A stretch of 64,000 nucleotides of DNA from a virus (taxonomy: Duplodnaviria > Caudoviricetes): positions 5,088-69,087 of the IMG/VR virus record IMGVR_UViG_3300046725_000049; one strand, 5' to 3'. The notes beneath the pieces were generated by a model. That model saw only the letters and a list, made by a program, of their open reading frames with translations, had not been told where the DNA came from and did not search any database. This document shows positions 1 to 64,000 of the stretch, one piece after another. Position 1 is the first letter of the stretch. Each line of letters opens with the position of its first letter. The position numbers and the translations under genes are program-made.

Positions 1-813
1 GGCCTGGAAATCGACTGGGAGGCCGTCGAGCAGGCCCAGGAGGAGCAGAAGCTGCTCGAAGCGCAGCAGGCCACCCTGGGCACACCCCCCGGCGGCCCGG
101 GTAGTCCAGCCGGCGGCCCGACCGCACCGGCGCCAGCCGCTTCGCCGGTGGTCGACCCGGCGCTGCTGCCACCCGGGTTCACCCTCAGCCACACCGAGCG
201 TGACCCGAGCAACCCCGACTTCCTGACCCTGACCCAGGAGGCCCGCCAACTGCTCCAGGACGCCGCCGACGGGCTGGCCTTCCTCGACGAGCCCACCGGT
301 GAGCCGGTCGAGCTGACCCGGGGCGTACCCAATAGCGGCCAACCCAAGCGGGTGCAGACCCCCGCCGGGGCGCAGGCATACGGCGTGCCGATCGGTACCC
401 CCATCACCCGGGACATGGCCCAGCGCACCGCCAAGGAGGGTGTCAAGGGCAAGAACTTCGGCGGCGGCATCCGCGACCCGCAGGGCGACAACAAGGGCCA
501 CCAGAAGCTCGGCGGCGGGTTGGGCGCCAAGGCGCAAAACCCCGGCGGTGTCGTCACCGACCCGACCAACCGGGCATCCACCCCGAAGCGGCTGCTCTCG
601 CACCCCGAGGCGCCCGGTGTCATCCTGCTCGACTTCGGCGATGGCACCTTCGCCATCCGCAACGTCGCCTCCGGGGCCGAAAGCCCCCGGCAGAAGTTCA
701 ACCTCGCCGACTTCACCAAACGGGGCTGGACCGCCGCCACCCCCGCCCCCGGCGCGGCGAAGAAGGCGACCGCCCGCAAGACCCGCGCCGCCAGCCGCAC
801 CGACGGTCAGTGA
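1..813 (+). CDS. Probable portal protein, C-terminal part (5' truncated) with long Pro/Gly-rich extension
   Basis: Frame 1 is open from base 1 (GLEIDWEAVEQAQEEQ...) to the stop at 813; lies directly upstream of MuF and the protease; the conserved portal core is outside the window. Confidence 0.55.
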   Translation, partial: GLEIDWEAVEQAQEEQKLLEAQQATLGTPPGGPGSPAGGPTAPAPAASPVVDPALLPPGFTLSHTERDPSNPDFLTLTQEARQLLQDAADGLAFLDEPTGEPVELTRGVPNSGQPKRVQTPAGAQAYGVPIGTPITRDMAQRTAKEGVKGKNFGGGIRDPQGDNKGHQKLGGGLGAKAQNPGGVVTDPTNRASTPKRLLSHPEAPGVILLDFGDGTFAIRNVASGAESPRQKFNLADFTKRGWTAATPAPGAAKKATARKTRAASRTDGQ

Positions 814-1610
814 CCGCCAGCGACACCGCGCTGCACGCCATCGAAACACGCGTCGTGACGGCAATCAACCAACAGGTCCGCTCCGTCAACACCCAACTGG
901 GTGACTACCTGGCCACCGCCGTGGACGACAACCCGCCCCTGACCGCCACCGAACTGCTCAGCCGCAGCGAGGTCCACCAGAACATCACCAGCACCCTTTC
1001 CACCGCCCAGACCACCGTGGCGGCCCGCGTCAGCACCGGCCACGGCGCCGCCGTCGCCCTGGCCGTCCTGCTCGTGGCCGCCGCCCTGCGCCAAGACCCC
1101 ACCCAGCCGCGTGACCTCGGCGGCTACCTGCCCGCCGTGTTGGGCGACATCACCGCCGCCTTCGGCGCCACCCTGCTGGGCATCCACGACGGTATCCGGC
1201 TGGGCTATGACGGCATCACCGGCGGCCCCCGCGCCCGCCGTGCCCGGCGCATCGCCGCCCGCGCCGCCGTGGGCAAGGCCACCGGCCGTCTCGGGGTGCG
1301 GGTGCGCGCCGCCGGTAGCGTTGCCGTGCACCGGGGCTTCTCTGATGCGCAGGCCACCCTCTACGCCGAGGTCGCCGCCACCCACCCGGGGATGGTCATC
1401 ACCAAACGGTGGCAGGTCACCTCGGCCAACCCGTGCCCCGCCTGCGCCGCCCTGGACGGCACCGTCCTGCCGCTGGAGGCCGTGTTCGACGCCGCAGCCA
1501 CCACCGACCCGAACACCTCGCCGCCGGGGGTCTACCGGGACCTGCTTGTGCCGCCCCGGCACCCCAACTGCCGATGCCGACTCACCTACCAGGCCAGCAA
1601 CACAGTGTAG
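810..1610 (+). CDS. MuF/SPP1 gp7-like head morphogenesis protein
   Basis: C-terminal KRWQVTSANPCPACAALDG...PPRHPNCRCRL metal-binding motif typical of MuF; position after portal. Confidence 0.85.
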   Translation: MTASDTALHAIETRVVTAINQQVRSVNTQLGDYLATAVDDNPPLTATELLSRSEVHQNITSTLSTAQTTVAARVSTGHGAAVALAVLLVAAALRQDPTQPRDLGGYLPAVLGDITAAFGATLLGIHDGIRLGYDGITGGPRARRARRIAARAAVGKATGRLGVRVRAAGSVAVHRGFSDAQATLYAEVAATHPGMVITKRWQVTSANPCPACAALDGTVLPLEAVFDAAATTDPNTSPPGVYRDLLVPPRHPNCRCRLTYQASNTV

Positions 1611-1640
1611 TTTCGCGGCCACTTAGCTGTAGGTACCAGA

Positions 1641-4600
1641 GTGGCGACCGAAACGCTCTACCCGCAGAACAACACCGGCTTCCTGCTCGACATGCTCACC
1701 AAGGCTGGCGCCTCCCCCGCGTTGCTGCACGTCGTGGCCGCCACCGGCGCCACCCACCTGGAGAGCCAGTACAAGTCCGGGCAGCCGGTAACCTTCCTGC
1801 TCACCACGCCCGGCGGCACCGTCACGGTCGACGAGAACGCCCTGGGGGACATCGAGCAGTCGGCTGTGTTCGGCAAGTACTTCGACAAGTGGCAGTCACC
1901 CGGACAGGTGAAGTTCAAGGACGACCTCCTCCTCGCCAAAGGCGCCGAAATCTCGGCTGGGTGGCACGACGAGATCCAGGTGTTCACGGCGACCGGTGAG
2001 GGCTACGCCAAGACCGTTACGGTGAAGGCAGACCTGACCCAGACCGCATCACCCGTCGAGCCCACACCCGCCGCCGAGCCGACACCCCCATCGCCGCCGA
2101 CCATCACGATCGGGCTGTTTTGCTTCGACCAGCACGGCCGCGCCGTGCCCTACACCGGCGGCACCGTCATCCCCACCTACGGCCGGGAGATGACCGCCGC
2201 CATCAAGGCCATCGCCGCCGCGTTCGGCCACACCGTGGTCGGGCGGGGCCGCACCAAGATGTCCAAGCAGACCAAGCAGGAGTGGCTGCGGGCCTGGCAC
2301 AACGGCGACCTCAAGCAGTGCTACAGCATCGAACAGGGCCACGCCAAGACCAGCCTGAAACATCCGGGGGCGCCGGGCAACCAGCCAACCCACCGCGTCA
2401 TCTGGCAACCCGCCGTGGCGGGGGAGACCCCGGCAGGTGAGCTGGTCCCCGGCGACTGGTCCTCCCCGCTGAGCGTCAAGTCCGGCGCTGAGATTGACAA
2501 CTATCTCATCGCGGCGGGCATGGCCCACCCCCGCCAGCTCGGCTCCGCCCACCGCGCCCGCTGGGTCATCGCCCACCAGAAGGGCGACAAGGTCAGCGTC
2601 GATGCCATCTCACGCAGTGCCAAGCAGTCTGCCGGCTGGCACCGCTCGTATCCTCCGGTGTGGAACGACCTGGCCCCGCAGCCGTCTCTGGAGACCTGCC
2701 TGCAAGACGAGGTGGCGGTCAACCTGTGGCCGGTCAACGCCCTGGTGAGCTATTCGACCGACGCCGGCCTGCCCGTGGCGGTGTGCTGGAGCGACCTGGT
2801 CACTGTGGTCACCGAACACCGTGCCCAGCTCGCCGCCGAACAGGCCGCCCGCGACGCTGTGCTCACCTTCACCGTCGCCGAGCGGCAGCCGACCCTCACC
2901 GGCTACCACCGCAAGATGGTGCTGGTCGACCAACACGGCCGGCAGTGGCTGTTCAAACCCGCCCCGCTGCGGGCACGCCAGTCCCAACCGGAGCTGTTCC
3001 GCGCGCAAACCGAACACGAGGCCCACACACTGGCCCGCGCCTGGGGCTACCGCACCGCCGAGAGCCAGCTCATCGAGTTCGACGGCGTCTACGGCCAGAT
3101 CCAGGCTATGCTGCCCATCCAATCAACCCTCGCCGGGTTCACCGGCGCCGCGTTCGCCACCCTGACCCGCACCCAGTTGTGCGCCCTGGCTCGTGAACAC
3201 CTCCTCGACTGGGCCATCGACAATGATGATAGTCACGGGGAAAACATCGGCGTCCTTGCCGACGGATCCATCGTCGGTATCGACAAGGGCCGCGCCTGGC
3301 GCTACTTCGGTGGCTGGGACGGCCTATCCGGCGACTCCTCGGCCAACAGCAACGCCCCACTGGCATACACCGCCCTGTATGCCGCCATCGCGCAGCACCA
3401 CCTCGACCGGGACACCGTCGATGCCATGTACCGGGAAGTCATCGCCCAGGCCCGCCGCATGCAGCGGCTACCCGACGCCCGGCTGGCCGAGATCATCGGC
3501 CGGGCCGTGGCCAACCGGCCGCACTACCGACCCTCCTCCTACCAGCCGGCCGTCTCCGACGCCCCCGCTGACGCGGCCGAGCTGATCGCCGCCGCGACCG
3601 CCCGCAAAAACACCCTCGTAACAGACATGACGGCCCTGTGGTCGCGCATCTACCAGCGCGCCGGCTGGCCACCACCGGACCCGCTGTGTGCCCCGCTGGG
3701 CGACAACGCCCAGGGCCACCCGCTGCACAGCGGGCTGCAAAGCCCCGAACTGCACCACGCCATCACCCAGACCAAGTCCTACGGCACCGCCGCGTTCGTG
3801 GCCGGCACCGACATCGAAGACGCCCACATCCTGCTGTGGCGCGAACGCCGCCCCGACGGCGCCTTCACCATCCGAGGCCACGCCAAGGTACGCGGCGAGG
3901 CATACCAGCGGCTGCGAACCTGGTGCCGCGAGCACACCACCACAGCGAAGGCGGCCCCGAAGACGGCAGCACCCACCTTGCCTGGCGAACCGGCCTTCTA
4001 CGAGGCCATCATCGCCGCAGCCAAGACGATCTCCTATCACCACGAGGACAAGCAGTACAACGACGAGAAGATCGCCAAGCTGCAATGGGCCACCACGCAG
4101 CTCCTGCACGACCGCAAGCGATGCCAGACGCTACTCGACCAGTACACGCCCGACCCCGACGGTGCACTGGCCGCCACGGCGGCGATGTGCCAGCAATACC
4201 TGGGCTACATCGACGCCATCACCGTCCACCAGCACCAGGGCAGCCGGTCCAAGGAAGGCGACTTCCCGCGTTACCTCTACACCCCCACCACCGTTGAGCC
4301 ACTGCCGCCGCCACCGCCTGCGCCGTTCACCGTCGAACTGTGCCCGGCCACCCGCGCCGCAGCCCACCAGGGCGAAACCGTCAAACTCGGCCACGACGGC
4401 GAGCTTGACCTCGATGGCAGCGTGCTGCGCGACGGCCCCGACTACCAGGGACAACCCGGCAAGATGTACCTGATCACTCTGCCGGGTGGGCAGCAGATCG
4501 AGTACCGAGGCGCCAGCGAAACCGATACCCCGCGCGCGCTACACGGACAGCTCCAGTTCAGCATCCCCAACGCCGAGCACCTGCCCGCCGCGCTGGCCAC

Positions 4601-5549
4601 CATCACCAACCAGCTCGCTGTCATGGGTCTGACCCTGGCCGATGCCGACCTGACCGACCTGGAGCTGTTCTACTGGCGGCACCTGGCCGCTGTCATGGGC
4701 AACCGGGCCGACTCCCGCCCCGACGGCCAGCCCAGCATCGGTGTGCCGCAAGGCAAGTACAGCGAGTTTTGGCGCCGCACCGCCGATGTCGGCAAGACGC
4801 CCAGCCGCGATCAGGAACTGGCCATGTGGCGCCACGCCTTCGCCGCCCTGTGCGACCCCGAACAGATCGAGGCATTCCTGGCCGCCGACGGGCACCTGCC
4901 CCGGTTCATGCACCTGGACACCCGCAACCCCACCCAGCCCTGCGGCAAGCCCTACTGGGAACGCTTCGACGTACCCCGATCCGTCTGGGCCACTCGTGCC
5001 ATGCCGGTCCTGGCCTACCGCAGCGGCCCCCGCTGGGCGGTGGCGGCCGGTGCCTGCATGAGCACCGAGACCCGCATCCGCACCATGGCCATCTGGAAGA
5101 ACGGCATGTCCTCGGTGGAGGACATGACCTTCGGATCGTCGGCCTACGTGTTCACCCGCCAGAACATGGTCGAGTTCAGCTCGATGAATGTGTACGTCAA
5201 CCCTCGGGTGTTGATCCGCACCACCAACTACGCCTACCCAGTCGACCAGTTCGGTCGTGTTGGCGAACGTAAACTGCGGGCCTACTTCGATTTCGCCACC
5301 GCGACCGGCTACATCGAACACGGCAACGAACTCATGATCAAACACAGTCTCAGCCTGCTGGATGACATCGAGGTCCTGGTGTTCGCCGACGAAGCCCACC
5401 GCGCACGTGCTATCAAGATGCTGGCCGAACGCGGCATCACCGAGATCCGGGGACTACCGGTGGCCACCCGTATCGTCAACCGACGCGACCCAGCGGCCAG
5501 AGCCGCCGCCCTGGCCGCTGTGAAACAATCCCTGATGTGCCCGAGCTGA
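1641..5549 (+). CDS. 1302-aa multidomain protein: PI3K/HipA-like atypical kinase domain plus C-terminal putative ART-like domain
   Basis: Kinase motifs WLFKP (2946), DWAIDNDDSHGEN (~3207-3245), VGIDKG (~3273-3290); C-terminal GMSS..D...GSSAYVFTR...GNELMIK (ART assignment tentative). Confidence 0.7.
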   Translation: MATETLYPQNNTGFLLDMLTKAGASPALLHVVAATGATHLESQYKSGQPVTFLLTTPGGTVTVDENALGDIEQSAVFGKYFDKWQSPGQVKFKDDLLLAKGAEISAGWHDEIQVFTATGEGYAKTVTVKADLTQTASPVEPTPAAEPTPPSPPTITIGLFCFDQHGRAVPYTGGTVIPTYGREMTAAIKAIAAAFGHTVVGRGRTKMSKQTKQEWLRAWHNGDLKQCYSIEQGHAKTSLKHPGAPGNQPTHRVIWQPAVAGETPAGELVPGDWSSPLSVKSGAEIDNYLIAAGMAHPRQLGSAHRARWVIAHQKGDKVSVDAISRSAKQSAGWHRSYPPVWNDLAPQPSLETCLQDEVAVNLWPVNALVSYSTDAGLPVAVCWSDLVTVVTEHRAQLAAEQAARDAVLTFTVAERQPTLTGYHRKMVLVDQHGRQWLFKPAPLRARQSQPELFRAQTEHEAHTLARAWGYRTAESQLIEFDGVYGQIQAMLPIQSTLAGFTGAAFATLTRTQLCALAREHLLDWAIDNDDSHGENIGVLADGSIVGIDKGRAWRYFGGWDGLSGDSSANSNAPLAYTALYAAIAQHHLDRDTVDAMYREVIAQARRMQRLPDARLAEIIGRAVANRPHYRPSSYQPAVSDAPADAAELIAAATARKNTLVTDMTALWSRIYQRAGWPPPDPLCAPLGDNAQGHPLHSGLQSPELHHAITQTKSYGTAAFVAGTDIEDAHILLWRERRPDGAFTIRGHAKVRGEAYQRLRTWCREHTTTAKAAPKTAAPTLPGEPAFYEAIIAAAKTISYHHEDKQYNDEKIAKLQWATTQLLHDRKRCQTLLDQYTPDPDGALAATAAMCQQYLGYIDAITVHQHQGSRSKEGDFPRYLYTPTTVEPLPPPPPAPFTVELCPATRAAAHQGETVKLGHDGELDLDGSVLRDGPDYQGQPGKMYLITLPGGQQIEYRGASETDTPRALHGQLQFSIPNAEHLPAALATITNQLAVMGLTLADADLTDLELFYWRHLAAVMGNRADSRPDGQPSIGVPQGKYSEFWRRTADVGKTPSRDQELAMWRHAFAALCDPEQIEAFLAADGHLPRFMHLDTRNPTQPCGKPYWERFDVPRSVWATRAMPVLAYRSGPRWAVAAGACMSTETRIRTMAIWKNGMSSVEDMTFGSSAYVFTRQNMVEFSSMNVYVNPRVLIRTTNYAYPVDQFGRVGERKLRAYFDFATATGYIEHGNELMIKHSLSLLDDIEVLVFADEAHRARAIKMLAERGITEIRGLPVATRIVNRRDPAARAAALAAVKQSLMCPS

Positions 5550-5818
5550 CCTGGCAGGAACGCTTCGACGCGGACTTCCCACACGGTCTGGTCATGCGCT
5601 GGTTCGGTGATGTCGCCAGCCCCCGCTACACCATCGAACGTGTCGAGGTCATCGCCGAGCAGGACGCCATGCCGGTCATCTACCTGCAAGTCAGCGGCGC
5701 GCAAAAATCCTTCGAGGTGCACGTGCTCGACTACCACGTCATCGGCAACGAGCATCTCACCGCCCGGGTGCGGGCGATGAGCATCCCCGACATGCTCTGG
5801 AGCGCCATCCCCGGCTAG
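5537..5818 (+). CDS. 93-aa hypothetical protein, possible immunity/partner of the upstream large protein
   Basis: GTG start overlaps the upstream ORF end by 13 nt; GC3-rich codons; function inferred from position only. Confidence 0.6.
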   Translation: MPELTWQERFDADFPHGLVMRWFGDVASPRYTIERVEVIAEQDAMPVIYLQVSGAQKSFEVHVLDYHVIGNEHLTARVRAMSIPDMLWSAIPG

Positions 5819-5845
5819 TCGAACCAAGGACCAGCCCCGACACCG

Positions 5846-5853
5846 ACCGATAG
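5846..5853 (+). promoter_or_regulatory. Candidate sigma-28-type -10 element ACCGATAG
   Basis: Intergenic, 33 nt before the protease start, followed by the RBS GGGAGG; same motif precedes other structural genes. Confidence 0.5.
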
Positions 5854-5878
5854 AGGTCAGTGTTGAGGGAGGTCCAAG

Positions 5879-6985
5879 GTGTCCGACGAACTGGTCATCG
5901 TGCCGTCTGACGGCGACGGCTACGTGGAACTGGCCCGCACCAAGCAGGGCCGCCTGTTCCGAAAGCACATCCTCAACAAGGGTGAGCTGATCCACCCGAC
6001 GACCAAGAAGAAAATCAAGGTCGACGACACCTTCATCGGCACCCTGAAGGACAACTTCGCAAAGGGCTACTGCGACATCGTCCAGGTGCCGCTGGCCGGC
6101 AAGAACAACGAACACACCGAGGCGCCCGAGAAGAACATCGGCGAAGTCATCGGCATCGAGGAAAAGGACAACAAGGTCTACGCGCTGATCGACGCGCGCA
6201 AACCAGAGTTCGCCGATCAGCTCGGAAAGACCCTGCTCGGTGCCTCCGCGATGCTGCACCTGGACTACACCGACACCAAGACCGACACCAAGGTCGGTCC
6301 GACCCTCCTGCATACGTGCGTGACCAACCGCCCGTACGTCACCGGGCTCGATGACTACCAGGAGATCCTCAGCGCTACGTCCGATACATCTCAGGGAGCG
6401 GTGCTGCTTAGCGCCGACGTGGTGGAAGTGACACCGACCGAGGAGAAGGACGAGATGGGCGACGAGCCGACCAAGGAGACGCCGGCCAAGCCGACCAAGG
6501 ACGAACTGCTGTCGATCCTCAAGTCGGAACACGGTGTCGACGTATCCGCACTCCAGGCCAAGGCCGAGGAGGGCACCCAGGCCGCGCAGCTTTCCAAGGC
6601 CCTGGTCACCGCGCTCAGCGACGCCGGGGTGGTCAAGCTGGCCGCCGAGAACACCACCGAGGCACCGTCCACTGAGGACGTTGTCGGGGCGGTCGCCGAG
6701 CTGGCGCAAAACAACGTCACCCTCACCGACAAGGTGAGCAAGCTGGAGCGCCGCGACGCGCAGTACGCGGTGGACGCCCTCGTGGAGGCCGGTCGGGTCC
6801 TGCCGGCGCAGAAGAACGCCTTCGTCGACCTCAAGCTGAGCAACCCGAGCATGTTCGACGCGCTCGTGCCGGCGCAGCCGATCGTGAAGCTGTCCACCGA
6901 GGACGGTGTGAGCCCGCCCGAGGACGCCGCGCACAAGAAGAACATCGACGAAGAGGTAGCGCGGCTGTCCGCGCTTCTGAAGTAA
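5879..6985 (+). CDS. Mu gpI-like capsid maturation protease/scaffold
   Basis: GPTLLHTCVTNRPYVTGL resembles the Mu-like protease motif; acidic helical C-terminal scaffold region; precedes decoration and capsid genes. Confidence 0.8.
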   Translation: MSDELVIVPSDGDGYVELARTKQGRLFRKHILNKGELIHPTTKKKIKVDDTFIGTLKDNFAKGYCDIVQVPLAGKNNEHTEAPEKNIGEVIGIEEKDNKVYALIDARKPEFADQLGKTLLGASAMLHLDYTDTKTDTKVGPTLLHTCVTNRPYVTGLDDYQEILSATSDTSQGAVLLSADVVEVTPTEEKDEMGDEPTKETPAKPTKDELLSILKSEHGVDVSALQAKAEEGTQAAQLSKALVTALSDAGVVKLAAENTTEAPSTEDVVGAVAELAQNNVTLTDKVSKLERRDAQYAVDALVEAGRVLPAQKNAFVDLKLSNPSMFDALVPAQPIVKLSTEDGVSPPEDAAHKKNIDEEVARLSALLK

Positions 6986-7012
6986 CCCGCAGACCGAGCA
7001 GAAAGGCGAACC

Positions 7013-7411
7013 ATGGCTACGCAGTACCAGAAGCTGCCGGTACCGGGTTACACCTCGCCGACGGCCGACTACACCGACCCGGAGATCCTTGCCTCCACTG
7101 CGAGGTTCACCCAGTGGGGTGTCACCCTGGCCGGTGGTCAGGGAGTCATCGCCGCCGGCACCGTCCTGGGCCGCAAGACGAGCGACAAGAAGTACTACGC
7201 CTACAACAACGCCAACGCCAACGGGACCGAGGTCGCCCGGGGAGTGCTGCGGCGCGCGGTGGACACCGGCGCTGCTGGCGCCGATGACCAGCAGGGCAAC
7301 ATCGTCGTGTCGGGGATTCTCAAGAACAACCTCGTCGTCGGCGCTGACGCCGCCGCGCTGACCGACCTCGGCGCCACCGTCGACACCGTGCAGAACATCT
7401 TCAAGTTCTAA
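7013..7411 (+). CDS. Head decoration protein (lambda gpD-like)
   Basis: GVTLAGGQGVIAAGTVLG...GTEVARGVL motif; 132 aa, immediately before the major capsid gene. Confidence 0.8.
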   Translation: MATQYQKLPVPGYTSPTADYTDPEILASTARFTQWGVTLAGGQGVIAAGTVLGRKTSDKKYYAYNNANANGTEVARGVLRRAVDTGAAGADDQQGNIVVSGILKNNLVVGADAAALTDLGATVDTVQNIFKF

Positions 7412-7420
7412 AGCACACGG

Positions 7421-7460
7421 GTGAGGTGTCCCGTGTCGAATCCGATGCGGGACACATCGC
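7421..7460 (+). terminator. Long hairpin after the decoration gene (terminator or stabiliser)
   Basis: GTGAGGTGTCCCG pairs with CGGGACACATCGC (one mismatch, one GU), plus inner GU-containing pairs; no U-tail. Confidence 0.5.
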
Positions 7461-7588
7461 CAAACAGCGGGGTTCGGGCGCACAGGGTCCGATGAAGTTG
7501 AACATAGGCCAGCCAAGTGATCCCCCCGGGGAGGCGCAGGCCGGGCTCGTCAGAGTCGCTGCTTCGGTGATTCCTCAAAGGAGAAGTC

Positions 7589-8608
7589 GTGCCTGACATC
7601 AGCCTCCTCGAACCGATGGTCCTTCGGGGCGTCGTCGAGAAGTTCACGACGCCCGAGACGCTGGTGATGCTCGGGCGCGTACCCCAGACCCCGTGGCCGT
7701 TCCCGAGCGTGACGTGGGACGTGATCAAGGGCTCCCGCATGGTCGCCAAGCCCAACGTTCCCAACAGCGAGGCGCACATCGTGCCCCGGCTGGGCCGCTC
7801 CCAGGAAGCGGCGGCCTTCATCTACCTGCGGGAGAAGAAGGTCTTTGAGCCGACCACGCTGCACTGGATTCGCACCCCCGGCGAGCTGGCCACCACCAAC
7901 GCCGAGAAGGCCGTCCTGCGTGAGGTGGCAGACCTCAACCAGCGCTTCGACAACTTCGCCGAACTGCTGCTGTGGGGCGCCATGCGCGGCAACCTCGCCT
8001 TCGACTTCCCCGACGTGCAGGCCGCCGTGGACTACAAGTTCCCGGCCTCGCACAAGCCGCACCCGGCCGTCGGCTGGGACACCGCCACCCCGCAGCAGAT
8101 CGTCTCGGACATCCGGGCGTGGAAGCGCCTGATCACCCGCGACGGGCGGGTTCCGGCCCGCGACGCGTTCGCCACCGAGCTGACCCTGGCCTACATCTTC
8201 GACAGCTTCGCCGCCACCGGCAACGCGGCCGGCAACTTCCTGGCCGGCACCCTGCTGTCGGACCGGATGAAGGACCAGTACTACAGCCAGGGAACCCTGC
8301 CCGGCTTCATGGGCCTGAACTGGACCCCCGTGGAGAGCATCTACGACGACGACGCGGGAGTCCACACCCTGTTCGTGCCGGACAACGCGCTGTTCATCGG
8401 CAACTACACCGACCAGAAGCCGATCGAGCTGATGATCGGACCCACCGCCGACGACGAGGCACCGGACAACTTCACCGGAAAGTACAGTAAGAGCTGGAAA
8501 GAGCCCGACCCGTCCGCCCGACAGTTCATGATCGAGTGGAATCTGCTTCCCATCGTGACCCGCCCGGAGCAGATGCTGTACGTCGCGGATGTCACCTCTA
8601 CCACCTGA
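7589..8608 (+). CDS. Major capsid protein (lambda gpE-like)
   Basis: 339 aa; strong RBS AAGGAG; gpE-like features (P...W..., LREKK, QRFDNFAELLLWGAM, VDYKFP). Confidence 0.9.
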   Translation: MPDISLLEPMVLRGVVEKFTTPETLVMLGRVPQTPWPFPSVTWDVIKGSRMVAKPNVPNSEAHIVPRLGRSQEAAAFIYLREKKVFEPTTLHWIRTPGELATTNAEKAVLREVADLNQRFDNFAELLLWGAMRGNLAFDFPDVQAAVDYKFPASHKPHPAVGWDTATPQQIVSDIRAWKRLITRDGRVPARDAFATELTLAYIFDSFAATGNAAGNFLAGTLLSDRMKDQYYSQGTLPGFMGLNWTPVESIYDDDAGVHTLFVPDNALFIGNYTDQKPIELMIGPTADDEAPDNFTGKYSKSWKEPDPSARQFMIEWNLLPIVTRPEQMLYVADVTSTT

Positions 8609-8650
8609 CCCCAGTCCAGGAACAACCCCCGACAGGGGATGATCATCCCG

Positions 8651-8686
8651 ATCAGGGGCACCGGATACACATCTGGTGCCCCTGAT
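8651..8686 (+). terminator. Intrinsic terminator after the major capsid gene
   Basis: ATCAGGGGCACC/GGTGCCCCTGAT perfect 12-bp stem plus 4 inner pairs, loop ACAC. Confidence 0.75.
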
Positions 8687-8694
8687 TTGGTTGC

Positions 8695-8702
8695 ACCGAT
8701 AG
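8695..8702 (+). promoter_or_regulatory. Candidate sigma-28-type -10 element ACCGATAG
   Basis: Directly after the terminator, ending 8 nt before ATG 8711 (leaderless-type spacing). Confidence 0.5.
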
Positions 8703-8710
8703 GAACAGCC

Positions 8711-9190
8711 ATGAGGAACCTGCGCGCCTGTTTCACGTACTGGCGTGGCATCTCGCTGTTCTTCACCCACCGCATCGGCCGGCGCGGCACCGCCCTGCTG
8801 TTTTTCGCCTTCCTCGACCTCGTTTTCGCCTTCAGCCTGTTCCGGCCACTACCCGACGCCCAGCGCAACACCGGAACCGTGTTCATCAACCACCTCGCCC
8901 CCCTGTGGCTGTGGGGCCTGCTGTGGCTGGCCGCCGGACTGCTGTGCCTGATCTACGCCTTCCGCAGCGAGGACCGCGTCGCGTTCGCCGCCGCTATCGC
9001 CATCAAAGTCCTCTGGGGCCTGGTGTACGCGCTGGGTGGGATCCTGGTGCACATCGAACGGGCCTGGCTGGCGGCGGCCATCTGGCTGAGCATGGCCGGC
9101 TGGGTGTACATCATCTCCACCTGGCCCGAGCCGCACCGCTGGCACCACCCCGCAACACCACCACGCCCCACGGCGGGCCGCCATGAGTAG
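8711..9190 (+). CDS. 4-TM membrane protein (holin-like/lysis accessory)
   Basis: Four hydrophobic segments; ATG 8711 preferred over the track start at 8639, which runs through the terminator. Confidence 0.65.
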   Translation: MRNLRACFTYWRGISLFFTHRIGRRGTALLFFAFLDLVFAFSLFRPLPDAQRNTGTVFINHLAPLWLWGLLWLAAGLLCLIYAFRSEDRVAFAAAIAIKVLWGLVYALGGILVHIERAWLAAAIWLSMAGWVYIISTWPEPHRWHHPATPPRPTAGRHE

Positions 9191-9617
9191 CTCAGCGATG
9201 ACCACCATCCTCGTCGCGGCGCTGAGCCTGCTCGGCTCCGGCCTGGCCGCGTTGCTGTCCTACCGGGCCAGCACGGCGGCCAACAAGGTGTCGGAGAAAA
9301 AGGTCGACGCCGAGGCGTACGAACGCTCCCAGCAGTTCTACGAGAAGCTGCTCGGCGAGGCGGACAAGGCCCTGGACCGGCTGCGCGGCCAGGTCGAGCG
9401 GCTACAGGACCAGCTTGATCGGGTCAACGGCCAACTCGCCCAGGAACAGGACGTGTCCAATCTGCTGCGCAACCACGTCCGGTCGTTGCAGACCCAAGTC
9501 AACGGCATGGAGACGGCGGTCAGCGCGCTGCGCACCCAAATCACCAACACCGGGTCCGCCACGGGCACCCGTCGACCCCCTCCGCCGGCTGACGGGCTGC
9601 CGATAGAAAGTGTGTGA
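9183..9617 (+). CDS. Single-TM plus coiled-coil membrane protein (lysis accessory-like)
   Basis: N-terminal hydrophobic helix followed by heptads (ALDRLRGQVERLQDQLDRVNGQL); coupled to the 4-TM gene. Confidence 0.65.
   Translation: MSSSAMTTILVAALSLLGSGLAALLSYRASTAANKVSEKKVDAEAYERSQQFYEKLLGEADKALDRLRGQVERLQDQLDRVNGQLAQEQDVSNLLRNHVRSLQTQVNGMETAVSALRTQITNTGSATGTRRPPPPADGLPIESV
9599..9606 (+). promoter_or_regulatory. Candidate sigma-28-type -10 element GCCGATAG
   Basis: Ends 7 nt before GTG 9614; 7/8 match to the sigma-28 consensus GCCGATAA. Confidence 0.45.
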
Positions 9618-10105
9618 CGGGCGGCCCGGTTAGGCGTGTCGCGCCGCCGAGGGACCAGGCCCTGACCCGGGTCCGCCCCCCGGCGGCGCCCTCACGTCGC
9701 GTCACCCTCAGCCCCGCCGGGGCATATCTCATCGAACGAGCACCCGCGTTGCTTGCCGCCGCCGCGCCACTGGCCGCATCGCCCGCCGACCTGCAACCCG
9801 CCGATCTGGCCACCGGTCGCGGCCTGACCTACGAGTGGGAGCTGTTCCTGGCCGACGTGTTGCGCCGGCTGGCCCTCGTCGAGTCCGGCACAGGCGGCGG
9901 TGGTGGCGGACTCAGTTACGTGCACACCCAAAACGCTCCTGCCGCCACCTGGACCATCAGCCACAACCTGGGCACCGCACCTGCCCTCGAACTCGTGGCC
10001 GACGACGGGACCGAGCTGTACGCCGAGGTTCACCACCCCGATCTCAACACCGTCGTCATCATCTTCGGGCAGCCCTGGTCGGGCACCGCCTACCTGTACG
10101 GCTAG
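9614..10105 (+). CDS. Virion structural protein with C-terminal HNLG-type fibre domain
   Basis: YVHTQNAPAATWTISHNLG...VIIFGQPWSGTAYL; related to the C-terminus of the next gene. Confidence 0.65.
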   Translation: MTGGPVRRVAPPRDQALTRVRPPAAPSRRVTLSPAGAYLIERAPALLAAAAPLAASPADLQPADLATGRGLTYEWELFLADVLRRLALVESGTGGGGGGLSYVHTQNAPAATWTISHNLGTAPALELVADDGTELYAEVHHPDLNTVVIIFGQPWSGTAYLYG

Positions 10106-10113
10106 GGAGTGTC

Positions 10114-10899
10114 ATGCCAATCCAGTTCGTCCAGAGCGTTGATTTCGGCAACCAGCGGCTGACCGGCGTCGCGTCCCCGTCGGTCGGCACAGACGCGGCC
10201 AACAAGAACTATGTCGACAACGCCATCCAAGGTCTGGACTGGAAGGCGTCGGTGCGGGCCGCGTCCACCGGCAACATCAACCTGGCCGCGCCCGGCGCCA
10301 CCATTGACGGCGTCACCATGGTCGCCAACGACCGGTTCCTGGCCAAAGACCAGAGCGCCGGTGCGCAAAACGGCATCTACGTCTTCAACGGCGCCGCCAC
10401 CCCGGCCACCCGCGCCACCGACGCCAACACCAGCGCCCAGGTCACCCCCGGCATGGCCACCACGGTCGAAGAGGGCTCCGTCAACGCCGACAAGATCTTC
10501 ATCGTCATCACCGACGGCCCGATCACCCTGGGCACCACCTCGCTGGCCTTCACCACCCTCGGCGGCGGCACCCCCTACACCGCCGGCAACGGCCTGAGCC
10601 TGGCCGGCAACGCCTTCTCCGTCGTGGCCGGCACCGGCATCGTCGTGGGCGCCAACGTCGGCATCGATGCCTCCGTGGTCACCCGCAAGTACGCGGCCAA
10701 CATCGGCGACGGCGCGTCCACCTCCATCAGCGTCACCCACAACCTGGGCACCCGCGACGCGCAGGTGCAGGTCTACACCAACGCCACCCCGTGGGACACC
10801 GTGTGGTGTGAGGTGCAGCGCCCAGACACCAACACCGTCACCCTCATCTTCGGCGCCGCACCCGCCTCGGCCGCCTACCGGGCCGTGGTCCAAGGATGA
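10114..10899 (+). CDS. Fibre/decoration-like virion protein
   Basis: GTDAANKNYVD, VRAASTGNINL..PGATIDGV...DRFLAKDQ..GAQNGIY motifs common in phage fibre/decoration proteins; RBS GGGAG before ATG 10114. Confidence 0.75.
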   Translation: MPIQFVQSVDFGNQRLTGVASPSVGTDAANKNYVDNAIQGLDWKASVRAASTGNINLAAPGATIDGVTMVANDRFLAKDQSAGAQNGIYVFNGAATPATRATDANTSAQVTPGMATTVEEGSVNADKIFIVITDGPITLGTTSLAFTTLGGGTPYTAGNGLSLAGNAFSVVAGTGIVVGANVGIDASVVTRKYAANIGDGASTSISVTHNLGTRDAQVQVYTNATPWDTVWCEVQRPDTNTVTLIFGAAPASAAYRAVVQG

Positions 10900-11282
10900 T
10901 CAAGTTCCGGCAGCTTCTGGACTTCGGCGGCTTCCGGCTCACCAGCCTTGGGACACCGACCGCCGGCACGGATGCAGCCACCAAGGCATACGTCGACAGC
11001 GCGGTAACAAGCCCGGTCCACACGGTGGCCACCAAGACCACCAACTACACCATCGGCGCCACCGATGACATCGTCCTGGCCAACGGTGCCGCGCTCACCA
11101 TCACCCTGCCGTCGGCTGTGACCGCCGGCTCGGGACGCGCCTACACCGTGAAAAACATCAACAGCGGCAGCGCGACGCTCACCGCAACCGCCGGCACCAT
11201 CGACGGCGCCGCCGCTATCACCCTGCGCCAGGATGAGGCCCGCACGGTTGTGTCCGACGGCGCCAACTGGTACGTCATTTAG
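10896..11282 (+). CDS. Small fibre-like virion protein
   Basis: GTDAATKAYVD repeat shared with the upstream gene; TITLPSA...SDGANWYVI beta-rich domain. Confidence 0.7.
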   Translation: MIKFRQLLDFGGFRLTSLGTPTAGTDAATKAYVDSAVTSPVHTVATKTTNYTIGATDDIVLANGAALTITLPSAVTAGSGRAYTVKNINSGSATLTATAGTIDGAAAITLRQDEARTVVSDGANWYVI

Positions 11283-11294
11283 CGGAGTTGACCG

Positions 11295-12164
11295 ATGACC
11301 TACAGCCCCGGCGACGTGGAGGTCCAGGCGTTCACCGATGCGGTGACGCCGGGAACCTGGATCAAACCGGTCGGCGCCAAGACGGTGTTCGTGTACGCCG
11401 TCGGTGGGGGCGGAGGTGGTGCCTCGGGCCGGCAGGGCGCCGCCGGGACCACCCGGTATGCCGGCACCGGTGGCGGAGGTGCTGCCAGCGCCTCCAACTG
11501 GTTCCTGGCCAACGCCCTACCGGCCACCGTCAGTGTCACCGTCGGCGCCGGAGGAGCCGCCGGGGCTGGCCCGGCTACCACCGGTAGCGTCGCGGCGGCT
11601 GGCCTCAACGGTGCAGCCGGCGGGAACAGCACCTTCGGTACCTACATCACAGCCGGCGGTGGCGGACCGGGGGTTATCGATGTCGGCGGCGCCGCCGGTA
11701 ACGGAGCCGGTGGATCCGGCAACAATGGGCCGAGCTACATGTCCCACGGCCTGCCCTCGTTCATCACCGGCACTGGCAGTGGTGGTGGCGGCGGCACTCC
11801 GCCCAACACCAGCAAGGGCGCTGGTGGCGGAAACATCGGTGGCTCGATCAACACCTCCAATGCCGAGGTGCCCGCCGCCCAGGTGGGTGGTACTAACACC
11901 GTTTTCTCCACTCAACAGGCGGGGGCGCCCGCCGGTGTCGCCCCCGGCGGAAACGGCGCCAATGGGCAGTCCGGTGGCCCGGTCGGCGACGGCGGAGGTG
12001 GCGGCGCGTCCAATGTGGGCGGCAGCGTGCCAGCCGGCAAAGGCGGCAATGGCGGTTACCCCGGCGGCGGCGGAGGTGGCGGTGGGGCATCCGTGGTGCC
12101 CTACCACTCCGGTGTTGGCGGAGTTGGCGCCGACGGGCACGTCATTGTTTTCACCCATTTCTAG
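11295..12164 (+). CDS. Glycine-rich virion protein, paralog 1
   Basis: TWIKPVGAKTVFVYAVGGGGGG...GADGHVIVFT, a glycine-rich phage domain. Confidence 0.75.
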   Translation: MTYSPGDVEVQAFTDAVTPGTWIKPVGAKTVFVYAVGGGGGGASGRQGAAGTTRYAGTGGGGAASASNWFLANALPATVSVTVGAGGAAGAGPATTGSVAAAGLNGAAGGNSTFGTYITAGGGGPGVIDVGGAAGNGAGGSGNNGPSYMSHGLPSFITGTGSGGGGGTPPNTSKGAGGGNIGGSINTSNAEVPAAQVGGTNTVFSTQQAGAPAGVAPGGNGANGQSGGPVGDGGGGGASNVGGSVPAGKGGNGGYPGGGGGGGGASVVPYHSGVGGVGADGHVIVFTHF

Positions 12165-12182
12165 GCAGGAGCCGACCCGCCG

Positions 12183-13046
12183 ATGACCTACACCCGCAAT
12201 CCCGTCGACCTCCAGGTGTTCACCGACGCCACCAGCCCCGCCACCTGGACCAAACCGGCCGGTGCCAAGACGGTGTTCGTTTTCGTCGTCGGTGCGGGTG
12301 CAGGCGGCGCCTCCGGTCGGCAGGGCGCCACCAACACGATCCGCTACGGCGGCACCGGCGGTGGCGGTGGTGGCCTGTCCACCAACTGGTATCTGGCCAA
12401 CGTCCTGCCGGCCACCGTTACCGTCACCGTCGGCGCCGCCGGCTCCGGCGGCGTGGGAGCGTCCACCACAGGCGTAGTAGCGGCGGCCGGAGCCAACGGC
12501 GTCGACGGCGGCAGCTCCAGTTTCGGCATACTCGTCACGGCCGGCGGCGGCGTGCACGGCATCATCGACAGCGGCGGAACCGGAGCAAATGGCGTCGGCG
12601 GAGCGGGCAACAATGGGCCGAGCTACATGGCTACCGGGTTGCCGTCCTTCGTGGCCGTTGCGGGGACCGGCGGGTCTGGGCAGAGCGGCGGCGGATCCAG
12701 TACCAAGGGCGCCGGCGGTGGAAATGTCGGTGGCTCGCTCAACAGCTCGAATGTGGAGTCGAACCCGGCCCAGCCGGGTCAAGCCCACAACTTGTTCGCA
12801 CAATCCGGCGGTGGCGCCGCAGGCGTGTCCCCCGGCGGCAACGGTGGCAGCGGCGCCACAGGAGGGGCGTTGGGTGCCGGCGGCGGCGGCGGAGGCTGCC
12901 ACCCGAGCGCAGCGGCTGGCAACGGCGGTACCGGTGGCTACCCCGGCGGCGGCGGTGGTGGTGGTGGAGCCTCACCTACCGGTTTCCACGCCGGTACCGG
13001 TGCGAGCGGCGCCGACGGGTACGTCATCGTCGTCACCCAGCTCTGA
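12183..13046 (+). CDS. Glycine-rich virion protein, paralog 2
   Basis: Colinear with the previous gene (TWTKPAGAKTVFV..., GNNGPSYM, SKGAGGGN/TKGAGGGN, GGYPGGGGGGG). Confidence 0.75.
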   Translation: MTYTRNPVDLQVFTDATSPATWTKPAGAKTVFVFVVGAGAGGASGRQGATNTIRYGGTGGGGGGLSTNWYLANVLPATVTVTVGAAGSGGVGASTTGVVAAAGANGVDGGSSSFGILVTAGGGVHGIIDSGGTGANGVGGAGNNGPSYMATGLPSFVAVAGTGGSGQSGGGSSTKGAGGGNVGGSLNSSNVESNPAQPGQAHNLFAQSGGGAAGVSPGGNGGSGATGGALGAGGGGGGCHPSAAAGNGGTGGYPGGGGGGGGASPTGFHAGTGASGADGYVIVVTQL

Positions 13047-13056
13047 TCTGAACCCC

Positions 13057-13064
13057 ACCGATAA
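13057..13064 (+). promoter_or_regulatory. Candidate sigma-28-type -10 element ACCGATAA
   Basis: In a 44-nt intergenic gap, followed by the RBS GAAAGG and ATG 13091. Confidence 0.5.
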
Positions 13065-13090
13065 GTCAAAGGGTGAAAGGTGGTGGCCCC

Positions 13091-13753
13091 ATGCCCCGAG
13101 GTGTACCGCGCACTCCCCGTGCGAAAGCGACCAGCGAGATGGTCGCGTTGCTGGCCGAGACTCTTGACCCCGACTCGGACGAGACCATCGAGGACCCCGA
13201 CGAGGAGCAGCTCGACGACGAGCAGCCCGACGAGGCTCCCGACGAGTTGGTTCCGGCGCCCCGGCCCCAGCCGGAATCCACGCTGAGCCCCGAGCAGCGG
13301 CGCATCCGCGAGCTGGAAAACCAGCTCGCCGTGGAACGCGGACGCAAGGACCCGCAAGCCGAGCTGGAGAAGCCCAAGCGCAGCAAGGAGAACGTCCTCA
13401 TCCACTTCGTGGGCGACGGATTCACCGCGTTGGGCCAGATCTGGTACCGGGGCCAGGAGCTGGAGTTCACCCCCGGCAGCGGCGCCTACCAGGACACCTG
13501 CGACCGGTCCGGGCGGTCCTGGCTGGAGCTGCGCGAGGACGAGAGCACCCAGATCGAGAAATACGGCGAGGTGATGTTCCGGCCGGGGCCGTGGCCCGGC
13601 AAGAGCTACACCGACGCGAGCAGCGTGGCCTACGAGCAGTTGAAGCCGCTCAAGTCCGGCGGCGCGTTCGCCCCGCCCAGCGAGGAGGAGCTGGCCAAGG
13701 CCGCCGCCGCTGAGGCCAAGCGGCGCCGCGCCGCGCCCCGCCTGCCCCGGTAG
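13091..13753 (+). CDS. Hypothetical acidic protein in the head-neck region
   Basis: RBS GAAAGGTGG; acidic N-terminus, globular-looking core HFVGDGFTALGQIWYRGQELEF. Confidence 0.7.
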   Translation: MPRGVPRTPRAKATSEMVALLAETLDPDSDETIEDPDEEQLDDEQPDEAPDELVPAPRPQPESTLSPEQRRIRELENQLAVERGRKDPQAELEKPKRSKENVLIHFVGDGFTALGQIWYRGQELEFTPGSGAYQDTCDRSGRSWLELREDESTQIEKYGEVMFRPGPWPGKSYTDASSVAYEQLKPLKSGGAFAPPSEEELAKAAAAEAKRRRAAPRLPR

Positions 13754-13765
13754 AGGAGGTCCACC

Positions 13766-14323
13766 GTGCTGCCTGTGCCAACGCTTGACTACCTGGCCCA
13801 GTTCACCGGGCGCAGCCTCGCCAGCTACAGCGCCTACGCCGAGCAGGCGTTGGCGCAGGCCGCTCTGATGTTTTCCACCGTCACCAAGCTGACCGACCTG
13901 CCCGAGGACCCGGACCAGCAGCAGTTGGCCATCAACGGCATTCTTCAGATGGCCGACCGGCTCTACCTGGAGCAGCCCTACGCCACCGCCAAGGCCACCC
14001 CGTACACCTCCGAGTCGATCGGCTCCTACAGCTACAGCAAGGGCTACAGTGCCACCACGGCCAAGGCCGCCAAGGGGGAGCTGACCGGGCTGTTCTGGTG
14101 GGACCTGGCCGTGGAGGAACTGTCCCAGGTGCAGCGGTCCCTGGTCACCTCCGGATCCGTGGGTGTCTTCGACCATGACATCCGCCGGCAAGCCAGCGAC
14201 GGGCGGCGGGTGGTGATCGGGCCGGCCGAGGGGATGGAGTTTTCCGACCTCATCCCAGGCAACGCCGTGGAGTTCGTACCCGTCGACGCCACCGTGGTTG
14301 ATCACGATGTGGCAGGCGGCTGA
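13766..14323 (+). CDS. Head-to-tail adaptor
   Basis: SESIGSYSYS motif typical of gp15/gp6-like adaptors; RBS GAGGAGG. Confidence 0.75.
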   Translation: MLPVPTLDYLAQFTGRSLASYSAYAEQALAQAALMFSTVTKLTDLPEDPDQQQLAINGILQMADRLYLEQPYATAKATPYTSESIGSYSYSKGYSATTAKAAKGELTGLFWWDLAVEELSQVQRSLVTSGSVGVFDHDIRRQASDGRRVVIGPAEGMEFSDLIPGNAVEFVPVDATVVDHDVAGG

Positions 14324-14745
14324 TGCGCCACCTCTACTCCACCCGCGCCGAGGCGCTGCGCATGTCCGGGACGCTGGTCGACGGCAGCCCGGTACTTACC
14401 TGGACCAAGGTCGACACCATCGTGGACCCGAGTCTCGATGTTCCCGGCGAGCTGATGTGCCGGCTGGACATGGCCTTCGTGCGGCCCGGTAAGGACCAGC
14501 CGATGCCGGTGGTCGCCGGCCGCGCCCCCGACCGGATCGGGCTCATGTTCTTCGATGTCGGCGTCGATGTGCGGGCCGGTGACCGCATCCACGCTCTCAG
14601 TGGTCCGGTGGTCGGCACCTTCGAGGTGCGTGTGGTGCCCGACCCGGCGGTGGACCTGGCCTCCGCGCACCACATGGAGGTCCAGGTCGTCGAGGTCGCC
14701 CAGGCACTGACCGGGGTCTTCCCCGGCGCGGCAGTGGAGACCTGA
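14323..14745 (+). CDS. Head closure/stopper protein
   Basis: 140 aa beta-rich (DVRAGDRI...HHMEV); synteny after the adaptor. Confidence 0.65.
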   Translation: MRHLYSTRAEALRMSGTLVDGSPVLTWTKVDTIVDPSLDVPGELMCRLDMAFVRPGKDQPMPVVAGRAPDRIGLMFFDVGVDVRAGDRIHALSGPVVGTFEVRVVPDPAVDLASAHHMEVQVVEVAQALTGVFPGAAVET

Positions 14746-14746
14746 C

Positions 14747-15160
14747 ATGGGCGTAGCGATTCACATGGACGCCAGCGACTGGCTGGCCGAGCTGCACCGC
14801 CTGGCCGACGGGCCGGACCTGCACGACCTGCTACGACTGGAGGCCGTCCTTACCGAACAGTTCGAGCTGACCCAGCAGTACGTGCACGTCATCACCGGCT
14901 CGCTGCGCGCCTCCGGCAAGATACACAGCGACATGCACGGCCACCTCTGGGAAGGTGAGATCACCTACGGCGGCCAGTCCAACGCCATCATCGACCCGGT
15001 CAACTACGCCCGCCGCGAGCAATCCCGGGGTGTTAGCGATGTCATTGGGGTCACCGGAGGCGGCGACGAACACGGCGACCACGACTTCATGCGCCCGCTT
15101 GGCGGCGAGCAACACGGATACCTCCAGGCGATCTTGGCCTTCCTGCGCGGTGAGCGGTGA
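14747..15160 (+). CDS. HK97 gp10-like tail completion protein
   Basis: HVITGSLRASG motif; synteny. Confidence 0.6.
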   Translation: MGVAIHMDASDWLAELHRLADGPDLHDLLRLEAVLTEQFELTQQYVHVITGSLRASGKIHSDMHGHLWEGEITYGGQSNAIIDPVNYARREQSRGVSDVIGVTGGGDEHGDHDFMRPLGGEQHGYLQAILAFLRGER

Positions 15161-15636
15161 GCGCCCCCGACGACCTGATCGGTGGCGCTGTCAAATATCT
15201 GGCCGCCCAACCCGAGGTGTTGGCCGCGTTGGGTAGCTTCCCCGACGGCAAGCCCTACCTGTTCCAACGCAGCACGTGGGTCAACCTGGAAGGCAGCCAG
15301 GCCACCGCCGCCACGCTGTTTCGCGCCGGCGGCTGGGCCGGACCCAATCAGCACAACAGCATGCGCTTCCCCCGCCTTGGGTTGGAGATCTCCGCCGACC
15401 CGCAACGCGACGCCGCCAACAACCCCGCCGGCCTGGCCGCCGAAGCCGAACTGCGCCTGGTGGACACGTTCAACGTCATCGACCGGTTTCTGCACCGGCC
15501 GCAAAGCGGAGTGCAGATGTGGGGCACCGTACGCACCATCGGCTGCGCCCGGCTGGCCGAACCCGCCGTGTTCCCGGTTCCCGACGGCGGCGGGATGATG
15601 CGGCTGCGCGCCTTCTACGGCGTCATCGAAGGCTAA
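15157..15636 (+). CDS. Tail terminator protein
   Basis: 159 aa, position before the tail tube gene. Confidence 0.55.
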   Translation: MSAPDDLIGGAVKYLAAQPEVLAALGSFPDGKPYLFQRSTWVNLEGSQATAATLFRAGGWAGPNQHNSMRFPRLGLEISADPQRDAANNPAGLAAEAELRLVDTFNVIDRFLHRPQSGVQMWGTVRTIGCARLAEPAVFPVPDGGGMMRLRAFYGVIEG

Positions 15637-15638
15637 CG

Positions 15639-16772
15639 ATGAAGGTCCTACTCAAGAGCCCACTGAATCCCTACAGCGGCTACGGCGTGGATGGCATCGG
15701 CATCGCCCAGGCCCTGACCCGCGCCGGCATCGACGTGTACCTGGACCCCGAGGTGATCGGACCGCCTCTACCGTCTGGCGTGGCCACGCTGCTAACCAAA
15801 CGCCTCGACGGGCCGTTCGACCTGCTCATCCACCACAGCGACCCAGACCAGCTCGGCATCAGCGACAACGCCCGCCGGGGTGTGTCAGCCGCCGTGGGCT
15901 GGACCATGTGGGAGTACACGAGCACTGAAAATCTCCCCGGCCGCGACAGCCTGACCAAGCGGCTGCTCAACTACGACCTGGTCCTGGGCTACGACACGGT
16001 CTCCACCGCCGCCCTGGCACCCCACCAACGCCGCATCGCCACCCTGCAAGGCGGCTTCTGGCCCGACACCTGGCCGAAGGCCACCACCCGGGACTGGACC
16101 GGTGACCGGTTCGGGTTCGCCATGGTCGGGCAACTGCACCAACGCAAGGACCCATTCGTGGCCATCCAGGCGTTCAAGGAACTTCGGGATGAGCATCCCG
16201 ACTTCCACAACGCCGAACTGCACCTCAAAACTTCGACCCCCGGCCTGCACACCGCAATGCAGGACTGGTGCCCCGGCCTGTATGTGCACTACGCCGTGTG
16301 GCCCACCGAAGCGCTCCGCGACTTCTACGGCCGCCAACATGTCCTGCTCGCCCCTTCACGCGGGGAAGGCAAGAACGTGCCCGCCCTGGAGTTCATGTCC
16401 ACCGGCGGCACGGTCATCGCCACCAACTGGGGCGGCCCCACCCAGTGGCTGTCCAACCAGTACGCCTACCCGCTGGACTTCGAGCTGCAACCCCAATCCC
16501 CGGCCACACCCGACTGCCGCAACGCCCGCGCCGACAAGGACCACCTCAAGGCGCTGATGCTGCACACCTACCGCACCCGCGCCGAGGTCGCCCGCAAGGG
16601 GGCGATGGCCGCCCGCGTCATCCCCGCCATGTGCGGCTGGGAACCGGTTCTGGAACGGCTGTTCACCAAACTGGCCGAACACATTCCCACCACCGGCCCC
16701 CAACTCCAGCACGCCTACCGCGCCGCGAAGACCGCCCAGGAAACCCGAGGGCTGGTGCGCACCGTTGGCTGA
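15639..16772 (+). CDS. Glycosyltransferase, GT-B fold (GT4-like)
   Basis: SGYG near the N-terminus, RKDP...AF, LLAPSRGEGKNVPALEFMSTGGTVIATNWGG; true start ATG 15639. Confidence 0.9.
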   Translation: MKVLLKSPLNPYSGYGVDGIGIAQALTRAGIDVYLDPEVIGPPLPSGVATLLTKRLDGPFDLLIHHSDPDQLGISDNARRGVSAAVGWTMWEYTSTENLPGRDSLTKRLLNYDLVLGYDTVSTAALAPHQRRIATLQGGFWPDTWPKATTRDWTGDRFGFAMVGQLHQRKDPFVAIQAFKELRDEHPDFHNAELHLKTSTPGLHTAMQDWCPGLYVHYAVWPTEALRDFYGRQHVLLAPSRGEGKNVPALEFMSTGGTVIATNWGGPTQWLSNQYAYPLDFELQPQSPATPDCRNARADKDHLKALMLHTYRTRAEVARKGAMAARVIPAMCGWEPVLERLFTKLAEHIPTTGPQLQHAYRAAKTAQETRGLVRTVG

Positions 16773-16992
16773 AACCATCGAGGTCCGCTGCCCCGTCGGA
16801 CCCCAGCGGCTGTTCACCAAACTCAAGCTGGGCGAGGAGGCCGCCCGCATGGTGCAACCGGCCAACCTCATCGAGTTCACCTGCCAGGACTGCACCGGCA
16901 AGACCAGCCGAGCGCAGGGCCACGCCGTGAAGGTGTTCCACCGCTACAACTTCCTCGGCGAGCTGGTCGAGACCATCGTCGAGCCCAGGTAG
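16765..16992 (+). CDS. Small putative metal-binding protein
   Basis: 75 aa with RCP and CQDC motifs; coupled to the GT gene. Confidence 0.65.
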   Translation: MAETIEVRCPVGPQRLFTKLKLGEEAARMVQPANLIEFTCQDCTGKTSRAQGHAVKVFHRYNFLGELVETIVEPR

Positions 16993-17060
16993 CCACAGGG
17001 TTTCCCAACCTCTCCATCCGATTAGACACAACGACCCGTCCGAGGCAGGGGAGTGTCGTT

Positions 17061-17621
17061 GTGGCTAGCAAGATCGTAGAAGGCTTTTCGCTGACGCACG
17101 CGGCGATCCTGGATGGGGCGACCGGGGCCGAGGAGGTCGCGGGCGACATCTACGGTGTGCGCTCGGGCACCATCGCCGCCGACACCGGCAACTACGACAA
17201 CACCGGTGATGACGCCGTGTTGTCCTCGTGGTTCTGGTTCAACTTCGCCACCGTGACGATCCAGGCCGGGTACGTGCCGTTCGACACCATCGCGCTGCTG
17301 TCCGGCGCCACGGTGACTTCCTCCGGCACCGCCCCCAACGACTACTACAGCCTTCCGCTGTGGGACACCGACTCCCTCAACCAGCCGCCCCGCCCCATGG
17401 TGATTCGGGTGCCGGCCAAGGACGTGGCAGGTCTGACCCGAACCATCGACTTCGTGCTTTACCGGGTCCAGTTCGGCCCGTTCTCCTTCGACGGCCCCAG
17501 CTACAAGAGCGGGTTGCTGTTGAACTACACCGGCCGCGCCGTGGTGTCCTCGGTCGACGAGACCGGTGCGGCCCTGACGAAGAAGGCCGTCGGGCGAATC
17601 ATCAACCGCCCCGCCACCTAA
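17061..17621 (+). CDS. Major tail (tube) protein
   Basis: 186 aa beta-rich; RBS GGGGAG; lies upstream of the chaperone and tape measure genes. Confidence 0.8.
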   Translation: MASKIVEGFSLTHAAILDGATGAEEVAGDIYGVRSGTIAADTGNYDNTGDDAVLSSWFWFNFATVTIQAGYVPFDTIALLSGATVTSSGTAPNDYYSLPLWDTDSLNQPPRPMVIRVPAKDVAGLTRTIDFVLYRVQFGPFSFDGPSYKSGLLLNYTGRAVVSSVDETGAALTKKAVGRIINRPAT

Positions 17622-17665
17622 TACAACACCCAACGCCAACCACACGGAGCCCTTGGAGGCGAGTT

Positions 17666-18352
17666 GTGTCTGAGCTGGACGCCCTAGACCCCGTACCCGA
17701 GACGGTGAAACTGTCCTCGGGTACCACGGTCGTCCTGGAAGACCTCAAGGCCAGGCAGTTCTTCAAGCTGCTGCGCATCATCACCGTCGGCGCCCTGCCG
17801 GCCATCCAGGACACCTCCATGTTGCGGATGGACCCCAACAGCGACCCCGCCGAGTTCGGCGCCCGGCTGCTGTCGGTCATGGTGCTGGCCATCCCCAACG
17901 CCGAAGACCAGGCCATCGACTTCCTGCGTTCCATGGTCAAGCCCCACGGGCTCATCGAGCGGCGCGGCATCAACAAACAGGACACCGAACGCAACCAGGC
18001 GTTGTGGGAGGCCCTGTACGTCGAGCTGGACAACCCCGAACTCGATGACCTGGTCACCCTCGTCGAGGCGATCGTGCGGCGCGAATCCGCCGACATCCAG
18101 GCACTGGGAAAGCGCCTGGCGGGGATGCTGAAGATGGCCGAGAAGACCGGCCAGATCCCGGCGCCCCCGCAGCAGACATCGCCGACGCAGACCTCCTCGG
18201 TGGGTTCAGTCGAGCCTTCGACCTCCTCAGTCACGAGTACGGATGGGACGACCAGCAGCTCGGTGACCTCACTCTCCGTCGATTCCGTCAGTGCGTCGCT
18301 GCCGTTCGAGAACGGCGTCACTACCAGCGGTGGGAACGCGACCAGTGGCTGA
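17666..18352 (+). CDS. Tail assembly chaperone (gpG-like)
   Basis: GTG 17666 after RBS GGAGG; contains an in-frame G GGA AAG slippery site. Confidence 0.85.
   Translation: MSELDALDPVPETVKLSSGTTVVLEDLKARQFFKLLRIITVGALPAIQDTSMLRMDPNSDPAEFGARLLSVMVLAIPNAEDQAIDFLRSMVKPHGLIERRGINKQDTERNQALWEALYVELDNPELDDLVTLVEAIVRRESADIQALGKRLAGMLKMAEKTGQIPAPPQQTSPTQTSSVGSVEPSTSSVTSTDGTTSSSVTSLSVDSVSASLPFENGVTTSGGNATSG
18106..18112 (+). promoter_or_regulatory. -1 programmed ribosomal frameshift heptamer GGGAAAG
   Basis: X XXY YYZ in the correct phase (CTG GGA AAG); same heptamer as lambda G-T; -1 frame open to 18564. Confidence 0.9.
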
Positions 18353-18564
18353 TCTGGCAGACCCGAACCATCTCGACGTTCGTGGCGGCCACCGTGCCCG
18401 TTGAGCGTCCCGGCGCCGCCAGTCCGCTGCTTGAAGTCGCCCAGAGCATCGGGGAGCCGCCAGGCGAGGACACCACACCGGCCGGGCACGCCGAGCCCGT
18501 CGAGGGCTCCTTTGAACGGTTCATGGGCAGCTTCGGCAATCCCGCGAGGTGGGCGGGCCGCTAA
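18112..18564 (+). CDS. Frameshift-accessed C-terminal part of the gpGT chaperone
   Basis: -1 frame reads APGGDAEDG...FDLLSHEYGWDDQQLGDLTLRRFRQCV... with no stop until TAA 18562-18564; not recovered by the ORF track. Confidence 0.85.
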   Translation, partial: APGGDAEDGREDRPDPGAPAADIADADLLGGFSRAFDLLSHEYGWDDQQLGDLTLRRFRQCVAAVRERRHYQRWERDQWLIWQTRTISTFVAATVPVERPGAASPLLEVAQSIGEPPGEDTTPAGHAEPVEGSFERFMGSFGNPARWAGR

Positions 18565-18580
18565 CGCGGGGAGGTGAGAC

Positions 18581-21500
18581 GTGAGCCAGCCAGACGGCGA
18601 ACGTATCGTCCGGTATAAGGCCGTCGCCGACTTCTCCCAACTGTTCATCGAGGCGGCGGCGGCCGAAGCCCGCCTGCGGGCACTACAAGCCGAGGCCAAC
18701 AAGCTCGGTGGCCGGGGCGGCGCCCACGGCGGCGCAACCCCGGCCCAGGTTACCGCCGACCTCACCCGCCACACCCAGGCCGTCGAACGCGACGGCGCCG
18801 CACTGACCCGGCACAGCACCTTCCAGGAGCGCTTCACCCACTCCCTGGCGCAAACCAGCGCCGAGATGCGCAAGCAGGAGACGCACGAGGAGCGGCTTGG
18901 GGCACTGCGTCGAAAGAACGCCGAGACCCTGCGCCAGCAGCAGGCCCAGGGCGGGCTCAAGGGCGACGACCGGCTACGGGCCAACGTCGCTCGCGACTTG
19001 GCCGACATGGAGAAGCTGGGCGCGATGGCCCGGTCCCTGTCGGAGAAGGCCAACCAGGACGCGCTACGCACTTCCGCATTGCGGGGCAGCCTCAGCAACC
19101 GCGCCGCCGCCGACATCGAGAAGTTGACGCAGCTCCGCTTGTCCGGCGCCCGCCGCGTGGCCGCCGACGAGGCACGTGAAGCCCGGACCGCCGAACAACA
19201 CCTGCTGCGGATGGCGACCCTGAATCAGCGGGCGCAGAGCCAGCAGCGTGGGCCGGGACTCTTTCGCGGAATCTTCGATGTCGTCGCCGGGTTCGGCCGC
19301 GCCGGGGCGGCGGGCGTGCGCGCGGCCAAGAACGTGGAGGGCGCCTGGAACCGCACCAGAAACGCCATGGTCAGTGCGTCGCGCAGCCTGGCCGGCTCAG
19401 CCGTTGGCGGCTCGGGTGGCGGGTTCATTGGCGGTTTCAACCGCACCCTGAACGACCTGGGGGACTGGTCCAGCGGCAAACTCGGCAAGTTCATGAAGGC
19501 GATGCTCAGCTTCCGAGGGCTGATCGTCCTCGCCGTCGCCACTCTGGGACCACTGATCGCCACTCTCGGCGCGCTCGGTGGTGCCGCCATTGGGGCGGCC
19601 AACATCCTGGTTTCCCTTGGCGGCTCCGTGGCCGTACTACCCGGTCTTTTCCTCGCCGCTGCCACCGGCATCGGCGCGTTGATCACCGCCGTCGTCCCCA
19701 TGATGGGCGTGTTCAAGGCGTTCCAGGCCCAACAGAAGCTCCTCACCGTCGGCACCGCCCAGCTCGCTCAGGCTCATCACGACGCGGCACAGAAGGTTGC
19801 CGACGCCCAACACGCCTACCAGGACGCCAGCAAGAACGTCGTCGATGCCCAGTTCAGTGAACAGCGCGCCCAACTGAGTCTCAACGACGCGCGCCAGCAG
19901 GCCACCCGGGACCTGCAAGACATGCGAACCGAGCTGTCGCGGGCGTCCCTCAACGAGGAAGGGGCCATCCTCAACCTGCGCCAGGCTCAACTGGACTACC
20001 GCAAGAGCCTCGCCGACTCCAACGCCACCATGCTGGACCGCCAGCAGGCGCTATACCGGGTAAAGGTGGCCGAGAACGATCTCTCGGATGTCCGCACCAA
20101 AAACACCCGTCTGGCCCAGGACACCGCCGTGGCCGAACGGCGCGGCGTCGAAGGCAGCGAACAGGTCATCGGTGCGAAGAAGGCCGTCGCCGACGCCAAC
20201 GCCGCCGCAGCTACCGCCACCTACCAGCTTCAGAAGGCCAGCTACGACCTCGCGTTGGCGCAGAAGGAACAGGCCGCCGGGGGACAGCAGCTCTACCAGG
20301 CCAACCAGGAACTGGAGGCCCAACTAGGAAAACTCGGCCCCAACGCCCGCAAGGTCGCCTTGAGCCTCCTCGGCCAATCCGACGCTTGGCACGCCATCCA
20401 AAAGCGGGTTGGTGAAGGCATCTTCACCCCCGTTTCCAGGGAGCTGGGCCGCATCCCGACCGCCCTCGGGATCGTCAACACCCTGCTCGGCAAGTCCGCT
20501 GACGCCATCGGTGCGGTGGTCGGCAAGGGCCTGGAGATGGTCACCTCCGGGCCGTGGGTGTCCGACTTCGGCCGGCTCGCCGACAGCAACGCCACCATCA
20601 TCGGCAAGTTGGGCGACGCCGCCCTGTTCGTGGCCAGTGCGTTCAAGGACATCGCGGTTGCCGCCATCCCCTTCACCGAATGGATCAGCGGCGCCGTCCG
20701 TGACCTGGCTAAGAACTTCGCTGACTGGGCCGACTCCGCCCGCCGCAGCGGCGCCATCGCAGACTTTCTGCGCACCACCGAGGAGCGGCTGACCGCTGTC
20801 AGCACGATCGTCAACAACATTTGGACGCTGTTCTCTTCGCTGTTCTTCGCCTCCAATGACTTCTCCGGGGGACTGCTCAACGACATCGTCAAGATCACCG
20901 ATAAGTGGGCGGCCTGGGGCCAGACCCAAGCCGAGACCGGAAGCACCTTCCGCAACTGGCTGGATAACATCAAGCCGCTGTTGCATTCGGTGTGGAGCCT
21001 GGTTGAGCAGTTCGCCATTGCATTCGGCAAAATCGCGGCTGATCCTCGCAACATCCAAGAGGCGCAGCGCATCCTCGACGCCCTGGCCAACAAGGTGCTT
21101 CCGTCGCTGGTCGGCATCTTCGGCAAACTGTCGGAAAGCCACGCCATCTCCAACATCGCCAAGGGATTGGGCTCGTTGTTCGGTTCCATCGAGCGTTTCC
21201 TCAACAACGGCGGCTCGCTGGTTCTGACCACCTTCTTCGGTTCGCTGATCACATTGCTCGCCGGGATCGCTTGGGTGCTGTCCCAGCCTGGCATCGCCCA
21301 AGGGTTGGGGTACCTGATCACCGGCTTGTCCTTCCTGGCTGCTATCTCGGTGATCGGCAAGTACACCGGCCTGTTCAAACTCATCGACTATCTGGCCCGG
21401 CTCGCCGCCCTGCGTGGCGGATTGCAAGCCGTCAAGGGCGTCCTGAAGGACTTCTTCACCGGCAAGGCTCTCGGTACGACGGCCGCCGCCCAGGCGGCGG

Positions 21501-23539
21501 CTACACCGATGGAGGCCGCCGCTGACACCATGCTGATCGCCGCCCGCGCAATGCAGGCCGCCGCTGACACCATGTTTGTCTCCGCCGAACTCAACCAGCG
21601 CGCGGCGGTTGGGCAGGACGCCGCCGCTGTGGCCACCACCAGAGGCGCCGGCGTCGCCCGAGCCGGCGGCGCCGTAGCGGGGGGTGCCGCAACCGCCGGC
21701 ACCGGCTTGCTGGGCGGCCTGGCCGCACGCGGCCTGACCCTCGGGCCGATCGCGGCCATCGCCGCTGCGGTGTTCCTGGCCGTCAACGCCATCAAAGACG
21801 GCCTCACCCAAGGCGGCAAGTCCGGTGCCCAAGCCGGCAACGTCAACGACATGATGCCGGCCAGCTCGGAGTTCGCCAAGAACCCGGGGCTGGGCACCGG
21901 CGCAAAAGCGCTCATCGAGATCAATCCGCTGGTTGCACCGTTCAAGGTGGCTGCGTTCGAGATCCGCCGATTCTTCTCCAGCGATCAGATCGGCAAGATG
22001 CTCACCGCCGCCAAGACTTACTTGGAGGGCCGTTACCCCGGGCTGTTCGTCGGCATCCAAACCGCCTGGAACATCGCTTGGCAAAAGCTGGAGTCGCTGC
22101 CGGTCGTTGGGCGGGTGATGGAGCGAATCGCCAATCGGATCACTACCGCACTCGGCGGCAACAAGACAGAAGCGTTGGGCAAGTCGGTCAACGGTATCGG
22201 CCCTGCGCTGGAGAAGGCGCTCAAGTCCCTCGGTCCATCCTTCAGCAACATGATCGGTCTCTTCGACACGCTGTCCCGCAAGACGAAGACGTCCAACGAG
22301 GTCGCCGAGGCGTACGGCGCCACCTTGGACAACATCGGCAAAGACAACTCGATCTCCGCACGGGATGGCCTGAGCCAGTACTCACTGATGCTGGACACGG
22401 TCAACGACGCCAACCTGACCGCCAACGCTCGGGCCGGTGTCTACAGTCAGTTGCTGGACAGCATCGCCGCCAACGCCTCCAGCCAGGCCGACAAGATCGC
22501 CCCGCTGACCAAGGCGTTCAACGACATCGCCGCCGCCACGCTGGACGCCTCCACCAAGGCCGATCTGCTGCGGCGGGCGTGGGACCAGCTCAAAGACCCG
22601 GCCATCAACGCCTACGAGGCCACCGACAACCTCGCCACCGCCGAGGACAACCTCAAGGACGCGGTGGCGAAGTCGGCCACCACCATCGACAAGAAGACCG
22701 GCCACGTCAAGAACAACAAGGACGCGATCGTCGATGCCGCCAAGGCCGCCCGTGACGCCTACTTCGCCGAAATCGCGCAGGGCGACGTCAGCGAGGCGGT
22801 GGCCCGCCAGCACCTCACAGACAACCTCGCGCGGCTTGACAAAGAGGTCGGCGGAACCGGGAAAGTCAAGGCGGCGGTCAAGGAACTCTTCGACATCTAC
22901 GCCGCACCACCGCCGCAGACCGAGCTGACCGTCGACATCAGCGGCCTGGACAAGGCGATGGCGGGCATGGAGCAGCTCATCGTCGCGCAGTACGTCGTCG
23001 CTCATCCCAACGAGCCGGATGTGCTCATCAAGGCTTACACCTTCGCTGCCCGCGTGCTTCAGACGGCCACCGCCTTCGCCAATGCCGCCTCCGTTTACGA
23101 GCGTGCCGGCAAGCCCGTGGAAAAGGGCTCGCTCGTGCCCCGTACCCGAGGTGACCAGTCCGGCGGCTTGATCGAGGGCACCTACGACGGCCGGGTAGAC
23201 ACCGAGCACCGGCGGCTGACCATTGGTGAGTTCGTCACCCGTAAGCGGGTCGTGGACAAGCCGTATGCCAAGCAGGTGTTGCGGGACCTCAATGAGGAGC
23301 GCCTGGACCCGGCCGACTTCTACGCCGCCCTCAACCTCGCCACCAGCCCCCGGGCAGCCTATTTCAACCCGCCGCCCCGGGTTAGCGGCGCGTCGATCGT
23401 CAACAACAACTCGACCAGCAGCACCCGCAACGCGGGCCTGCACGTTGGTGACGTGACCATCAACAACCCGGTCCGGGAACGCTCCGATCGATCTATGCGG
23501 CGCACCCTGCAAACCCTCGCGTACCTGCACGACAAGTAA
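18581..23539 (+). CDS. Tape measure protein
   Basis: 1652 aa, Ala-rich helical with hydrophobic stretches, directly after the chaperone. Confidence 0.95.
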   Translation: MSQPDGERIVRYKAVADFSQLFIEAAAAEARLRALQAEANKLGGRGGAHGGATPAQVTADLTRHTQAVERDGAALTRHSTFQERFTHSLAQTSAEMRKQETHEERLGALRRKNAETLRQQQAQGGLKGDDRLRANVARDLADMEKLGAMARSLSEKANQDALRTSALRGSLSNRAAADIEKLTQLRLSGARRVAADEAREARTAEQHLLRMATLNQRAQSQQRGPGLFRGIFDVVAGFGRAGAAGVRAAKNVEGAWNRTRNAMVSASRSLAGSAVGGSGGGFIGGFNRTLNDLGDWSSGKLGKFMKAMLSFRGLIVLAVATLGPLIATLGALGGAAIGAANILVSLGGSVAVLPGLFLAAATGIGALITAVVPMMGVFKAFQAQQKLLTVGTAQLAQAHHDAAQKVADAQHAYQDASKNVVDAQFSEQRAQLSLNDARQQATRDLQDMRTELSRASLNEEGAILNLRQAQLDYRKSLADSNATMLDRQQALYRVKVAENDLSDVRTKNTRLAQDTAVAERRGVEGSEQVIGAKKAVADANAAAATATYQLQKASYDLALAQKEQAAGGQQLYQANQELEAQLGKLGPNARKVALSLLGQSDAWHAIQKRVGEGIFTPVSRELGRIPTALGIVNTLLGKSADAIGAVVGKGLEMVTSGPWVSDFGRLADSNATIIGKLGDAALFVASAFKDIAVAAIPFTEWISGAVRDLAKNFADWADSARRSGAIADFLRTTEERLTAVSTIVNNIWTLFSSLFFASNDFSGGLLNDIVKITDKWAAWGQTQAETGSTFRNWLDNIKPLLHSVWSLVEQFAIAFGKIAADPRNIQEAQRILDALANKVLPSLVGIFGKLSESHAISNIAKGLGSLFGSIERFLNNGGSLVLTTFFGSLITLLAGIAWVLSQPGIAQGLGYLITGLSFLAAISVIGKYTGLFKLIDYLARLAALRGGLQAVKGVLKDFFTGKALGTTAAAQAAATPMEAAADTMLIAARAMQAAADTMFVSAELNQRAAVGQDAAAVATTRGAGVARAGGAVAGGAATAGTGLLGGLAARGLTLGPIAAIAAAVFLAVNAIKDGLTQGGKSGAQAGNVNDMMPASSEFAKNPGLGTGAKALIEINPLVAPFKVAAFEIRRFFSSDQIGKMLTAAKTYLEGRYPGLFVGIQTAWNIAWQKLESLPVVGRVMERIANRITTALGGNKTEALGKSVNGIGPALEKALKSLGPSFSNMIGLFDTLSRKTKTSNEVAEAYGATLDNIGKDNSISARDGLSQYSLMLDTVNDANLTANARAGVYSQLLDSIAANASSQADKIAPLTKAFNDIAAATLDASTKADLLRRAWDQLKDPAINAYEATDNLATAEDNLKDAVAKSATTIDKKTGHVKNNKDAIVDAAKAARDAYFAEIAQGDVSEAVARQHLTDNLARLDKEVGGTGKVKAAVKELFDIYAAPPPQTELTVDISGLDKAMAGMEQLIVAQYVVAHPNEPDVLIKAYTFAARVLQTATAFANAASVYERAGKPVEKGSLVPRTRGDQSGGLIEGTYDGRVDTEHRRLTIGEFVTRKRVVDKPYAKQVLRDLNEERLDPADFYAALNLATSPRAAYFNPPPRVSGASIVNNNSTSSTRNAGLHVGDVTINNPVRERSDRSMRRTLQTLAYLHDK

Positions 23540-23570
23540 TCGAACACACGAGCAGTGGAAGGAGGCGACG

Positions 23571-24833
23571 ATGGCCAGCAGCAGCGACGAATACTGGATG
23601 ATCGATGGCGTCAGCCTGCACCAGTACGGCTGGTCGGTGGCCACCGTCGGCGGCTCCCGCTACGACCTGCCCCCACGCCGGGGCGAGAACATTCAGCTCG
23701 CCTACCGACATGGGCGGGTACACCGCAGAAAATACGCCGACTCCCGCACCATCGAGCTGATCATGTGGGTGACCGGCGTCGACCCGGCCACCGGCAACTC
23801 GGTCGACGACGCTCGGCTGCAATGGAACGACTCCTGGGATTTCCTGCGCCGCCTGGTGTGGAAACCCAACGGCGCCCAGGTCACCCTGACTCGCCGCTGG
23901 TTTTTGACTGTGGATGGGGTGCGCACCATGGTCGCCTCCGACGCCCAGGCCGAAATCGCCGACACTATGGCCCCCACCATGACGGGGCGGCACCGCGCTG
24001 ATTTCACCATGGTCCTGTTGCTGGCCGACCCGTACTTCTACGGCGACCAGGTCGTGGAAACCCTGGGCATCGACCAGCCGGTGACCGTCACCAACACCGG
24101 CTACGACGAGGCCATATCCACTGTGCAGGTCGACCTGCGTGGCCCGTTGACCAACCCCAAGGTCACCAACGCCATCACCTCGCCCAACGTTTGGTTCCAG
24201 TACAACGGCATCGTGCCGGCCGGTCAGGTGCTGCGTCTGGATGTTGGTGCCTACACCGCTACCCAGACCAACACCGTCACTCCGACCCCGCCGGTCATCA
24301 CCGCGATGCGGGCGGTGGCCAACGGCAAGTACGTGTGCGCCGAAAACGCGGGCGCGGCCCCGCTGATCGCCAATCGTGACGCCATCGGCCTGTGGGAGCA
24401 GTTCAACCTCATCGACGCCGGCAGTGGCTTCGTCGCCCTGCAATCACGCGTCAACAACAAATACGTCACCACCGAGTCGGCCGGGCAGGCGTCGCTGATC
24501 GCCAACCGCACCGTCATCGGGCTGTGGGAGAAGTTCCGCCTTCTCATCAACCCCGACACCACCGTCAGCCTCCAATCCGACGCCAACGGCAAGTACGTCA
24601 CCGCCGAAAACGCCGGGGGCAAGCCGCTGATCGCCAACCGTGACGCCATCGGCCCGTGGGAGAAGTTCCAGTTCACCGACCCCGCCTACCAGGTCGGCAA
24701 CGTCGTGGGCGCCATCACCCACGGCGGCGCCCGGTCCTGGCTGGGGCTGCTGCCCGGCGAGAACATCCTCACGCTGACCGCCGAATCCGGGACCGGCTCG
24801 GCCGTCCTGCGCTTTCGACCCCCGCATGTGTAG
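23571..24833 (+). CDS. Distal tail protein (Dit) with inserted fascin-like beta-trefoil
   Basis: First gene after the TMP; three repeats NGKYV.AE..G..PLIANR..IG.WE.F at 24297-24674. Confidence 0.8.
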   Translation: MASSSDEYWMIDGVSLHQYGWSVATVGGSRYDLPPRRGENIQLAYRHGRVHRRKYADSRTIELIMWVTGVDPATGNSVDDARLQWNDSWDFLRRLVWKPNGAQVTLTRRWFLTVDGVRTMVASDAQAEIADTMAPTMTGRHRADFTMVLLLADPYFYGDQVVETLGIDQPVTVTNTGYDEAISTVQVDLRGPLTNPKVTNAITSPNVWFQYNGIVPAGQVLRLDVGAYTATQTNTVTPTPPVITAMRAVANGKYVCAENAGAAPLIANRDAIGLWEQFNLIDAGSGFVALQSRVNNKYVTTESAGQASLIANRTVIGLWEKFRLLINPDTTVSLQSDANGKYVTAENAGGKPLIANRDAIGPWEKFQFTDPAYQVGNVVGAITHGGARSWLGLLPGENILTLTAESGTGSAVLRFRPPHV

Positions 24834-24842
24834 GCGCAGCCC

Positions 24843-25187
24843 ATGACCGACTCCCTGACCCTGTGGAACCCGTCGCTGAGCGTCGTTGTGACCAGCGTTG
24901 ACCTCGGCACTGTTATGGCCGGCTCCAGCGGCGACTGGCGTTTCCAGGTCAAGAACCTCTCGGCCGTCTACCGCGCCACCAACGTGGCGGTCAGCCTCTA
25001 CGGCAGCGACGCCGAGCAGTTCTACCTGTCCCTTGACGGGTACCGCTTCACCGCCAGCTTGGCCCTGGGCGACCTGCCACCCCGAGCCACCTCAATTCTG
25101 CTGACCCTGCGGCGGGTCACCCCGTCCGGCGTCGGGCTCGGCGCTCACACCTGCAACCTGCGCATCCAAGCCCAGACCTGGCACTGA
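24843..25187 (+). CDS. Minor tail protein, 114 aa
   Basis: Beta-rich, within the tail operon. Confidence 0.6.
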   Translation: MTDSLTLWNPSLSVVVTSVDLGTVMAGSSGDWRFQVKNLSAVYRATNVAVSLYGSDAEQFYLSLDGYRFTASLALGDLPPRATSILLTLRRVTPSGVGLGAHTCNLRIQAQTWH

Positions 25188-25217
25188 CGCGGGCACCCAG
25201 GGGAAGAGGAGAACCGA

Positions 25218-25646
25218 ATGGCAGCCACACCCTACGGGGCATTCCTGTCGGCGCTGTTCGCCGGCCAGCTCGACTACCAAAGCGACACCTTCAAGCTGAT
25301 GCTGGCCACCGCCAGCTACACCCCCAACGTTGACACCGACACCACCGTGGATCAGGTCGTCGCCGCCGAGGCCAGCGGTACCGGCTACACCCCCGGCGGC
25401 GCCACCCTCACCGGTCTGGACTCCAGCTACGACGCGGTCAACGACTGGACCGTCATCACCGCTGACCCAGTGTCTTTCACCGGCGCCACCGTCAGTTTCC
25501 GCTACGCCGTCATCTACCGCGCCACCGCCGCTCAGCCGCAAACCCTCATCGGCTACATCGACGTCGGTTCCACCCAGACGATCACCAACAACGACTTCGG
25601 CTTTTCCTTTCCCAACGGCCTGATCCGGTTCAAGCGCACCGCCTAA
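25218..25646 (+). CDS. Minor tail/virion structural protein
   Basis: RBS GAGGAG; DYQSDTFKLML...YTPGGATL motif common in tail modules. Confidence 0.7.
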   Translation: MAATPYGAFLSALFAGQLDYQSDTFKLMLATASYTPNVDTDTTVDQVVAAEASGTGYTPGGATLTGLDSSYDAVNDWTVITADPVSFTGATVSFRYAVIYRATAAQPQTLIGYIDVGSTQTITNNDFGFSFPNGLIRFKRTA

Positions 25647-25667
25647 AACAGCACTGGAGGAACACCG

Positions 25668-26078
25668 ATGGGCAGGCTGAGCGACACCGTCATGAACGCG
25701 GTCCTCGACGAGCTGTTCGGCGGCGCCAACTACACGCCCCCGGCGACCGTCTACATTGGACTATCAACGACCGCGCCGGGCAACGACGGCGCCACCGCCA
25801 CCGAACCGGTCGGCAATGGCTACGCCCGCGTCGCCACCGTCAACGACCTGACCAACTGGCCGGCGGCGACCGGCCGAGCCAAGAGCAACGCCGCCGCCAT
25901 CACCTTCCCCACCGCCAGCGGCGCCTGGGGCACCGTGACCGACTTCGTTGTCTACGACGCGGCCAGTGGCGGCACCTTCTACGCCTGGGGGGCGTTGGTG
26001 ACGCCGCAGGTCATCTCCGCCGCCACCACCCCCTCATTCGCCCCCGGAAGCTTCATCGTCACCGGACCGGGCGCCTAA
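25668..26078 (+). CDS. Minor tail protein
   Basis: VYIGLSTTAPG...GNGYARV...ITFPTASGAWGTVT..VYDAASGG motif of phage tail proteins. Confidence 0.75.
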   Translation: MGRLSDTVMNAVLDELFGGANYTPPATVYIGLSTTAPGNDGATATEPVGNGYARVATVNDLTNWPAATGRAKSNAAAITFPTASGAWGTVTDFVVYDAASGGTFYAWGALVTPQVISAATTPSFAPGSFIVTGPGA

Positions 26079-26081
26079 CCC

Positions 26082-27386
26082 ATGCCCAGCAACGACCTGA
26101 TCGCCAACGCGGTCATCGTCGACATTGCCACTGACGGTGGCACCTACATCTCACCGGCAATGGACAACACCGCATTCGGCGTCGAAGCCAACGAACCGGC
26201 GGCCGTCAGCGGCAACTACCGAACCGCCTGGTGGCGCTACACACCACTGGCCTCCGGCACGGTGGACCTGGACACCCACGCGACCACCCTCATCTCCGGG
26301 TCGACCGACACCGTGCTGGTTGTCTACACCGGTACACCTAACCCGGGTGTCAACGGCTGGGGCCTCACCGAGGTCGCCTACAGTGACGACGACTCCGGAT
26401 TCGGCGTCACGTCGGGCATCAACGGCCTGGCCGTCAGCGCCGCGACGACCTACTGGATCCGGGTCGGGGCCTTCGACCTCGCCTACCTTATGAACTACGT
26501 GTTGGCCGTCACCGGCCCGCATAGCACACAGCCTCCCACCGTCGTGGTGGACCTGGGTACCTCCGCGACGCTGAGCCTTGACAAGGCGTTGGCTAGCTCC
26601 GATCTGGGCATCGACATCTTCACCGGCCCGCTGCTGCTAAGCCCCGACCCGATCGACGTGTACGTCCAGGTCGCCGCCACCTACGTCCAACCCGTGGCAC
26701 CCATCGACGTCTATATCACCGTCGGCCCGGTGTCTTACGCGGCGGTGCAGCACCGGGCGGTACAGCCCGCAGACGGCGCCACGGTGCCCATCCGGGCGCC
26801 CAGCTTCGTCATCCAGCTCACTCGGACCTTCGGGCACCTGACCACTGCCGAGGTCCACGTCAGCTACAGCTACCTCGATGCCGGCACACCCACCACCGTC
26901 GAAATGTCCAAGACCGTCGCGGTACTTCCGGGTCTCAACCAAGTCACCCTGTTGGCCGTCGGACCGATCCCGGCCGATGACATCGAATGGACCTACTGGA
27001 TCGACTTCGGCGGGATACCGACCCCGGTCAGCGTTACCCGGTCTTTCACCATCGACACCTCCGCCTTCGACTACGACACCCAGATCACCTGGACCGCCGC
27101 CGCAGGCATTCCGGTGCCGCACCTGTGGATGGTCTACCCGGCCGTCGCTGACCCCGGCGGCCGCGCCACGGTCTTCGGGCACGGAATGACCGAGGGCGCC
27201 GGCACCGTGAGCATCTCCGGCACGCCGGCCGACATCGAGGACTGGACCTGGGTACCGGCCAGCCCTCGATCCACCGGCGATGACCGGCTCATCGACACCA
27301 TCACGGGCGTGGCCGACCCCGAGCACTTCGAGGTCGTCTTCGTCGTCCCACACGCCCAAAGCGGGCGACTGATCCTTCAGGACTAG
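26082..27386 (+). CDS. Minor tail protein with beta-sandwich/Ig-like domains
   Basis: TAWWRYTP...DTVLVVYTG...TYWIRVG (PPC-like); C-terminal PGGRATVFGHG (IPT-like). Confidence 0.6.
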   Translation: MPSNDLIANAVIVDIATDGGTYISPAMDNTAFGVEANEPAAVSGNYRTAWWRYTPLASGTVDLDTHATTLISGSTDTVLVVYTGTPNPGVNGWGLTEVAYSDDDSGFGVTSGINGLAVSAATTYWIRVGAFDLAYLMNYVLAVTGPHSTQPPTVVVDLGTSATLSLDKALASSDLGIDIFTGPLLLSPDPIDVYVQVAATYVQPVAPIDVYITVGPVSYAAVQHRAVQPADGATVPIRAPSFVIQLTRTFGHLTTAEVHVSYSYLDAGTPTTVEMSKTVAVLPGLNQVTLLAVGPIPADDIEWTYWIDFGGIPTPVSVTRSFTIDTSAFDYDTQITWTAAAGIPVPHLWMVYPAVADPGGRATVFGHGMTEGAGTVSISGTPADIEDWTWVPASPRSTGDDRLIDTITGVADPEHFEVVFVVPHAQSGRLILQD

Positions 27387-27389
27387 CCG

Positions 27390-29267
27390 ATGCCCACCAG
27401 CAACTCCCTGCCCTTCGTCGTCAAATCCGCCCCCGCCCTCCAGGAAACCGGGTGGGAGATCACCGTCCGCGACGGCATCACCTACCAGCAGGTCGGCGGC
27501 TCCGACGCGGTCATCACCGACTTCGTGTCGCTGTCTATCGCACCGGAGCTAAACGCCCCTGGTGCTGGTTCCATCACGATGAACCTGGACAGCCCGATGT
27601 GGTCGACCCTGCTGGCCAACGGGCAAGACCCCCGCGAATGGCTAAATGCATTCGAGCACCTATGGGAGGTGTGGCAGGACGGCGTCGTGCGCTTCCAGTT
27701 TCTGGGCACCAACGTCGATGAGCGCTACATCGAGGATGACGAGTCCCGCCAGATCACCATTTCCGGCCCTGGCATCGCCCACATGCTGAGCTGGGCCTGC
27801 GTCCTGCCGCCCGGCTATCCGCCCACCCAGGAGGAGCCACCCGCCGGGCTGGAAGACCCCAGGACCCTCAAGTACATCCCCCGCTATCCTATCGACTGGC
27901 CGGCGATGCGGATCTGGCTCGACCAGTTGCGCCGCGCGCAGGCGCGCGGCACCCTGCCGTGGATCTCGGTGTCGTTCACCGAATCAGCCGACTCCGGCGG
28001 CACCCCGTGGGAGGTGGTGCAAACCCCGGCAGAGGTCGCCGACCCGGCCACCGGCATTCAGTTGGATCTGGGCACCAACCTGCTCGACCTGCTGGGCGTG
28101 CACACCGGGCAGGATCTGACCCGCCAGTTCGCCGAACGCGTCGAGTGGTACATGCGCCCATGGTTTTGGCTCGACGTCCAGAAGACCATCGGCGTGCACC
28201 GGGAAAACGCCGTCGTGTTCTACGAGGGCGGCATCACCACCCTGGAACGCAGCCGTTCCCGCGACGACGTCGCCAACTACGTCGTCACCATCGACGAGAA
28301 CGGCAGCACCTCCTTCGCGTATGACACCGACTCCATCTCCCGGTGGAACCAACGCGAGCAGCTCAACACCCAGAACCGCAACGTCACCGACTCATCGCGC
28401 CGGCAGGCGCTGACTCACCTCTACCTCGACTTGCACAAGGACGAGAAAGACCAGTGGACCATCCAGGTCCCCTACGACCAGGCCAACCGTGTCCCGTTCA
28501 TCGACTACGACATCGGCGACTGGATCGGTGTGTGCCGCTTCAACCCGACCGGCACCTCCACCCCGAGCATCTACCGGGTCATATCGATCGTCGTGCACGT
28601 CGAAGGTGAACAGACCACCGTCGAGCTGACGCTGCGCACGGCACTGCAAGCACTCCAGATGTCCCTGCAAAGCCAGCTCACATCCCTGATCAACGGCCTG
28701 GCCAGCGGGGTCAACACCCCACCGTCGAACGTCGTCTCAACGGTCTCCACCGACGCCGGGGTCTCCCTATGGTCCACCTCCAAGGGCGACCAGGTCATCG
28801 GCCTACCCGAACTGGTCAAGAACCTCGAAACTCAGGGTCTTTCCACCAGCAAGATGCTCTCGGCCACCATCTCCAGCGGCCTCACCTACAACCTGACCGG
28901 CGATCAGAGCGTGACACCCCTGCACCTGACTCTGGAACCAGGACGGTGGCTGGTCACCCTTGACGCCGGCTACGATAGCGACTTTCCGCTGCTGATCCGC
29001 TGGGCTATCACCGCTACCACGGGATTCACCGCCCACCGGGTCCTGGCCAACACGCTGGCGCTGTCCGGCGCGTGCTACTACGCGGCCTGGAACGAGAACG
29101 CCGCCTACCCGCAAACAGACGCCTACCTCGACCTGGCGTTGACCGAACGCATGTGGCTCAACGTCAGCGGCACAGGCACGATCACCCCCGTCTTCGGGAT
29201 GGGCGTCACCGGCGACCTGCATCTGCTTGCCGGCACAACCCTCGCCGCGATCAACTCCCGCGCATGA
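27390..29267 (+). CDS. Baseplate hub/Tal-like minor tail protein
   Basis: LNAPGAGSITMNLD...SGPG, DYDIGDWI motifs typical of siphovirus hub proteins; 625 aa. Confidence 0.7.
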   Translation: MPTSNSLPFVVKSAPALQETGWEITVRDGITYQQVGGSDAVITDFVSLSIAPELNAPGAGSITMNLDSPMWSTLLANGQDPREWLNAFEHLWEVWQDGVVRFQFLGTNVDERYIEDDESRQITISGPGIAHMLSWACVLPPGYPPTQEEPPAGLEDPRTLKYIPRYPIDWPAMRIWLDQLRRAQARGTLPWISVSFTESADSGGTPWEVVQTPAEVADPATGIQLDLGTNLLDLLGVHTGQDLTRQFAERVEWYMRPWFWLDVQKTIGVHRENAVVFYEGGITTLERSRSRDDVANYVVTIDENGSTSFAYDTDSISRWNQREQLNTQNRNVTDSSRRQALTHLYLDLHKDEKDQWTIQVPYDQANRVPFIDYDIGDWIGVCRFNPTGTSTPSIYRVISIVVHVEGEQTTVELTLRTALQALQMSLQSQLTSLINGLASGVNTPPSNVVSTVSTDAGVSLWSTSKGDQVIGLPELVKNLETQGLSTSKMLSATISSGLTYNLTGDQSVTPLHLTLEPGRWLVTLDAGYDSDFPLLIRWAITATTGFTAHRVLANTLALSGACYYAAWNENAAYPQTDAYLDLALTERMWLNVSGTGTITPVFGMGVTGDLHLLAGTTLAAINSRA

Positions 29268-29824
29268 CACCCGCACACGCGCTGGTCATCAGCCTTCCCC
29301 GTCGACCGGAGCGGCTCGACGCCTTTCGCGCCCGTTGGGACGCGCTGGCCCTCGACATCCCCTTGGACGTGATTCCCGGCGTCGACACCGGCAGCGATAT
29401 GGGCTGCCTGCACGCTCACCAGGCCGCGCTGCGGGCCGGCTTTCCACCACCTGTGCTCGTCTTGGAAGATGATGCCGTATTTGCCCCCGGACTCAGCCTC
29501 ACCCTCGATCCCCCCAAGGACTGGGAACTACTGTGGCTGGGGGGCTGGCACCGATTCCCGCCGGCATCCGTCACCGGGTCCTGGCATCGTCCGGTCAATA
29601 TGTGGGGCACTCACGGTTACATCGTCCGGGAACCCGCTAGATTTGGCGCGGCGCTTCAGGATGCGGCTGGTGTCAAAACCCCCGGCACCCGAGGCACGGC
29701 ACTGAACACGGCACCCCTGACTCAATACGTTCACGTGCCGCACCTCGTCGGACAGGCCGCCGGGCACAGCGACATCAGCGGTGTCGACTGGCCTGTAGAC
29801 CGGTTCTGGCAGCCAGCCGAATGA
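29264..29824 (+). CDS. Glycosyltransferase family 25-like
   Basis: VISLPRRPERL...GCLHAH...VLVLEDDA...LLWLG...GTHGYIV; ATG overlaps the upstream stop. Confidence 0.85.
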   Translation: MTPAHALVISLPRRPERLDAFRARWDALALDIPLDVIPGVDTGSDMGCLHAHQAALRAGFPPPVLVLEDDAVFAPGLSLTLDPPKDWELLWLGGWHRFPPASVTGSWHRPVNMWGTHGYIVREPARFGAALQDAAGVKTPGTRGTALNTAPLTQYVHVPHLVGQAAGHSDISGVDWPVDRFWQPAE

Positions 29825-29896
29825 CCGACCGCTAGATAACCGCCCACCACCCCGGGTAGTAATGAATAGGTGGCCTTGACAAAACGGGGGTTCAAG

Positions 29897-30268
29897 GTGG
29901 AGTTCGTTCCGGTCGTCGCCATGCTCGCGCTGATCGTCAAGTTCGTCGACTTTCTGCGCTACGCCAAGGCACGAGACATCAACGGTGTCGTCACCCAGCT
30001 CATCGTCTGGGCATCCGGCGTCGGTGGGCTGCTGCTCGTCGCGCAGACCCAATGGGCCGGCATGATCAGCGTGGCCGGTACGCCGCTGTCGCGGCTAAGT
30101 TTCTGGTCTCTGGTTTTCGCCGGGCTGAGTGTGTCCTCGGGCGCTTCGCTGGTGAAGGACACACTCAAGAGCGTCGACAACAAGAACACCTCCGCCATCC
30201 CCACCCTGCTGCCGCCGGGGCCGGCGAACCCGCCGGGCTCGACACCACCGGCGAATCCCGCCGGGTGA
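29897..30268 (+). CDS. Probable holin
   Basis: Three hydrophobic helices, end of the tail operon; alternative start 29870. Confidence 0.6.
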   Translation: MEFVPVVAMLALIVKFVDFLRYAKARDINGVVTQLIVWASGVGGLLLVAQTQWAGMISVAGTPLSRLSFWSLVFAGLSVSSGASLVKDTLKSVDNKNTSAIPTLLPPGPANPPGSTPPANPAG

Positions 30269-30306
30269 ACCAGACCGGCCACTTGCACGGTCGATTCGGG
30301 GTAGGT

Positions 30307-30714
30307 GTGGCTGAACCAACTCGCAGAACACGACGCATCCGCAGCGTCGATGTCACAACGTTCGCCGATGAAGTGGCCGACGCCCTACGCGCGTTCGGCC
30401 ACGACGTGTCCTACGCGGTGTCCATGGCCCGCGCCGCCGTAGCCATCGAAAGTAAACGCCGGGCCTGGGAAGCCCGCAAGGAAATACGCGCCGCCGAGGC
30501 CGCCGCCCGCATCGAATGCGCCAGCCACGACTTCCACTGCCACGCGCAGGCCCCCTGCGGTGTGGGCGACTGCAAGTTCGCCCAGGGCGAACTGAGTCAG
30601 CTTCACGTCAACGCCGGTAGCGGAAAGGTCATTCGGCCACAGCGCCACGACACCGCCGACTACAGCATCGAATCGGCCGTCGCCGCCCTCCTCGAACATC
30701 GAAAGGCCGCTTAG
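30307..30714 (+). CDS. Hypothetical protein with Cys/His cluster
   Basis: GTG 30307; CASHDFHCHAQAPCGVGDC. Confidence 0.55.
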   Translation: MAEPTRRTRRIRSVDVTTFADEVADALRAFGHDVSYAVSMARAAVAIESKRRAWEARKEIRAAEAAARIECASHDFHCHAQAPCGVGDCKFAQGELSQLHVNAGSGKVIRPQRHDTADYSIESAVAALLEHRKAA

Positions 30715-30790
30715 CCGGCGAAACCCCGAAGCAAAACCCTGACCAGTTCCCGGTAGATGCCAGTAACGGCATCAACACGCGGGGGATCGG

Positions 30791-33505
30791 TTGCTGGTCG
30801 ACGTACGCGCCCTACCCAGGGACACACGGCTGGCAGCGGCCGAGCGGATCCGCACCGCCAGCGACTTCACCCTGCCTGAGCTGGAATGGTTCAACACCCA
30901 ACCCTGCCAGCGGCACACCTCCCTGGAGGAGGGCATCGCCCAGGTGCCCCCCTGCCGGCGCTGCGGCATCCGCTTCCGCAAGCATCAACGCGTCGGGATC
31001 GCCTGGTTGTTCATGCGCGGCCGGGGGCTGATCGCAGACCAGGTCGGACCACAACCTCTGCACGCTCAGGTGCTCACCCCGACCGGCTACCGCCGGATGG
31101 GCGATCTGAGCGTTGGCGACGCGGTTATCGACCCGGACGGGCAGACCAGCGCGATCACCGGGGTCTACCCCCAGGGGGAGCAGAGCGTTTACCGGATCAC
31201 TTTCTCTGATGGCACCTGGGCTGAATCGACCCTCAACCATCTATGGAAGATTCGTGGCCCGATCGAGCCCTACCGGACCCGGGTCGGCCGCGAGTACCGC
31301 GACGGCGAAGTCTGGCACGTGCGGACACTCGATGAGATCAGCCGACGAGCGAAATCTTCGGCTGTTCCGTTGATCGCGCAGCCGCCCGACTTCGCTGAGG
31401 CCGATCTGCCGCTCGACCCGTACTTGCTCGGTCTGCTCCTGGGCGACGGATGTCTCAGCCGGAATACCCCACAGTTCCTGTCCGCCGACCTAGAGCTTCT
31501 GAATGCAGCTCAGCATCTCCGGCCCACGGGGTGGGGCTGGAGCTACGCCGGACATCGGACCGGATGTGAAATCTACTCCTTTCCGGGTGGTGCATCGATC
31601 CTCCGAGACCTCGGTCTCTACCGGCACCGGGCTTGGAACAAGTTCGTACCCCAGCAGTACAAGTGGGCCTCAGCTAAGACGCGCTTGGCAGTGCTCCAGG
31701 GGCTTATGGATACCGATGGCAACTGGGCTTCCGGTTCGGTCGAGTTCGCCTCGACATCGCCGCAGCTCGCCCAGGACGTGGCTGACCTTGCTCGGTCGCT
31801 CGGCCTGCGTACCTCTGGGCCACACCCCCGTGAGACCTTCTACACCTACCAAGGTGAGCGCAAGGCGGGCCGGACCGCGTATCGCGTTTGTATCGCGGAG
31901 ACCGACGAAATCCGGGTCTTCCGGTTGGATCGGAAGCTGCGTCCGCAGCCGCGCCGTCGGTTGCGCGGCGACTTGACGAATGCTGGTGCCCGGCAGGGCT
32001 GGCGACGTGACCAGCGGGTCAAGTGGATCAGGAAGATCGAACACATCGGGCAGATGCCGGTGCAGTGCATCTCCGTTTCCGCGCCGTCGCAGCTCTACGT
32101 CACCGACAACTGGACGGTCACTCACAACACCGGTAAAACCGGGCAGGCCGCCGGGCTGTTGGCCTGCTGCAAGCAGGTAGGTGAACTCGACGAGCACCGC
32201 GCCGTGGTCATCGTGCGGCCCTCCGCGCTGCCGCAGTGGTACACCGAGCTGCAACGCTTCCTGCCCAAGCTGGCCATCGGCACCGCCACCGGCACCCGCC
32301 AGCAACGCATCGAGCGCTACCTGTCCCCGTGGGACATCCTGCTCACCGGCTACCAGATGTTCGTGCGGGACCGGGAGCTGATCGAGAACTTCCCCGTCGG
32401 GACGCTGATCGTCGATGACGTGGACGCCCTGCGCAACCCGACCAACCAGACCGCTTATGCCATCAAGCGGCTGGCTCGTTCCTGCTCCCGGGTCGTCCTG
32501 CTGACCGGCACCCCGTTGCAGAAGCGGCTACACGAGCTGCACTCCGTGCTGGAACCGGTGGGTGGTAACGAGGTCTTCGGCACCGCCACCGCCTTTCGGC
32601 TGCGCTACGTCCGTGAAGAACTCGTCAGCGTGTACAACCCGCACGCCGGTCGGCTGGTCAAGACCCGCAAATGCATCGGCTACAAGAACCTGGACGAGTT
32701 CAAGACGCTGATCGCCCCGTTCGCGCTGCGTCGAACCCCCGAAGACATCGACGACGTGGACCTACCGGTCATCAGCCCACCAAACAACATCTACCTCGAC
32801 CTGTATCCCGTCCAGGCGCAGCGCTACGCCGAACTCCGCAAGGGCGTCCTGAAGATCATCAGGAGTGAAGGCGCCACCGTCAAACGCGCTAAGGCCGCCG
32901 CCCAGTTCCTGTACGGGGCGAAGATCTGCGCTGGGCTGGCCACTCTCGGTGAACCGGACGGTCCCGCCACCAGCGTCAAACTCGACTGGATCGAGAACAT
33001 CCTGGTCGACGGCGACCTGTCGGATGAGAAGGTCGTCGTCTTCTGCCACTTCACCGACGCCGTCGCGGCCCTGGCCAAACGGCTGGCCGGCAACGGCATC
33101 GGTCACGAGGTCATCTGGGGTCGCGACAACAACAAGACCAACCGTGCCCGCGCCCAGGCCCGGTTCTGGGATGACCCCACCTGCCGCGTCCTGGTCGGCA
33201 CCGAGGCCATCGAACAGAGCCTCAACCTTCAGGTCTCCCGCCACCTCATCAACATGGATCAACTGATGAACCCGGCCAGGATGACCCAGCTCGCCGGCCG
33301 TATCCGCCGCGACGGCAGCTCATATAAGACCGTCTACATCCACAACCTGTTGGCCCGAGGCACCCAAGAGGAGGGCTACCTCGATGTCCTCGGCCGAGAA
33401 CAGGCCCTCGCAGATCACGTGTGGGGCGAGTCCAACCAGCTCTACGAGGCACTGAATCCCTTGGCCATGCTCCAGCTCATCGGCCGATCTGCGGGGTCTC
33501 GATGA
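30791..33505 (+). CDS. SNF2-family helicase containing an intein
   Basis: GLIADQVG|TGKT motif I split by the insert; LLTGTP, VVVFCHF, SLNLQ, QLAGRIRRDG; spliced product 544 aa. Confidence 0.9.
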   Translation: MLVDVRALPRDTRLAAAERIRTASDFTLPELEWFNTQPCQRHTSLEEGIAQVPPCRRCGIRFRKHQRVGIAWLFMRGRGLIADQVGPQPLHAQVLTPTGYRRMGDLSVGDAVIDPDGQTSAITGVYPQGEQSVYRITFSDGTWAESTLNHLWKIRGPIEPYRTRVGREYRDGEVWHVRTLDEISRRAKSSAVPLIAQPPDFAEADLPLDPYLLGLLLGDGCLSRNTPQFLSADLELLNAAQHLRPTGWGWSYAGHRTGCEIYSFPGGASILRDLGLYRHRAWNKFVPQQYKWASAKTRLAVLQGLMDTDGNWASGSVEFASTSPQLAQDVADLARSLGLRTSGPHPRETFYTYQGERKAGRTAYRVCIAETDEIRVFRLDRKLRPQPRRRLRGDLTNAGARQGWRRDQRVKWIRKIEHIGQMPVQCISVSAPSQLYVTDNWTVTHNTGKTGQAAGLLACCKQVGELDEHRAVVIVRPSALPQWYTELQRFLPKLAIGTATGTRQQRIERYLSPWDILLTGYQMFVRDRELIENFPVGTLIVDDVDALRNPTNQTAYAIKRLARSCSRVVLLTGTPLQKRLHELHSVLEPVGGNEVFGTATAFRLRYVREELVSVYNPHAGRLVKTRKCIGYKNLDEFKTLIAPFALRRTPEDIDDVDLPVISPPNNIYLDLYPVQAQRYAELRKGVLKIIRSEGATVKRAKAAAQFLYGAKICAGLATLGEPDGPATSVKLDWIENILVDGDLSDEKVVVFCHFTDAVAALAKRLAGNGIGHEVIWGRDNNKTNRARAQARFWDDPTCRVLVGTEAIEQSLNLQVSRHLINMDQLMNPARMTQLAGRIRRDGSSYKTVYIHNLLARGTQEEGYLDVLGREQALADHVWGESNQLYEALNPLAMLQLIGRSAGSR
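31049..32128 (+). mobile_element. Intein (360 aa), class-3 signature, with LAGLIDADG homing endonuclease
   Basis: Starts PQPLHAQVLTP, ends TVTHN/T; block B STLNHLW, block F VQCI; LGLLLGDG and LQGLMDTDG motifs; more A/T-ending codons than the flanks. Confidence 0.95.
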
Positions 33506-33810
33506 CCCAACCACCAGACCCGCGCGGGGTGCTGGCCATCCGGCTGGCCGCCAACGAATCCGGCGCCGAAACCATCCGCGACTACCTGTGCGAGCTGCTG
33601 AGGCGGCTGTGGGCGGAGGGTTCTGAGTTCAGCGCCAAGCGACCCTTCGGCGATTCCGACTGGCAATGGTGCGTCGCCGACGCCCTGGTTCGGGAAGGGC
33701 TGGTCACCGGCCAGCGCGATCAGGACGGCGACCTGTACGAGGTGGACTGGACCGTCATTGACCGGCTGATGTCCGCCGCCATCCGCGTCATGTGTGAGGA
33801 GCATCAGTGA
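33502..33810 (+). CDS. Phage hypothetical protein
   Basis: TIRDYLCELLRRLWAEG..FSAKRPFGDSDW; coupled start. Confidence 0.65.
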   Translation: MTQPPDPRGVLAIRLAANESGAETIRDYLCELLRRLWAEGSEFSAKRPFGDSDWQWCVADALVREGLVTGQRDQDGDLYEVDWTVIDRLMSAAIRVMCEEHQ

Positions 33811-34121
33811 GCAACACCGATCACCGCCACACCGAGCCGATTCGCCAGACCAGCGCGCCGTGTCAGGTCCACGAGCGGCACGTCCCGCCCACGCACATCA
33901 ATGAACACCACCACGTGTGGCCCAAGGGCGACGGCGGGCCGGACATCCCGGAGAACGTCATCACGGTGTGCGCCTCCGGGCACAACTCCATCCACCTGCT
34001 CATCGACCTGTTCAAGACCAACCAGGGGCACATCCCCTACTCGGAGTTGCGCACCTTCGCCTACGCCGAACGCCGCTTCGCCAAGCTCGGCTACGACCGC
34101 ATCACCCGGGGCGCGATGTGA
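33807..34121 (+). CDS. HNH-like endonuclease
   Basis: HHVWPKGDGGPDIPENVITVCASGHNSIH. Confidence 0.8.
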   Translation: MSNTDHRHTEPIRQTSAPCQVHERHVPPTHINEHHHVWPKGDGGPDIPENVITVCASGHNSIHLLIDLFKTNQGHIPYSELRTFAYAERRFAKLGYDRITRGAM

Positions 34122-34213
34122 ACGGCGGAGACCTGATGCTCGTCGGCGGCCTGATGATGTTCGTCGGCGGGATCATCTTCGTCGTAGCGATGACCAGCGG
34201 GCGGGGTCGATAG
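34118..34213 (+). CDS. 31-aa membrane peptide
   Basis: GTGA overlap with the upstream stop, hydrophobic LMLVGGLMMFVGGIIFVVAM, ends directly before the sigma start. Confidence 0.5.
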   Translation: MNGGDLMLVGGLMMFVGGIIFVVAMTSGRGR

Positions 34214-34903
34214 GTGGACGCCCGGACGGAAGCAATGATTCGTGATCACATGGGTCTGGCGCAGTCACTGGCCCAGCAGGTGTGGCGCTCCGCTCCACAC
34301 GCCCTGGAGCTGGAGGAGCTGCGCGCGATTGCCCACCTCGGTCTGGTCGACGCCGCTGCCCGGTGGAGACCGTACTGCCACAAGAATCAATTCGACCCGG
34401 CCCGCATCGAATACTTCAAGCCCTACGTGGCCCGGCGGGTCTACGGCGAGCTGATGGACGAGATCCGCCGGCGGGACTACGCCTCCCGATCCCTGCGCAC
34501 CAAGGCCCGCGCCCTCCAGGAAGCCGGCCAGGACCGGGGCCTGTCCGAGGCGCAACTAGCCGAGCGCTCCGGGATGAGCATCAAGGAAGTCCGCGCCACC
34601 GTGCGCGGCATGGCGCAGCGTCCGGTCAGTCTGGAAGCCGAGGAGTTGGATCTGGACGCCCGCCAGGACGTGGAGTCCTGCGCCTTCACCTCCTCCGTGT
34701 TGGACAGCGTCGTGGTCGCCATCCGTGCCCTCGGTGAAGACCAGCAGGTCGTCATCGCCCTGCATTATTTCCGGGGCCTTCAGCTTCAGCAGATCGCCCG
34801 CGAGATGGGCATCACCGAATCCCACGCCTCCCAACTGCACGCGCATGCCGTGACGGCCGTGCATGCCGCGATGGTGTACGCCGCCCAAGCCAAGGATGAC
34901 TGA
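34214..34903 (+). CDS. RNA polymerase sigma factor, FliA/WhiG (sigma-28) family
   Basis: HLGLVDAA, RVYGELMDEIRRRDYASRSLRTKAR, VIALHYFRGLQLQQIAREMGITESHASQLH match sigma-28 regions 2-4. Confidence 0.9.
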   Translation: MDARTEAMIRDHMGLAQSLAQQVWRSAPHALELEELRAIAHLGLVDAAARWRPYCHKNQFDPARIEYFKPYVARRVYGELMDEIRRRDYASRSLRTKARALQEAGQDRGLSEAQLAERSGMSIKEVRATVRGMAQRPVSLEAEELDLDARQDVESCAFTSSVLDSVVVAIRALGEDQQVVIALHYFRGLQLQQIAREMGITESHASQLHAHAVTAVHAAMVYAAQAKDD

Positions 34904-35410
34904 ATGCTCAGCGACATCACCATCCGCAAGCTGGCCGCCGAGGGCCGGATCATCATCGACCCACCCCCGGCCGAGGAGGCGTATCAGCCCGCGTCGGTGG
35001 ACCTGCGACTGGGCCGTTCCTTCATCACCGAAGCCGGGCAAGAAGTCGAGATCCCGCGCACCGGCTTCAACGCCGTGCAACTCGGCCCGGGGGAGTGCCT
35101 GTTGGCCTGCACCCGCGAATGCGTCGGTGTGCCCGCTGACATCGTTGCCCGCGTCGAGGGAAAGTCGAGCTGGGGTCGTTGCTTCCTGATGATTCATTCC
35201 ACCGCCGGCTTCATCGACCCCGGCTTCCACGGACAGATCACCCTGGAGCTGAAAAACCTCAGCAAGAGCGTGATCGCGCTGCCGCTGGGCGCCTACATCG
35301 CCCAGATCTCCTTCCAGTACCTCGACCAGCCCGCCGGGCGCCCATACGGCAGTAAGGATCTGGGCTCCCGCTACCAAGGCCAGCGCGGTGCCACCCCGGC
35401 GAGGTTCTGA
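34904..35410 (+). CDS. dcd: dCTP deaminase
   Basis: QPASVDLRLG, VEGKSSWGR, HSTAGFIDPGFHGQITLEL. Confidence 0.95.
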   Translation: MLSDITIRKLAAEGRIIIDPPPAEEAYQPASVDLRLGRSFITEAGQEVEIPRTGFNAVQLGPGECLLACTRECVGVPADIVARVEGKSSWGRCFLMIHSTAGFIDPGFHGQITLELKNLSKSVIALPLGAYIAQISFQYLDQPAGRPYGSKDLGSRYQGQRGATPARF

Positions 35411-36102
35411 TGAACATCCTGCTGCAAGGCATCGTCGGATCCACCGCCTACGGCCTGGCCGGACCCGACTCCGACATCGACCGTCTCGGCCTGTACGCCG
35501 CGCCCACCGACGCCTTCCACGGGTTGCGCCTACCGATCGACAAGGCCGCCACCGTGTGCCGCAGCAAGCCCGACATCACCCTGCATGAGGCCCGCAAGTA
35601 CGCCCTGCTGGCGTTGGGCGCCAATCCCACCATCTCCGAACTGATGTGGTTGCCCGACGAGCTGTACGAGGTCCGCACCCCGTTGGGTGAGGAGCTGCTC
35701 GGCCTGCGTAGCGCGTTCCTGTCCGCCGGGAGGGTGCGGGACGCCTACTTCGGCTACGCCACCAGCCAGTTCCGTCGGCTGCTGAACACCGGGCAGTTCC
35801 AGTCCAAGATGCGCAAGCGTCAGTCCAAGCACGCTCGGCACCTGCTGCGACTACTCGACCAGGGATTGGAGCTATACGCCACCGGCCGGCTGACGATTCG
35901 GGTGCGCAACCCGCAGTGGTACCTCAAGCAGGGCGAGCACATCGCCGAGGATCCCGAACGCGCCCTCGCCGTGCTCGCCGACGCGCAGTCCCGCTTCGAG
36001 TCCCTTACTTCACCACTGCCTGAACGGCCCGACGAGGCCGCCGTCGAGCGTTGGCTGCGACGGGTCCGCGCCGCGCATCTGGAGGCCGACGATGCCGCTT
36101 AG
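35410..36102 (+). CDS. DNA polymerase beta-superfamily nucleotidyltransferase (RlaP/YcgL-like)
   Basis: GIVGSTAYGLAGPDSDID, ANPTISELMW, KHARHLLRLL. Confidence 0.85.
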   Translation: MNILLQGIVGSTAYGLAGPDSDIDRLGLYAAPTDAFHGLRLPIDKAATVCRSKPDITLHEARKYALLALGANPTISELMWLPDELYEVRTPLGEELLGLRSAFLSAGRVRDAYFGYATSQFRRLLNTGQFQSKMRKRQSKHARHLLRLLDQGLELYATGRLTIRVRNPQWYLKQGEHIAEDPERALAVLADAQSRFESLTSPLPERPDEAAVERWLRRVRAAHLEADDAA

Positions 36103-36445
36103 CCCCGAGGAGAAGGCCGCCGGCCGCGCCTTCCGCGACGAGATGCAGGTCGCCCTGCTGCGCAGCCACACCGCCGACCCACCCGACCATGTCGTGCCCA
36201 ACTTCATCGCCCTGTACCGGCACGCCTGCCCCCGACGCCAGGGCCGCTCCACCGCCCTGGAACTCAAGGAGCGCTACATCCCCTCCCCGCCCTACCCCGA
36301 CCACGGGGTACCCGCCGGCCGGTTCGCGTTCATCTACCGCGAAGGCGTCTGCCGGGGCTGCGGGCAGACCGCACGCAGCAAGGCCGGCCGATTAACTCTC
36401 GCGGAGGAGCGACCACCCCTCCATGGGCGTGTAGCGAGGAGTTAG
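36092..36445 (+). CDS. Hypothetical protein (Cys-containing)
   Basis: Coupled ORF, HAC...CRGCG. Confidence 0.65.
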   Translation: MPLSPEEKAAGRAFRDEMQVALLRSHTADPPDHVVPNFIALYRHACPRRQGRSTALELKERYIPSPPYPDHGVPAGRFAFIYREGVCRGCGQTARSKAGRLTLAEERPPLHGRVARS

Positions 36446-36447
36446 CG

Positions 36448-36636
36448 ATGACCGAGACCACGTACGGCCGCACCCGTCAAGCCGCCGACGACGGCCACGA
36501 GAGCACCTGGGGTGCCTCCGAGGAAATCAAGCGGGCCTGGGCGCAGGCCCACCCGGCTGCTCCGGTTGGCGAGCAGCTGCCCGCGCAGGCGCCGAGCCAG
36601 CCCGGCCCGACTTACAAGAACCCCAACGCCGCGTAA
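36448..36636 (+). CDS. Hypothetical protein, 62 aa
   Basis: RBS GAGGAG before ATG. Confidence 0.6.
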   Translation: MTETTYGRTRQAADDGHESTWGASEEIKRAWAQAHPAAPVGEQLPAQAPSQPGPTYKNPNAA

Positions 36637-36664
36637 CTGGCACGTCCGTTAGGGAGGCATTGAA

Positions 36665-37030
36665 GTGAAGGAATACCCAGGTGTCAGCCGGCTCCCGGTG
36701 CCCAACCTCCCTAGCGGACGTGTCCAGCGCAAGGTCCCCGCCCCGTTCACCCGGCCCAGCATCAGCATCGGCACCGCGATCCAGGAACGCCGGCAGTGGC
36801 GCACCGTCCCCGCGCACGCCATCACGCAGGGCGACACAATCCCGGGCCTGGGCACGGTCTGCGAGGTCGTCGAAGAGGTCAAGCAGTACCGCGCTGACCA
36901 GCTCGGTCGGGGGATCGGGATGAAGCCTCGGGTGCTCTGGACGGTGACCGTCGCTGCCGGGGATGGCAACGAGCGCGTCTACGCCGGTGAGGAACAGGTG
37001 TGGTGCTTCACCAAGCCTGACTGTGGATGA
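36665..37030 (+). CDS. Hypothetical protein
   Basis: RBS GGGAGG; beta-rich C-terminus. Confidence 0.6.
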   Translation: MKEYPGVSRLPVPNLPSGRVQRKVPAPFTRPSISIGTAIQERRQWRTVPAHAITQGDTIPGLGTVCEVVEEVKQYRADQLGRGIGMKPRVLWTVTVAAGDGNERVYAGEEQVWCFTKPDCG

Positions 37031-37245
37031 GTTGACCGACTTCGGATTCACCTGGGGACCGGCCGAGATCGAGCGCACCGCCGTCTTCGAGCGATGCTCA
37101 GGGAAGGTCTGGCGCGTGCTGCGGGTCTACGGTCGCCGGCTGTTCCTCCCAAGAGCTGGAGATCTACATCTCCCCGACGGGACGAAGCGTCCGGGTGTTC
37201 AAGCACGGCAAGGAAATGAAGGTGGTCATTGACCAGCGCGACTGA
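37023..37245 (+). pseudogene. Small phage gene with an apparent +1 frameshift near 37128
   Basis: MDELTDFGFTWGPAEIERTA...LRV continues best in the +1 frame as TVAGCSSQELEIYISPTGRSVRVFKHGKE. Confidence 0.4.
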
Positions 37246-38680
37246 GCACACGACCACGCTGCTCGCGGCGATCATCCCGGACCGGCGTGACCTGTTGGAC
37301 CGGGCGCTGCGGTACCTGACGCCCGAGCATTTCCCCGAACAGACGATGCGCAACATCTTCGTGATGCTGGAGCGCTACGGCGAGGTCACCGGCGCCATCA
37401 TGACCCGCGCCGCGCTGTCGGACATGCTCGCGGGCGCCCGCGCCGATGCCGGCAAGGTCGCCCTTTACGAGGAGACCTACGACCTGCTGTACGCCACGCA
37501 GGCCAACGAGGCGGACTTCCGCTGGGCACTGGAGCAGATCCGCGAGCTGGCCGCCGAGCGGGCAACTGGCGCCGCGCTGACCCAGGCCATGGAGATCCTC
37601 ACCCGGGGCGCCGAGGGCGAGCACGGCGAGAACCTACGCGGGCACGCCGACTCCCGGACCCATGCCCTGCAACGCTTCGCGCAGATCGACCGGGACCTGA
37701 CCATGCAGGAGTCCCCCGAGGGCGACATGCGCGCCGAAGGCGAGGACATCCTGGCCGACTACGCCCTGCGTAAACAGGCCGCCGCCGCCGGCCGGATGGT
37801 CGGCATCGAGTTCGGCATCCCCGAGCTGGACAACAAGATGAACGGCCTGAACAACGGCGAGCTGCACCTGCTGGTCGGTTTCACCGGGGAGGGCAAGACC
37901 AGCCTGGTCGTGCAGCTCGCCTGGAACGCCGCGATCAAGCAGGGCCGCAACGTTGTCATCCTCACCACCGAGACGCTGCGCACCCAGGTCCGGCGCCGGC
38001 TGGTCGCCCGACACTCGTGCCTGGAGCACTTCAACATCCCCAAGGGCCTCAACTCCCGCGACATCAAGATGGGCCTGCTCAACCCCGACCAGGAGCGTCA
38101 ACTCAGCGAGGTCGTCACCGACTTCACCCACAACCCTGGCTACGGGCACGTCTACATCGTGCAGGTCCCACGCGGCGCTACCATGGGCTACTGCGAATCG
38201 AAGCTGACCCGCATCCAGCGGATGTTCAACATCGACCTGGCGATCATGGACTACTTCGCGCTGCTCAAGCCGGAGCGGCGCCGCCCGGATGACCGCCAGG
38301 AGCTGGGTTCCATCCTCAAAGACGGCAAGCAGCTCGCGGTCACCTTCAACGACGGCGCCGGGTTCCCGTTCGTCACCCCGTGGCAGGTGTCGCGCTCGGC
38401 CCGGCAGGAAGCCGAACGGACCGGCTACTACACCGCCTCCGCGTTGTCGGAGACCGCCGAGGCGTCCAACTCCGCCGACGGGATCATCTCCCTGCTCGCC
38501 CCGCTGGACAACGACCAGCGCTACGCCAAGGTCAAGATGCAGGTGATGAAGAACCGCGACGGGGAGAAGGCCAACGCCATCGAAGTCCAGGTCGACTACG
38601 CCACTGGATGGTTCAGCGCCGTGGGACGCCCCCAGAGCATGGACGAGTTGTTCACCGGCGATCCGCTGGCTGGTCTGTAG
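37229..38680 (+). CDS. dnaB: Replicative helicase, DnaB-like
   Basis: LLVGFTGEGKT Walker A, LAIMDYF Walker B, WQVSR, MKNRDG. Confidence 0.9.
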   Translation: MTSATEHTTTLLAAIIPDRRDLLDRALRYLTPEHFPEQTMRNIFVMLERYGEVTGAIMTRAALSDMLAGARADAGKVALYEETYDLLYATQANEADFRWALEQIRELAAERATGAALTQAMEILTRGAEGEHGENLRGHADSRTHALQRFAQIDRDLTMQESPEGDMRAEGEDILADYALRKQAAAAGRMVGIEFGIPELDNKMNGLNNGELHLLVGFTGEGKTSLVVQLAWNAAIKQGRNVVILTTETLRTQVRRRLVARHSCLEHFNIPKGLNSRDIKMGLLNPDQERQLSEVVTDFTHNPGYGHVYIVQVPRGATMGYCESKLTRIQRMFNIDLAIMDYFALLKPERRRPDDRQELGSILKDGKQLAVTFNDGAGFPFVTPWQVSRSARQEAERTGYYTASALSETAEASNSADGIISLLAPLDNDQRYAKVKMQVMKNRDGEKANAIEVQVDYATGWFSAVGRPQSMDELFTGDPLAGL

Positions 38681-38688
38681 AGTTTGGG

Positions 38689-39111
38689 TCATTCCGTGTT
38701 CTTGCGCTTGAGCCGGCCACGCTCCACCCAGGTCTCCGGATGCTCCATGGAGTGTTCGATTTGCTCCAGCAGTTGTGGGTTGGAGTACAGCCGTTGTTCT
38801 CGATCCGGCAGATGGTTGAGATCGAAGGCGGCCAGGATGGCGGCGGTCAAACCTGGCTCGTCGGTGGGCATGAGGTAGCCGATGCGACGCCCGATCGCTG
38901 ACTTTTCCACGGTGGTGATGTTGTCCAGGCTCACGGCGCAGGCGCCATCCAGGCCGTTGGGGATGCCGACCGGCAATTCCGAGGTCAAGCCCTTGACGCT
39001 GCTAGTGATGGGCGCGACGCTGACCCAGGTGAGGTAGGGGAGCACGATCTCCCGGGTCAAGATCAGTGCAGGTCGGGTCTTGTCGAGCCGAACCAGATGG
39101 ATTGGGCGCAT
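38689..39111 (-). CDS. mazF: MazF/PemK endoribonuclease toxin with ~40-aa C-terminal extension
   Basis: MRPIHLVRLDKTRPALILTRE...VAPITS...VSLDNITT...IGYL...AAFDL closely resembles M. tuberculosis MazF3 as recalled. Confidence 0.9.
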   Translation of the reverse strand: MRPIHLVRLDKTRPALILTREIVLPYLTWVSVAPITSSVKGLTSELPVGIPNGLDGACAVSLDNITTVEKSAIGRRIGYLMPTDEPGLTAAILAAFDLNHLPDREQRLYSNPQLLEQIEHSMEHPETWVERGRLKRKNTE

Positions 39112-39351
39112 TTAGTCGCTCAATCCCAGCGGGCGGCCAGTCGCCCAGGTGGCGAGCCCGTTGAGGTCGTCTGGTTCGGTGGCGGCGGCTTTGAGGATCT
39201 CGACATCATGCAGTGCAGCGCGACGGCGTTGTTCCCGGCGCAGCGCGTCGCTGATTACCTCAGTGCGGCTGTTCGCGTGACCAGCGGACACCTCTTGGTC
39301 GAGGAAGTGGGCCAACTCATCCGGCAGCCGTACCGCTATCTGAACTGTCAT
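39112..39351 (-). CDS. mazE: Ribbon-helix-helix antitoxin (MazE3-like)
   Basis: QIAVRLPDE...SRTEVISDALRRE; adjacent upstream of mazF. Confidence 0.85.
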   Translation of the reverse strand: MTVQIAVRLPDELAHFLDQEVSAGHANSRTEVISDALRREQRRRAALHDVEILKAAATEPDDLNGLATWATGRPLGLSD

Positions 39352-39357
39352 GCAATC

Positions 39358-39375
39358 AGTATACCACTTCGGTAT
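39358..39375 (-). promoter_or_regulatory. mazEF leaderless promoter and operator
   Basis: -10 TATACT on the minus strand, 6 nt before ATG; overlapping palindrome ATACC-N5-GGTAT. Confidence 0.6.
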
Positions 39376-39432
39376 GCAAGTTCGGTCATGAACGGCGGTG
39401 CGCTCACACCGCGCCAGCCGCCACGTCGGCGG

Positions 39433-39672
39433 TCACCCAGTCAAGGCGGCTGGCCTGCCCTTCGGCGGCCTCGGCCAAGCCCCGGAACAGGAGGCGCGTA
39501 AGTCGGCGTTCTCGATCAGTTCCCGTTCGGGGGTGAGGACGGCTGGGACGAACACGATGGTTCCGTCGGGCTCCTCGTGGGCCAGGTAGCGGCGGTGTTC
39601 GGCGCGGCCGATCTTGCCGAGAGACGCCCGGCGGCGTTCGTCGAGTTCGATCAGGATGTCAGTGTTGCTCAT
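39433..39672 (-). CDS. AbrB/swapped-hairpin-like small protein
   Basis: IELDERRRASLGK...YLAHEEPDGTIVFVPAV pattern. Confidence 0.55.
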   Translation of the reverse strand: MSNTDILIELDERRRASLGKIGRAEHRRYLAHEEPDGTIVFVPAVLTPERELIENADLRASCSGAWPRPPKGRPAALTG

Positions 39673-39709
39673 CTCAGCTCACCTGTAGTTCCTTTGGGCT
39701 GCCCCCCAG

Positions 39710-40267
39710 CTATCGGGCCAAGAGCGCGCGGGGGTCGAGCTGGAAGGCAAACGGTGTGTCGGTGGACAGGATGTCTCCGATCCCGGCTGCGGCGTGCTCG
39801 ACGTAATGTGAGCCGTCGAGGCGGTTGAGCCGCAGCGTGAGCGAACGTGGCGCGTCCTGCTCGACGAGGAGATACCAGTTGATGCCGGCGGCGGCGTAGA
39901 GCTGCATCTTCAGTACATGATCCGTGGCGGCGTTACCCGGTGAAACGATCTCACCAATGAGGGGCACGTGTGTCGCGTCGGTCCTGACCCCCTCATCTGC
40001 CGTGTCCACGATGACCAGGTCCGGGATGACGATTTGGCCCGTGTGCAGGCGGACGTTGATCGCCTCATAGACGAACAAGCTCGCCGCCGACGCGCCTGAG
40101 TCCAGCAGGTTGGCAAGCCGGCGGGATAGCCGCTGGTGGCTCATGCTCGGGGCGGGGCTCACCAGTAGGCTCCCATCGATCAGCTCGATTCGGTCCAGGG
40201 TCTCGCCCAGTGCCAGGTATTCCTCTTCGCTCCACGGTCCGATGTGCTTCAGCACGGCCACGTTCAT
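39710..40267 (-). CDS. Uma2 (DUF820) family PD-(D/E)XK-like nuclease
   Basis: [13 protein letters not shown]...HQ, IPDLVI, EIVSPG...D...K..LYAAAGI..YLLVE; start ATG 40267. Confidence 0.9.
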
Positions 40268-40423
40268 CGCGAACTCCACTTCCTTTCGGTTGGTTCCCTC
40301 ACGGTGACGGCGCACGGATGCATCGGGTACAGACTAGCGCGGCTTTCGCCGGTAAAGCCGTAGCGTCTGACCCACGACCAACCATCCGCTTCATACGCGA
40401 ACCGGTCCAACGGTAGAAATAGC

Positions 40424-40630
40424 ATGGACACCTACACTGACCTGGTCATGCAGCGTCTGGGCGCCGAGCCACTGCTGACCCCGGCCGAGGTCGCGCTGAT
40501 CTTCCACGTCGACCCTAAGACCGTCACCCGCTGGGCCAAGGCCGGCAAGCTGAACTGCATCCGGACCCTGGGCGGCCACCGGCGTTTTCGGGTCTCGGAG
40601 GTGAAGGCCCTGTTCAACGGCGACAGCTAG
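40424..40630 (+). CDS. bldC: BldC-family MerR-like HTH regulator
   Basis: AEPLLTPAEVALIFHVDPKTVTRWAKAGKLNCIRTLGGHRRFRVSEVKAL, about 41/51 identical to Streptomyces BldC as recalled. Confidence 0.9.
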   Translation: MDTYTDLVMQRLGAEPLLTPAEVALIFHVDPKTVTRWAKAGKLNCIRTLGGHRRFRVSEVKALFNGDS

Positions 40631-41203
40631 ATGCTGCGCAGGCGTACGCGCTCGGAGATCGGGGTGGCCAACGAGAAGGTCTCGATCGTCCTGGCGTGCA
40701 ACTTGATCGGGATGGACATCCCCGAAGACGTTGGATCACGCCGGTCGGTCAAGGTCCACTGCCCGTTCGGCGAGATCTACCACGTCGACCAGGGCTACGA
40801 GGCCGCGTTCCGGATCTACCCCGACTCCAACAGCGCGTTCTGCTTCGCCGGCTGCGGCTACTTCACGCCGGTGTCCCTGTGCGCCCACGCCTGGGGCACC
40901 CCGTCCGCCACCGTCGCCGTGGAGCTGCTGGAGCGGGTCGGGGTCAAGCCGGTCAGCCTGGCTGACGCTTGGGCGCAGGTGGCCAGCCACGAGCCGGCGC
41001 CGGATGCGGTCCTACTCGCCCAGGCGCTCAAGACCTTCTGCCGGCGAACCTGCCTGAACTGGGAGCAGATCCAGTTCGAACCCGCCGTCGCGGCCACCCT
41101 CACCCGGTGTCTGGCCCTGCTGGACCTGGTTGGGACCGAGGCCGACGCCGGTACCTGGCTGGCGGCCTGCAAGCGGGTGATGAGCATCGCCGTCAACCGG
41201 TAG
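40631..41203 (+). CDS. Stand-alone primase-type CHC2 zinc-finger protein
   Basis: VHCPFGEIYH...FRIYPDSNSAFCFAGCG; no Toprim domain in the ORF. Confidence 0.75.
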   Translation: MLRRRTRSEIGVANEKVSIVLACNLIGMDIPEDVGSRRSVKVHCPFGEIYHVDQGYEAAFRIYPDSNSAFCFAGCGYFTPVSLCAHAWGTPSATVAVELLERVGVKPVSLADAWAQVASHEPAPDAVLLAQALKTFCRRTCLNWEQIQFEPAVAATLTRCLALLDLVGTEADAGTWLAACKRVMSIAVNR

Positions 41204-41239
41204 ACGGTTGGCAACTGCCCACCTACCGTGTACCGTTAG

Positions 41240-41731
41240 ATGTCTCTGATCCCGACAAGTGAGGAGTATGAATTGCCCGAAGAGAAGGACTTCAGATGGC
41301 TGGCCGAGGAGGGCTGGCTGTCGGTCATCGAGATCAGTGAGCTGTTCGGTGTCTCCAGGTCACGCGCCAACGCCATGATTGTCGATGATGGCGAGTTCGA
41401 TCCGGAGGATGTCCGTCGGTCCAAGGGCGGCAAGCTCATGGTGTTCGTGCGAGCCAGCGCCGCGATGGACAAGAAGGCGTCCTTCGACCGGCTGGCGACC
41501 ATGTGGGACCAGATGGACACCGATGAGCGCGCTCAATACCGCAAGGATGTTCGCGCCTGGGTCGAGAGCCGGCTCGGCGACGTCATTTTGACTGGTGAGC
41601 TGCCACGGCGGCTGCTGGTGGCCTACATGAAGGCCCAGGAACAACGAAAGGCCCCTCGGGTGCGTAAGGTCACGCCGCCGGCCAAGAAGGCGGCTTCCCG
41701 ATCCCGCCGGGGCAGCAGCGCGCAAAATTGA
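41240..41731 (+). CDS. HTH protein with C-terminal Lsr2-like DNA-binding domain
   Basis: LSVIEISELFGVSRSRAN HTH; YRKDVRAWVESRLGDVILTGELPRRLLVAY. Confidence 0.6.
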   Translation: MSLIPTSEEYELPEEKDFRWLAEEGWLSVIEISELFGVSRSRANAMIVDDGEFDPEDVRRSKGGKLMVFVRASAAMDKKASFDRLATMWDQMDTDERAQYRKDVRAWVESRLGDVILTGELPRRLLVAYMKAQEQRKAPRVRKVTPPAKKAASRSRRGSSAQN

Positions 41732-41800
41732 CCCCCTGTCCCCGTAGGTACAGGTAGGGACCAGAACACCTGGGACCGGTACACGAGGGGAAAGCACAAG

Positions 41801-42028
41801 GTGGCCAAGAACTTCACGCTCGGCGACAGGGTCCAGTACACCGATGGGCAGGGCTTCACCAAGCTCGCGTTCATCACCGGCACGCGCAAGTCCATCGCCA
41901 AGGGCACCGAGGTCGCCCGCCCGGAGAAGGACCAGGCGCACCTGCTGGTGATCTCGCCGACGGGCAAGCAGTACCCGCGCGAGAGCATTCCGTTCGGCGA
42001 GGGGCCGCGCACCTTCACCACGGTCTAG
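41801..42028 (+). CDS. Small SH3/KOW-like hypothetical protein
   Basis: FTLGDRVQYTDGQG...; purine-rich RBS region. Confidence 0.65.
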   Translation: MAKNFTLGDRVQYTDGQGFTKLAFITGTRKSIAKGTEVARPEKDQAHLLVISPTGKQYPRESIPFGEGPRTFTTV

Positions 42029-42076
42029 GTGGCGCGCATGAAAGACCTCCCAGGACACGGGGAGTAGGGGAAAGCT

Positions 42077-42113
42077 GGTGGCTCGGTACCGCTACGGGGG
42101 GTACCGAGCCACC
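42077..42113 (+). terminator. Hairpin/terminator
   Basis: GGTGGCTCGGTACC / GGTACCGAGCCACC perfect 14-bp inverted repeat. Confidence 0.7.
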
Positions 42114-42139
42114 GGCGTGAGCGGGGGGATGCGGCGGCC

Positions 42140-42538
42140 GTGCTGGGGTGTACCGGTACCGGGAAGATCACCGAGTACGAGTTCATCTGGGCGTTGGGTG
42201 GTCGAGAAGACTCATGGGACTGCCGTGGTCCACTACTGCGGTTGTCCTTCTCCTCCTACCGACTGATGACGTTGGAACAGGCGATCAATTCCCAACGAGC
42301 CACCGACGTTCTTTGGGACGGTTTGGCCTTGGCGTCCTCCGATAGGGTGACATTCGCGTTATGCGGCGCCCATTGGATGGACCTGAGTTACCTGGCCGGT
42401 TTGCACGGTCGGCTGCAAGGTCGGCGTGATTGGTCCGCCGAGGGAAGCGCGCTGCTCAAGGACATCTGCACCAGCGCCGGGTGGGACGTGAAGGAGATCG
42501 CCAACATGATCGTGTGGCGCAACCTGCAATGCAAATGA
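42140..42538 (+). CDS. Hypothetical protein
   Basis: 132-aa ORF in the operon direction. Confidence 0.5.
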   Translation: MLGCTGTGKITEYEFIWALGGREDSWDCRGPLLRLSFSSYRLMTLEQAINSQRATDVLWDGLALASSDRVTFALCGAHWMDLSYLAGLHGRLQGRRDWSAEGSALLKDICTSAGWDVKEIANMIVWRNLQCK

Positions 42539-42639
42539 CGTGTCGGTAGTTGACTGGACTCGCTGCGTGCACGTACCCTCGGGCCACGCGAGGAGGGGGA
42601 CCTCCCGTCATAGCGGCCCTAGCAGGCGGAGGTTGGTAG

Positions 42640-43167
42640 TTGTCACGCGGGTCTGATACACGACCGACCCGAGAACGAATGGATCTGGATGCCGCAGGCC
42701 GCGATGCGCTTGACAGCGCCTTATGGTCAGCCCTCGCGTCCTTCACGCCTCTGCTGGGAGGCGGACTGTGTATCTTTCCCACCCCATTCAATCTCGCGGC
42801 ATCGGTCGTACTGGCCCGCAACACCTTCGACTTCGAGATCGCCGAGGCGATGTTCGATGTTCAGGTCGGGCAGCACATCCGCCGATTTCTCATCGCACTG
42901 CATCACATGGCGTCCGGCGGACAACTGCCGTGCTTCCTGTATGTCACGCCACACTCGGACATCAACCTCCTGGCGGCCAAGTGCCGGGAGGAATTTTCGC
43001 GTGCCCCAGCGGGTCCGGGATTCAACTTCCGAGTAACGGTGAATGAGATCGCCCAGCCAGACTTCATCCGGGAGATCCTTGACACCACCGTTACCCATCC
43101 CGCGACGGCGGCGGGGCTCATAGATGATTTGGTAGACGCAGTACTGTACGAAGGAGAAGAAGAATGA
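42640..43167 (+). CDS. Hypothetical protein
   Basis: 175-aa ORF whose stop overlaps the lsr2 start; true start uncertain. Confidence 0.5.
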   Translation: MSRGSDTRPTRERMDLDAAGRDALDSALWSALASFTPLLGGGLCIFPTPFNLAASVVLARNTFDFEIAEAMFDVQVGQHIRRFLIALHHMASGGQLPCFLYVTPHSDINLLAAKCREEFSRAPAGPGFNFRVTVNEIAQPDFIREILDTTVTHPATAAGLIDDLVDAVLYEGEEE

Positions 43168-43646
43168 GACGTGAATTGGTCGTACTCGAAGACGATCTCG
43201 ATGGCGGCAGGGCCGACGAGACGGTGAGGTACGCGCTCGATGGCGTCAATTACGAGATCGACCTTTCGGAGAAGAACGCGTCGAAGCTACGCACGGCACT
43301 CCAGGACTACCTCGCGGCCAGTCGCCGACTCGGAAGGGTCGGGATAGCGCCCCGGCGGACCCACAGCGTCAACCCCAGCGCCGCGCACCGCGCCATCGCA
43401 CAGTCCAATCGGGACCAGAACAGAGCGGTGCGGGAATGGGCGCTCAAGATGGGGTACGAGGTCGCCGACCGGGGCCGGGTACCCGAGCGGTACACCGAGG
43501 AGTACCAGAAATGCGGCGGCCTGGTGACGAAGGAACCCACCCCACCGCCGAAGGACACCCCGCCGACCAAGACAGTCCCCGCCCAGGTGACTGGGGCGGC
43601 CAACGGCGCCAAGAAGACCACCGGTAAGTCCAGGGCCAAACGGTAA
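43164..43646 (+). CDS. lsr2: Lsr2 nucleoid-associated protein
   Basis: LEDDLDGG.ADETVRYALDGVNYEIDLS..NASKLR; VREWA...GYEVADRGRVP. Confidence 0.95.
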   Translation: MRRELVVLEDDLDGGRADETVRYALDGVNYEIDLSEKNASKLRTALQDYLAASRRLGRVGIAPRRTHSVNPSAAHRAIAQSNRDQNRAVREWALKMGYEVADRGRVPERYTEEYQKCGGLVTKEPTPPPKDTPPTKTVPAQVTGAANGAKKTTGKSRAKR

Positions 43647-43662
43647 AGACACCGCGCGAAAG

Positions 43663-43695
43663 AACGGGCTTCCTCGATCTTCGGGGGAGCCCGTT
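43663..43695 (+). terminator. Intrinsic terminator after lsr2
   Basis: AACGGGCTTCCTCGA-TCT-TCGGGGGAGCCCGTT stem followed by GTTG. Confidence 0.7.
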
Positions 43696-43785
43696 GTTGC
43701 TGGTCCGGTAGTCCATTCGGGGGAACATCGCCGTTGCCCGGCGCGTCCGGTGCAAAACGCGGCGCTCTGCGGCGTAGAGAGTTGT

Positions 43786-44643
43786 ATGCGCCTGTTGATT
43801 GTCGGTGACATCCACGGCAACACCGAGTTCCTGCGAGACCAGCTCTACCCGGCCGCCGCCGGGCTGGGCGTCGCCGCGATCGTACAGCTCGGTGACTTCG
43901 GCTACTGGGAGCACGACCCCGAAGACCGGTTCGTGGATGAGGTCGCCGACGCCGCCGCCCACTTCGACATCCCCCTGTACTGGTTGCACGGCAACCACGA
44001 CAACTGGGCCTGGGCGATGCAACGCTACGGGCAGCAGCGTACCGCCGACGGGTTCGTGTCCCTGCGGCCCCGGGTCAACTACATCCCCAACGGCTTCGCG
44101 TGGAGCTGGGCCGGCGTGCGGTTTCGCGCCTTCGGCGGCGCCTACAGCCTGGACAAGCCCGGTCGGCTGCGTGACGAGCGGCGCTTCAACCTCTCCCCGG
44201 CCACCCTGTGGTTCCCGTGGGAGGAGATGACCGAGGACGAGTTCACCCTGCTGATGGCCGCCGATTCTGGGCCCAAGGACGTGGTGTTCTCCCACGACAA
44301 GCCGCGCAGCGCCAACCCCGGCATCCGGCTCAAGGACAAGGTGGAATGCCACCCCAACCAGGACCGACTGCAACGCGCCCTGCTGGCCCACCAGCCCGAC
44401 CTCTGGCTACACGGCCACCTGCATCACCGCTACTCCTGCATGGTGCGAAACGGCGACCAGGACGGCTGGACCGAGGTGATCGGGCTGTCCTGCGACCCGC
44501 AGGGCGCGGGCAGGTTCTGGAAGCCCACCGACGCCTGGGGCGTGCTCGACTTCGACCAGGACGTGCCGGTGACGTACACGCCGGCTCAGACCGCGCAGGA
44601 CTGGTACCAGCGGGTGCCCATGGTGCGCAAGAAGGCCGCCTGA
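43786..44643 (+). CDS. Calcineurin-like metallophosphoesterase
   Basis: GDIHG, LGDFG, GNHD, FSHD, HGHLH motifs; start ATG 43786. Confidence 0.9.
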   Translation: MRLLIVGDIHGNTEFLRDQLYPAAAGLGVAAIVQLGDFGYWEHDPEDRFVDEVADAAAHFDIPLYWLHGNHDNWAWAMQRYGQQRTADGFVSLRPRVNYIPNGFAWSWAGVRFRAFGGAYSLDKPGRLRDERRFNLSPATLWFPWEEMTEDEFTLLMAADSGPKDVVFSHDKPRSANPGIRLKDKVECHPNQDRLQRALLAHQPDLWLHGHLHHRYSCMVRNGDQDGWTEVIGLSCDPQGAGRFWKPTDAWGVLDFDQDVPVTYTPAQTAQDWYQRVPMVRKKAA

Positions 44644-45110
44644 TGGGACGGCTGGCGCTGCTGGACCTGGACGGCGTCATCGCCGATGACCGCCACCGCG
44701 TCCAGCACGCCCTGGCCCGGGACTGGAACGAGTACTTCGGCCTGATGCACCGCGACGCGGTCTGGCCGCAGGGCCGCGAGCTGTACGACGCGGCGGTGAT
44801 CAGCGACTGGACCATCGGGTACTGCACCGGCCGGCGTGAAGACACCCGTCAGGTCACCCGTAGATGGCTCAAGCACAAGGGGTTCGACCACCAGGCGCCG
44901 CTGATCATGCGCCGGCACGACGATCGCCGGCCGCTGGCCGAACTCAAGGCGATGATCGTGCGTGAGGCGCTGGACCTGTATGACCAGGTGATCATGTACG
45001 ACGACGATCCGCACGTCATCGAGATGGTCGCCCTGGTACCCGGTGCCCGCGCCCATCACTGTCAGTGGTACCGCAAGCCCGACCGGATGGTCCGCCGGGG
45101 TTCGGCGTGA
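44643..45110 (+). CDS. HAD phosphatase, T4 Pnkp 3'-phosphatase-like
   Basis: LLDLDGVIAD, CTGRRE...TRRWL, LIMRRHDDRRP..ELK, YDDDP. Confidence 0.85.
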   Translation: MGRLALLDLDGVIADDRHRVQHALARDWNEYFGLMHRDAVWPQGRELYDAAVISDWTIGYCTGRREDTRQVTRRWLKHKGFDHQAPLIMRRHDDRRPLAELKAMIVREALDLYDQVIMYDDDPHVIEMVALVPGARAHHCQWYRKPDRMVRRGSA

Positions 45111-45229
45111 GCACCGAGCAGCAGGCGCAGGAGCTGCACGACCAGCGTCGCCAGGACGATCCTGACCACGATCCGTGCGGCTGCTGGGACTGCGATTTCG
45201 ACTTCGCCGATGTTACCGGTGAGTCATAA
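45107..45229 (+). CDS. 40-aa acidic peptide with CGCWDC
   Basis: GTGA overlap with the upstream stop; below the track cutoff. Confidence 0.45.
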   Translation: MSTEQQAQELHDQRRQDDPDHDPCGCWDCDFDFADVTGES

Positions 45230-45502
45230 GTGAAGGAAGTTCTTCGATACGGCAGCGCGTCGCGTCACGGCCTGACTACGATGGGTGACGTGAGTGGGGG
45301 AGGCGCGATGAAGCGGGTCCAGCGGCGCGGCGTCGAGGCGCGCTGCGACGGCGGCCGGGACTGCCGCTGCTGCGAATGCTGGCACCAGTGCCCAGGCTGT
45401 CAGGAGTTCGGTGCCCGGGGTCGCTGTTTAGGCGGCCACGCCTACGCACCCAACTCGCACATGTGCGTTGAACTTCACCACTGGATCACATCTGTGGAAT
45501 GA
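45230..45502 (+). CDS. Cys-rich hypothetical protein
   Basis: CRCCECWHQCPGCQE...C...HMC. Confidence 0.5.
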   Translation: MKEVLRYGSASRHGLTTMGDVSGGGAMKRVQRRGVEARCDGGRDCRCCECWHQCPGCQEFGARGRCLGGHAYAPNSHMCVELHHWITSVE

Positions 45503-45634
45503 CCTGACACACGTTGTGGTAGGTCATTCTCAAATAGTCAAGCCCAGGCCGAACAAAGGCCGCGAACTTATCCAGAACGTTGGACGGTCCGTGACTCCTC
45601 GTCGTAGGCTTCTCGGTACCACCAGTAAGGCCGG

Positions 45635-45925
45635 ATGTGGATGTCAGCAGGACGCTGTGCCGGGTGCGGCCAAACCGATTCATGCAAGAAAGTCGAACTG
45701 CATGTCCTCGGTTGTCCGGAGTACCTGCGGCTCTACCGGGAAGACCCGGAGCGCTGCCTCGATCCGGCTGCCGAGTACCGGCGGTACAAGGCGCAAGACG
45801 ACACCTCTGAGGCACGGGCAGCGCGCCGCGACCTGCGGTTGCAGCGCCGCTTCGCCGACCTGGAAGCGCAGCACTCCGCGCAGGCCAGTAGGTGGGTACG
45901 GCCCAAGGACATCTTGGAGGACTGA
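45635..45925 (+). CDS. Zinc-finger-like hypothetical protein
   Basis: CAGCG...HVLGC. Confidence 0.65.
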   Translation: MWMSAGRCAGCGQTDSCKKVELHVLGCPEYLRLYREDPERCLDPAAEYRRYKAQDDTSEARAARRDLRLQRRFADLEAQHSAQASRWVRPKDILED

Positions 45926-45988
45926 GGTGGAGCGGGGGCTCACGTGGGCACGGGTTGACGGTTCCGGCTAACCACCCTGATGACAGGG

Positions 45989-46030
45989 GGCCGGGCCGTC
46001 ACGGGAGTCTGCGACGGGGGCGGCCCGGCC
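45989..46030 (+). terminator. GC-rich hairpin
   Basis: GGCCGGGCCG / CGGCCCGGCC inverted repeat with partially paired interior. Confidence 0.5.
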
Positions 46031-46092
46031 TCACTTATAAACGCGCAAGGTAGTAGGCAATAAGCGTTCCCGGAAGACAGCCAGGAGCATAA

Positions 46093-46785
46093 GTGAAGAT
46101 CGCCGACAAGGGAGTGGACTTCGTGTCCGCCCCCAAGGACATCGCGTCTCTATTTGAGATCTACTACCCCTACATCGTGTACACGGTGCGCCGCGCGGGA
46201 ATTGCCGAGAACTGCGCCGAGGACGTGGCCAGTGAGATTTTGTTGCGCCTTTACGAACGCAACTTCCTGGAGGAGTTCGACCCCACTCTGACCTTCAGGT
46301 ACCAGGGCGAGGACCGGCCGGCTCGCTTCAAGAGCTTCCTGACCCGATCGGTGCTCAAGTACGTACGCGGGCACTACGACAAACAGAAGCGCTACCGCAC
46401 CCGGGAACTGCTGCTGTGCGACCTGCTACTCAACGAGGAAGACCGCCAGGACGCCCGCTGGGTGGAGGTCTTCGGCGGCTCGGTGGAGTTCGAAGACGAC
46501 GTGCTCAACGCCCTCGCGGCCGACGAATGGGCCGCCGACCTGCGCAAATACTTGGAGCAGGTGCCACGCCGTTCCAAGGTGGACCAGTGCGACCTGCCCC
46601 GACTGTGGGACAAGGTCGTCGACCAGATCCGCCGTACCGGCGAGATCAACGTGCACGAGCTGTGCGCCGCGTTCAACATCTCCATCGGCGCCATGTACAC
46701 CTGGCTGCACCGGATGCGCTGCCACCTGGCCGCCGCCCTGGACCTACCCGCCCCGCAGCGCCGCCCCCGGAGGCTCAACAAGTGA
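46093..46785 (+). CDS. Divergent sigma-70/ECF-like factor
   Basis: LFEIYYPYI...AEDVASEILLRL...FDP...FKSFL (region 2) and C-terminal HTH VHELCAAFNISIGAMYTWLHR. Confidence 0.7.
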   Translation: MKIADKGVDFVSAPKDIASLFEIYYPYIVYTVRRAGIAENCAEDVASEILLRLYERNFLEEFDPTLTFRYQGEDRPARFKSFLTRSVLKYVRGHYDKQKRYRTRELLLCDLLLNEEDRQDARWVEVFGGSVEFEDDVLNALAADEWAADLRKYLEQVPRRSKVDQCDLPRLWDKVVDQIRRTGEINVHELCAAFNISIGAMYTWLHRMRCHLAAALDLPAPQRRPRRLNK

Positions 46786-47579
46786 TCGGCCACGATCTGG
46801 TCCGCGCCGAGCTGGAGCGCGAGCTGCCGCCAGCTACCCTGCTGCGCGGCCCGGCCAGCGTCGGCAAATGGACCCTCGCCCAGCACCTGCGTACCCACCA
46901 CGGGGTGGCCATGGCCGATACCGCCATGTACCCCGACGGCCTTTCCATTGACGCGGTACGCCGGGTGGTGGCGTTCGTGGCCACCGCGCCGTTTGGCCCG
47001 TACAAGCTGGTGATGGCTCGGCTGGATGCCACCAGCGAGGCCGCGCTCAACGCGTTGCTCAAGACCCTGGAGGAGCCGCCGCCCTTGGCCCGGTTCATCC
47101 TGACCGCGACCGGCCGGGTGCTGGCGACCATCACCTCCCGCTGCCGGGTGTACCCGATGGGGCTGCTGGGCGATGAGCAGGTCCGGCAGGTGCTGCTCGA
47201 CCTCGGCCTCAAACCCAGCGTCGCGGCCCGCCGCGCGCTGCTGGGACGCGGCCAGGTTCGCCAGGCGATGCAGGCCGAGGACCACGAGCAGGCGCACACC
47301 ACCGTGGTCACCATCGCCCGCGCCCTGGCCATGCACGACCGGGTCCTGTTCGACCGGGCGTTTACCGGCTTCGACGACCACGCCCGCCACCTGCTGCACC
47401 TGTGGCTGGCTGAGACCGCCACCGGTCAGTACCGGCTGTTCACCGCCGCTGAGACCTACGGCCTAGGCATCGACCGCCGCAAGCTCACCGGCATGATCGC
47501 CGCCCTGAGCCAGGTCGAGGCGGCCCGAGCCCGATTAGGAGTTCGCGCCGCCCTGGAGCCGTTCCTAGCGATGGCGTGA
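46782..47579 (+). CDS. holB: DNA polymerase III delta'-like clamp-loader subunit
   Basis: LLRGPASVGK, SIDAVR, AALNALLKTLEEPP, LATITSRC; start GTG 46782. Confidence 0.85.
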   Translation: MIGHDLVRAELERELPPATLLRGPASVGKWTLAQHLRTHHGVAMADTAMYPDGLSIDAVRRVVAFVATAPFGPYKLVMARLDATSEAALNALLKTLEEPPPLARFILTATGRVLATITSRCRVYPMGLLGDEQVRQVLLDLGLKPSVAARRALLGRGQVRQAMQAEDHEQAHTTVVTIARALAMHDRVLFDRAFTGFDDHARHLLHLWLAETATGQYRLFTAAETYGLGIDRRKLTGMIAALSQVEAARARLGVRAALEPFLAMA

Positions 47580-47878
47580 GGAGAACGAACGCGATGGCCA
47601 CCATGCCGCACTGCGACTCCCGGGTCCTGCACACGCCGGGGGAGTGCGCCTTCTGTGACCAGTACCCGGCCTGGCAGGAGTACCGCCAGGTGATGGGGAT
47701 CGCCTTCACCGGCCACGAGCCCCGACCCGACGAGTTGCCCTGCCCATCCACCCTTCGCCGGTCAATGGAAGACATCCAAGCCTGGTCGGGCAACCGCCCC
47801 AAACCCCCGGCCGACACCTCCTGGCTGCACCTGGAGTCGCACCAACCCGGATGGCGGTGGCCATGGCGCAGCAAGTGA
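47576..47878 (+). CDS. Hypothetical metal-binding protein
   Basis: PHCDSRVLHTPGECAFCD...PCPS. Confidence 0.6.
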   Translation: MRRTNAMATMPHCDSRVLHTPGECAFCDQYPAWQEYRQVMGIAFTGHEPRPDELPCPSTLRRSMEDIQAWSGNRPKPPADTSWLHLESHQPGWRWPWRSK

Positions 47879-48018
47879 TCGTCCTGTGCCCCTGCTGCGC
47901 CAGCGCCCAGGACGCCGAGACCTCCACCCAAACCCAGACCTTCCAGTGCGTGTCCTGCGGCCAGAGCTGGTCGATGGTCGTGGACGCCGACCGGCAGGAC
48001 ACCCACTCCCTGTCCTAA
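47863..48018 (+). CDS. 51-aa zinc-ribbon peptide
   Basis: MAQQVIVLCPCC...FQCVSCGQSW; below the track cutoff. Confidence 0.55.
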   Translation: MAQQVIVLCPCCASAQDAETSTQTQTFQCVSCGQSWSMVVDADRQDTHSLS

Positions 48019-48037
48019 CAAGCGAAAGGAACCACCG

Positions 48038-48415
48038 GTGGCCATCGACTTCGGCGGCGCGGGCAAGGATGAATACCCCGACGGCGACATTGCCCAGCAA
48101 GAGGAACTGGACCTTGGCCTGAGCGACGACCAGAAGGCCCAGGCGCTGCTAGCCAAGCTGCGTAAGGACAACGCCGCCAAGGCCCAGCAGTTGTCGGCCA
48201 TGGATCCGCCGATGCGGGTGGACCCGTTCATGTTCATGGTGACCCGGCTCAACACCTTCCTGGACCTGGCGCTGACCCCCGACACGCGGGTGGCTTTCGA
48301 GGTGGCCTTCGAGCACAACATGACCCCCGTCCTGGAGCAGTGCCTTCAGCAGGCCCGCCAGATGCAGCTCACCCACGCGGCCAAGGGCAAGCCCAACGGC
48401 CTGTTCCTGCCGTGA
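48038..48415 (+). CDS. Hypothetical protein
   Basis: RBS AAAGGA; 125 aa. Confidence 0.7.
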   Translation: MAIDFGGAGKDEYPDGDIAQQEELDLGLSDDQKAQALLAKLRKDNAAKAQQLSAMDPPMRVDPFMFMVTRLNTFLDLALTPDTRVAFEVAFEHNMTPVLEQCLQQARQMQLTHAAKGKPNGLFLP

Positions 48416-48582
48416 TGAAACGCCGAACCGTCAAGTGCGATGAGTGGGACGTGGTCACCGGGTGGCGACGGCTGTTGATCTGGCGGCCGGGGGAGGTCGC
48501 CACCATCAAACGCCGTATGCGGCGGCGCGAACGCCGCGAGGGCCGCACCGAGCTGCGGAAGGACCCTGAGCATGCTGGCTAG
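48415..48582 (+). CDS. Small basic hypothetical protein
   Basis: TGATG overlap; DEWDVVTGWRR...KRRMRRRERR. Confidence 0.55.
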   Translation: MKRRTVKCDEWDVVTGWRRLLIWRPGEVATIKRRMRRRERREGRTELRKDPEHAG

Positions 48583-48712
48583 CCTGAATCGCTTCTTCGT
48601 CGAGGTCGGCCTCATCGCCGTGGTGATCGCCTTCCTCCTCATGGTCATCGTCGCGGTCATTGCCATCATCGACCCGAGCCTGCTGCCCGGGAACGACGAT
48701 GACGAGGACTGA
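48572..48712 (+). CDS. 46-aa single-TM peptide with acidic tail
   Basis: VGLIAVVIAFLLMVIVAVIAII...NDDDED. Confidence 0.5.
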   Translation: MLASLNRFFVEVGLIAVVIAFLLMVIVAVIAIIDPSLLPGNDDDED

Positions 48713-48908
48713 GCCGGTCTACACCGTCGTGATCACGCTGCGCCGGCCCACCCTCTGGCAGACCGCCAGCGAGGCCGCCTACGGACCGATGAGCCGGGCG
48801 CAGATGGACAAGTTCGTCGCCTCCCTACCCAGCACCGACCTGTCCTCCGACGTAGGGCGCATCGTGGCCTACCCACTGCACTCGATTGAGGAGACCCCAC
48901 CGCCGTGA
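48699..48908 (+). CDS. Hypothetical protein
   Basis: Coupled ORF, 69 aa. Confidence 0.5.
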   Translation: MTRTEPVYTVVITLRRPTLWQTASEAAYGPMSRAQMDKFVASLPSTDLSSDVGRIVAYPLHSIEETPPP

Positions 48909-49016
48909 CGTCGAGCACCACCGAAGCCGAGACGACCTGCCCGTACTGCGGCCGGAGCAACACCATGCACTGTGGGCCATACGACAGCCCAACCCAGACC
49001 ACCACGCGGTTTACCG

Positions 49017-49979
49017 ATGGGTAGCTACGCCCAGTGGCGAGCCTGCGCCGACAAGGGGGAGGTCCGCCGGGTCACCTGGGTCTGCGGTGATCAGCTCGTC
49101 CTGGTGGAGGAGATCGTCGACACCGTCCGGGACCTGCTCAAGGCATCAGATCTGGACTGTGTGAGCCTGATCGCCGGACAGGACCCGGACCGGGAGATCT
49201 GGGCGGCGGCCAACCAGTATCCGATGGTGCCCGGCGCCAACCGGCTCATTCAGGTCCGCCACGCCGAGCGGATCAAACGGTGGGAGCCGCTGGAGGAGTG
49301 GCTGGCCAACTCCCGCCGGCTGCCGGCATCCCACCTCCTGTTCGTCTCCGGCGAGGCTGAGGTGCCGCACACCACCACGGGCGGCAAGCGGGTACCCAAA
49401 CCCTTCATCGAGGCAATGAAGGCGCCCAAGGGGCATGTGGTGCGGTGCGCGATGCCTAACGAGCACGACGCCATCGGCTGGGCCCGGCGACGCGGGCCGC
49501 TGGATGAGGAGATGGCCCGGTACCTGCTCACCCGGGCCGGCGGCAACCTGGCCCTGGTCGCCTCGGTGTGCGCCAAACTCAACCTGTTCGGCGCCAAGGT
49601 CCCCGGCCCCCGGGTCATCGACGAGCTGTGCCGCGAGGTACCCACCGACGAGTTCGTGGAATCCCTGCTGCTGCTCAAGAAACGCGACGCACTGTTGGCC
49701 GCCGCCGCGATGGACGAACGCGACTACCGCCGGGCGGTGGGCAACCTGGACTACCGGCTGGACCTGCTGGCCACCCTGCACCGGGCGTTGCGCACCGGGC
49801 AGACCGTGCGTGACCTTGGCACCCTGCCGCAGTTCCTGGTCCGCCAGTTCTGGCCGGCGGCCAAGCACTACGACGACCGCCGATGCCTACATAACCGGCA
49901 AGTCCTGGCGGTAGTAGATAGTGCGCTCAAAAACGGCGCACGGGACGCGGTCTTGGAGGCACTCGTCGCGCTCTGGTAG
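49017..49979 (+). CDS. holA: DNA polymerase III delta-like clamp-loader subunit
   Basis: VTWVCGDQLVLVEE, RLIQVRHAE, WARRRG..DEEMARYLLTRAGGNL....CAKL follow the HolA domain layout. Confidence 0.7.
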   Translation: MGSYAQWRACADKGEVRRVTWVCGDQLVLVEEIVDTVRDLLKASDLDCVSLIAGQDPDREIWAAANQYPMVPGANRLIQVRHAERIKRWEPLEEWLANSRRLPASHLLFVSGEAEVPHTTTGGKRVPKPFIEAMKAPKGHVVRCAMPNEHDAIGWARRRGPLDEEMARYLLTRAGGNLALVASVCAKLNLFGAKVPGPRVIDELCREVPTDEFVESLLLLKKRDALLAAAAMDERDYRRAVGNLDYRLDLLATLHRALRTGQTVRDLGTLPQFLVRQFWPAAKHYDDRRCLHNRQVLAVVDSALKNGARDAVLEALVALW

Positions 49980-49996
49980 GGGCCGACGCCGGGGGG

Positions 49997-50371
49997 ATGA
50001 GGGCCATGCACCTGCTGTCCACGCTGACCTTCAGCGTCAGCTACTGGGTGTGGTTTGCCTACTGCGTGTGCGTCGGCTGGGACACCATCATCAGGCTCTG
50101 GTGGCCCCGCGCCGCCCAGGTCATGATCGCCTTCGGCAATGAACTGCGGCCCTTCACCCTGGCCGCCGTCATCGGCCAACACCTTGGCGATGTCGCGTTG
50201 GCGCATGACCCGTGGAATGTGATGCGGCTGTTTTGGACCGGCGTCAACCTCTTGATCTGGTGGCTGTTTCGCAACCGGCATGACGACCGGTGGAACAAGC
50301 GCCGCCGCAAGCTCGCCGAGAAGGTCCAGCAGATCGGCGGCAAGTTGGTCATCACCCCGCAACCATCCTGA
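49997..50371 (+). CDS. Membrane protein (about 3 TM)
   Basis: Hydrophobic Trp-rich helices, basic C-terminus. Confidence 0.65.
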   Translation: MRAMHLLSTLTFSVSYWVWFAYCVCVGWDTIIRLWWPRAAQVMIAFGNELRPFTLAAVIGQHLGDVALAHDPWNVMRLFWTGVNLLIWWLFRNRHDDRWNKRRRKLAEKVQQIGGKLVITPQPS

Positions 50372-50400
50372 CCATCTCAATCACCAAGGACAGCACAACC

Positions 50401-50952
50401 ATGAACGTGGTTCAGAAAGCCTGGATGGCCGGCGTCATCGAGACGCGGGGCAAGGTCCGGTTCACCAACAACCCGGACCGCAAGACCAACCAGCTCGTGT
50501 TGCAGGTCCGCACCGGCCACACCGCCGTGGCCACGCGGCTGTGTGAGTTGACCGGTATCCGGGTGGACATCAAGGAGAACAAGTCGATCCGCGTCGCGGA
50601 CCGCCGGCCGTGCGCCGAGCACTGCCAGGAGGCGCACAGCCACGTCATCGCCGAGATCCCCGAGCACGCCGTGTGGGCCATCTCCGGCGCCGGGGCGGCG
50701 ATCGTGCTGGACAACCTGGTGCCGTTCTTCGTCACCACCGACGGGCTCCAGGTGGTCGCGGACAACATCCTCGCCAGATTGCCCCAGGCCGGACGCGGAC
50801 GCTCGGCCGTGGATCAGACCATCCTGCGACTCAAGCGCCTGGGCTGGCGCATCCCCGACGCGGCGATGGAGCACTTCGTGGGCACCCCGATCGTGCGCCG
50901 CTCCGACGGGCGGTTCGCCAAGGTTGCGGAGATCATCAGTGTCCCAGCCTGA
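50401..50952 (+). CDS. Degenerate LAGLIDADG-fold protein with Cys/His insert
   Basis: AWMAGVIETRG aligns to LAGLIDADG with the catalytic acidic position as Arg; CAEHCQEAHSH insert. Confidence 0.55.
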   Translation: MNVVQKAWMAGVIETRGKVRFTNNPDRKTNQLVLQVRTGHTAVATRLCELTGIRVDIKENKSIRVADRRPCAEHCQEAHSHVIAEIPEHAVWAISGAGAAIVLDNLVPFFVTTDGLQVVADNILARLPQAGRGRSAVDQTILRLKRLGWRIPDAAMEHFVGTPIVRRSDGRFAKVAEIISVPA

Positions 50953-51361
50953 GAGTCCGCGCCCGGCCAAGCTGTCCCCGCTCAACATCCAGGCCGAAGC
51001 CGCCACCGTCCGCGAGACCGATGACGTGTACCGGGTCTACCGGCCCGAGTGGGTCATCGTCTGCGTGTTCGGTGTCCCGGCGGAGGGGGCCGCGCTGGAG
51101 CAGGCGCACCGTTACTTCCAGGAGAACTACGCCGGGCGTGTTCATCCCGAACATGCGCGCTTCGAGCACGTCGGCGCCGGCCCGCACGCCGTGGTGTACC
51201 TCCAGCTTAAACTGCCCACCCTCAAAGGCGAGTTCAAGTACGCCTTCCTCGCGCAGCGGCACGCTGAGAAGCAGGGTTGGTCGGACTGGTCGATCGTGGC
51301 CCGCAACTCCAAGGCCGACCATGAGCTGCGTTCCTACGGTGTGAAGCGACTTGCGTCATGA
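50924..51361 (+). CDS. Hypothetical protein
   Basis: 145-aa ORF in operon; true start uncertain. Confidence 0.6.
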   Translation: MRRSSVSQPESPRPAKLSPLNIQAEAATVRETDDVYRVYRPEWVIVCVFGVPAEGAALEQAHRYFQENYAGRVHPEHARFEHVGAGPHAVVYLQLKLPTLKGEFKYAFLAQRHAEKQGWSDWSIVARNSKADHELRSYGVKRLAS

Positions 51362-51618
51362 ATCCGCAACCGGCCGAGGAGGACCCCTACGGCGACCTGG
51401 TCGGCATCTTCGAGATCGCCAAGGAGCTGGGTGTGAACATCTTCCGGGTTCGCCGGTGGATCGAACGCCGCCAGACCACGAAGTGCCCCCGACCGGTACG
51501 GGCGCTCCAGTGCGGGCATATCTACTCGATGACCGACTGGCGGGGCTGGTACGCGCTGTGGCGCATCACTCGGGGCCACGAGACCTGGAACCGCCGCAAG
51601 GAGCAGGACGACGAGTGA
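51358..51618 (+). CDS. AlpA-like HTH protein
   Basis: DLVGIFEIAKELGV....VRRWIER...P.P. Confidence 0.7.
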   Translation: MNPQPAEEDPYGDLVGIFEIAKELGVNIFRVRRWIERRQTTKCPRPVRALQCGHIYSMTDWRGWYALWRITRGHETWNRRKEQDDE

Positions 51619-51684
51619 CGTGAGGCAACCACTCGATCAGGTGGCCTGCGTAACGACCTTTCGCCTGATCAAGTTACTCATCCC

Positions 51685-52113
51685 ATGAGCACCACGACAC
51701 CAGTGAAGTACTACTTCGGTCAGCGCTGGGACTCGCCCATGTTCGATGAACCCGGCTGGGTCCAGGTCGAAACCCCGGCCGGTCGTACTTGTGGCCTGTG
51801 TCATGAGGTGATCCAAGAGGGCGACCAGGGCCAGTACCTCGCCGGTGTCGTCAGCCTGGGTAGCCGAACCGGAGCCGTACTCAACGCGACGCACATCCAG
51901 TGCCTCATGCTCACCACCATCGGCCACCAGTACGGGGTCTGCGGCTGCACCGGATACCAGCCCGGCGCCAGAGCCCGGCAGGTGCTCATCGAGAAGATCG
52001 ATGCCGAACGCGGCTTGCTCGGCCTGGGGCCGTGGGCACAGCACCGCCAAGCGGTACCCCGCCGACGCTGGTTGGCCCTGCTACGACGGGGTAACGCCGG
52101 CAACTCACGCTGA
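51685..52113 (+). CDS. Cys-rich hypothetical protein
   Basis: CGLCHEVI...HIQC...HQYGVCGC. Confidence 0.65.
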   Translation: MSTTTPVKYYFGQRWDSPMFDEPGWVQVETPAGRTCGLCHEVIQEGDQGQYLAGVVSLGSRTGAVLNATHIQCLMLTTIGHQYGVCGCTGYQPGARARQVLIEKIDAERGLLGLGPWAQHRQAVPRRRWLALLRRGNAGNSR

Positions 52114-52590
52114 ACCTTCTACGCTGTCCCGCGCGGGCCACGGCTGCCAGGTGATGGCCGCCGGCCGGCGACGGCCGGCGGTGACCAGCCAGTCCTTGAC
52201 GGCGGCGCTGATCTCATCCAGCGAGAGCCGGCAGTCGGGGGGAAACCAGCGGGCCTGTCCCATCCACGGATAGGCCACCCTTCCGCCGTCGAGGTACGCC
52301 TTGCCTGCGCCGTACCAGCGCCGCACGGTCGGGTCACCGGTGCTCTCATCATCGGTGAGCAGCGCTACGCTGCCGGTTAGCTCGTTGGCGTTGACCCCGA
52401 CCAGCATCCGGCGCTGATCGCCCGGCGCCGGGGGCTCAACGCGCAGCTCCACCGCGATGCGGCCGACCGCCTCGCCCAGCAGGGTTGCCAGCATGGCGTC
52501 GATCTCGGCGTGCGTGGTCAGCAGAGCCGCATCATGCACGTGCGCCGGGCGCCAGCGTGCCACTAAAGCTGTCATCGCGAAGAACTCCAA
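52105..52590 (-). CDS. Imm1-family immunity protein
   Basis: C-terminal FPPDCRLSLDEISAAVKDWLVT..RRPAAITWQ matches the Imm1 pattern. Confidence 0.75.
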   Translation of the reverse strand: MEFFAMTALVARWRPAHVHDAALLTTHAEIDAMLATLLGEAVGRIAVELRVEPPAPGDQRRMLVGVNANELTGSVALLTDDESTGDPTVRRWYGAGKAYLDGGRVAYPWMGQARWFPPDCRLSLDEISAAVKDWLVTAGRRRPAAITWQPWPARDSVEGSA

Positions 52591-52666
52591 AGGGGAGGAA
52601 GAGGCCCACGCCGGAGCCGGCCAAGCTGCCGGCTAGGGGGCTCCGGCGTGGGCTGCTTTCACCGGA

Positions 52667-53614
52667 CTAGACGTTGCAGGCCCGGATACATGCCGAGTGC
52701 CAATCCGCCGCAGACACCCCGGCGGCGATGCTGGCGGCAGCCCCGACGCGCGGCGGCACGACGCCGGTGCGCATCACCTCGAACATCCACGACCGCCAGT
52801 ACGTCCAGTCGGTGTAGAGCGCCGGTCCGGTACCGCAGAAGTGCGGACCGGCGAAGGCGCCACCGACCACCGCCCAGCGCACCGGGTTGGACCCGGCAAC
52901 CCGTTGCAGGGCCGGACCGCCAGAGTCACCCCGGCAGGGACCGTCGGTGCCGTTCGGGTTCAGCACACAGAGCTGATCGGCGCCGATCAGGTAGTCGGCC
53001 GGGCAGCCGGTCGGCCTCAGGACCCGGGTGTCCAGCTCCTGGAGCATCACCGGCAGCGGGTGATCCCCGTTGGGTTCGGAGATGCCCCATCCCCGCAGCC
53101 TGGTAGCCGCGTTGAGGCGCATCCTGGGGGCGATCTCGAAGGGCTGGTAGCGCTGGACGTAGGTGTCCAGCTTCAACATCGCCATATCACCCACGATGGC
53201 CGGACCGGTGTTCGGCCAGGCCCAGTTCGCGTTGACCAGGATCTGCGAGACGCCGGTGAACTCGCCCCCCGTGGTCCGGTCCGCCGACCCGATCCGCACG
53301 TGGAACAGGCCGGCCGCCATCGGCGCCGAGGTGCTCTCATCGGTGACGCAGTGCGCGGCGGTGGCCACCCACAAACCCGTCACCAGCACAGCCCCGCAGG
53401 TGTGGTGCTGCGGGTCATCGGCCCCCCGGAAGACCTGAAGCGACACCATGCCCGGGTAGGGCTGGCTGGGCGCGTGACCGCCGATGATGTCGGGTGTGGC
53501 CCTACCCGGCTGCGGGGTCGGTGAGGTACCGGCGAACGCGGGCAGGCCCACGCTGATGCCGCCGAGCACCGCCAACACGACGCCCAGGGCGATCAACGCA
53601 CGTTTGTGACGCAA
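52667..53614 (-). CDS. Secreted trypsin-like (S1) serine protease
   Basis: Signal peptide, IIGG mature N-terminus, CGAVL, TAAHC, GDMAMLKL, GDSGGP. Confidence 0.95.
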   Translation of the reverse strand: MRHKRALIALGVVLAVLGGISVGLPAFAGTSPTPQPGRATPDIIGGHAPSQPYPGMVSLQVFRGADDPQHHTCGAVLVTGLWVATAAHCVTDESTSAPMAAGLFHVRIGSADRTTGGEFTGVSQILVNANWAWPNTGPAIVGDMAMLKLDTYVQRYQPFEIAPRMRLNAATRLRGWGISEPNGDHPLPVMLQELDTRVLRPTGCPADYLIGADQLCVLNPNGTDGPCRGDSGGPALQRVAGSNPVRWAVVGGAFAGPHFCGTGPALYTDWTYWRSWMFEVMRTGVVPPRVGAAASIAAGVSAADWHSACIRACNV

Positions 53615-53679
53615 CGGAATGTGCCTCCTTCAAATAGTTGCCTGCTTCACCCGGTTGGGTGAGCTGCGGATGGGTGTAG

Positions 53680-53967
53680 TTACCGAGCAAAGGCAGGAGC
53701 GCTGATCGCGGTGAAGTCCCGGGCGAAGGGCTGGTCCATGGGGATCAGCACCTCCAGTTCGCCGCGCCACCGGTGTCCGTCATGCCAGCGCCCGCACACC
53801 CAGACCCGGGTCACCCCCCGATCATCCTGACCATCGACACCCCGAAACGCGTCGATGCGCAAGGCAACCCCGATGGGCTGGTTGGGCAGGGCGAGCTGTT
53901 CGGGTCTGATCCAAACAACGTCACCCTCCAGGACGCGCTGGGCAGTCGTGGCGGGAAACTCAGTCAC
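53680..53967 (-). CDS. Hypothetical protein
   Basis: 95 aa, beta-rich; RBS AAGGG upstream. Confidence 0.6.
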   Translation of the reverse strand: MTEFPATTAQRVLEGDVVWIRPEQLALPNQPIGVALRIDAFRGVDGQDDRGVTRVWVCGRWHDGHRWRGELEVLIPMDQPFARDFTAISAPAFAR

Positions 53968-54011
53968 GGCGGGGATCCCTTCTCGGTGTCGTCGCTTTCC
54001 AGGTACCCGGC

Positions 54012-54131
54012 TCAGCCCGGCGGGGTGTTGTCGCCTGAGTCCGGCTCGTCATCGCCGCCCGGTTGCGCGGGTGGATCCGTGGGGCCGTCTTCGGCGTCCC
54101 ACACGGGGTCCACATCGGTGATCAAACTCAC
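54012..54131 (-). CDS. 39-aa acidic Pro/Gly-rich peptide
   Basis: MSLITDVDPVWDAEDGPTDPPAQPGGDDEPDSGDNTPPG with strong RBS GGGAGGTG 7 nt before GTG. Confidence 0.55.
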   Translation of the reverse strand: MSLITDVDPVWDAEDGPTDPPAQPGGDDEPDSGDNTPPG

Positions 54132-54296
54132 TGGACGTCACCTCCCTCCCGTTGATCCCTCACATGGGGTAATGCCCCATCTGTCTATCGACATGGCGTG
54201 GACGATTGATCTACGCTCTGTGCGCCCACGGCAGCGGGGCACACCGTCTGTGACGCCCGGTGTACCCCGCGCTCCAGTGATGAGCATCGTGGCTAG

Positions 54297-54343
54297 TTGT
54301 GCAAAAGTGCAGTACCGCAACGTTGCGCAAATCAATTGCGCAA
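54297..54343. promoter_or_regulatory. Three TTG(C/T)GCAA palindromes, probable XRE operators
   Basis: TTGTGCAA 54297, TTGCGCAA 54323 and 54336 in the divergent intergenic region. Confidence 0.55.
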
Positions 54344-54370
54344 ACCGTCGAGGAGATCGCGTACGTCACG

Positions 54371-55624
54371 ATGACGGATCGAACCGGGACAGTTCAGGGC
54401 GAAGATCTACGCGCCGCCCGTATGGCGGCCGGCGCCTCGCTGGCCGACGTATCTGCCCTGGCCCACCTGTCGGTCAGCAGCCTGAGCCGGCTGGAACGCA
54501 CCGGTACCAAGCCGCCACCCGCCCACGTCGTACGGGCCTACGCCCAAGCCCTCGGGCACGAGATCACCGCCGGGTTCGCCGCAACCGTGCAACGCGCCGC
54601 CTCGCCTACGCTGGCAGACGTGCGACGGCGACGACTCGGCGAGATCGTGGCGGCCTGGGTGGGCGCCGCGACCTTGCAGCCGGTCGCCGACCTGCTCGAC
54701 ACCCTGCCCCTCTCCCGGGCGCCCCGGCGGGTGGGTCTTAGCGACGTGCTGACCGTGGAGAAGGCGGTGGACTTCTTCACCGAACTGGACCTACGCGGCG
54801 GCGGTGGGCTGGCCGCCGACATGGCGCACAGCTCGCTGCGGGCCAGCATCGGGCTGCTGGACCTAGAGATGAAACAACCCGTGCGCGCGCGGCTGCACAC
54901 CGCCGTCGCCGCGCTGGCCGACCGGGTCGCCTGGTGCTACTACGACGCCGGCCAGCCCGACGCGGCTCTGCGTCTGTACACCCGGGCGCTGAATACCGCC
55001 GCCGACGGCGGGGACGCCACCCTGCGGGCGCACATCATGCTCAACCTCAGCACGCTGACCAATGACGACGGCGACCCACGTGGCGCTGTCGAGTTGATCC
55101 GCGCCGCCCTGGGTCATGACGAGGTCGACCTGGGCGAACGAGCCAACCTCGCCAGCGTCGGCGCTCGGCACCTGGGCGGCATGGGCACCGAGCACCGCCA
55201 GGCCGCGCTGCGCCACATCGGGCTGGCCGAACAAATGCTCAGCCAGACCGCCACCGCCCCCGACGAGGCCCCGGTGTGGGCCAGGCGCCTGACCGCCGCC
55301 CCCGGACATTTCGACTCCAGTCTGGGCATGGCGTATTTCGCCATCGAAGATGACGAAGCCGCCGCGACGCGGCTCACCCAAGCCGTGGCGAGCTTGGGCG
55401 CCGGGCGGCTTCGCGGGGTGGCCCGCTGCCGGGCACGGCTGGCCGTCATCTACCTACGCGGCGGCGACAAAACCGGCGCCGAGACCCAGGCCCGGCTGGT
55501 GCTGCGCGCCGCCACCGAGCTGCGCTCGGTCCGGATCCGCGATGATCTGCGGATGCTGGAGGGCAACGCCACGCGCTACGGACTACCCGCCCTGGCCACC
55601 GACATCCACGCCGCACTCTATTGA
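54371..55624 (+). CDS. XRE-family HTH regulator with TPR-like helical C-terminus
   Basis: LRAARMAAGASLADVSALAHLSVSSLSRLERTG; LDLRGGGG; RBS GAGGAG. Confidence 0.85.
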   Translation: MTDRTGTVQGEDLRAARMAAGASLADVSALAHLSVSSLSRLERTGTKPPPAHVVRAYAQALGHEITAGFAATVQRAASPTLADVRRRRLGEIVAAWVGAATLQPVADLLDTLPLSRAPRRVGLSDVLTVEKAVDFFTELDLRGGGGLAADMAHSSLRASIGLLDLEMKQPVRARLHTAVAALADRVAWCYYDAGQPDAALRLYTRALNTAADGGDATLRAHIMLNLSTLTNDDGDPRGAVELIRAALGHDEVDLGERANLASVGARHLGGMGTEHRQAALRHIGLAEQMLSQTATAPDEAPVWARRLTAAPGHFDSSLGMAYFAIEDDEAAATRLTQAVASLGAGRLRGVARCRARLAVIYLRGGDKTGAETQARLVLRAATELRSVRIRDDLRMLEGNATRYGLPALATDIHAALY

Positions 55625-55866
55625 AGGCCAGGGCGGGGATGGGACGAGATGAGACCGGGATGAACGGCTACCCGCACACCCTGCTGGGCGTGGCCCGGGA
55701 GCTTGACATGGCAAACCCACGGGATGTACTCACGGTGGCGACTGCGGAGCTGGGACCAGTCGACTACGAAGACGAGCTGGGACGGGTCAGTGACCACGGT
55801 CGAGAAATCCTCCTGACGCATTTTCGCGGCGGGGCCGATCCGGATGACTTCGAGGAGCACAGGTGA
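55621..55866 (+). CDS. Small hypothetical protein
   Basis: Coupled between the XRE and methyltransferase genes; true start uncertain. Confidence 0.5.
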   Translation: MKARAGMGRDETGMNGYPHTLLGVARELDMANPRDVLTVATAELGPVDYEDELGRVSDHGREILLTHFRGGADPDDFEEHR

Positions 55867-56678
55867 GTGGCAGCAACTCTGACTACGACTCTGACTACGC
55901 CGTTCCGCAGCTCAATACCGGTGTTGCGCACAGCGCCCGGGTCTGGAACTACTGGCTGGGCGGCAAGGACAACTTCGCCGCCGACCGCCAGCTTGGCGAC
56001 CAGGTCCGTGAGGTGTTCCCGGAGATCGTGCAGGTTGCCCAGGTCTCCCGCGCCTTCCTGGTCCGGGCCGTCAGCTTCCTGGCCGGGCAGGCGGGCATCC
56101 GCCAGTTCCTCGACATCGGCACCGGCCTGCCCACCGAGAACAACACCCACGAGGTCGCGCAGCGCATCGCGCCGGAAAGCCGCATCGTCTACGTGGACAA
56201 CGATCCGCTGGTGCTGGTACACGCCCGCGCCCTGCTGACCAGCAGCCGGCAGGGCGTGACCGACTACGTCGATGCACAGGTGCAGGACCCGGACAAGATC
56301 CTGCGGGAGGCGGCCCGGACGCTGGACTTCACCCAGCCGGTTGGCCTGATGATGCTGGGCATCCTGGGCAACGTTGCCGACTACGACGAGGCCGTATCGA
56401 TCGTGAACCGGCTGATGGCCGCCCTACCGTCGGGTAGCTACCTGGTGGTCAACGACGGCACCGACAGCACCGAGGGGGTTCGCGTGGCCGAACGCACCGC
56501 GCAGGAGGGCGGGCACCCCTACCACCTGCGCAGCCCACAGCAGATCACCGCGTTCTTCGAAGGTCTGGAGCTGCTGGAGCCGGGCGTGGTGTCCACGCCA
56601 CTGTGGCGACCCGAACCTAGCCCATCAGGTCCGCCGGTCGCGCTGGCCGTGATGTGTGGCCTGGCGCGAAAGCCATAA
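55863..56678 (+). CDS. Actinobacterial SAM-dependent methyltransferase (Methyltransf_19)
   Basis: AHSARVWNYWLGGKDNFAADR, RQFLDIGTGLPT..NTHEVAQ, VYVDNDP. Confidence 0.95.
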   Translation: MSGSNSDYDSDYAVPQLNTGVAHSARVWNYWLGGKDNFAADRQLGDQVREVFPEIVQVAQVSRAFLVRAVSFLAGQAGIRQFLDIGTGLPTENNTHEVAQRIAPESRIVYVDNDPLVLVHARALLTSSRQGVTDYVDAQVQDPDKILREAARTLDFTQPVGLMMLGILGNVADYDEAVSIVNRLMAALPSGSYLVVNDGTDSTEGVRVAERTAQEGGHPYHLRSPQQITAFFEGLELLEPGVVSTPLWRPEPSPSGPPVALAVMCGLARKP

Positions 56679-56683
56679 GGGAT

Positions 56684-56721
56684 GGGGGTTGGGGTTCCCG
56701 TGCCGCACAACCCCAACCCCC
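56684..56721 (+). terminator. Terminator hairpin
   Basis: GGGGGTTGGGGTT / AACCCCAACCCCC perfect 13-bp inverted repeat. Confidence 0.7.
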
Positions 56722-56872
56722 CTGAGCCGTCATCCGATCAAGCGCGCCATCGGGGGTATCCGCGTGCGCTCGGGGCGGACACTACGGTGACGCGACTCGC
56801 GGGCAAACCCAGCTCACCTCACCCGTTCCCCGCCGGCCGTGATCGATACACCCGGCGACCCCTGCGGGCGGG

Positions 56873-57124
56873 CTAGCGGCGAAACGGTCGGGCGCCCTGC
56901 CGCCCCCGGACAACCTTGGCGTACTCGTCGATCTCCAACCGGCTGAACTGCATCCAGTTGCGGCTGCCCCGCTCGGTATCGCCGTCCTCGTCAAACAGCA
57001 ACCCGTCGTGGCAGAGGTCCAGCACGGTGATGGTCCGGCCGGTCCGCTGGCTAAAGAAGGTGTCCCCCGGTTTCACCTGTACGGGTGACACCTGCCGTTG
57101 CCGCACGTTGCGCTTGCCGCCCAT
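56873..57124 (-). CDS. Hypothetical SH3-like protein
   Basis: VKPGDTFFSQRTGRTITV; ATG 57124 after RBS GGGGG. Confidence 0.55.
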   Translation of the reverse strand: MGGKRNVRQRQVSPVQVKPGDTFFSQRTGRTITVLDLCHDGLLFDEDGDTERGSRNWMQFSRLEIDEYAKVVRGRQGARPFRR

Positions 57125-57224
57125 GAGCGTTAAATCCCCCGAGGTTGTTGCTGGTCTGAGGAAACAATGCCAAGACCCCAAGGGAAACTGTCAAATCGCC
57201 GCTCTGCGCAGACGGTTATCGAAC

Positions 57225-57473
57225 CTAGTAGTGGTACCTGGCCGCGACCACCAGCAGCCCGTCGCGCACCTGGTACACCAGCCGGTGCTCGTCGGTGATC
57301 CGGCGAGACCAGTACCCGGCAAGATTCTGCGTCAGCGGCTCCGGTCTGCCGATCCCGATCGCTGGATCCCGCGACGCCTCCTCGATCAACCGGTTGATCC
57401 GGCGCAGGATGGTCCGCTCGCCGACCCAGGAGGTGTAGTCCTCCCAGCCTTTGGCTGTGAACGCGACCTTCAC
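57225..57473 (-). CDS. yoeB: Txe/YoeB toxin
   Basis: GWEDY..W, GIGRPEPL..NLAGYWSRRITDEHRLVY, ARYHY. Confidence 0.95.
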   Translation of the reverse strand: MKVAFTAKGWEDYTSWVGERTILRRINRLIEEASRDPAIGIGRPEPLTQNLAGYWSRRITDEHRLVYQVRDGLLVVAARYHY

Positions 57474-57718
57474 GACTCGATCAGTTCATGTGGCGACGCC
57501 TCGCCGCGCTCGGCCGAAGTGATGCTCTCCAGCAGTCGAGCGGCATTGGCCGGGGACCGCAGCAGATATGCGGTCTCCTGCATCGAACGCCACTGCGCCG
57601 CCGAGACCAGGAACGCGGTACCGGCCTTGGAGACGATCTCCACCGGCTCCTGATCGTCGTTGACCTGCTCGATTAGCGGGAACAACCGGCTGCGCGCTTC
57701 GCTGGCCGTGATAGCCAT
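57470..57718 (-). CDS. yefM: YefM/Phd antitoxin
   Basis: ITASEARSRLFPLIEQVNDD...MQETAYLLRSPANAARL; RBS GGAGG. Confidence 0.95.
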   Translation of the reverse strand: MAITASEARSRLFPLIEQVNDDQEPVEIVSKAGTAFLVSAAQWRSMQETAYLLRSPANAARLLESITSAERGEASPHELIES

Positions 57719-57732
57719 AACCCCACCTCCAA

Positions 57733-57754
57733 GTGGTACCAGATATCGTACCAC
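57733..57754. promoter_or_regulatory. yefM-yoeB operator palindrome
   Basis: GTGGTAC-N8-GTACCAC just upstream of the RBS. Confidence 0.65.
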
Positions 57755-57798
57755 GCGGGCCCTGCGGTACCGTACCGCCGACGACAAAGGGGCAGACG

Positions 57799-57999
57799 GT
57801 GACCGATCGCAAGACCCTGGACGTGGAGTACCACTCCGACCCGAACGCGCCGGGGATCACCGTGGAAATCCGGATGGACTGGCCGAGCGACGCCAGCTTC
57901 ACCGATGTCGACGCCGCCCTCGTCACCGCCAGCATCCAGGCGTTTCACCGTCTCACGATCATGCACCCCGAGATACCCGCGCCCGCCGACGCCGGCTGA
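57799..57999 (+). CDS. Hypothetical protein, 66 aa
   Basis: GTG after AAAGGGG; GC3-rich. Confidence 0.55.
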   Translation: MTDRKTLDVEYHSDPNAPGITVEIRMDWPSDASFTDVDAALVTASIQAFHRLTIMHPEIPAPADAG

Positions 58000-58154
58000 C
58001 AATCGAGGCGTCACCTCTGGCCCCCGGGGCGAGTTACAACAGCAGAGCGGGCGACCGGCATGGAGTCGGAGGAGAACTCCGAACAGGGTTTTCTTCGTTG
58101 CCCGGACATCGAACAGTAGGTCGCCCGCTCCCGCGACCGGAGCAGTCCCTGTTA

Positions 58155-58192
58155 CAGGGGCTATCCGGGATGTTCATCCCGGATAGCCCCTG
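58155..58192. terminator. Bidirectional terminator
   Basis: Perfect 18-bp inverted repeat CAGGGGCTATCCGGGATG between convergent genes. Confidence 0.85.
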
Positions 58193-58196
58193 ACCA

Positions 58197-58481
58197 TCAT
58201 TCTGCGACCCGCACGATGACGCCGACCGTGCTGCCCTGGTAGGGAGACTCGGTGGCGGTGACCCTGGCCTTCCAGTTGTTGGGGCTCCACCAGCTTCCTG
58301 GTAGGAGAACGATGTCTCCAACTTCCAGTGGACGCCCACCGGTCCAGTGGTAGGTGTATCGATCGTCCACGACCACGAGTTGTCGGCCGTACTGATCATG
58401 AGTCCGCAGCGTCGGCTGCTCAGTAACTTCCATACTGATTTCTACGGTGAAATGATGAGCGTTTTGCACTAGCTTTGTCAC
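58197..58481 (-). CDS. Hypothetical protein whose start lies inside the left inverted repeat
   Basis: YTYHWTGGRPLEVGDIVLLP...ATESPYQG; GTG at 58481 (true start could be downstream). Confidence 0.6.
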   Translation of the reverse strand: MTKLVQNAHHFTVEISMEVTEQPTLRTHDQYGRQLVVVDDRYTYHWTGGRPLEVGDIVLLPGSWWSPNNWKARVTATESPYQGSTVGVIVRVAE

Positions 58482-58513
58482 ACGATCGAGTGATCGGGCG
58501 TTGTGCGCCAGGG
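58469..58513 (+). repeat. Left arm of 45-bp inverted repeat
   Basis: CTAGCTTTGTCACACGATCGAGTGA.CGGGCGT..TGCGCCAGGG; first 25 nt are an exact reverse complement of 58882-58906. Confidence 0.95.
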
Positions 58514-58515
58514 CG

Positions 58516-58785
58516 CTAGCGACGCTTAGCGGCTTCCCGAGCGGCCAACTTCAACACGAACTCACGTGCCTCATCTAGGTCTGAGCTGGTGGTGGCCCGT
58601 TCACCGGAGAAATGGTCGGCCACGAGCTTGCGAATCTGCTCAGCGGTCATCCCCCGGTAGCGCCCGTAGTGGATGTGCTCGACCTTCCCTGCACGGCACT
58701 GCCGCTGCAAGCTCCGTAGGGGGAAACCGGTAAGTTCCGCCACCTCCGGGAGCGAGTACACCAGCTTTTGGCCCTCAGTCTCCAT
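58516..58785 (-). CDS. xis: Excisionase/RDF-like HTH protein 1
   Basis: VYSLPEVAELTGFPLRSLQRQCRAGKV...; next to the integrase; alternative start 58845. Confidence 0.8.
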   Translation of the reverse strand: METEGQKLVYSLPEVAELTGFPLRSLQRQCRAGKVEHIHYGRYRGMTAEQIRKLVADHFSGERATTSSDLDEAREFVLKLAAREAAKRR

Positions 58786-58862
58786 ACCGGCACCTACCGG
58801 GAGACAGGCGGAACTTTGTACCTTGCCACGACCCAGGTGGACCACAAACGACCCTCCGCGAA

Positions 58863-58906
58863 CCCTGGCGCAGACGCCCGCTCACTCGATCGTGTGACAA
58901 AGCTAG
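58863..58906 (-). repeat. Right arm of 45-bp inverted repeat
   Basis: Reverse complement of the left arm with one mismatch and one small indel; contains the integrase stop codon. Confidence 0.95.
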
Positions 58907-60381
58907 CGCCGTGCCGTGTTGTTGCGTGGCCCTAGTCTCGCGCTGAGGTGCTTCGTAACCGCGACCCGTTGCTTCGGCATCCGTCCGCCGTAGATCAGTT
59001 CGGTAACCTCCTGAGATCGGTGACCTAGCCGCTGGGAGACGTATGCGATGGGCACGCCATCATCCAGGAGCCAGCCGGCGTGAGTGTGTCGCAGATCGTG
59101 CGGAGTCGGAAACTTCTTAAGCCGGTCAGGGCAATCGCAGATCGAAACGGCGTAACGAGGTACCCCGCAGTGGTTGGGGCATCGGTTGTACCCACGCTGT
59201 ACGAATGCCCCGCACGGTGTACCCCGACCGGTCAGCCCGCCATTATCGCCGCAGCGCGGCCCCCCAAGTGCTCCTGTTGGCGTAGGTATTCCCTCGGGGA
59301 GAGGCGGGTGGAGATCACAACGGCATGCCGCTACCACCGCAGGATCCCAGCGTCGCCGCCTGAAATTGTTGTACATGATGCGCCCGCCTTCCGGCGCGCG
59401 GAACAGTAGGGCCTCATCCGGCTCCCCGAGAATGAGTGGCAGGAGATCATCGACAAGTCCTTGGTGAATCTCCACGAGCCGAGCTGTGCGTCCCTTGGTC
59501 AGGCCAAGGTAGGCGGGTCCAGGGTGTTCCGGCGTCCGCTGGGATGGCGGGTTGTTCTTCCACGCACGCCGGATTTTGGCGACTGGCTCGGGCTTCGCCA
59601 TGGGATCAATGGATCCGACTGACGCTGCGGTGGCTTCGCTCCAACGTGCGCCGGTACCGATGAGGTAGTCGACGAGTTGACGTGAATCGGGATGAAACTT
59701 GCTGCGGAGGAGCGCCCACTCCGCGTCCGTGAGGTGGACCCGCTCGGATTCCGGATCGTCGCAATCTTCGAGGTCGGTGGGCTGGAACTTCTTCTTCACG
59801 GTCCTCACCGGGTTGTCCACGACCCCGGGGACGCGGCACTCAAGCGCGTAGTTGAACACGGCCCCTGCAACCATCAAGTACCTCAGAACAGTGTCATAGT
59901 CGAGGCCGTGACCCTTACGGGCTGCCGCGCAGATCGGTCCTCTCTTGCCGTCAAGGCAATCGCACGCACGGAGCTTGTTGACGATCGCTGCGATATCTGG
60001 CGGGCGCACTTGGTCGAGCCGCAGGTGACCAATCTCGGGGATGATCATCCTCCGTAGATCCGAGGCGTTCCGGTCGCGCTGGCCGGCGCCGATGTTCTCC
60101 CGGTTCGCCTCAAGCCAGATCTTGGCGAACTCCGCGAACGTTGTCTCGGACCTTTCCGCGTCAGGCAAAGGCGTCCCGGGAATCAGCAAAGGCGTCCCGG
60201 GAATCAGCAGATGGTAGATGTGGTACTTGTCGATGTTGTGGTTCGCGTCCTCGACCAGGGCTTTGGCGGCCTTCGCCTTATTCTCCGAGGTCCAGCGAGT
60301 GGACTGCGGGGTACCCGCGCGGGAGCCGCCCAGGCGCCAGGCCACGCGCCAGGTCTTGCCGGTAAAGCTGAGGTCCGCCAC
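58903..60381 (-). CDS. int: Tyrosine integrase with Cys-rich insertions
   Basis: GARWSE, HDLRH, LGH, IYG catalytic motifs; N-terminal arm-binding-like domain. Confidence 0.95.
   Translation of the reverse strand: MADLSFTGKTWRVAWRLGGSRAGTPQSTRWTSENKAKAAKALVEDANHNIDKYHIYHLLIPGTPLLIPGTPLPDAERSETTFAEFAKIWLEANRENIGAGQRDRNASDLRRMIIPEIGHLRLDQVRPPDIAAIVNKLRACDCLDGKRGPICAAARKGHGLDYDTVLRYLMVAGAVFNYALECRVPGVVDNPVRTVKKKFQPTDLEDCDDPESERVHLTDAEWALLRSKFHPDSRQLVDYLIGTGARWSEATAASVGSIDPMAKPEPVAKIRRAWKNNPPSQRTPEHPGPAYLGLTKGRTARLVEIHQGLVDDLLPLILGEPDEALLFRAPEGGRIMYNNFRRRRWDPAVVAACRCDLHPPLPEGIPTPTGALGGPRCGDNGGLTGRGTPCGAFVQRGYNRCPNHCGVPRYAVSICDCPDRLKKFPTPHDLRHTHAGWLLDDGVPIAYVSQRLGHRSQEVTELIYGGRMPKQRVAVTKHLSARLGPRNNTARR
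60165..60209. repeat. Perfect 21-bp tandem duplication inside int
   Basis: GCAAAGGCGTCCCGGGAATCA x2 plus GCA; gives LLIPGTP-LLIPGTP. Confidence 0.95.
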
Positions 60382-60403
60382 GCCCCAAGCCTAACCAAGA
60401 TCG

Positions 60404-60648
60404 CGTCCACAATTGTGGACCGAGGGGCCTCCGGGGATCTCCGGGGATCACGAAGGGTCACGAAATGCTGTCCACCTGATCGGTAATGTCCTATCTCCCC
60501 TGCACAGAGGGTGACCTCGGGAGGACTCATAATCCCTCGGTCGCGGGTTCGAGTCCCGCCCGGCCCACCAGGACTGACCAGGGAAAACGCCAACTGGATT
60601 ATCGACTCCCTTCGATAGCTCAAGATTTTTGTGGACGGTTTGTGGACG
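60404..60648. other. attP: tRNA-derived core with arm-type repeats on both sides
   Basis: TTGTGGAC(G/C) at 60404-60412 (inverted), 60413-60421, 60629-60637, 60640-60648; 10-bp phased repeats 60429-60468; tRNA 3' half between. Confidence 0.8.
60523..60570 (+). tRNA. 3' half of a CAT-anticodon tRNA (Met or Ile2); att core, not a full gene
   Basis: GGA-CTCATAA-TCC anticodon arm, GCGGG-TTCGAGT-CCCGC T-arm, CCGGCCC-ACCA end; no 5' acceptor strand or D-arm upstream. Confidence 0.9.
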
Positions 60649-60704
60649 GGGGGTTTGTAAGATCGGGAAGTTGGTACCTTCGGGGGAAGGGCGACAGGAC
60701 CCGG

Positions 60705-60977
60705 ATGGGGGACCTCTCAGTCACCTCACCTTTGTTGACGCTGGAAGAGGTAGCCGAGGTGACCCGGCTACCTCTTCGCATGCTCCAGGACGGGGCTCGG
60801 GCTAGCCGGTTCGATCATGTGCGGATGGCTGGTCGTCGTTGGATGACGGAACGCCAAGTCGTCCAGCTCATCGAGCAGCACACCGTCAAGGCGGTCCAAC
60901 CCAAGGATGAACATCCCGACGATGACGCCGTCGACGAGCTGCGCAAAAGGTTCGCCCAACGAGCCGCACGACGCTGA
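60705..60977 (+). CDS. Excisionase/RDF-like HTH protein 2 (paralog of xis 1)
   Basis: LLTLEEVAEVTRLPLRMLQDGARASRFDHVRMAGRRWMTERQV. Confidence 0.8.
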   Translation: MGDLSVTSPLLTLEEVAEVTRLPLRMLQDGARASRFDHVRMAGRRWMTERQVVQLIEQHTVKAVQPKDEHPDDDAVDELRKRFAQRAARR

Positions 60978-61019
60978 CCCAGCCAACTCACTCGCCTCAC
61001 TCATACGCCCCGTACGCTG

Positions 61020-61391
61020 ATGATCACGTACCGTGGAGTACACGTCCGCCCGCTCCTCCCGGAGGATGCGATGCTCCGACAGCGACTCCTGGACATGCTG
61101 ACGTTCGTCGTTCTGGCCTTGGGCCTCGGGCTCGCGTTGCCGGTTGAGCCGATCTACGGCACGGCCGTGATCGTTGTGGGGTACGTCCTGGCCGTCGCGT
61201 ATTTCGTGCGGCACCGACGCCGTAGGGCTGCTCAGAAGGCCCCCAGGGTCGTGCTGCGGCTCTCCCTCCTGGAATCCGGGGTGGTGACCTACGAGAGTCC
61301 GGATGGAGCTGTGGATCCGACCGCTGTCGAGCTGCTGATGCGGGCCGAGCTGGAGTACCTCGCGGTGCGCGTTACGGGTCTGGTGGGTTGA
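61020..61391 (+). CDS. Two-TM membrane protein
   Basis: MLTFVVLALGLGLALPV...AVIVVGYVLAVAYFV; start uncertain. Confidence 0.6.
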   Translation: MITYRGVHVRPLLPEDAMLRQRLLDMLTFVVLALGLGLALPVEPIYGTAVIVVGYVLAVAYFVRHRRRRAAQKAPRVVLRLSLLESGVVTYESPDGAVDPTAVELLMRAELEYLAVRVTGLVG

Positions 61392-61936
61392 CAACTCTCC
61401 ACCGAACGTGGCACTGTTGGGCTCCCTCGACACTCACGGAGCAAGCCTTGAGATTCACCGCCGAACAGGTACTCGCCGTCCTGGAACTCGCGACGTATCC
61501 GATGACGACCAGCGAGGTTCTGGAAGCCTGCCGAGAGGCGGCCGACCAACCACGTTTCGGCGGTAAAGCCGACGAGGTACGACCGGCTCTGGACGAGCTG
61601 GTAGCGGCTGGCATCGCGGTCACCGCGAGGGAGCGGAACAGCGCGCGGAACATGTACCAGTACATCGCCCGGCCAAGTGACGGCCGCACGAGCTGGTGGA
61701 TGACCAAGGCGCGCGCGGATGATTTCGCCCTGGAATTGAGCCGGCGAATGGAAGCCCTGGCCGAGGCGAAGGAACAAGCTATGGACTTGATGGCGCTCCT
61801 ACGCGGTTCCCGGGTGAAGGTCGAACTGTGGGAACGCGACGGGAAGATCACATTCGAGCTGGAGGGCAACCAGTCGCACATGACGAAGCTCATCACCGTC
61901 CTGGAGAAGGCTGAGGAGGCCCGTGATGCCCTCTGA
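61388..61936 (+). CDS. Winged-helix-like hypothetical protein
   Basis: VLAVL...MTTSEV...VRPALDELVAAG...YQY. Confidence 0.6.
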   Translation: MTTLHRTWHCWAPSTLTEQALRFTAEQVLAVLELATYPMTTSEVLEACREAADQPRFGGKADEVRPALDELVAAGIAVTARERNSARNMYQYIARPSDGRTSWWMTKARADDFALELSRRMEALAEAKEQAMDLMALLRGSRVKVELWERDGKITFELEGNQSHMTKLITVLEKAEEARDAL

Positions 61937-62411
61937 CACTGACACCCTGGAGCAGGACCGGATAGCGCGTTGTCAGCCCTCTGAGGGCCAGGTCCGGGTG
62001 GCTCGGGCGATGCTCTCGGCGTGCCCCGAGGCGACCTACGTGATGGTCCCCATCGCTTTCCCCGGGAAAGAGCACGGTTGGTGGACCAAGGACACCGTAG
62101 TCGCGCATCCCCCGGGCTTCTGGCTGGCCAGCTCGGACCCCGACGCCGAGGAGTGGATCTCGTATCGGAAGGCGCGGGACCTGGCCGAGGAAGCTGCCGA
62201 GCATTTCCTCGGTGAAATGTACGGCCAGCCGGGCTACGCCATCATCTCCCGGGAGGGGCCGACCCCGGTGTTCGAGGGATACGGCGTGGAAGCGGATGCG
62301 ATGACCGAGACGTGGTACTGGCCGTGCGGCTGCCTGATCAACAAGGGCGGCGCACACCGGGTCGGGTGCCCGAACTACCCCGAGGGCATTCGCGCAGACA
62401 CCGTTCGTTGA
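61923..62411 (+). CDS. Hypothetical protein
   Basis: RBS GAGGAGG; C-terminal PCGC...HRVGC. Confidence 0.65.
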   Translation: MMPSDTDTLEQDRIARCQPSEGQVRVARAMLSACPEATYVMVPIAFPGKEHGWWTKDTVVAHPPGFWLASSDPDAEEWISYRKARDLAEEAAEHFLGEMYGQPGYAIISREGPTPVFEGYGVEADAMTETWYWPCGCLINKGGAHRVGCPNYPEGIRADTVR

Positions 62412-62421
62412 GAGGAGACCC

Positions 62422-62970
62422 ATGACCCACTCCAAGCTGTCCCGCCTGTTGACCGAAGCCGTCCGCCGTGGGCCGGACCCCACCGCCGGCATCATCAACC
62501 GGCTCTCCCGCAGAACCAAGGACTGCGTCTATGACTACCTACGCAATTACGCCGTCGCACTGACTCGGGGAGAGCCGGACGACAGTGCCTCCGTGTTGGA
62601 CTACCGGGCGCACGCCCGTACCGCCATCGACATGCTCACCCGCGCCGTGGCCGCCATCGACCCCACCAACCGCGCGCCCAGCAAGCTGGCCGTTGATCTG
62701 GCGCTGGTCGGCGACCCCTCGCACGTCACGTTCGACCCCCCGGGTAGGGCGCTGATGGTCGCCGTGGCGCCCGAGGACCGCGCCGACGCCGCCGAGCGCG
62801 CGATCCTGGCGATGGTGGCCCGCCGCCGGCAACTGGAGTCCACCGGCAGCGTTGCGGAGAAGGCGGGGGCTGACCTGATGCTCATCGACGCGCTGGGAGT
62901 CACCTACGTTGACGCGGTCAATCTGATGAAGGAGCTAGTGGCCGAGCCGGCTCCCGTGCGGGACCGGTAA
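62422..62970 (+). CDS. Hypothetical protein
   Basis: RBS GAGAGGAG; 182 aa. Confidence 0.7.
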   Translation: MTHSKLSRLLTEAVRRGPDPTAGIINRLSRRTKDCVYDYLRNYAVALTRGEPDDSASVLDYRAHARTAIDMLTRAVAAIDPTNRAPSKLAVDLALVGDPSHVTFDPPGRALMVAVAPEDRADAAERAILAMVARRRQLESTGSVAEKAGADLMLIDALGVTYVDAVNLMKELVAEPAPVRDR

Positions 62971-63011
62971 CCGTTCGCCGGGAAACTCGTTGATCGCATC
63001 ATGCGGGGGCC

Positions 63012-63389
63012 TCAGCGAACACGGCGGTTGCGCTTCCTCCCGATCCCGAGCTTGTCCGCCTGCGCGGCGGCAGCCTCGATACTGATCCGACCTTGCTGGA
63101 TGGAGTCGTGCAGCCCAGGTCCGGCATGGGAAATCATCCATAGGAATCGACGTCGGCCTCGGTTGGTCTTGATCTCCTCGGCCCAGACACGGGCCTGTCC
63201 GTTACCCCCCATGCCGATCCCAACGAGTGGGATGGCTGCAAAGTAATGGGGTTTCCCAGTAGGGATCAGAGAGTGCGTAGCTCCCGGCGGAACGCCGGTA
63301 ACCACACCCTCGGTCGTCGAGTCCGATCCCTCGGAAGGTAGACACTCGACCTTGCTGCCGGGGCAAACCCCGGCAAGTATCCGAGCCAT
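63012..63389 (-). CDS. Hypothetical protein
   Basis: 125 aa from ATG 63389 (PGSKVE...GVVTG); atypical codon usage. Confidence 0.4.
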   Translation of the reverse strand: MARILAGVCPGSKVECLPSEGSDSTTEGVVTGVPPGATHSLIPTGKPHYFAAIPLVGIGMGGNGQARVWAEEIKTNRGRRRFLWMISHAGPGLHDSIQQGRISIEAAAAQADKLGIGRKRNRRVR

Positions 63390-63639
63390 GGGGCAGCCGT
63401 GTAAAGGCGTACCCGGAGCGGCCAGGGTCTTGAGCCCTGCGTGCAGGCAACCGTATGGGATGTGTCTGTGCCTCGACCACCATGGCGTACCCCCGGTCAC
63501 GGGGCCAGTGGCTAATGACCACGAGCCTCCTGGCGCAAAGCCAGGCGGTGATGGCCCGGAAGCGACGGACCTATGCGGTCAGTCTTGAGTCTTCTCTCCC
63601 TCAAGGGGAAGACTCTGCGCCCCTTAGCTATCACCCGTT

Positions 63640-63671
63640 AGATGAGGTGTTGATGAGATATCACCTCATCT
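63640..63671. repeat. 10-bp inverted repeat (operator or terminator)
   Basis: AGATGAGGTG-N12-CACCTCATCT in an AT-richer intergenic region. Confidence 0.6.
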
Positions 63672-63736
63672 GGGACTGAATGGAGGACTCTGCCCAGAGG
63701 AGCTGGGTTACAGGCGGGTAGGAACCGGAGGCTGGG

Positions 63737-64000
63737 TCAGGGCACTCGGGTGCTACCGAGGTGTTGTTGGATACGCCCATCGAGGACGGCGTTAGCCAGC
63801 TTGTCCGCGTGCTTGTTCTGGTCGCGGGGAACCCAGGTGTAGGTGATCTTCTGGAATCTCCGGGCGAGTTGTTTGGCCCGTTGGTGCAGCGGCTTCAGGT
63901 TGGGGTGCTTGACTTTCCAGGCGCCGTTCATCTGCCGGACGATGAGATCGGAGTCCAGTCGCACCTCAACGACTGTGGCGTCTTTCCCACGTGCGGCTTC
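63737..64000 (-). CDS. rnhA: RNase HI-family protein, C-terminal part (5' end beyond window)
   Basis: VRLDSDLIVRQMNGAWKVKHPNL...WVPRDQNKHADKLAN; frame open to base 64000. Confidence 0.9.
   Translation of the reverse strand, partial: EAARGKDATVVEVRLDSDLIVRQMNGAWKVKHPNLKPLHQRAKQLARRFQKITYTWVPRDQNKHADKLANAVLDGRIQQHLGSTRVP

Follow-up and report, generated by a model that had tools for sequence, protein, structure and literature searches.

A head-operon protein of an uncultured actinobacterial phage joins a PI3/4-kinase/HipA-like kinase to a DarT-like ADP-ribosyltransferase fold

The head-assembly operon of an uncultured actinobacterial phage encodes a 1302-aa protein, P0001 (GTG start, 1641-5549, + strand), in which two conflict-type enzyme folds, a kinase and an ADP-ribosyltransferase (ART), are joined in a single phage polypeptide. 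In P0001 a conserved block of ~1100 residues, which elsewhere ends the giant proteins of large, mostly uncultured phages, stands alone in its minimal form; structure models place in this block, in this order, a helical N-module, a PI3/4-kinase/HipA-like kinase, linker domains and a DarT-like ART fold. The gene stands in conserved synteny, both folds are recognisable, and catalytic-type residues are strongly conserved in both domains. We infer packaging, ejection, both enzyme activities and the substrates, and consider it probable (roughly 60%) that this minimal kinase and DarT-like ART block is packed into the capsid, ejected with the DNA and modifies host macromolecules. The window, the whole stretch of DNA that was analysed, comprises 64,000 nucleotides (IMGVR_UViG_3300046725_000049:5088-69087) and contains the following features:

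1-813, + strand: C-terminal 270 residues of the portal gene (688 aa in all; contig positions 3834-5900)
346-405, + strand: anchor-type motif KRVQTPAGAQAYGVPIGTPI in the portal extension, single copy in the contig
810-1610, + strand: MuF-like minor head protein, 266 aa, a separate gene (Pfam, PHROG, identity to related loci)
1641-5549, + strand: P0001, 1302-aa multi-domain protein
1641-2207, + strand: variable N-terminal region of P0001, residues 1-189 (column conservation 0.12-0.37)
2208-2855, + strand: conserved helical N-module, residues 190-405 (WLxAWxxGD ... HPGxPxNxxTH; model pLDDT >90)
2856-3671, + strand: PI3/4-kinase/HipA-like kinase domain, residues 406-677 (fold matches, residue conservation)
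3672-4280, + strand: middle region, alpha/beta with a long helix, residues 678-880 (structure model)
4281-4964, + strand: beta-sheet and helical-bundle region before the ART fold, residues 881-1108 (structure model)
4965-5504, + strand: DarT-like ADP-ribosyltransferase fold, residues ~1109-1288 (fold matches, E1230 conservation)
5537-5818, + strand: 93-aa gene P0002, GTG start
5879-6985, + strand: Mu-like prohead protease/scaffold (own strong RBS; profile matches)
7013-7411, + strand: head decoration protein, HDPD family (profile match)
7589-8608, + strand: major capsid protein, E type (profile match; 63% identity to the Magritte capsid protein)

As the first-pass annotation had claimed, the giant ORF lies between a MuF-like gene and a Mu-type prohead protease gene, and its last 13 nt (5537-5549), stop codon included, are shared with a 93-aa ORF. 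The gene order terminase, portal, MuF, giant, protease, capsid protein is a portal-terminase packaging and head context, and the succession of portal, MuF, giant, zero to two small ORFs, protease, decoration protein and capsid protein is kept in 15 related loci. The MuF-like gene matched Pfam Phage_Mu_F with E 1.6e-5 and 26.1 bits, under the curated cut-off of 29.6, as well as PHROGs 2662, 2468 and 115 (head-morphogenesis families), and shares 38-40% identity with its MuF counterparts in related loci. Microbacterium phage Magritte has a 581-aa portal and a separate 108-aa gp14, whereas the portal analysed here is a single protein of 688 aa; its C-terminal extension is equivalent to gp14. A CCGATAG element lies at 5846, ahead of the prohead protease gene.

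The kinase call made earlier from motifs is borne out by the fold (Z 14-15) and by conservation of the catalytic residues, and the motifs named at the time are all present: WLFKP at residues 436-440 (nt 2946-2960), DNDDSHGEN at 527-535 (nt 3219-3245) and IDKG at 547-550 (nt 3279-3290). The domain has a bilobal kinase fold and resembles HipA, CtkA and type II PI4-kinases in structure (PI4KIIa Z 14.8, CtkA Z 14.6, HipA Z 10.9) as well as in the catalytic set, which comprises the ATP Lys K439, the helix-C Glu E458, the DxxxxN loop D530/N535 and the metal-binding Asp D548. This set is kept in 87-94% of 141 homologues (K439 in 127, E458 in 122, D530 in 128, N535 in 123 and D548 in 133). Unlike HipA, P0001 has neither the HipA N-terminal domain nor HipB, and its match to Pfam HipA_C (PF07804) is partial, spanning profile positions 3-62 of 213 only, and does not reach the curated threshold (27.7 versus 30.5 bits, E 2.6e-6). 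P0001 carries an atypical PI3/4-kinase/HipA-like kinase that looks intact.

For the C-terminal domain an ART fold had been put forward tentatively, and the model (pLDDT 91, pTM 0.88) supports it. Its top eight structural matches among 48,161 chains were all ART-superfamily enzymes. DarT1 was closest, with an rmsd of 4.0 over 160 residues and a Z of 9.0, which modestly exceeds the tool's quoted typical best-hit background of 7-8; DarT2 structures scored Z 7.2-8.0, and SopF, Tpt1, CopC and OspC3 Z 5.1-5.8. Foldseek ranked SopF first, with PARP and DarT also among the matches. The putative catalytic Glu, E1230 (nt 5328-5330), is near-invariant (157 of 159 homologues) and opens the strand 1230-1234 in the model, the place expected for a catalytic Glu at the start of beta-5. 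Further residues kept among the 159 homologues are D1202 (156), Y1197, R1108 and R1145 (151 each) and D1161 (149), and the signature that is actually conserved reads PYWxRFD, STExRxR, GxSSxxDxxxGS, FxR, RTxxYxxxxDxxG and GNE. Two C-terminal motifs of the first-pass annotation, YRSG (1126-1129) and GNELMIK (1228-1234), are present, but YRSG is not conserved: position 1127, its Arg, is S in 33, R in 24, G in 15 and N in 13 of the 159 homologues, with other residues in the rest. We rejected an R-S-E reading (ARTC; Alt/VIP2/C3) via YRSG because R1127 is variable. The STE motif is conserved (S in 116, T in 108 and E in 137 of 159), the third ART motif is G/S-N-E, not Q/E-x-E, and PF03496 had no match in P0001.

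The best structural matches, DarT1 and DarT2 (8BAQ, 7OMU, 7OMV, 7YK3; 144-160 residues aligned; PMC11543638), share with P0001 an invariant Glu at a strand start, followed by a hairpin strand and a helix, and conserved Arg residues in the helix after the second strand. Unlike DarT, P0001 has no conserved first-strand His or Arg, the NAD-binding position varying among the 159 homologues, and no similarity at the level of sequence or profile: Pfam DarT (PF14487) and ART-PolyVal had no match in the contig even at E 10, a PADLOC search including DarT models and a PDB profile search found nothing, and the alignment of 159 domain sequences, compared by hhalign with eight genuine DarT sequences, scored a probability of 0.2%. 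DarT is a toxin of ~210 aa, whereas the ART is here a domain of a giant phage protein, and no Macro (DarG-type macrodomain) or NADAR antidote was matched in the 69 kb examined (the contig is ~45% of the genome). The ART assignment therefore holds at fold level only, and activity is predicted.

The core of P0001 (about residues 200-1300) recurs as the C-terminus of hundreds of metagenomic head-operon giants of 2000-4200 aa. Its C-terminal module was matched by 411 representative proteins, most of which are 2000-4200 aa long, end with the module and contain the kinase as well; among 15 sampled longer relatives, the variable N-terminal parts contained Nudix in 5 and ADPrib_exo_Tox in 1. No cultured phage in a collection of 50,697 records carried the module, and of 185,579 species genomes just one contained it, on a MAG contig of 4.7 kb; prophage carriage is therefore rare. 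Kinase and ART together form a widespread, unstudied pair of enzymes, which phages probably package in the head and deliver by injection. Within P0001, residues 881-1108 gave Z 4-5 to CYTH-like and TBP-like folds, matches that are weak and not interpretable. Residues 1-189 are unalignable among the short forms.

Several relatives are linked to the head. In the family, 31 members have the motif KRVQTPAGAQAYGVPIGTPI at their N-terminus (30 of the 86 with at least 2400 aa, and one shorter), and it was absent from all 31 family proteins of 1000-1500 aa; in P0001, a short form, neither this anchor motif nor a MuF fusion was found in the N-terminal region. The motif also occurs at the N-terminus of Magritte gp17 and inside Magritte gp14. 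Portal-adjacent proteins, and the portal extension of this window, share it with the N-termini of the giants. A homologous kinase (hhalign 99%, E 9e-18) is present in gp56 of the M. abscessus prophage prophiFVLQ01-1 (BK061310, 'minor capsid protein and ADP-ribosyltransferase fusion protein'), where it is fused to a VG15/MuF minor-capsid domain and an ART. Like P0001, gp56 has the kinase ahead of a C-terminal ART, and its gene sits between portal and scaffold. Unlike P0001, it begins with VG15/MuF and ends with a canonical ADPrib_exo_Tox domain (Pfam E 1.5e-15) that is not DarT-like, and the N-module and linker domains of P0001 were not detected in it. The same kinase family begins Phrappuccino gp195, which adjoins a virion structural protein gene.

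T4 Alt and the phage P1 Dar system (DarB) are examples of enzymes packed in the capsid and injected with the DNA. They have no homology to P0001, and for the P0001 family packaging is predicted; we infer it from genomic context only. P0001 would be made late, alongside portal, MuF, protease and capsid protein, and the procapsid would enclose a few copies, which would exit together with the DNA when the phage next infects a cell. The kinase (using ATP) and the ART domain (using NAD+) would then modify host macromolecules, leading to takeover or counter-defence, by the same injected-enzyme logic as in T4 Alt and the 'polyvalent proteins'. The position in the head operon, and with it the proposal of a dual enzyme delivered by the capsid, agrees with the conserved synteny and with what has been published on polyvalent and MuF-linked effectors.

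The 93-aa gene bears on a different reading, a polymorphic toxin-immunity pair in which the giant is delivered to competitors or newly infected cells and P0002 binds and neutralises a domain of the giant in the producing cell or lysogen. P0002 is a real, translationally coupled gene: GC3 is 88% in its own frame versus 67% and 39% in the two alternatives, the GTG precedes the P0001 TGA by 10 nt with no Shine-Dalgarno sequence, and an orthologue with 53% identity (dN/dS ~0.46) overlaps, likewise by 13 nt, a giant that is 67% identical to P0001. This coupling would suit an immunity gene, as would its faster evolution relative to its neighbours (the protease of the same locus pair is 78% identical), the different small-gene families that occupy the slot behind the giant in different phages, as at polymorphic toxin loci, the overlapping 138-aa ORF that also follows the M. 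abscessus MuF-kinase-ART protein, and a tyrosine recombinase on the contig, which allows a temperate lifestyle. Yet homologues of P0002 are few (one close among 5.8 billion proteins, one in locus L005 and two remote), and its family has no member beside the giants of the closest relatives (L004 and L006; C-terminal module 50-52% identical). In locus L039 no small ORF separates giant and protease, even though conservation of the kinase and ART residues extends across the family. Immunity, antitoxin, macrodomain and NADAR models gave no match to P0002, prophage carriage of the module is rare, and a head operon is silent in lysogens. The earlier proposal of a toxin held in check by its 93-aa partner is hence not supported, and we regard the toxin-immunity reading as doubtful; an obligate immunity role of P0002 is unlikely because the gene is missing next to the giants of the closest relatives. 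P0002 is a fast-evolving accessory gene in a variable slot, more likely an accessory protein, chaperone, loading factor or unrelated small head-module gene than an obligate immunity protein. In the P1 Dar system, the small co-encoded Hdf, DarA and DdrA are loading factors rather than immunity proteins.

We give a similarly low probability to a late enzyme that is not ejected and acts on phage components in the producing cell, where, for example, the kinase might phosphorylate scaffold, capsid or portal and the DarT-like domain might ADP-ribosylate phage or host DNA or RNA before packaging. P0001 is co-transcribed with the assembly genes (no + strand terminator was found between 700 and 7100), it has no recognisable capsid-targeting element, its ART domain is basic (pI 9.9), and the nearest structural relatives of this fold, DarT-type enzymes, modify DNA bases (PMC11543638). 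Against this, the N-terminal motif of the longer relatives, common to portal-adjacent proteins, and the fusion of the kinase family to minor-capsid domains elsewhere point to a head location, and the ART domain of the family is near neutral (median pI 6.9), that is, not uniformly nucleic-acid-binding in character. Phage heads often contain large internal or ejection proteins, and P0001 might be a mainly structural one with inactive relic enzyme folds; the lack of matches to sequence models of active ART families and the variable canonical first-strand NAD-binding residue would agree with this. However, catalytic-type polar residues are kept in 87-99% of 141-159 homologues that are overall only 27-57% identical, which looks like the pattern of active sites, not of scaffolds, and we consider a structural relic the least probable of these explanations.

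A bolder variant of the preferred reading, capsid delivery of P0001, takes the kinase and DarT-like pair as a virion-delivered nucleic-acid-modifying machine, with the ART marking host or phage DNA on entry; we think this improbable. If true, marking of host DNA would arrest host replication, or marking of phage DNA would be a protective modification, and the invariably linked kinase would prepare or regulate DNA ADP-ribosylation. A toxin fold that bacteria use against phages would then have become a phage weapon, and the protein would be the first known DNA ADP-ribosyltransferase that a phage injects.

Head-packaged polyvalent effectors and MuF-linked ARTs have been described (PMC5512222, PMC9503650, PMC5576092), and P0001 is a variant within this known class. 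With the MuF polymorphic toxins of temperate phages (Jamet et al. 2017, PMC5576092), 14% of which are ARTs and whose delivery with the DNA has been hypothesised, it shares the head-module locus and a small ORF behind the toxin gene. It differs from them in that P0001 has no MuF match, the module is nearly absent from bacterial genomes and prophages, and the conservation of the enzyme domains does not extend to the small ORF; a strict MuF-fused polymorphic toxin was rejected since MuF is here a separate gene of 266 aa (810-1610). P0001 shares with the polyvalent proteins (Iyer, Burroughs, Anand, de Souza and Aravind 2017, PMC5512222; update PMC9503650) its large size, the union of more than one enzyme in a single chain and a gene position next to portal, terminase and MuF genes. 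That class, in which ARTs and kinases rank with the most frequent modules, is predicted to be head-packed and injected early (PMC5512222). Polyvalent kinases form a truncated Ser/Thr/Tyr-kinase clade in phages of Verrucomicrobia and Bacteroidetes, with HipA unmentioned among them (PMC5512222), whereas the kinase of P0001 is PI3/4K/HipA-like. Polyvalent ARTs are of the Alt/VIP2, N4-ART and PolyVal types (PMC5512222), the last of which is the Pfam model without a match in P0001. Finally, polyvalent proteins are shuffled strings of modules, whereas P0001 has two recognisable enzymes in a fixed core of 1100 residues.

Both ORFs, their coordinates, their 13-nt overlap and the sequence motifs quoted in the first-pass annotation were recovered exactly as described. 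That annotation had interpreted P0001, the 1302-aa product of the head operon, as a kinase plus ADP-ribosyltransferase (ART) effector that is restrained by its 93-aa neighbour P0002. CheckV estimates the completeness of the 69-kb source contig at ~45%. GC content is 62-71% throughout, and the P0001/P0002 region is compositionally ordinary. Among cultured phages, Microbacterium phage Magritte (133 kb) is the closest, with 63% identity between the major capsid proteins. No + strand terminator was found between window positions 700 and 7100, within the head block, which comprises the following genes:

Genes of the head block
contig 1875-3776: large terminase
contig 3834-5900: portal, 688 aa, with its final 270 residues at window 1-813
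window 810-1610: MuF-like gene
window 1641-5549: P0001, 1302-aa ORF
window 5537-5818: P0002, 93-aa ORF
window 5879-6985: Mu-like prohead protease/scaffold
window 7013-7411: HDPD decoration protein
window 7589-8608: major capsid protein, E-type

Four domain libraries named neither enzyme domain of P0001 above a curated cut-off. The sole Pfam match for the kinase was a partial HipA_C hit (E 2.6e-6) that scored 27.7 bits and thus fell below the cut-off of 30.5. Using an AlphaFold2 model of residues 190-880 (31 sequences in the alignment, mean pLDDT 89), we compared residues 406-677 with known structures. The matches were PI4KII-alpha (Z 14.8, 229 residues aligned with an rmsd of 3.8), Helicobacter pylori CtkA (Z 14.6), actin-fragmin kinase (Z 12.2), class II/III PI3K (Z about 12) and HipA (Z 10.9). 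K439 within WLFKP is the putative ATP lysine, E458 the putative helix-C glutamate, D530-x4-N535 the putative catalytic loop and D548 within IDKG the putative metal-binding residue; each is kept in 122-133 of 141 homologues. Together, the structural matches and the conserved catalytic-type residues bear out the proposed kinase at the level of the predicted fold.

The C-terminal part, residues 881-1302, was modelled from an alignment of 40 sequences (pLDDT 91, pTM 0.88). When the model was compared exhaustively with 48,161 PDB representatives, the best eight matches all belonged to the ART superfamily and all covered residues ~1109-1288. Escherichia coli DarT1 with NAD+ ranked first (rmsd 4.0, 160 of 208 residues), with a Z of 9.0 that slightly exceeds the background stated for the comparison tool. 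It was followed by Thermosipho DarTG (8.0), Mycobacterium tuberculosis DarT (7.3), Thermus DarT (7.2), SopF (5.8), Tpt1 (5.4), CopC (5.2) and OspC3 (5.1). Since the best score itself lies near background, the weight of the assignment comes from the consistency of the matches and from the conservation pattern. An independent Foldseek search gave SopF as top match (E 9e-3) and also returned PARP1, PARP2 and DarT. In the model, Glu1230 starts the beta-strand ELMIK, after which come a hairpin strand and a helix; the ART catalytic glutamate has this position. This residue is kept in 157 of 159 homologues, while R1108, R1145, R1147, S1157, D1161, R1173, Y1197 and D1202 are kept in 146-156. The ART call, tentative when it was made, is thereby upheld at fold level, on the strength of the eight top matches and Glu1230. 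An R-S-E reading resting on the motif "YRSG" fails, because the arginine in this motif is variable among homologues.

By sequence, the domain forms a family of its own. An hhalign comparison with eight genuine DarT sequences gave a probability of 0.2% and no significant alignment, so we claim no residue-by-residue equivalences to DarT beyond E1230. The eight come from eleven extracted DarT frames, of which three proved incorrect and were left out. Neither the DarT nor the ART-PolyVal model of Pfam had a match on the contig, even with E values up to 10. PADLOC did not match the giant or its parts, and P0001 had no match in PDB sequence searches, either as a single sequence or as a family profile. 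For the ART part, the ESM Atlas led to nothing beyond clusters without names and structure neighbours of low confidence. The viral structures of BFVD gave no match at E 1e-3 or better. Since the predicted fold resembles DarT and the sequence family is separate, we refer to a DarT-like ART fold rather than to DarT. Net charge was considered as a pointer to a nucleic-acid substrate and was uninformative (family median pI 6.9). Should the domain act on DNA or RNA, it would represent new chemistry in phage takeover.

We then looked at the distribution of the family. The core at ~200-1300 is common to 18 full-length homologues (1053-2253 aa), which vary in the first ~190 residues. Using residues 881-1302 as the query of an exhaustive search, we obtained 411 representative proteins (146 with E below 1e-30), and most of the matches listed were the C-termini of proteins of 2000-4200 aa. 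All 15 of these giants that we aligned carry the whole core (N-module, kinase, linkers and ART) at the C-terminus; their variable N-terminal parts include Nudix domains in five and an ADPrib_exo_Tox domain in one. The 141 kinase matches indicate that the kinase-ART pairing is general. P0001 is the minimal stand-alone form of a widespread, unstudied core of head-operon giants. Hundreds of large uncultured phages (411 representative clusters) encode this two-enzyme set in their head operons. Residue conservation suggests that purifying selection acts on both putative active sites. The 1302-aa protein is the smallest natural version and hence the most tractable one to express, to determine structurally and to use in the search for substrates.

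The C-terminal module was absent from cultured phages among 50,697 genome records, and we found no cultured phage with the full kinase-plus-ART module. Among 185,579 species genomes there was a single match to the C-terminal module, on a 4.7-kb MAG contig. The kinase family itself does reach cultured material. Its domain lies at the start of gp195 of mycobacteriophage Phrappuccino (L025:14358-20450; hhalign 99.1%), a hypothetical protein of 2030 aa whose gene adjoins that of a virion structural protein and which could serve as an experimental handle for the kinase. In the M. abscessus prophage prophiFVLQ01-1, the gp56 protein has a VG15/MuF domain together with a kinase homologous to that of P0001 (hhalign 99%, E 9e-18) and an ART of the canonical ADPrib_exo_Tox type; at least one other lineage therefore pairs this kinase family with an ART from a separate sequence family. 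A frameshift divides the giant of a 138-kb relative (L039:3651-7074), leaving the kinase in frame 3 to ~5771 and the ART in frame 1 from ~5905; sequencing error, decay to a pseudogene and a genuine split are all possible explanations.

Phage proteins that are injected with the DNA act before phage gene expression and decide the first minutes of infection. To our knowledge, few of them have been characterised, namely T4 Alt, the P1 Dar proteins and the N4 virion RNA polymerase. Packaging of P0001 in the capsid and its delivery are plausible but unproven. Three observations point in this direction: the conserved position in the head operon (a P0001-type gene lies between MuF and protease in 15 of 15 related loci examined), the MuF/VG15 fusions within the same kinase family, and an N-terminal motif common to giants and portal-adjacent proteins. 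The motif, approximately (R/K)xVxTPEGAxxYGxPIGxxI, was detected near the N-terminus of 31 family members (at position 9-100 in 28), namely 30 of the 86 members of at least 2400 aa and one shorter protein. It recurs at the N-terminus of the unrelated giant gp17 of Magritte and in gp14, a small post-portal protein of the same phage. The only copy on our contig (window 346-405) lies in the C-terminal extension of the portal. In Magritte, a gene of its own downstream of the portal encodes the gp14 module (108 aa), and the extension on our contig appears to be the equivalent of this module fused to the portal, which would account for the length of 688 aa. Its distribution makes the motif look like a head-localisation element, and the gp14-like module with TPxGAxxYGxPIG may serve in head localisation or portal binding. 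Against packaging, however, both motif and MuF fusion are absent from P0001 and from all 31 proteins of 1000-1500 aa.

Magritte gp17 (L001:5926-11901, 1991 aa) occupies the slot of P0001, but BLASTP and hhalign ruled out homology; it has only the N-terminal motif in common and a weak GNAT match. The slot seems open to interchangeable giant cargo proteins. The literature describes polyvalent effectors packaged in the head, among which ARTs and kinases are frequent (PMC5512222, PMC9503650), and also MuF-linked toxins (PMC5576092), and P0001 plausibly belongs within this class of virion effectors, with delivery that we infer. The pair of kinase and DarT-like ART is not described in these three papers; the kinase clade of the polyvalent effectors differs from that of P0001, and HipA is unmentioned there (PMC5512222).

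P0002 is a real gene. Its own frame has a GC3 of 88%, the two alternative frames 67% and 39%. An orthologue of 92 aa, at 53% identity and with a dN/dS of about 0.46, overlaps by the same 13 nt the end of a giant fragment that is 67% identical to P0001, and precedes a protease 78% identical to that of the window. Because P0002 has no Shine-Dalgarno sequence and starts, with GTG, 10 nt ahead of the TGA of the giant, termination-reinitiation coupling is likely. A search of 5.8 billion proteins revealed one homologue besides P0002 itself. Pfam, PHROGs and PADLOC gave no match, the ESM Atlas only unnamed clusters and low-confidence structure neighbours, and the Pfam Macro and NADAR models did not match anywhere on the contig.

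Toxin genes followed by small genes tempt one to assume toxin and immunity, yet the related loci argue against this, as they hold zero, one or two small genes between giant and protease. The first slot, which overlaps the stop of the giant, is filled by several unrelated or barely related families (ORF-A). That of P0002 has members at L005 (143 aa, E 4e-11) and L022 (53% identical) and remote relatives at L009 and L017 (hhalign 77-78%). ORF-A is absent from L004 and L006, the loci of the closest giants, and L039 has no small ORF before the protease, just a 62-nt gap with a CCGATAA element. The second type, ORF-B (~93 aa), immediately precedes the protease gene in 13 of 14 comparable loci (all L004-L017, where L010 duplicates L008). 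It is missing from the window (5819-5878 compared) and from the whole 69-kb contig. P0002 was rejected as a divergent ORF-B member (hhalign probability 0.2%), and Magritte gp18 as its counterpart (no similarity). Across relatives, the giant can evidently do without the small downstream gene, which speaks against the toxin-immunity reading. An inhibitor of a conserved kinase or ART should travel with both; P0002 does not, and we consider an obligate immunity protein improbable. A role restricted to some lineages, for instance as loading factor, regulator or optional immunity protein, would be compatible with its fast evolution and coupling.

The CCGATA(G/A) element lies directly upstream of the protease gene both in the window (5846-5852) and in the distant relative L039 (~7100), consistent with a late-promoter-like motif proposed separately in the first-pass annotation. 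An open frame of 495 codons on the minus strand scores 32.8 bits against the catalytic end of Pfam Phage_integrase (window ~58990-59112, contig 64077-64199), which hints at a possible temperate lifestyle. Two large terminase genes of relatives (L005:1-2532 and L039:1-293) have LAGLIDADG and intein Pfam matches, indicating intein invasion of the packaging ATPase in this phage group. Finally, the 879-aa portal of the 117-kb related contig (L005:2575-5214) bears Zeta_toxin/AAA_33 (P-loop kinase) Pfam matches, which suggests that enzymatic cargo is also carried on portals of the group.

Follow-up and report, generated by a model that had tools for sequence, protein, structure and literature searches.

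Short CCGAT(A/T/G)(A/G) boxes stand ahead of the virion genes of this 69-kb phage, and the reading that we favour, with moderate confidence, is that they are the -10 elements of late promoters, recognised without -35 contact by a sigma-28-like factor of the phage itself. Its two parts differ in strength: that the boxes act as transcription start signals appears highly likely, and that the FliA-like sigma factor, rather than another, reads them appears probable. The window referred to below is the whole stretch of 64,000 nt that was analysed; coordinates are those of its plus strand unless stated otherwise.

Boxes are non-randomly placed and conserved at orthologous sites

The first-pass annotation had listed five boxes, and all five lie where it put them, at 5846 (A-CCGATAG), 8695 (A-CCGATAG), 9599 (G-CCGATAG), 13057 (A-CCGATAA) and 17017 (the variant T-CCGATTA), the first letter being the preceding base. 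The box at 5847-5853 is the predicted -10 of the promoter of the protease/scaffold gene (5879-6985), and the 25 nt of leader in between include the Shine-Dalgarno (SD) sequence GGGAGG. The box at 8696-8702, a predicted leaderless promoter, is followed after 8 nt by the ATG of a minor structural gene (8711-9190), with no SD. It had been described as lying directly after the capsid terminator, and it does begin 3 nt past a strong terminator-like hairpin 3' of the capsid gene (8644-8693, outer pairs 8644-8693, with a 17-bp main stem at 8650-8687; for the 92 nt from 8609 to 8700 the folding energy is -48.2 kcal/mol, with a z-score of -6.4). At 9600-9606, within the last codons of gene 9198-9617, a box marks a predicted leaderless start, the GTG of ORF 9614-10105 following after 7 nt; the single ortholog found for this ORF also has CCGAT at 13-15 nt. 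The box at 13058-13064 precedes a gene whose product begins MPRG (13091-13753), and the leader between them carries a GAAAGGTGG ribosome site. The variant at 17018-17024 precedes a tail tube-like gene (17061-17621), and the close relatives L005, L006 and L011 keep CCGATTAG(A/T)CAC there.

The earlier list omitted the capsid box, a CCGATGA variant at 7489-7495 upstream of the leader of the major capsid gene (7589-8608); in close relatives the corresponding position holds CCGATGA, CCGATGG or CCGATTA. The capsid mRNA has a 5' leader that is both conserved and structured (7505-7575), beginning a few nucleotides past the predicted start site; it comprises two hairpins with compensatory changes in 10 of 13 pairs among 31 sequences and has no match in Rfam. 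Just outside the window, two intergenic CCGATAA boxes occur, one at genome position 1861, 7 nt before the GTG of a terminase-like gene, and one at genome position 3783, with the next large gene 51 nt downstream. On the minus strand, CCGATAG at 39710-39716 is a possible extra site, followed after 44 nt by the ATG of a gene for 79 aa (39433-39672).

Within the first 30 kb the annotation had counted, besides its five boxes, two more copies of CCGATA on the plus strand; there are three (4522, 6381 and 20898). One of them, CCGATAC at 6381-6387, lies inside the protease/scaffold gene and may serve as an internal promoter, giving a nested scaffold product from the C-terminal part. At the equivalent position xCC GAT is kept in about 44 of 58 protease/scaffold orthologs while the flanking residues vary; the Asp codon there is GAT in all orthologs but one, although GAT makes up 22% of the Asp codons of these genes. 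The CCGATA(A/G) copies at 20898, in the tape measure gene, and at 42339 have no obvious target gene.

Both strands of the phage together hold nine copies of CCGATA(A/G), six of which have a same-strand start within 60 nt downstream (seven, if gene 9614 uses its GTG). Control words of the same composition and with an A/T run are so placed in 6.7% of cases, so that the positional enrichment, counted computationally, reaches a binomial P of 6.6e-6. Among 7-mers of intergenic DNA in the structural arm, ACCGATA ties for the top rank. This arm contains no predicted sigma-70-type promoter between 5400 and 18700, and no GGTAG-type boxes in its intergenic DNA; such boxes fill the intergenic DNA from 29855 onward.

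The CCGAT core recurs at orthologous places in relatives, comprising about 55 phage contigs from IMG/VR and the cultured Microbacterium phage Magritte, at the protease/scaffold gene, the capsid leader, the MPRG gene and the tail tube gene, and it has been kept where the surrounding sequence has diverged. Of 53 non-redundant relatives, 46 have CCGAT ahead of the protease ortholog, 37 of them at a distance of 13-15 nt to the start codon; it also lies within 150 nt upstream of 36 of 63 capsid orthologs (controls: mean 7.7, maximum 18), upstream of 11 of 16 tail tube orthologs (control mean 0.9) and of 4 of 5 MPRG orthologs, counts that overstate the independent events, as the loci are interrelated and were de-duplicated by exact identity only, and that use gene starts called by a simple heuristic. 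Operon-internal genes have CCGAT upstream at control level (4/29, 1/15 and 0/6), and copies in relatives number 136 on the coding strand versus 46 on the other. Magritte carries (C/T)CGATATCCCTG before gp19, gp23, gp33 and gp41, 14 nt from the ATG of gp19; at gp23 CCGATAT occupies the place matching the 13058 box, and upstream of gp33, the major tail protein, stands TCGATAT. We found no publication describing a CCGAT promoter motif class in phages.

The phage sigma keeps its -10 contact residues, and the boxes lack a -35 element

The proposed reader of the boxes is a FliA/WhiG-like group 3 sigma factor encoded at 34235-34903 (plus strand). The annotation rightly placed a sigma-28-like factor here; as its start, ATG 34235 is more likely than the GTG 34214 then given. 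The best NCBIfam match is TIGR02479 (FliA_WhiG; E 5.5e-28, residues 9-220 of 229), at 98.2 bits and thus below the cut-off of 189.6 for curated family membership; in Pfam, Sigma70_r4 scores above cut-off, whereas r3 and r2 are weak. With 222-229 residues the protein has the architecture of group 3 (regions 2, 3 and 4 but not 1.1, with a usual length of about 230-280 aa). It aligns over its full length to models of FliA and WhiG as well as to PDB 6pmi_F, and its closest solved structures are WhiG (6pfv, 6pfj) and E. coli FliA (6pmi). Unlike FliA, SigD and WhiG, it falls short of the family cut-off. Sigmas of this class are controlled by a cognate anti-sigma (FlgM, or RsiG with c-di-GMP); among the annotated genes nearby, no match to an anti-sigma family was seen. 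The gene sits among replication genes, and its neighbours encode an HNH protein, a dCTP deaminase, RlaP and a DnaB-like helicase.

Koo et al. reportedly assigned, in 2009, -10 contact roles to D81, R84 and R91 of FliA. Contacts with the -10/extended -10 have been described for R84, R94 and R98 of the E. coli protein and, in P. aeruginosa, for the residues equivalent to Y70, R74, D81, D87, R91 and R98 (PMC12784957; bioRxiv 10.1101/2020.01.02.893370). The phage sigma keeps eight of nine such residues, namely E. coli FliA Y70, R74, D81, R84, D87, R91, R94 and R98, with T in place of R95. Across twelve family sigmas (25-67% identity) the equivalents of D81, R84, D87, R91 and R94 are invariant, that of Y70 is aromatic, and R74 is present in 10. 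Ten of the 11 relatives checked encode a homolog of the factor (the L011 contig, nine of ten long contigs, and Magritte, where it is annotated 'DNA binding protein'), the one miss being a contig 72% complete; metagenomes hold at least 179 homologs.

Promoters of the sigma-28 class (FliA, SigD and WhiG) have a -35 TAAA, a spacer of 15-16 nt and a -10 GCCGATAA. The phage system resembles this class in its CCGA(T) core, in the first C at -14, in its group 3 sigma and in the -10 contact residues kept by that sigma, but its boxes come without a -35, do not conserve the G of GCCGATAA at -15, and drift by clade at positions 6-7 (ATA, TTA, TCT, TAC, ATATCC). The absence of a TAAA -35 had been noted before and is borne out, as none of nine sites carries TAAA or the actinobacterial WhiG-type -35, xT(C/A)Ax with a 15-17 nt spacer (PMC13595943). 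It had further been suggested that the sigma kept its sigma-28 -10 specificity with a changed -35. The retained contact residues agree with the former; for the latter, there is no conserved upstream element whatever, the logo of 54 sites being flat from -50 to -1. CCGAT itself, as the search anchor, is fixed by construction in this logo, while its conservation at orthologous sites is independent of it. Several boxes stand directly behind terminator stems, so that the -35 position falls inside variable hairpins. A GT(C/A)G motif is indeed found at -29 to -26 from the first C in four of five sites, as reported, but it is not conserved: two extra sites and the relatives lack it. In two of the four it overlaps a TAG stop codon, and it looks like chance. 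A point against our proposal is that the phage sigma has kept a recognisable region 4, yet no -35 is seen.

Could a sigma-28-family factor of the host, WhiG or FliA, read the boxes instead, alone or together with the phage sigma? Their core does equal the actinobacterial WhiG -10 consensus, GCCGA with an essential CGA (PMC13595943). We nevertheless regard this as unlikely, given the absence of the WhiG -35 at those nine sites, the flat upstream logo of the family, and the fact that the phages nearly always encode their own sigma with matching contact residues. Moreover, the relatives span 45-71% GC, so that their hosts are probably diverse. In IMG/VR there are 175 capsid relatives; bacterial assemblies with such a relative number only three, all uncultured metagenome bins, at least two of the contigs being of phage-genome size. 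Cross-talk with host WhiG, as read from the sequence, finds no support.

A fixed geometry between box and start codon

The distance from CCGAT to candidate starts peaks sharply at 14 nt, with 51 cases as compared with 11 at 15 nt, 5 at 13 nt and about 1 in controls. All 51 starts of this 14-nt class have a pyrimidine at -1 (C in 47), and an SD-like word is present in only 4 of 51; starts led by an SD have C at -1 in 43%. The distances fall into two classes: starts that lack an SD lie exactly 14 nt away, those that have one about 29-50 nt or more. The earlier remark that the spacing fits either a leaderless start or a downstream ribosome-binding site matches these two classes. As the -10 element of P. 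aeruginosa fliC spans (-15)GCCGATAA(-8) (PMC12784957), the first C of CCGAT corresponds to -14; the essential CGA is present, and the element would end 8 nt before the start site predicted from the sequence. This spacing is the geometry of sigma-28 promoters, and many late mRNAs would thus be leaderless. The conserved orthologous placement and the 14-nt geometry agree with the annotation in that the box behaves as a sigma-28-type -10 before late genes.

In mycobacterial leaderless transcription, an A/GTG serves at once as start site and start codon, and a -10 TANNNT precedes it by 6-7 nt (PMC4633059). Like these actinobacterial genes, the phage genes combine a fixed spacing from -10 to start codon with a purine start and no SD; unlike them, they use a CCGATNN -10 of a sigma-28-type factor in place of the housekeeping TANNNT.

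Alternatively, the box might be no promoter element at all, but a regulator binding site, an RNA processing signal or a translation signal of the SAS type. It often lies very near start codons, and it also occupies a conserved spot inside a coding region (6381). The SAS (start-associated sequence) of cluster K mycobacteriophages sits at the ribosome-binding position and has an SD-like core. Like it, CCGAT is a short conserved word just upstream of many phage gene starts, but unlike it, the box lies at 14 nt with no SD or far upstream of one. Two distance classes do not suit a translation signal, and a box of the 14-nt class would fall outside the mRNA altogether. The pyrimidine found at -1 throughout this class fits a choice of start site at the DNA level, and the box matches, in both core and spacing, a known sigma class, of which the phage encodes a homolog. 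A role of this kind is in our view quite unlikely.

If the boxes are promoters, which phage factor reads them? We infer, rather than observe, that it is the FliA-like sigma, because a second, weakly ECF-like sigma (46093-46785, plus strand) is also conserved in the family; it could read the boxes and leave another gene class to the FliA-like factor. Of 11 relatives searched, 10 have it, Magritte included, and the phyletic pattern fits either sigma. ECF sigmas have a strong dependence on an AAC-type -35 and are without domain 3, the part that reads an extended -10. The phage boxes have no -35, and their CC sits where domain 3 of sigma-28 touches the DNA. On the L009 contig (96% complete) there are CCGATAG boxes but no detectable second sigma, and the protein encoded at 46093-46785 matches sigma models weakly (26 bits). 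It is very unlikely to be the reader and more likely serves another promoter class.

The probability that composition or chance explains the boxes, with A/T-run words excluded from high-GC coding DNA and piling up between genes, is negligible: the CCGATA hexamer is not over-represented overall (12 copies, 14.5 expected) and its enrichment in intergenic DNA of the whole genome is modest, outside the top words, but this reading is rejected by the comparison with control words (P = 6.6e-6), by orthologous conservation amid diverged flanks and by a 14-nt peak about 50-fold over controls.

Proposed late transcription and its implications

In the mechanism that we propose, host core RNA polymerase carrying the phage sigma (34235-34903) would bind the CCGAT(A/T/G)(A/G) boxes, as -10 elements of late promoters, with no sequence-specific -35 contact, and transcription would start 14 nt past the first C of the box. 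If the start codon lies exactly there (genome position 1861, window positions 8696 and 9600), the mRNA would be leaderless; from 5847, 7489, 13058, 17018 and genome position 3783 it would have a short leader with an SD or, in the case of the capsid, with the conserved structured RNA. The sigma gene belongs to the replication module, whose intergenic DNA has putative host-type GGTAG (TAGnnT-like) promoters; this location suggests an order of host sigma, phage sigma, virion genes.

Like other phage late sigmas, the factor would redirect host core polymerase to a distinct class of virion-gene promoters. A promoter made of a -10-type element only is known from the late genes of T4. Other phage late sigmas are phage-specific lineages with promoter sequences of their own and no close homology to the FliA-like factor, which, judged by its sequence, appears to derive recognisably from the cellular sigma-28 family with the -10 specificity kept. 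Unlike the targets of that class, the phage targets are virion genes, many of them predicted to be leaderless.

The most far-reaching form of the proposal we hold to be doubtful: that the whole late programme of a large uncultured actinobacterial phage family, with Magritte as cultured member, runs from -35-less promoters through a captured cellular sigma-28, with mostly leaderless late mRNAs, a conserved protease-internal promoter for a nested scaffold and a structured capsid leader RNA, and that the phage sigma could fire host WhiG/FliA targets. The analysis offers a simple, testable transcription map for a widespread, essentially unstudied family of high-GC phages, with the prediction that late virion mRNAs are leaderless, and the cultured Magritte, which carries the system unannotated, makes such predictions testable at the bench. 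Phages would have co-opted a cellular alternative sigma whose reading of the -10 is intact and whose -35 requirement is apparently lost, giving compact orthogonal sigma/promoter pairs that are possibly useful in high-GC hosts. If the -10 specificity is truly shared, the phage sigma could switch on host genes for sporulation or motility, whether in infection or in lysogeny.

Boxes ahead of the virion genes

The phage genome comprises 69,087 bp (66% G+C), of which the window covers bases 5088-69087. A series of plus-strand genes, whose first member is terminase-like, ends at about 29,300 and includes a protease/scaffold gene (5879-6985), the major capsid gene (7589-8608), a head decoration gene located after the capsid and before a tail tube-like gene (17061-17621), and a tape measure gene (18581-23539) that is followed by tail genes. 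Replication genes come after the structural genes, and the sigma factor gene sits among them. All five boxes that the first-pass annotation had listed ahead of structural genes (5846, 8695, 9599, 13057 and 17017) were found again, the last being the variant CCGATTA upstream of the tail tube-like gene. Its count of two further plus-strand copies of CCGATA within the first 30 kb was too low, as there are three (4522, 6381 and 20898), and it missed the CCGATGA variant at 7489, which lies ahead of the capsid gene of this phage and is common to close relatives. Outside the window, two intergenic CCGATAA boxes occur at genome positions 1861, followed after 7 nt by the GTG of the terminase-like gene, and 3783, with the next large gene 51 nt downstream. 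A minus-strand CCGATAG (39710-39716), 44 nt before a 79-aa gene (39433-39672, minus), may be a late promoter that lies beyond the structural arm.

The CCGATA hexamer is not over-represented overall (12 copies versus 14.5 expected). Its placement is nonetheless non-random: on both strands together, six of the nine CCGATA(A/G) copies (seven if gene 9614 begins at GTG) are followed within 60 nt by a start codon on their own strand, versus 6.7% for control words that match in composition and contain an A/T run (P = 6.6e-6). The most intergenic-enriched 7-mer of the structural arm is ACCGATA, tied with a ribosome-site word. Gene 9614-10105 likely begins at GTG 9614 rather than at the internal start 9749; the GTG start (163 aa) overlaps the upstream stop as GTGA, and a CCGATAG box lies 14 nt away. 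Two adjacent, paralogous glycine-rich genes (11295-12164 and 12183-13046; Pfam Gly_rich_2, PHROG tail fibre / minor tail) have near-identical first codons, and in each of them CCG stands immediately 5' of ATG.

Conservation and spacing of the boxes

Among the cultured phages of the collection, only Microbacterium phage Magritte is related (capsid identity 63%). A capsid search of IMG/VR returned 175 relatives, 80 loci of which were retained (identity 57-82%); a capsid search over 185,579 species genomes matched just three contigs, all from metagenome bins, and at least two of these are about as long as a phage genome. In the retained loci CCGATA(A/G) occurs 136 times on the coding strand versus 46 times on the other, a threefold bias. 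CCGAT is present within 70 nt upstream of the protease gene in 46 of 53 non-redundant loci, against a mean of 4.0 and a maximum of 19 for permuted pentamers, and in 37 of these 46 it stands 13-15 nt from the start codon. Capsid orthologs carry it within 150 nt in 36/63 cases (control 7.7), tail tube orthologs in 11/16 (control 0.9), and orthologs of the MPRG gene (13091-13753, named for the start of its product) in 4/5. Upstream of operon-internal genes, CCGAT did not exceed the control level (4/29, 1/15 and 0/6). CCGAT is the invariant part of the box. The following two bases vary by clade: this phage, like its close relatives, has ATA(A/G), and TTA, TCT, TAC or ATATCC occur elsewhere. Of the relatives that bear the tail tube gene, the three closest (L005, L006 and L011) keep its variant as CCGATTAG(A/T)CAC, and Magritte has (C/T)CGATATCCCTG upstream of gp23, the major tail protein, gp41 and its scaffold/protease gene, in the last case 14 nt from the ATG. 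We take the box to be a genuine regulatory signal with wide conservation.

What do the distances to the start codon indicate? Among 1125 non-redundant candidate starts, the spacing measured from the first C of the CCGAT core peaks sharply at 14 nt (51 cases), with 11 cases at 15 nt and 5 at 13 nt, where control pentamers yield about 1 per position, and a broad shoulder extends over 29-50 nt. All 51 members of the 14-nt class have a pyrimidine immediately 5' of the start codon, a C in 47 of them, compared to a C in 43% of starts led by a Shine-Dalgarno (SD) sequence; an SD-like word is found in only 4/51. In the solved open complex of P. aeruginosa sigma-28, the fliC -10 element is (-15)GCCGATAA(-8) (PMC12784957), a register in which CCGAT has its first C at -14 and +1 coincides exactly with the A or G that opens the start codons of this class. 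The simplest reading is that the box is a -10 element from which one class of genes is transcribed into leaderless mRNAs and the other into mRNAs with SD-containing leaders. In this phage, the boxes at 8696, 9600 and genome 1861 would fall into the leaderless class, those at 5847, 7489, 13058, 17018 and genome 3783 into the leadered class. The earlier claim that the spacing fits either a leaderless start or a downstream ribosome-binding site is borne out by these two classes.

The probable reader of the boxes

The product of 34235-34903 (plus strand) has FliA_WhiG as its best NCBIfam match, at full length with 98 bits, under the cut-off of 189.6 bits, and among solved structures its best relatives are those of WhiG and E. 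coli FliA. Its start at ATG 34235 agrees with the N-termini of homologs. In the alignment it keeps FliA positions Y70, R74, D81, R84, D87, R91, R94 and R98; twelve family sigmas, 25-67% identical, show no variation at D81, R84, D87, R91 and R94. The kept residues, or their P. aeruginosa equivalents, have been placed on -10 and extended -10 DNA (PMC12784957; bioRxiv 10.1101/2020.01.02.893370). Homologs are encoded on the contig of the close relative L011, on 9/10 long contigs of relatives (the missing one is 72% complete) and in Magritte (OR553905), where gp47 (47155-47895) is annotated only as 'DNA binding protein' and where the succession of helicase, sigma, nucleotide-metabolism and DnaB genes matches that of this phage. 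Metagenomes contain at least 179 homologs, some of them named FliA by the JGI pipeline. A literature search outside most subscription journals found no description of phage FliA/WhiG-like sigmas with CCGAT promoters. A TCGATAG at 34207-34213, 28 nt upstream of the sigma ATG, was considered for autoregulation and rejected, as the sigma genes of relatives have no consistent box upstream; it may be a chance match.

A second, weakly ECF-like sigma (46093-46785, plus strand) could read the boxes instead. It is conserved in 10/11 relatives searched, Magritte included, so presence or absence cannot decide between the two. A phyletic test of 'no box, no sigma' failed as well: contigs without CCGATA(A/G) keep a more diverged sigma and the CCGAT core, with positions 6-7 differing. 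We favour the FliA-like sigma as the probable reader, given the conservation of its contact residues, a box core and spacing identical to those of sigma-28 promoters, and a 96%-complete relative (the L009 contig) that has boxes and no detectable second sigma. ECF sigmas, moreover, usually depend on a -35 element.

No such element is apparent. An upstream logo built from 54 non-redundant sites is flat, every position between -50 and -1 staying below 0.17 bit, which leaves the 'changed -35' of the first-pass annotation unsupported, while the sigma-28-like -10 specificity it ascribed to the phage sigma agrees with the family match and the retained contact residues. The proposed GT(C/A)G motif does occur at -29 to -26 in four of the five listed sites, but overlaps TAG stop codons in two and is not conserved in relatives; we rejected it as a -35 since its distance of about 43 nt from the predicted start places it too far upstream, and neither the two extra sites nor the family logo shows it. 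The actinobacterial WhiG -35 consensus, xT(C/A)Ax (PMC13595943), with a 15-17 nt spacer was found at 0/9 sites in this phage. Terminator-like hairpins end a few bases 5' of several boxes, so that the -35 position lands in variable stems. The hairpin behind the capsid gene, with a 17-bp main stem, ends at 8693, and the box at 8696 begins 3 nt later; it is revealed by folding and was missed by a terminator scan, whose criteria it probably does not satisfy. In the E. coli sigma-28 complex, -10 contacts are reported to be strong and -35 contacts weak (bioRxiv 10.1101/2020.01.02.893370), which makes a -35-independent derivative plausible. K208 and R220, the two E. coli residues seen on the -35 backbone, are replaced by Q and H in the phage sigma.

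Leader RNA, a possible nested promoter and the proposed order of expression

The capsid mRNA leader (7505-7575), which begins a few nt past the predicted transcription start, folds into two hairpins and is a structured RNA conserved in the homologous leaders of the related loci and Magritte. Compensatory changes affect 10/13 pairs among 31 sequences, and the stretches GCAGGCCGG and GTCGCTG are nearly invariant. An Rfam search of 5500-18700 yielded chance miRNA-like matches only, none to the leader. Does this RNA control translation, or mRNA stability? Within the protease/scaffold gene, CCGAT (6381-6387) is kept in about 44/58 orthologs. Its Asp codon is GAT in all orthologs but one, versus 22% GAT overall, while adjacent residues vary, which indicates selection at the nucleotide level. 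Perhaps this internal box is a promoter for a nested scaffold product, similar to those of Mu I/Z and lambda C/Nu3; an in-frame GTG is present at 6401 in this phage.

A sigma-70-type promoter scan of 5400-18700 predicted none. Some 20 GGTAG(G/T/A) boxes, with a TAGnnT-like -10 and, at some, a TTGAC-like -35, occupy plus-strand intergenic DNA at 29855-63717 before early, replication and lysogeny genes; none was found in intergenic DNA of the structural arm. One lies 39 nt upstream of the helicase gene that heads the sigma-containing block. This distribution is consistent with a cascade in which a host sigma would give rise to the phage sigma, and the phage sigma to the virion genes. Another GGTAG box, at 40412, is positioned such that a BldC-like gene (40424) would be leaderless.

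Cross-talk with the host had been suggested in both directions. Firing of the boxes by host WhiG has no sequence support, because they lack a WhiG-type -35. The phage sigma might in principle fire sigma-28 targets of the host, since the -10 specificity is apparently shared. As a phage sigma with its own late promoters and a sigma-28-type -10, the system would be of a known kind; what appears new is the lack of a -35 element, the predicted leaderless late mRNAs and the capture of this cellular sigma family.

Follow-up and report, generated by a model that had tools for sequence, protein, structure and literature searches.

Phage-encoded sigma factors such as gp28 and gp33/34 of SPO1 and gp55 of T4 redirect the host core RNA polymerase to middle and late promoters. 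Homologues of sporulation sigma factors carried by Bacillus phages reportedly affect dormancy and group with the sporulation sigmas of the host clade (Schwartz et al. 2022), and in Corynebacterium the prophage CGP3 has an Lsr2-type protein, CgpS. Promoters of the sigma-28 class combine a strong -10 element (consensus C-13 G-12 ATAA) with a weak -35; in the actinobacteria the WhiG -10 element reads GCCGA, and host WhiG promoters require a -35 TCA/TAA box. The residues with which BldC contacts DNA and forms its head-to-tail interface have been defined (PMC5859096). Protein gp36 of mycobacteriophage D29, which has a small MerR-like/BldC-like fold, modulates the expression of phage genes by way of direct repeats to which it binds, but it resembles BldC in fold only and prefers GC-rich repeats (PMC12266134). 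Lsr2 has been surveyed in actinophages (PMC8612146), Streptomyces development has been reported to limit phage spread (PMC10117723), and bldC has reportedly disappeared from the host group of Microbacterium phage Magritte (PMC4255298).

The locus described here lies in a 64,000-nucleotide stretch of DNA (the window), part of a 69,087-bp virus contig. A WhiG/FliA-like sigma factor, a BldC and an Lsr2 had been recognized there in a sequence-only reading, which took them for a kit of actinomycete developmental regulators. Profile scores confirm all three as real genes, and the analysis below addresses which of them can be considered host-directed.

Results

The contig, which is without terminal overlap, is estimated by CheckV to be 45% complete, and since about half of the genome may be present, gene absences carry little weight for this phage (G000). 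The phage DNA has 66% G+C and is not AT-rich, and the lineage encodes an integrase. Two uncultured relatives, G001 (100% complete) and G002 (93%), are syntenic with it from the terminase to the replication genes. The sigma-BldC-Lsr2 order is kept in both relatives and is therefore best regarded as a module and not as a chance cluster (Table 1). Magritte carries two sigma-like genes and Lsr2 and has no BldC. The BldC gene occupies a fixed slot of the replication module in the three phages (DnaB-BldC-next gene), lying directly 3' of the DnaB-like helicase gene in the relatives; in G000 a cassette stands between the two, and none of its four genes has a match in G001 or G002.

Table 1. Features of the window, with positions counted from its first nucleotide.
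Feature	Position	Strand	Remarks
Candidate late-promoter -10 box ACCGATAGA	5846-5854	+	32 nt 5' of head protease/scaffold gene
Candidate late-promoter -10 box ACCGATAGG	8695-8703	+	Directly 3' of capsid-gene hairpin; 15 nt 5' of ATG 8711; leaderless geometry
Candidate late-promoter -10 box GCCGATAGA	9599-9607	+	14 nt 5' of in-frame GTG 9614
Candidate late-promoter -10 box ACCGATAAG	13057-13065	+	33 nt 5' of gene 13091
Candidate late-promoter -10 box TCCGATTAG	17017-17025	+	43 nt 5' of gene 17061
Group-3 sigma factor, nearest FliA/WhiG (sigma-28), phage-specific family	34214-34903	+	229 aa
DnaB-like helicase	37229-38680	+	Pfam DnaB_C, 84.7 bits
Cassette between DnaB and BldC	38689-40267	-	4 genes
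MazF/PemK-like toxin gene	38689-39111	-	PemK_toxin, 35.4 bits; PHROG MazF-like
BldC-family single winged-helix protein	40424-40630	+	68 aa
Lsr2-type nucleoid-associated protein	43164-43646	+	160 aa; 44-aa Pro/Thr/Lys-rich C-terminal tail
Second, divergent ECF-like sigma-family protein	46093-46785	+	Weak Pfam, NCBIfam and PHROG sigma matches
Protein earlier called degenerate LAGLIDADG	50401-50952	+	183 aa; no family support

The first sigma factor exceeds the Pfam cut-off in region 4 (Sigma70_r4, 39.8 bits; cut-off 24.1), and regions 2 and 3 are visible under theirs. Its top NCBIfam match, FliA_WhiG (TIGR02479; 98.2 bits against a cut-off of 189.6), aligns over positions 2-223 of the 224 in the profile, a full-length match that indicates a group-3 architecture (r2, r3 and r4). 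Against the WhiG equivalog NF004935 the protein reaches 83.2 bits (cut-off 343), and scores of 53.8 bits with WhiG (6PFV) and 51.1 bits with E. coli FliA (6PMI) place it about equally far from both. Assignment as a WhiG orthologue was rejected, the scores being far under the FliA/WhiG family and WhiG equivalog cut-offs. Homologues were found on metagenome contigs (182, the best 120 of which are 58-69% identical) and at eight loci in IMG/VR, and no match was obtained in 185,579 species genomes, taken at one genome per species. Judged by this distribution, the factor is part of a large family, with over 180 members, that is restricted to phages. Its N-terminus agrees with those of the homologues, and conservation is good in region 4. 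The protein has both the DW-x-x-RS-x-R segment and the ESRxSQLH helix, and its family is marked by a 9-residue insert of its own, with an invariant Trp and Cys. When the -10-contact residues of FliA are mapped by hand, R58, R74, R84, R94 and R98 fall on positions that are invariant or basic among the phage proteins, and R34, R95, Q63, Q73 and T69 differ in the phage protein.

A shared -10 box, CCGAT(A/T)(A/G)(G/A), precedes orthologous virion genes of G000, G001 and G002. The protease/scaffold box recurs at the equivalent place as ACCGATAAA in G001 and TCCGATTAA in G002; the gene following the capsid gene is preceded at 15 nt by TCCGATAGG in G002; the box of gene 13091 has its orthologues in GCCGATTAG (34 nt, G001) and CCCGATAAG (33 nt, G002); and CCGATTAGACAC is kept in all three genomes before gene 17061, the positional counterpart of the major tail protein gene in Magritte. 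The position of the box is fixed before these four orthologues and before the portal gene, and the flanks diverge. Manual comparison with the stop-to-stop ORF 9593-10105 confirmed that the GTG at 9614 is in frame. The extended form [AG]CCGATA[AG] occurs seven times on the plus strand, six of them at virion-gene boundaries, and never on the minus strand. Upstream of genes the CCGATA hexamer is enriched in each of the three genomes (5 against 0.54, 7 against 0.90 and 7 against 1.37 expected); over the whole window it is not (12 matches against 14.5 expected), and it is the placement alone that is non-random. In Magritte, CCGATATCC is found five times in forward and never in reverse orientation, and CCGATAT stands 14 nt before the scaffold ATG.

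The phage box agrees with both the sigma-28 consensus and the actinobacterial WhiG -10 element, and a GCCGATAA-type -10, as expected of promoters cognate to FliA/WhiG, is present in G000, G001, G002 and Magritte (here as CCGATAT). In sigma-28 numbering, the distance from the first C to +1 is 14 nt, which places +1 on the start codon in 9 of the 26 sites. No informative column appears between -45 and -6 across these 26 sites, where a -35 element (TAAA or actinobacterial T(C/A)A, 15-16 bp upstream) was sought. The spacing of the boxes predicts transcripts that are either leaderless or led by a Shine-Dalgarno sequence.

The phage BldC scores 98.4 bits on the HTH_BldC family (NF033787, cut-off 77), and its counterparts in G001 and G002 score 91.5 and 84.8 bits; MerR-like proteins of cultured phages, 42-53% identical to it, remain under the cut-off at 56-63 bits. 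It matches Streptomyces BldC (PDB 6AMA) at 42 of 55 residues (76%) and is about 80% identical (71-83%) to the chromosomal BldCs compared. HTH_17/MerR covers residues 17-65 and forms a single winged helix, and the protein has neither an effector domain nor a coiled coil. Aligned with 6AMA, it is identical at every DNA-contact residue (Lys26, Thr27, Thr29, Arg30, Trp31, Lys33, His46, Arg47 and Arg48), and the head-to-tail interface is kept (Phe21, Val23, Trp31, Leu11, Ile40, Thr42, Leu43, Gly44 and Glu16) except for Arg22, which contributes the Arg22-Glu16 salt bridge of the BldC dimer and is His in the phage. By these measures the protein is a true family member, probably captured from a host-type gene. 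Members of the BldC family are expected to bind AATTNNNNC direct repeats cooperatively and to delay development. BldC-type sites form no arrays in G000, G001 or G002: no tandem or phased repeats occur in G000, against 1.4 expected, and the relatives have a few scattered pairs (3 in G001 and 5 in G002).

Both domains of the phage Lsr2 exceed their gathering cut-offs (PF11774, 81.6 bits; PF23359, 44.3 bits). The protein matches the M. tuberculosis Lsr2 structures 4E1P, 6QKQ and 2KNG, and its RGR minor-groove hook is intact, with 'DRGRVP' aligning to the RGR of the M. tuberculosis protein. The earlier remark that Lsr2 was already known from actinophages is confirmed by 438 phage records, as well as by the published survey (PMC8612146), and its occurrence in these phages is routine.

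The second sigma factor yields weak sequence scores (r2, 16.8 bits; TIGR02937, 26.2 bits against a cut-off of 42.9), and a profile comparison with the first sigma gave no similarity. Matches of its AlphaFold model (pLDDT 68) in the PDB, obtained with Foldseek, are almost only to ECF sigma factors; the top matches have E-values of 2.5e-4 to 1e-2 and probabilities of 0.99-1.0, but TM scores of only 0.25-0.39. The protein is conserved in G001, G002 and G003, corresponds to gene 60 of Magritte, and can be accepted, largely on its predicted fold, as the second sigma proposed earlier, in the form of a divergent ECF-like factor. The degenerate LAGLIDADG protein proposed at 50401 could not be upheld, for no Pfam or PHROG match was found even at E<=1, and the likeness is limited to an N-terminal 'MAGVIETRG' string. 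The G001 homologue of this protein sits elsewhere, adjoining the second sigma.

Discussion

The idea of a developmental-regulator kit holds for BldC, a true family member with its DNA-reading residues kept, but it does not extend to the sigma, which comes from a phage-only family associated with boxes at virion genes, or to the commonplace Lsr2. On balance, we consider the region the likely regulatory arm of a lineage of uncultured actinobacterial phages that carry an integrase; it would jointly comprise a late sigma, a sigma cascade, a host-directed BldC and an Lsr2 silencer. The sigma gene and the boxes occur together, and this co-occurrence suggests that the CCGAT box is recognized by the first sigma. 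Because the family is confined to phages and sigma-28-type boxes precede orthologous virion genes, including those of a phage of the non-sporulating Microbacterium, the factor is most likely a late-gene sigma for virion genes and not a whiH/whiI switch. Produced from the replication/early arm, it would steer the host core RNA polymerase to virion-gene promoters made up of the -10 box without a conserved -35, with transcription starting either on the start codon or some 20-35 nt before a Shine-Dalgarno-led gene. The ECF-like sigma probably represents a further step of the cascade. Such a predicted arrangement recalls the SPO1 and T4 cascades in its sigma-70-family genes, its own -10 consensus and its two sigma-like genes per phage, but it belongs to an actinobacterial siphovirus lineage in which the probable late sigma lies closest to the FliA/WhiG branch (sigma-28) and the box is of the sigma-28 type. 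With FliA and WhiG the factor shares group-3 architecture, a putative cognate CCGATA(A/G) -10 and the logic of a strong -10 and weak -35; it differs in scoring about half the family cut-off, in being restricted to viral and metagenome contigs, in its probable virion-gene targets and in having no -35 box. Like the sporulation sigmas of Bacillus phages it resembles a host developmental sigma, but it forms a phage-only family with candidate promoters of its own on virion genes.

It is very improbable that the host's own WhiG/FliA reads the CCGATA boxes, tying virion output to differentiation or motility and leaving the phage sigma to act elsewhere. The box equals a host-type -10, but the sites are without the host -35, and a phage encoding a sigma-28-like factor conserved together with the boxes has no need of the host factor. 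A scheme in which all three proteins are host-directed, the sigma acting on WhiG/FliA targets (whiH, whiI and zoospore genes) and BldC and Lsr2 resetting development, so that the phage steers the hypha-to-spore decision, also appears quite unlikely. Cross-recognition is chemically plausible, since host WhiG promoters and the phage boxes have the -10 core in common; BldC truly belongs to its family, and Streptomyces development does limit phage spread (PMC10117723). Against this scheme, the sigma (83 bits against the equivalog cut-off of 343) stands at about the same distance from WhiG and E. coli FliA, the sigma family and its boxes extend to the Microbacterium phage and to relatives without BldC, the boxes precede virion genes, and the -35 TCA/TAA needed by host WhiG promoters is missing from the phage sites.

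Of the three regulators, only BldC looks borrowed to interfere with host development. It is phage-encoded, after a DnaB helicase, and has His for Arg22, but otherwise resembles the BldC of Streptomyces coelicolor and S. venezuelae (SCO4091; 6AMA, 6AMK; NF033787) in length, single winged helix and sequence. It keeps the residues for reading DNA and forming head-to-tail filaments, and would most likely bind BldC-type sites of the host chromosome and prolong vegetative growth, presumed to be the phase during which phages of this kind replicate. Phage DNA has no arrays of BldC sites, and a host-directed role is therefore plausible. An architectural role within the phage, of the kind shown for D29 gp36, would also fit the fixed slot; gp36 shares the small fold, whereas the protein here is BldC at the sequence level. 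For BldC itself, host-directed and phage-internal roles appear about evenly balanced. The broader proposal that all three proteins are phage-internal, with BldC architectural or transcriptional on phage DNA (like D29 gp36 or Xis), Lsr2 a prophage silencer like CgpS, the sigmas running the phage programme and host development untouched, appears somewhat unlikely. It would accommodate the constant position after DnaB in three phages, the abundance of MerR-like single-domain proteins in actinophages, those of non-sporulating hosts included, and the regulation of phage genes by gp36 (PMC12266134). It is less easily reconciled with the shortage of BldC-type repeats in the three genomes, with a protein far closer to chromosomal BldC (76-83%) than are the MerR-like proteins of cultured phages, and with the retention of Lys26, Arg30 and His46, the readers of the host-type site.

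The phage Lsr2 resembles other phage and prophage Lsr2 proteins, CgpS among them, in its two domains, its RGR hook and its integrase-carrying phage, and is distinguished by the extra 44-residue tail and by the G+C content of the phage DNA. Its family suggests that, as in other actinophages, it silences or counter-silences DNA of higher A+T content.

Lastly, and as a tentative and rather unlikely extension, the phage might have imported both halves of a host circuit that meet at whiI, a BldC still reading host sites and a sigma with the -10 specificity of host WhiG, and employ them to time the infection. BldC would hold the host, and perhaps sigma-28-type promoters, in a 'vegetative' condition; the sigma would then fire the virion genes and may spill onto host WhiG promoters. 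If this were the case, a single promoter code, common to both, would link the development of the phage to that of its host.

The Sigma Gene and Its Phage Relatives

The three regulators that the sequence-only reading combined into a kit able to rewire the sporulation decision of the host, a WhiG/FliA-like sigma factor, BldC, and Lsr2, are real genes matched by their family models, with BldC and Lsr2 above cut-off and the sigma below that of FliA_WhiG. Among NCBIfam models, FliA_WhiG ranks first for the sigma and aligns with it end to end, at 98.2 bits (cut-off 189.6); on the WhiG equivalog model, the score is 83 bits (cut-off 343). In a PDB sequence search, WhiG scores 53.8 bits and E. coli FliA 51.1 bits, so that the protein is about equidistant from the two. 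Homologues were recovered from metagenome contigs (182, the best 120 at 58–69% identity) and at eight IMG/VR loci, and a search of 185,579 species, each represented by a single genome, returned none. Synteny with the contig under study (G000), extending from the terminase across the replication genes, is seen in two of those eight loci, the viral contigs G001 (137.6 kb) and G002 (124.7 kb). Among cultured phages, the sole relative is Microbacterium phage Magritte (133 kb), which has a capsid protein 63% identical to that of G000 and encodes, in the same post-helicase slot, a sigma homologue with 26% identity (gene 47, annotated as "DNA binding protein"). These comparisons place the sigma in a phage family. 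With respect to E. coli FliA, this family presents a 9-residue insert between regions 2.2 and 2.3, in which Trp and Cys are invariant (W-x-P-Y-C). The dCTP deaminase/dUTPase-like and RlaP-type nucleotidyltransferase genes that follow the sigma may have nucleotide-pool or DNA-modification functions.

Features of the contig under study (G000) in window coordinates; box distances are also given for the syntenic contigs G001 and G002
Feature	Position	Strand	Remarks
Gene 9614	9614–10105		inside virion module; C-terminal part HNH-like
Box before protease/scaffold gene	32, 34, 34 nt upstream (G000, G001, G002)
Box before gene 13091	33, 34, 33 nt upstream (G000, G001, G002)
Box before gene 17061	43, 48, 48 nt upstream (G000, G001, G002)
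Further box sites	before portal gene; directly after capsid gene
First sigma	34214–34903		Pfam region 4 above cut-off; regions 2 and 3 seen below cut-off
Sigma insert	34364–34390		residues 51–59
dCTP deaminase/dUTPase-like and RlaP-type nucleotidyltransferase genes	34904–36102		directly 3' of sigma
Four-gene cassette	38689–40267	−	between DnaB and BldC
MazF/PemK-like toxin gene	38689–39111	−	within four-gene cassette
BldC	40424–40630		68 aa; BldC model 98.4 bits vs. cut-off 77
Lsr2	43164–43646		both Lsr2 domains above cut-off; RGR hook present
Lsr2 C-terminal tail	43512–43646		44 residues
Stretch with little coding signal	45111–46092		~1 kb, just upstream of second sigma
15-nt inverted repeat	45497–45529		GAATGACCTGACACA / TGTGGTAGGTCATTC
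Second sigma	46093–46785		weak sequence matches to sigma families

Candidate Late Promoters

Across the whole window, CCGATA is not enriched (12 matches vs. 14.5 expected), yet the placement of the candidate late-promoter −10 box, CCGAT(A/T)(A/G)(G/A), is far from random. The form [AG]CCGATA[AG] occurs seven times on the plus strand and never on the minus strand, with six of the seven copies at gene boundaries of the virion module, and CCGATA ranks near the top of the hexamers enriched in upstream regions of all three genomes (observed/expected 5/0.54, 7/0.90, and 7/1.37). Before orthologous genes of G000, G001, and G002, the box holds a constant position while the flanking DNA diverges; one of these genes, gene 17061, is the positional counterpart of the major tail protein gene in Magritte. 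The genome of this phage contains CCGATATCC five times in forward and never in reverse orientation; one of these copies precedes the scaffold ATG by 14 nt and another precedes gene 23 by 32 nt.

The sigma-28 consensus is C-13 G-12 ATAA, with contacts that are strong at −10 and weak at −35 (bioRxiv 10.1101/2020.01.02.893370), and the WhiG −10 element of actinobacteria is GCCGA (PMC13595943). By its sequence, the phage box fits the known sigma-28 −10 element, and no −35 signal was detected upstream of 26 boxes. Placing +1 14 nt after the first C of the box, following sigma-28 numbering, the start codon lies exactly 14–15 nt from that C at 9 of the 26 sites, and hence at the predicted +1, so that leaderless mRNAs are predicted; most of the remaining boxes precede a Shine-Dalgarno-led gene by 32–51 nt. 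A box at 9599 probably drives leaderless expression of gene 9614, whose alternative start was assigned by hand. Mapping of FliA residues, also performed by hand through the PDB-search alignment, matches the −10-contact residues R58, R74, R84, R94, and R98 to positions that are invariant or basic in the phage sigma family, while R34, R95, Q63, Q73, and T69 differ in the phage sigma. Given the co-occurrence, position, and geometry of the boxes, from which we infer their recognition by the sigma, this protein is most likely a phage late-gene sigma factor. Its assignment as a WhiG developmental gene thus gives way on the equivalog score, on its phage relatives, and on the location of the boxes before the phage's own late genes.

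Gene Order and Accessory Regions

The window corresponds to bases 5088–69087 of a single virus contig of 69,087 bp, has a G+C content of 66%, and bears nearly all genes on the plus strand. Virion genes (portal, head protease, capsid, and tail genes, and a presumed tape measure gene of 1,652 aa) extend to ~29 kb and are followed by the early/replication arm. In the latter, G001 and G002 share with G000 the order sigma, DnaB, BldC, Lsr2, and second sigma. The four-gene minus-strand cassette is absent from both contigs, which suggests that it was inserted recently; it may represent a toxin-antitoxin or defense moron.

The second sigma proposed by the sequence-only reading remains weak at the sequence level, and profile comparison detected no relation between its family and that of the first sigma; a structural model based on four homologues (pLDDT 68) has PDB matches that are nearly all ECF sigma factors (best E 2.5e-4), and the gene is accepted, on this model, as a divergent ECF-like sigma, with a homologue in Magritte gene 60. 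The low-coding stretch upstream of it, which contains an inverted repeat, could be an operator or origin region. The degenerate LAGLIDADG protein suggested at 50401–50952 was not confirmed, as HMM searches gave no family match.

A Megablast comparison of the region with cultured phages gave no match, no WhiB gene was found in G000, and a scan for consensus sigma-70 promoters and terminators yielded nothing informative. GGTAG(A/T), spotted by eye as a putative early-promoter motif, was dropped upon finding no enrichment (8 vs. 6.3 expected). Absences noted for G000 apply to the recovered sequence alone, since its CheckV completeness is 45% and it shows no terminal overlap; with relatives of 125–137 kb, the 69-kb contig may be truncated or lack an accessory arm of ~85 kb. 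The accessory arm of G001 (IMGVR_UViG_3300018465_000004), which has no equivalent in G000, contains at ~65–77 kb many intergenic palindromes of the type CGCTAGGC-N-GCCTAGCG that look like a repeated operator.

BldC and Lsr2

Lsr2 was already known from actinophages and matches 438 phage records, and Lsr2 and MerR-type domains are among the commonest actinophage regulators (PMC8612146); the phage Lsr2 is ordinary in this respect. The tail that follows its DNA-binding domain is unusual, being rich in Pro, Thr, and Lys, and resembles the basic tails of histone-like proteins.

The unusual member among the three regulators is BldC. The phage protein is 76% identical to Streptomyces BldC (PDB 6AMA) over 55 aligned residues and 71–83% identical to the other BldCs checked, with labels including Nocardioidaceae, Kineosporiaceae, Propionibacteriales, and Jatrophihabitans, some of them on contigs hundreds of kilobases long. 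In the alignment, it retains all nine DNA-contact residues listed by Schumacher et al. (PMC5859096), Lys26, Thr27, Thr29, Arg30, Trp31, Lys33, His46, Arg47, and Arg48, as well as the residues of the head-to-tail interface, except for Arg22, replaced by His. The best MerR-like proteins of cultured phages are 42–53% identical to it, score below the family cut-off (56–63 bits), and lack Lys26. An unverified 13.9-kb contig from a human faecal sample (MT836007.1, "Bacteriophage sp.") encodes at 2558–2764 a BldC that passes the family cut-off with 104 bits and is 67% identical to that of G000; distant homologues of the sigma are present on three further contigs from faecal samples.

Co-occurrence was assessed on five viral contigs and Magritte. 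The combination of sigma, BldC, and Lsr2 recurs in G001 and G002, where BldC scores above cut-off and directly follows DnaB as in G000, but not in two further IMG/VR contigs (G003 and G004) or Magritte, in which sigma and Lsr2 are present and BldC was not found; in G005 (66% complete), neither BldC nor Lsr2 was seen. The Micrococcineae include Microbacterium. Loss of bldC has been reported in this group (PMC4255298), so that Magritte, in which BldC was not found, would be the phage of a bldC-less host.

By analogy with D29 gp36, the phage BldC may be a phage-internal architectural protein. BldC-site searches, for NATTN4C in tandem, for clusters of the TGTCC type (in G000), and for 5-mers of any sequence with 8–12 bp phasing, returned nothing above chance: no tandem or phased BldC-type sites were found in G000, and no more than 3 and 5 scattered pairs, respectively, in G001 and G002, both of them nearly complete. 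Repeats around the BldC and Lsr2 genes form no operator-like array, and the regions upstream of the three BldC genes share no common element. The conserved residues, the distribution of the gene, and the scarcity of BldC-type sites in phage DNA weakly favor a host-directed role over an architectural one.

Discussion

Late-transcription timing in actinobacteriophages is poorly described in the papers searched, in which we came across neither a phage-borne BldC-family gene nor an actinophage late system of the sigma-28 type; the word "sigma" is absent from a 2021 survey of actinophage transcription factors (PMC8612146). The results presented here correct an attractive but over-extended story, in that "WhiG" is in this case not a developmental gene. 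A sigma-28-family factor and a matching, positionally conserved −10 box provide a concrete promoter code that is testable in Magritte. The phage BldC, recognizable as such from its sequence, becomes the third host regulator borrowed by actinophages, after WhiB and Lsr2. BldC sustains vegetative growth (PMC6428758) and, because it delays Streptomyces development and development restricts phage spread (PMC10117723), a phage-encoded BldC is a plausible countermeasure.
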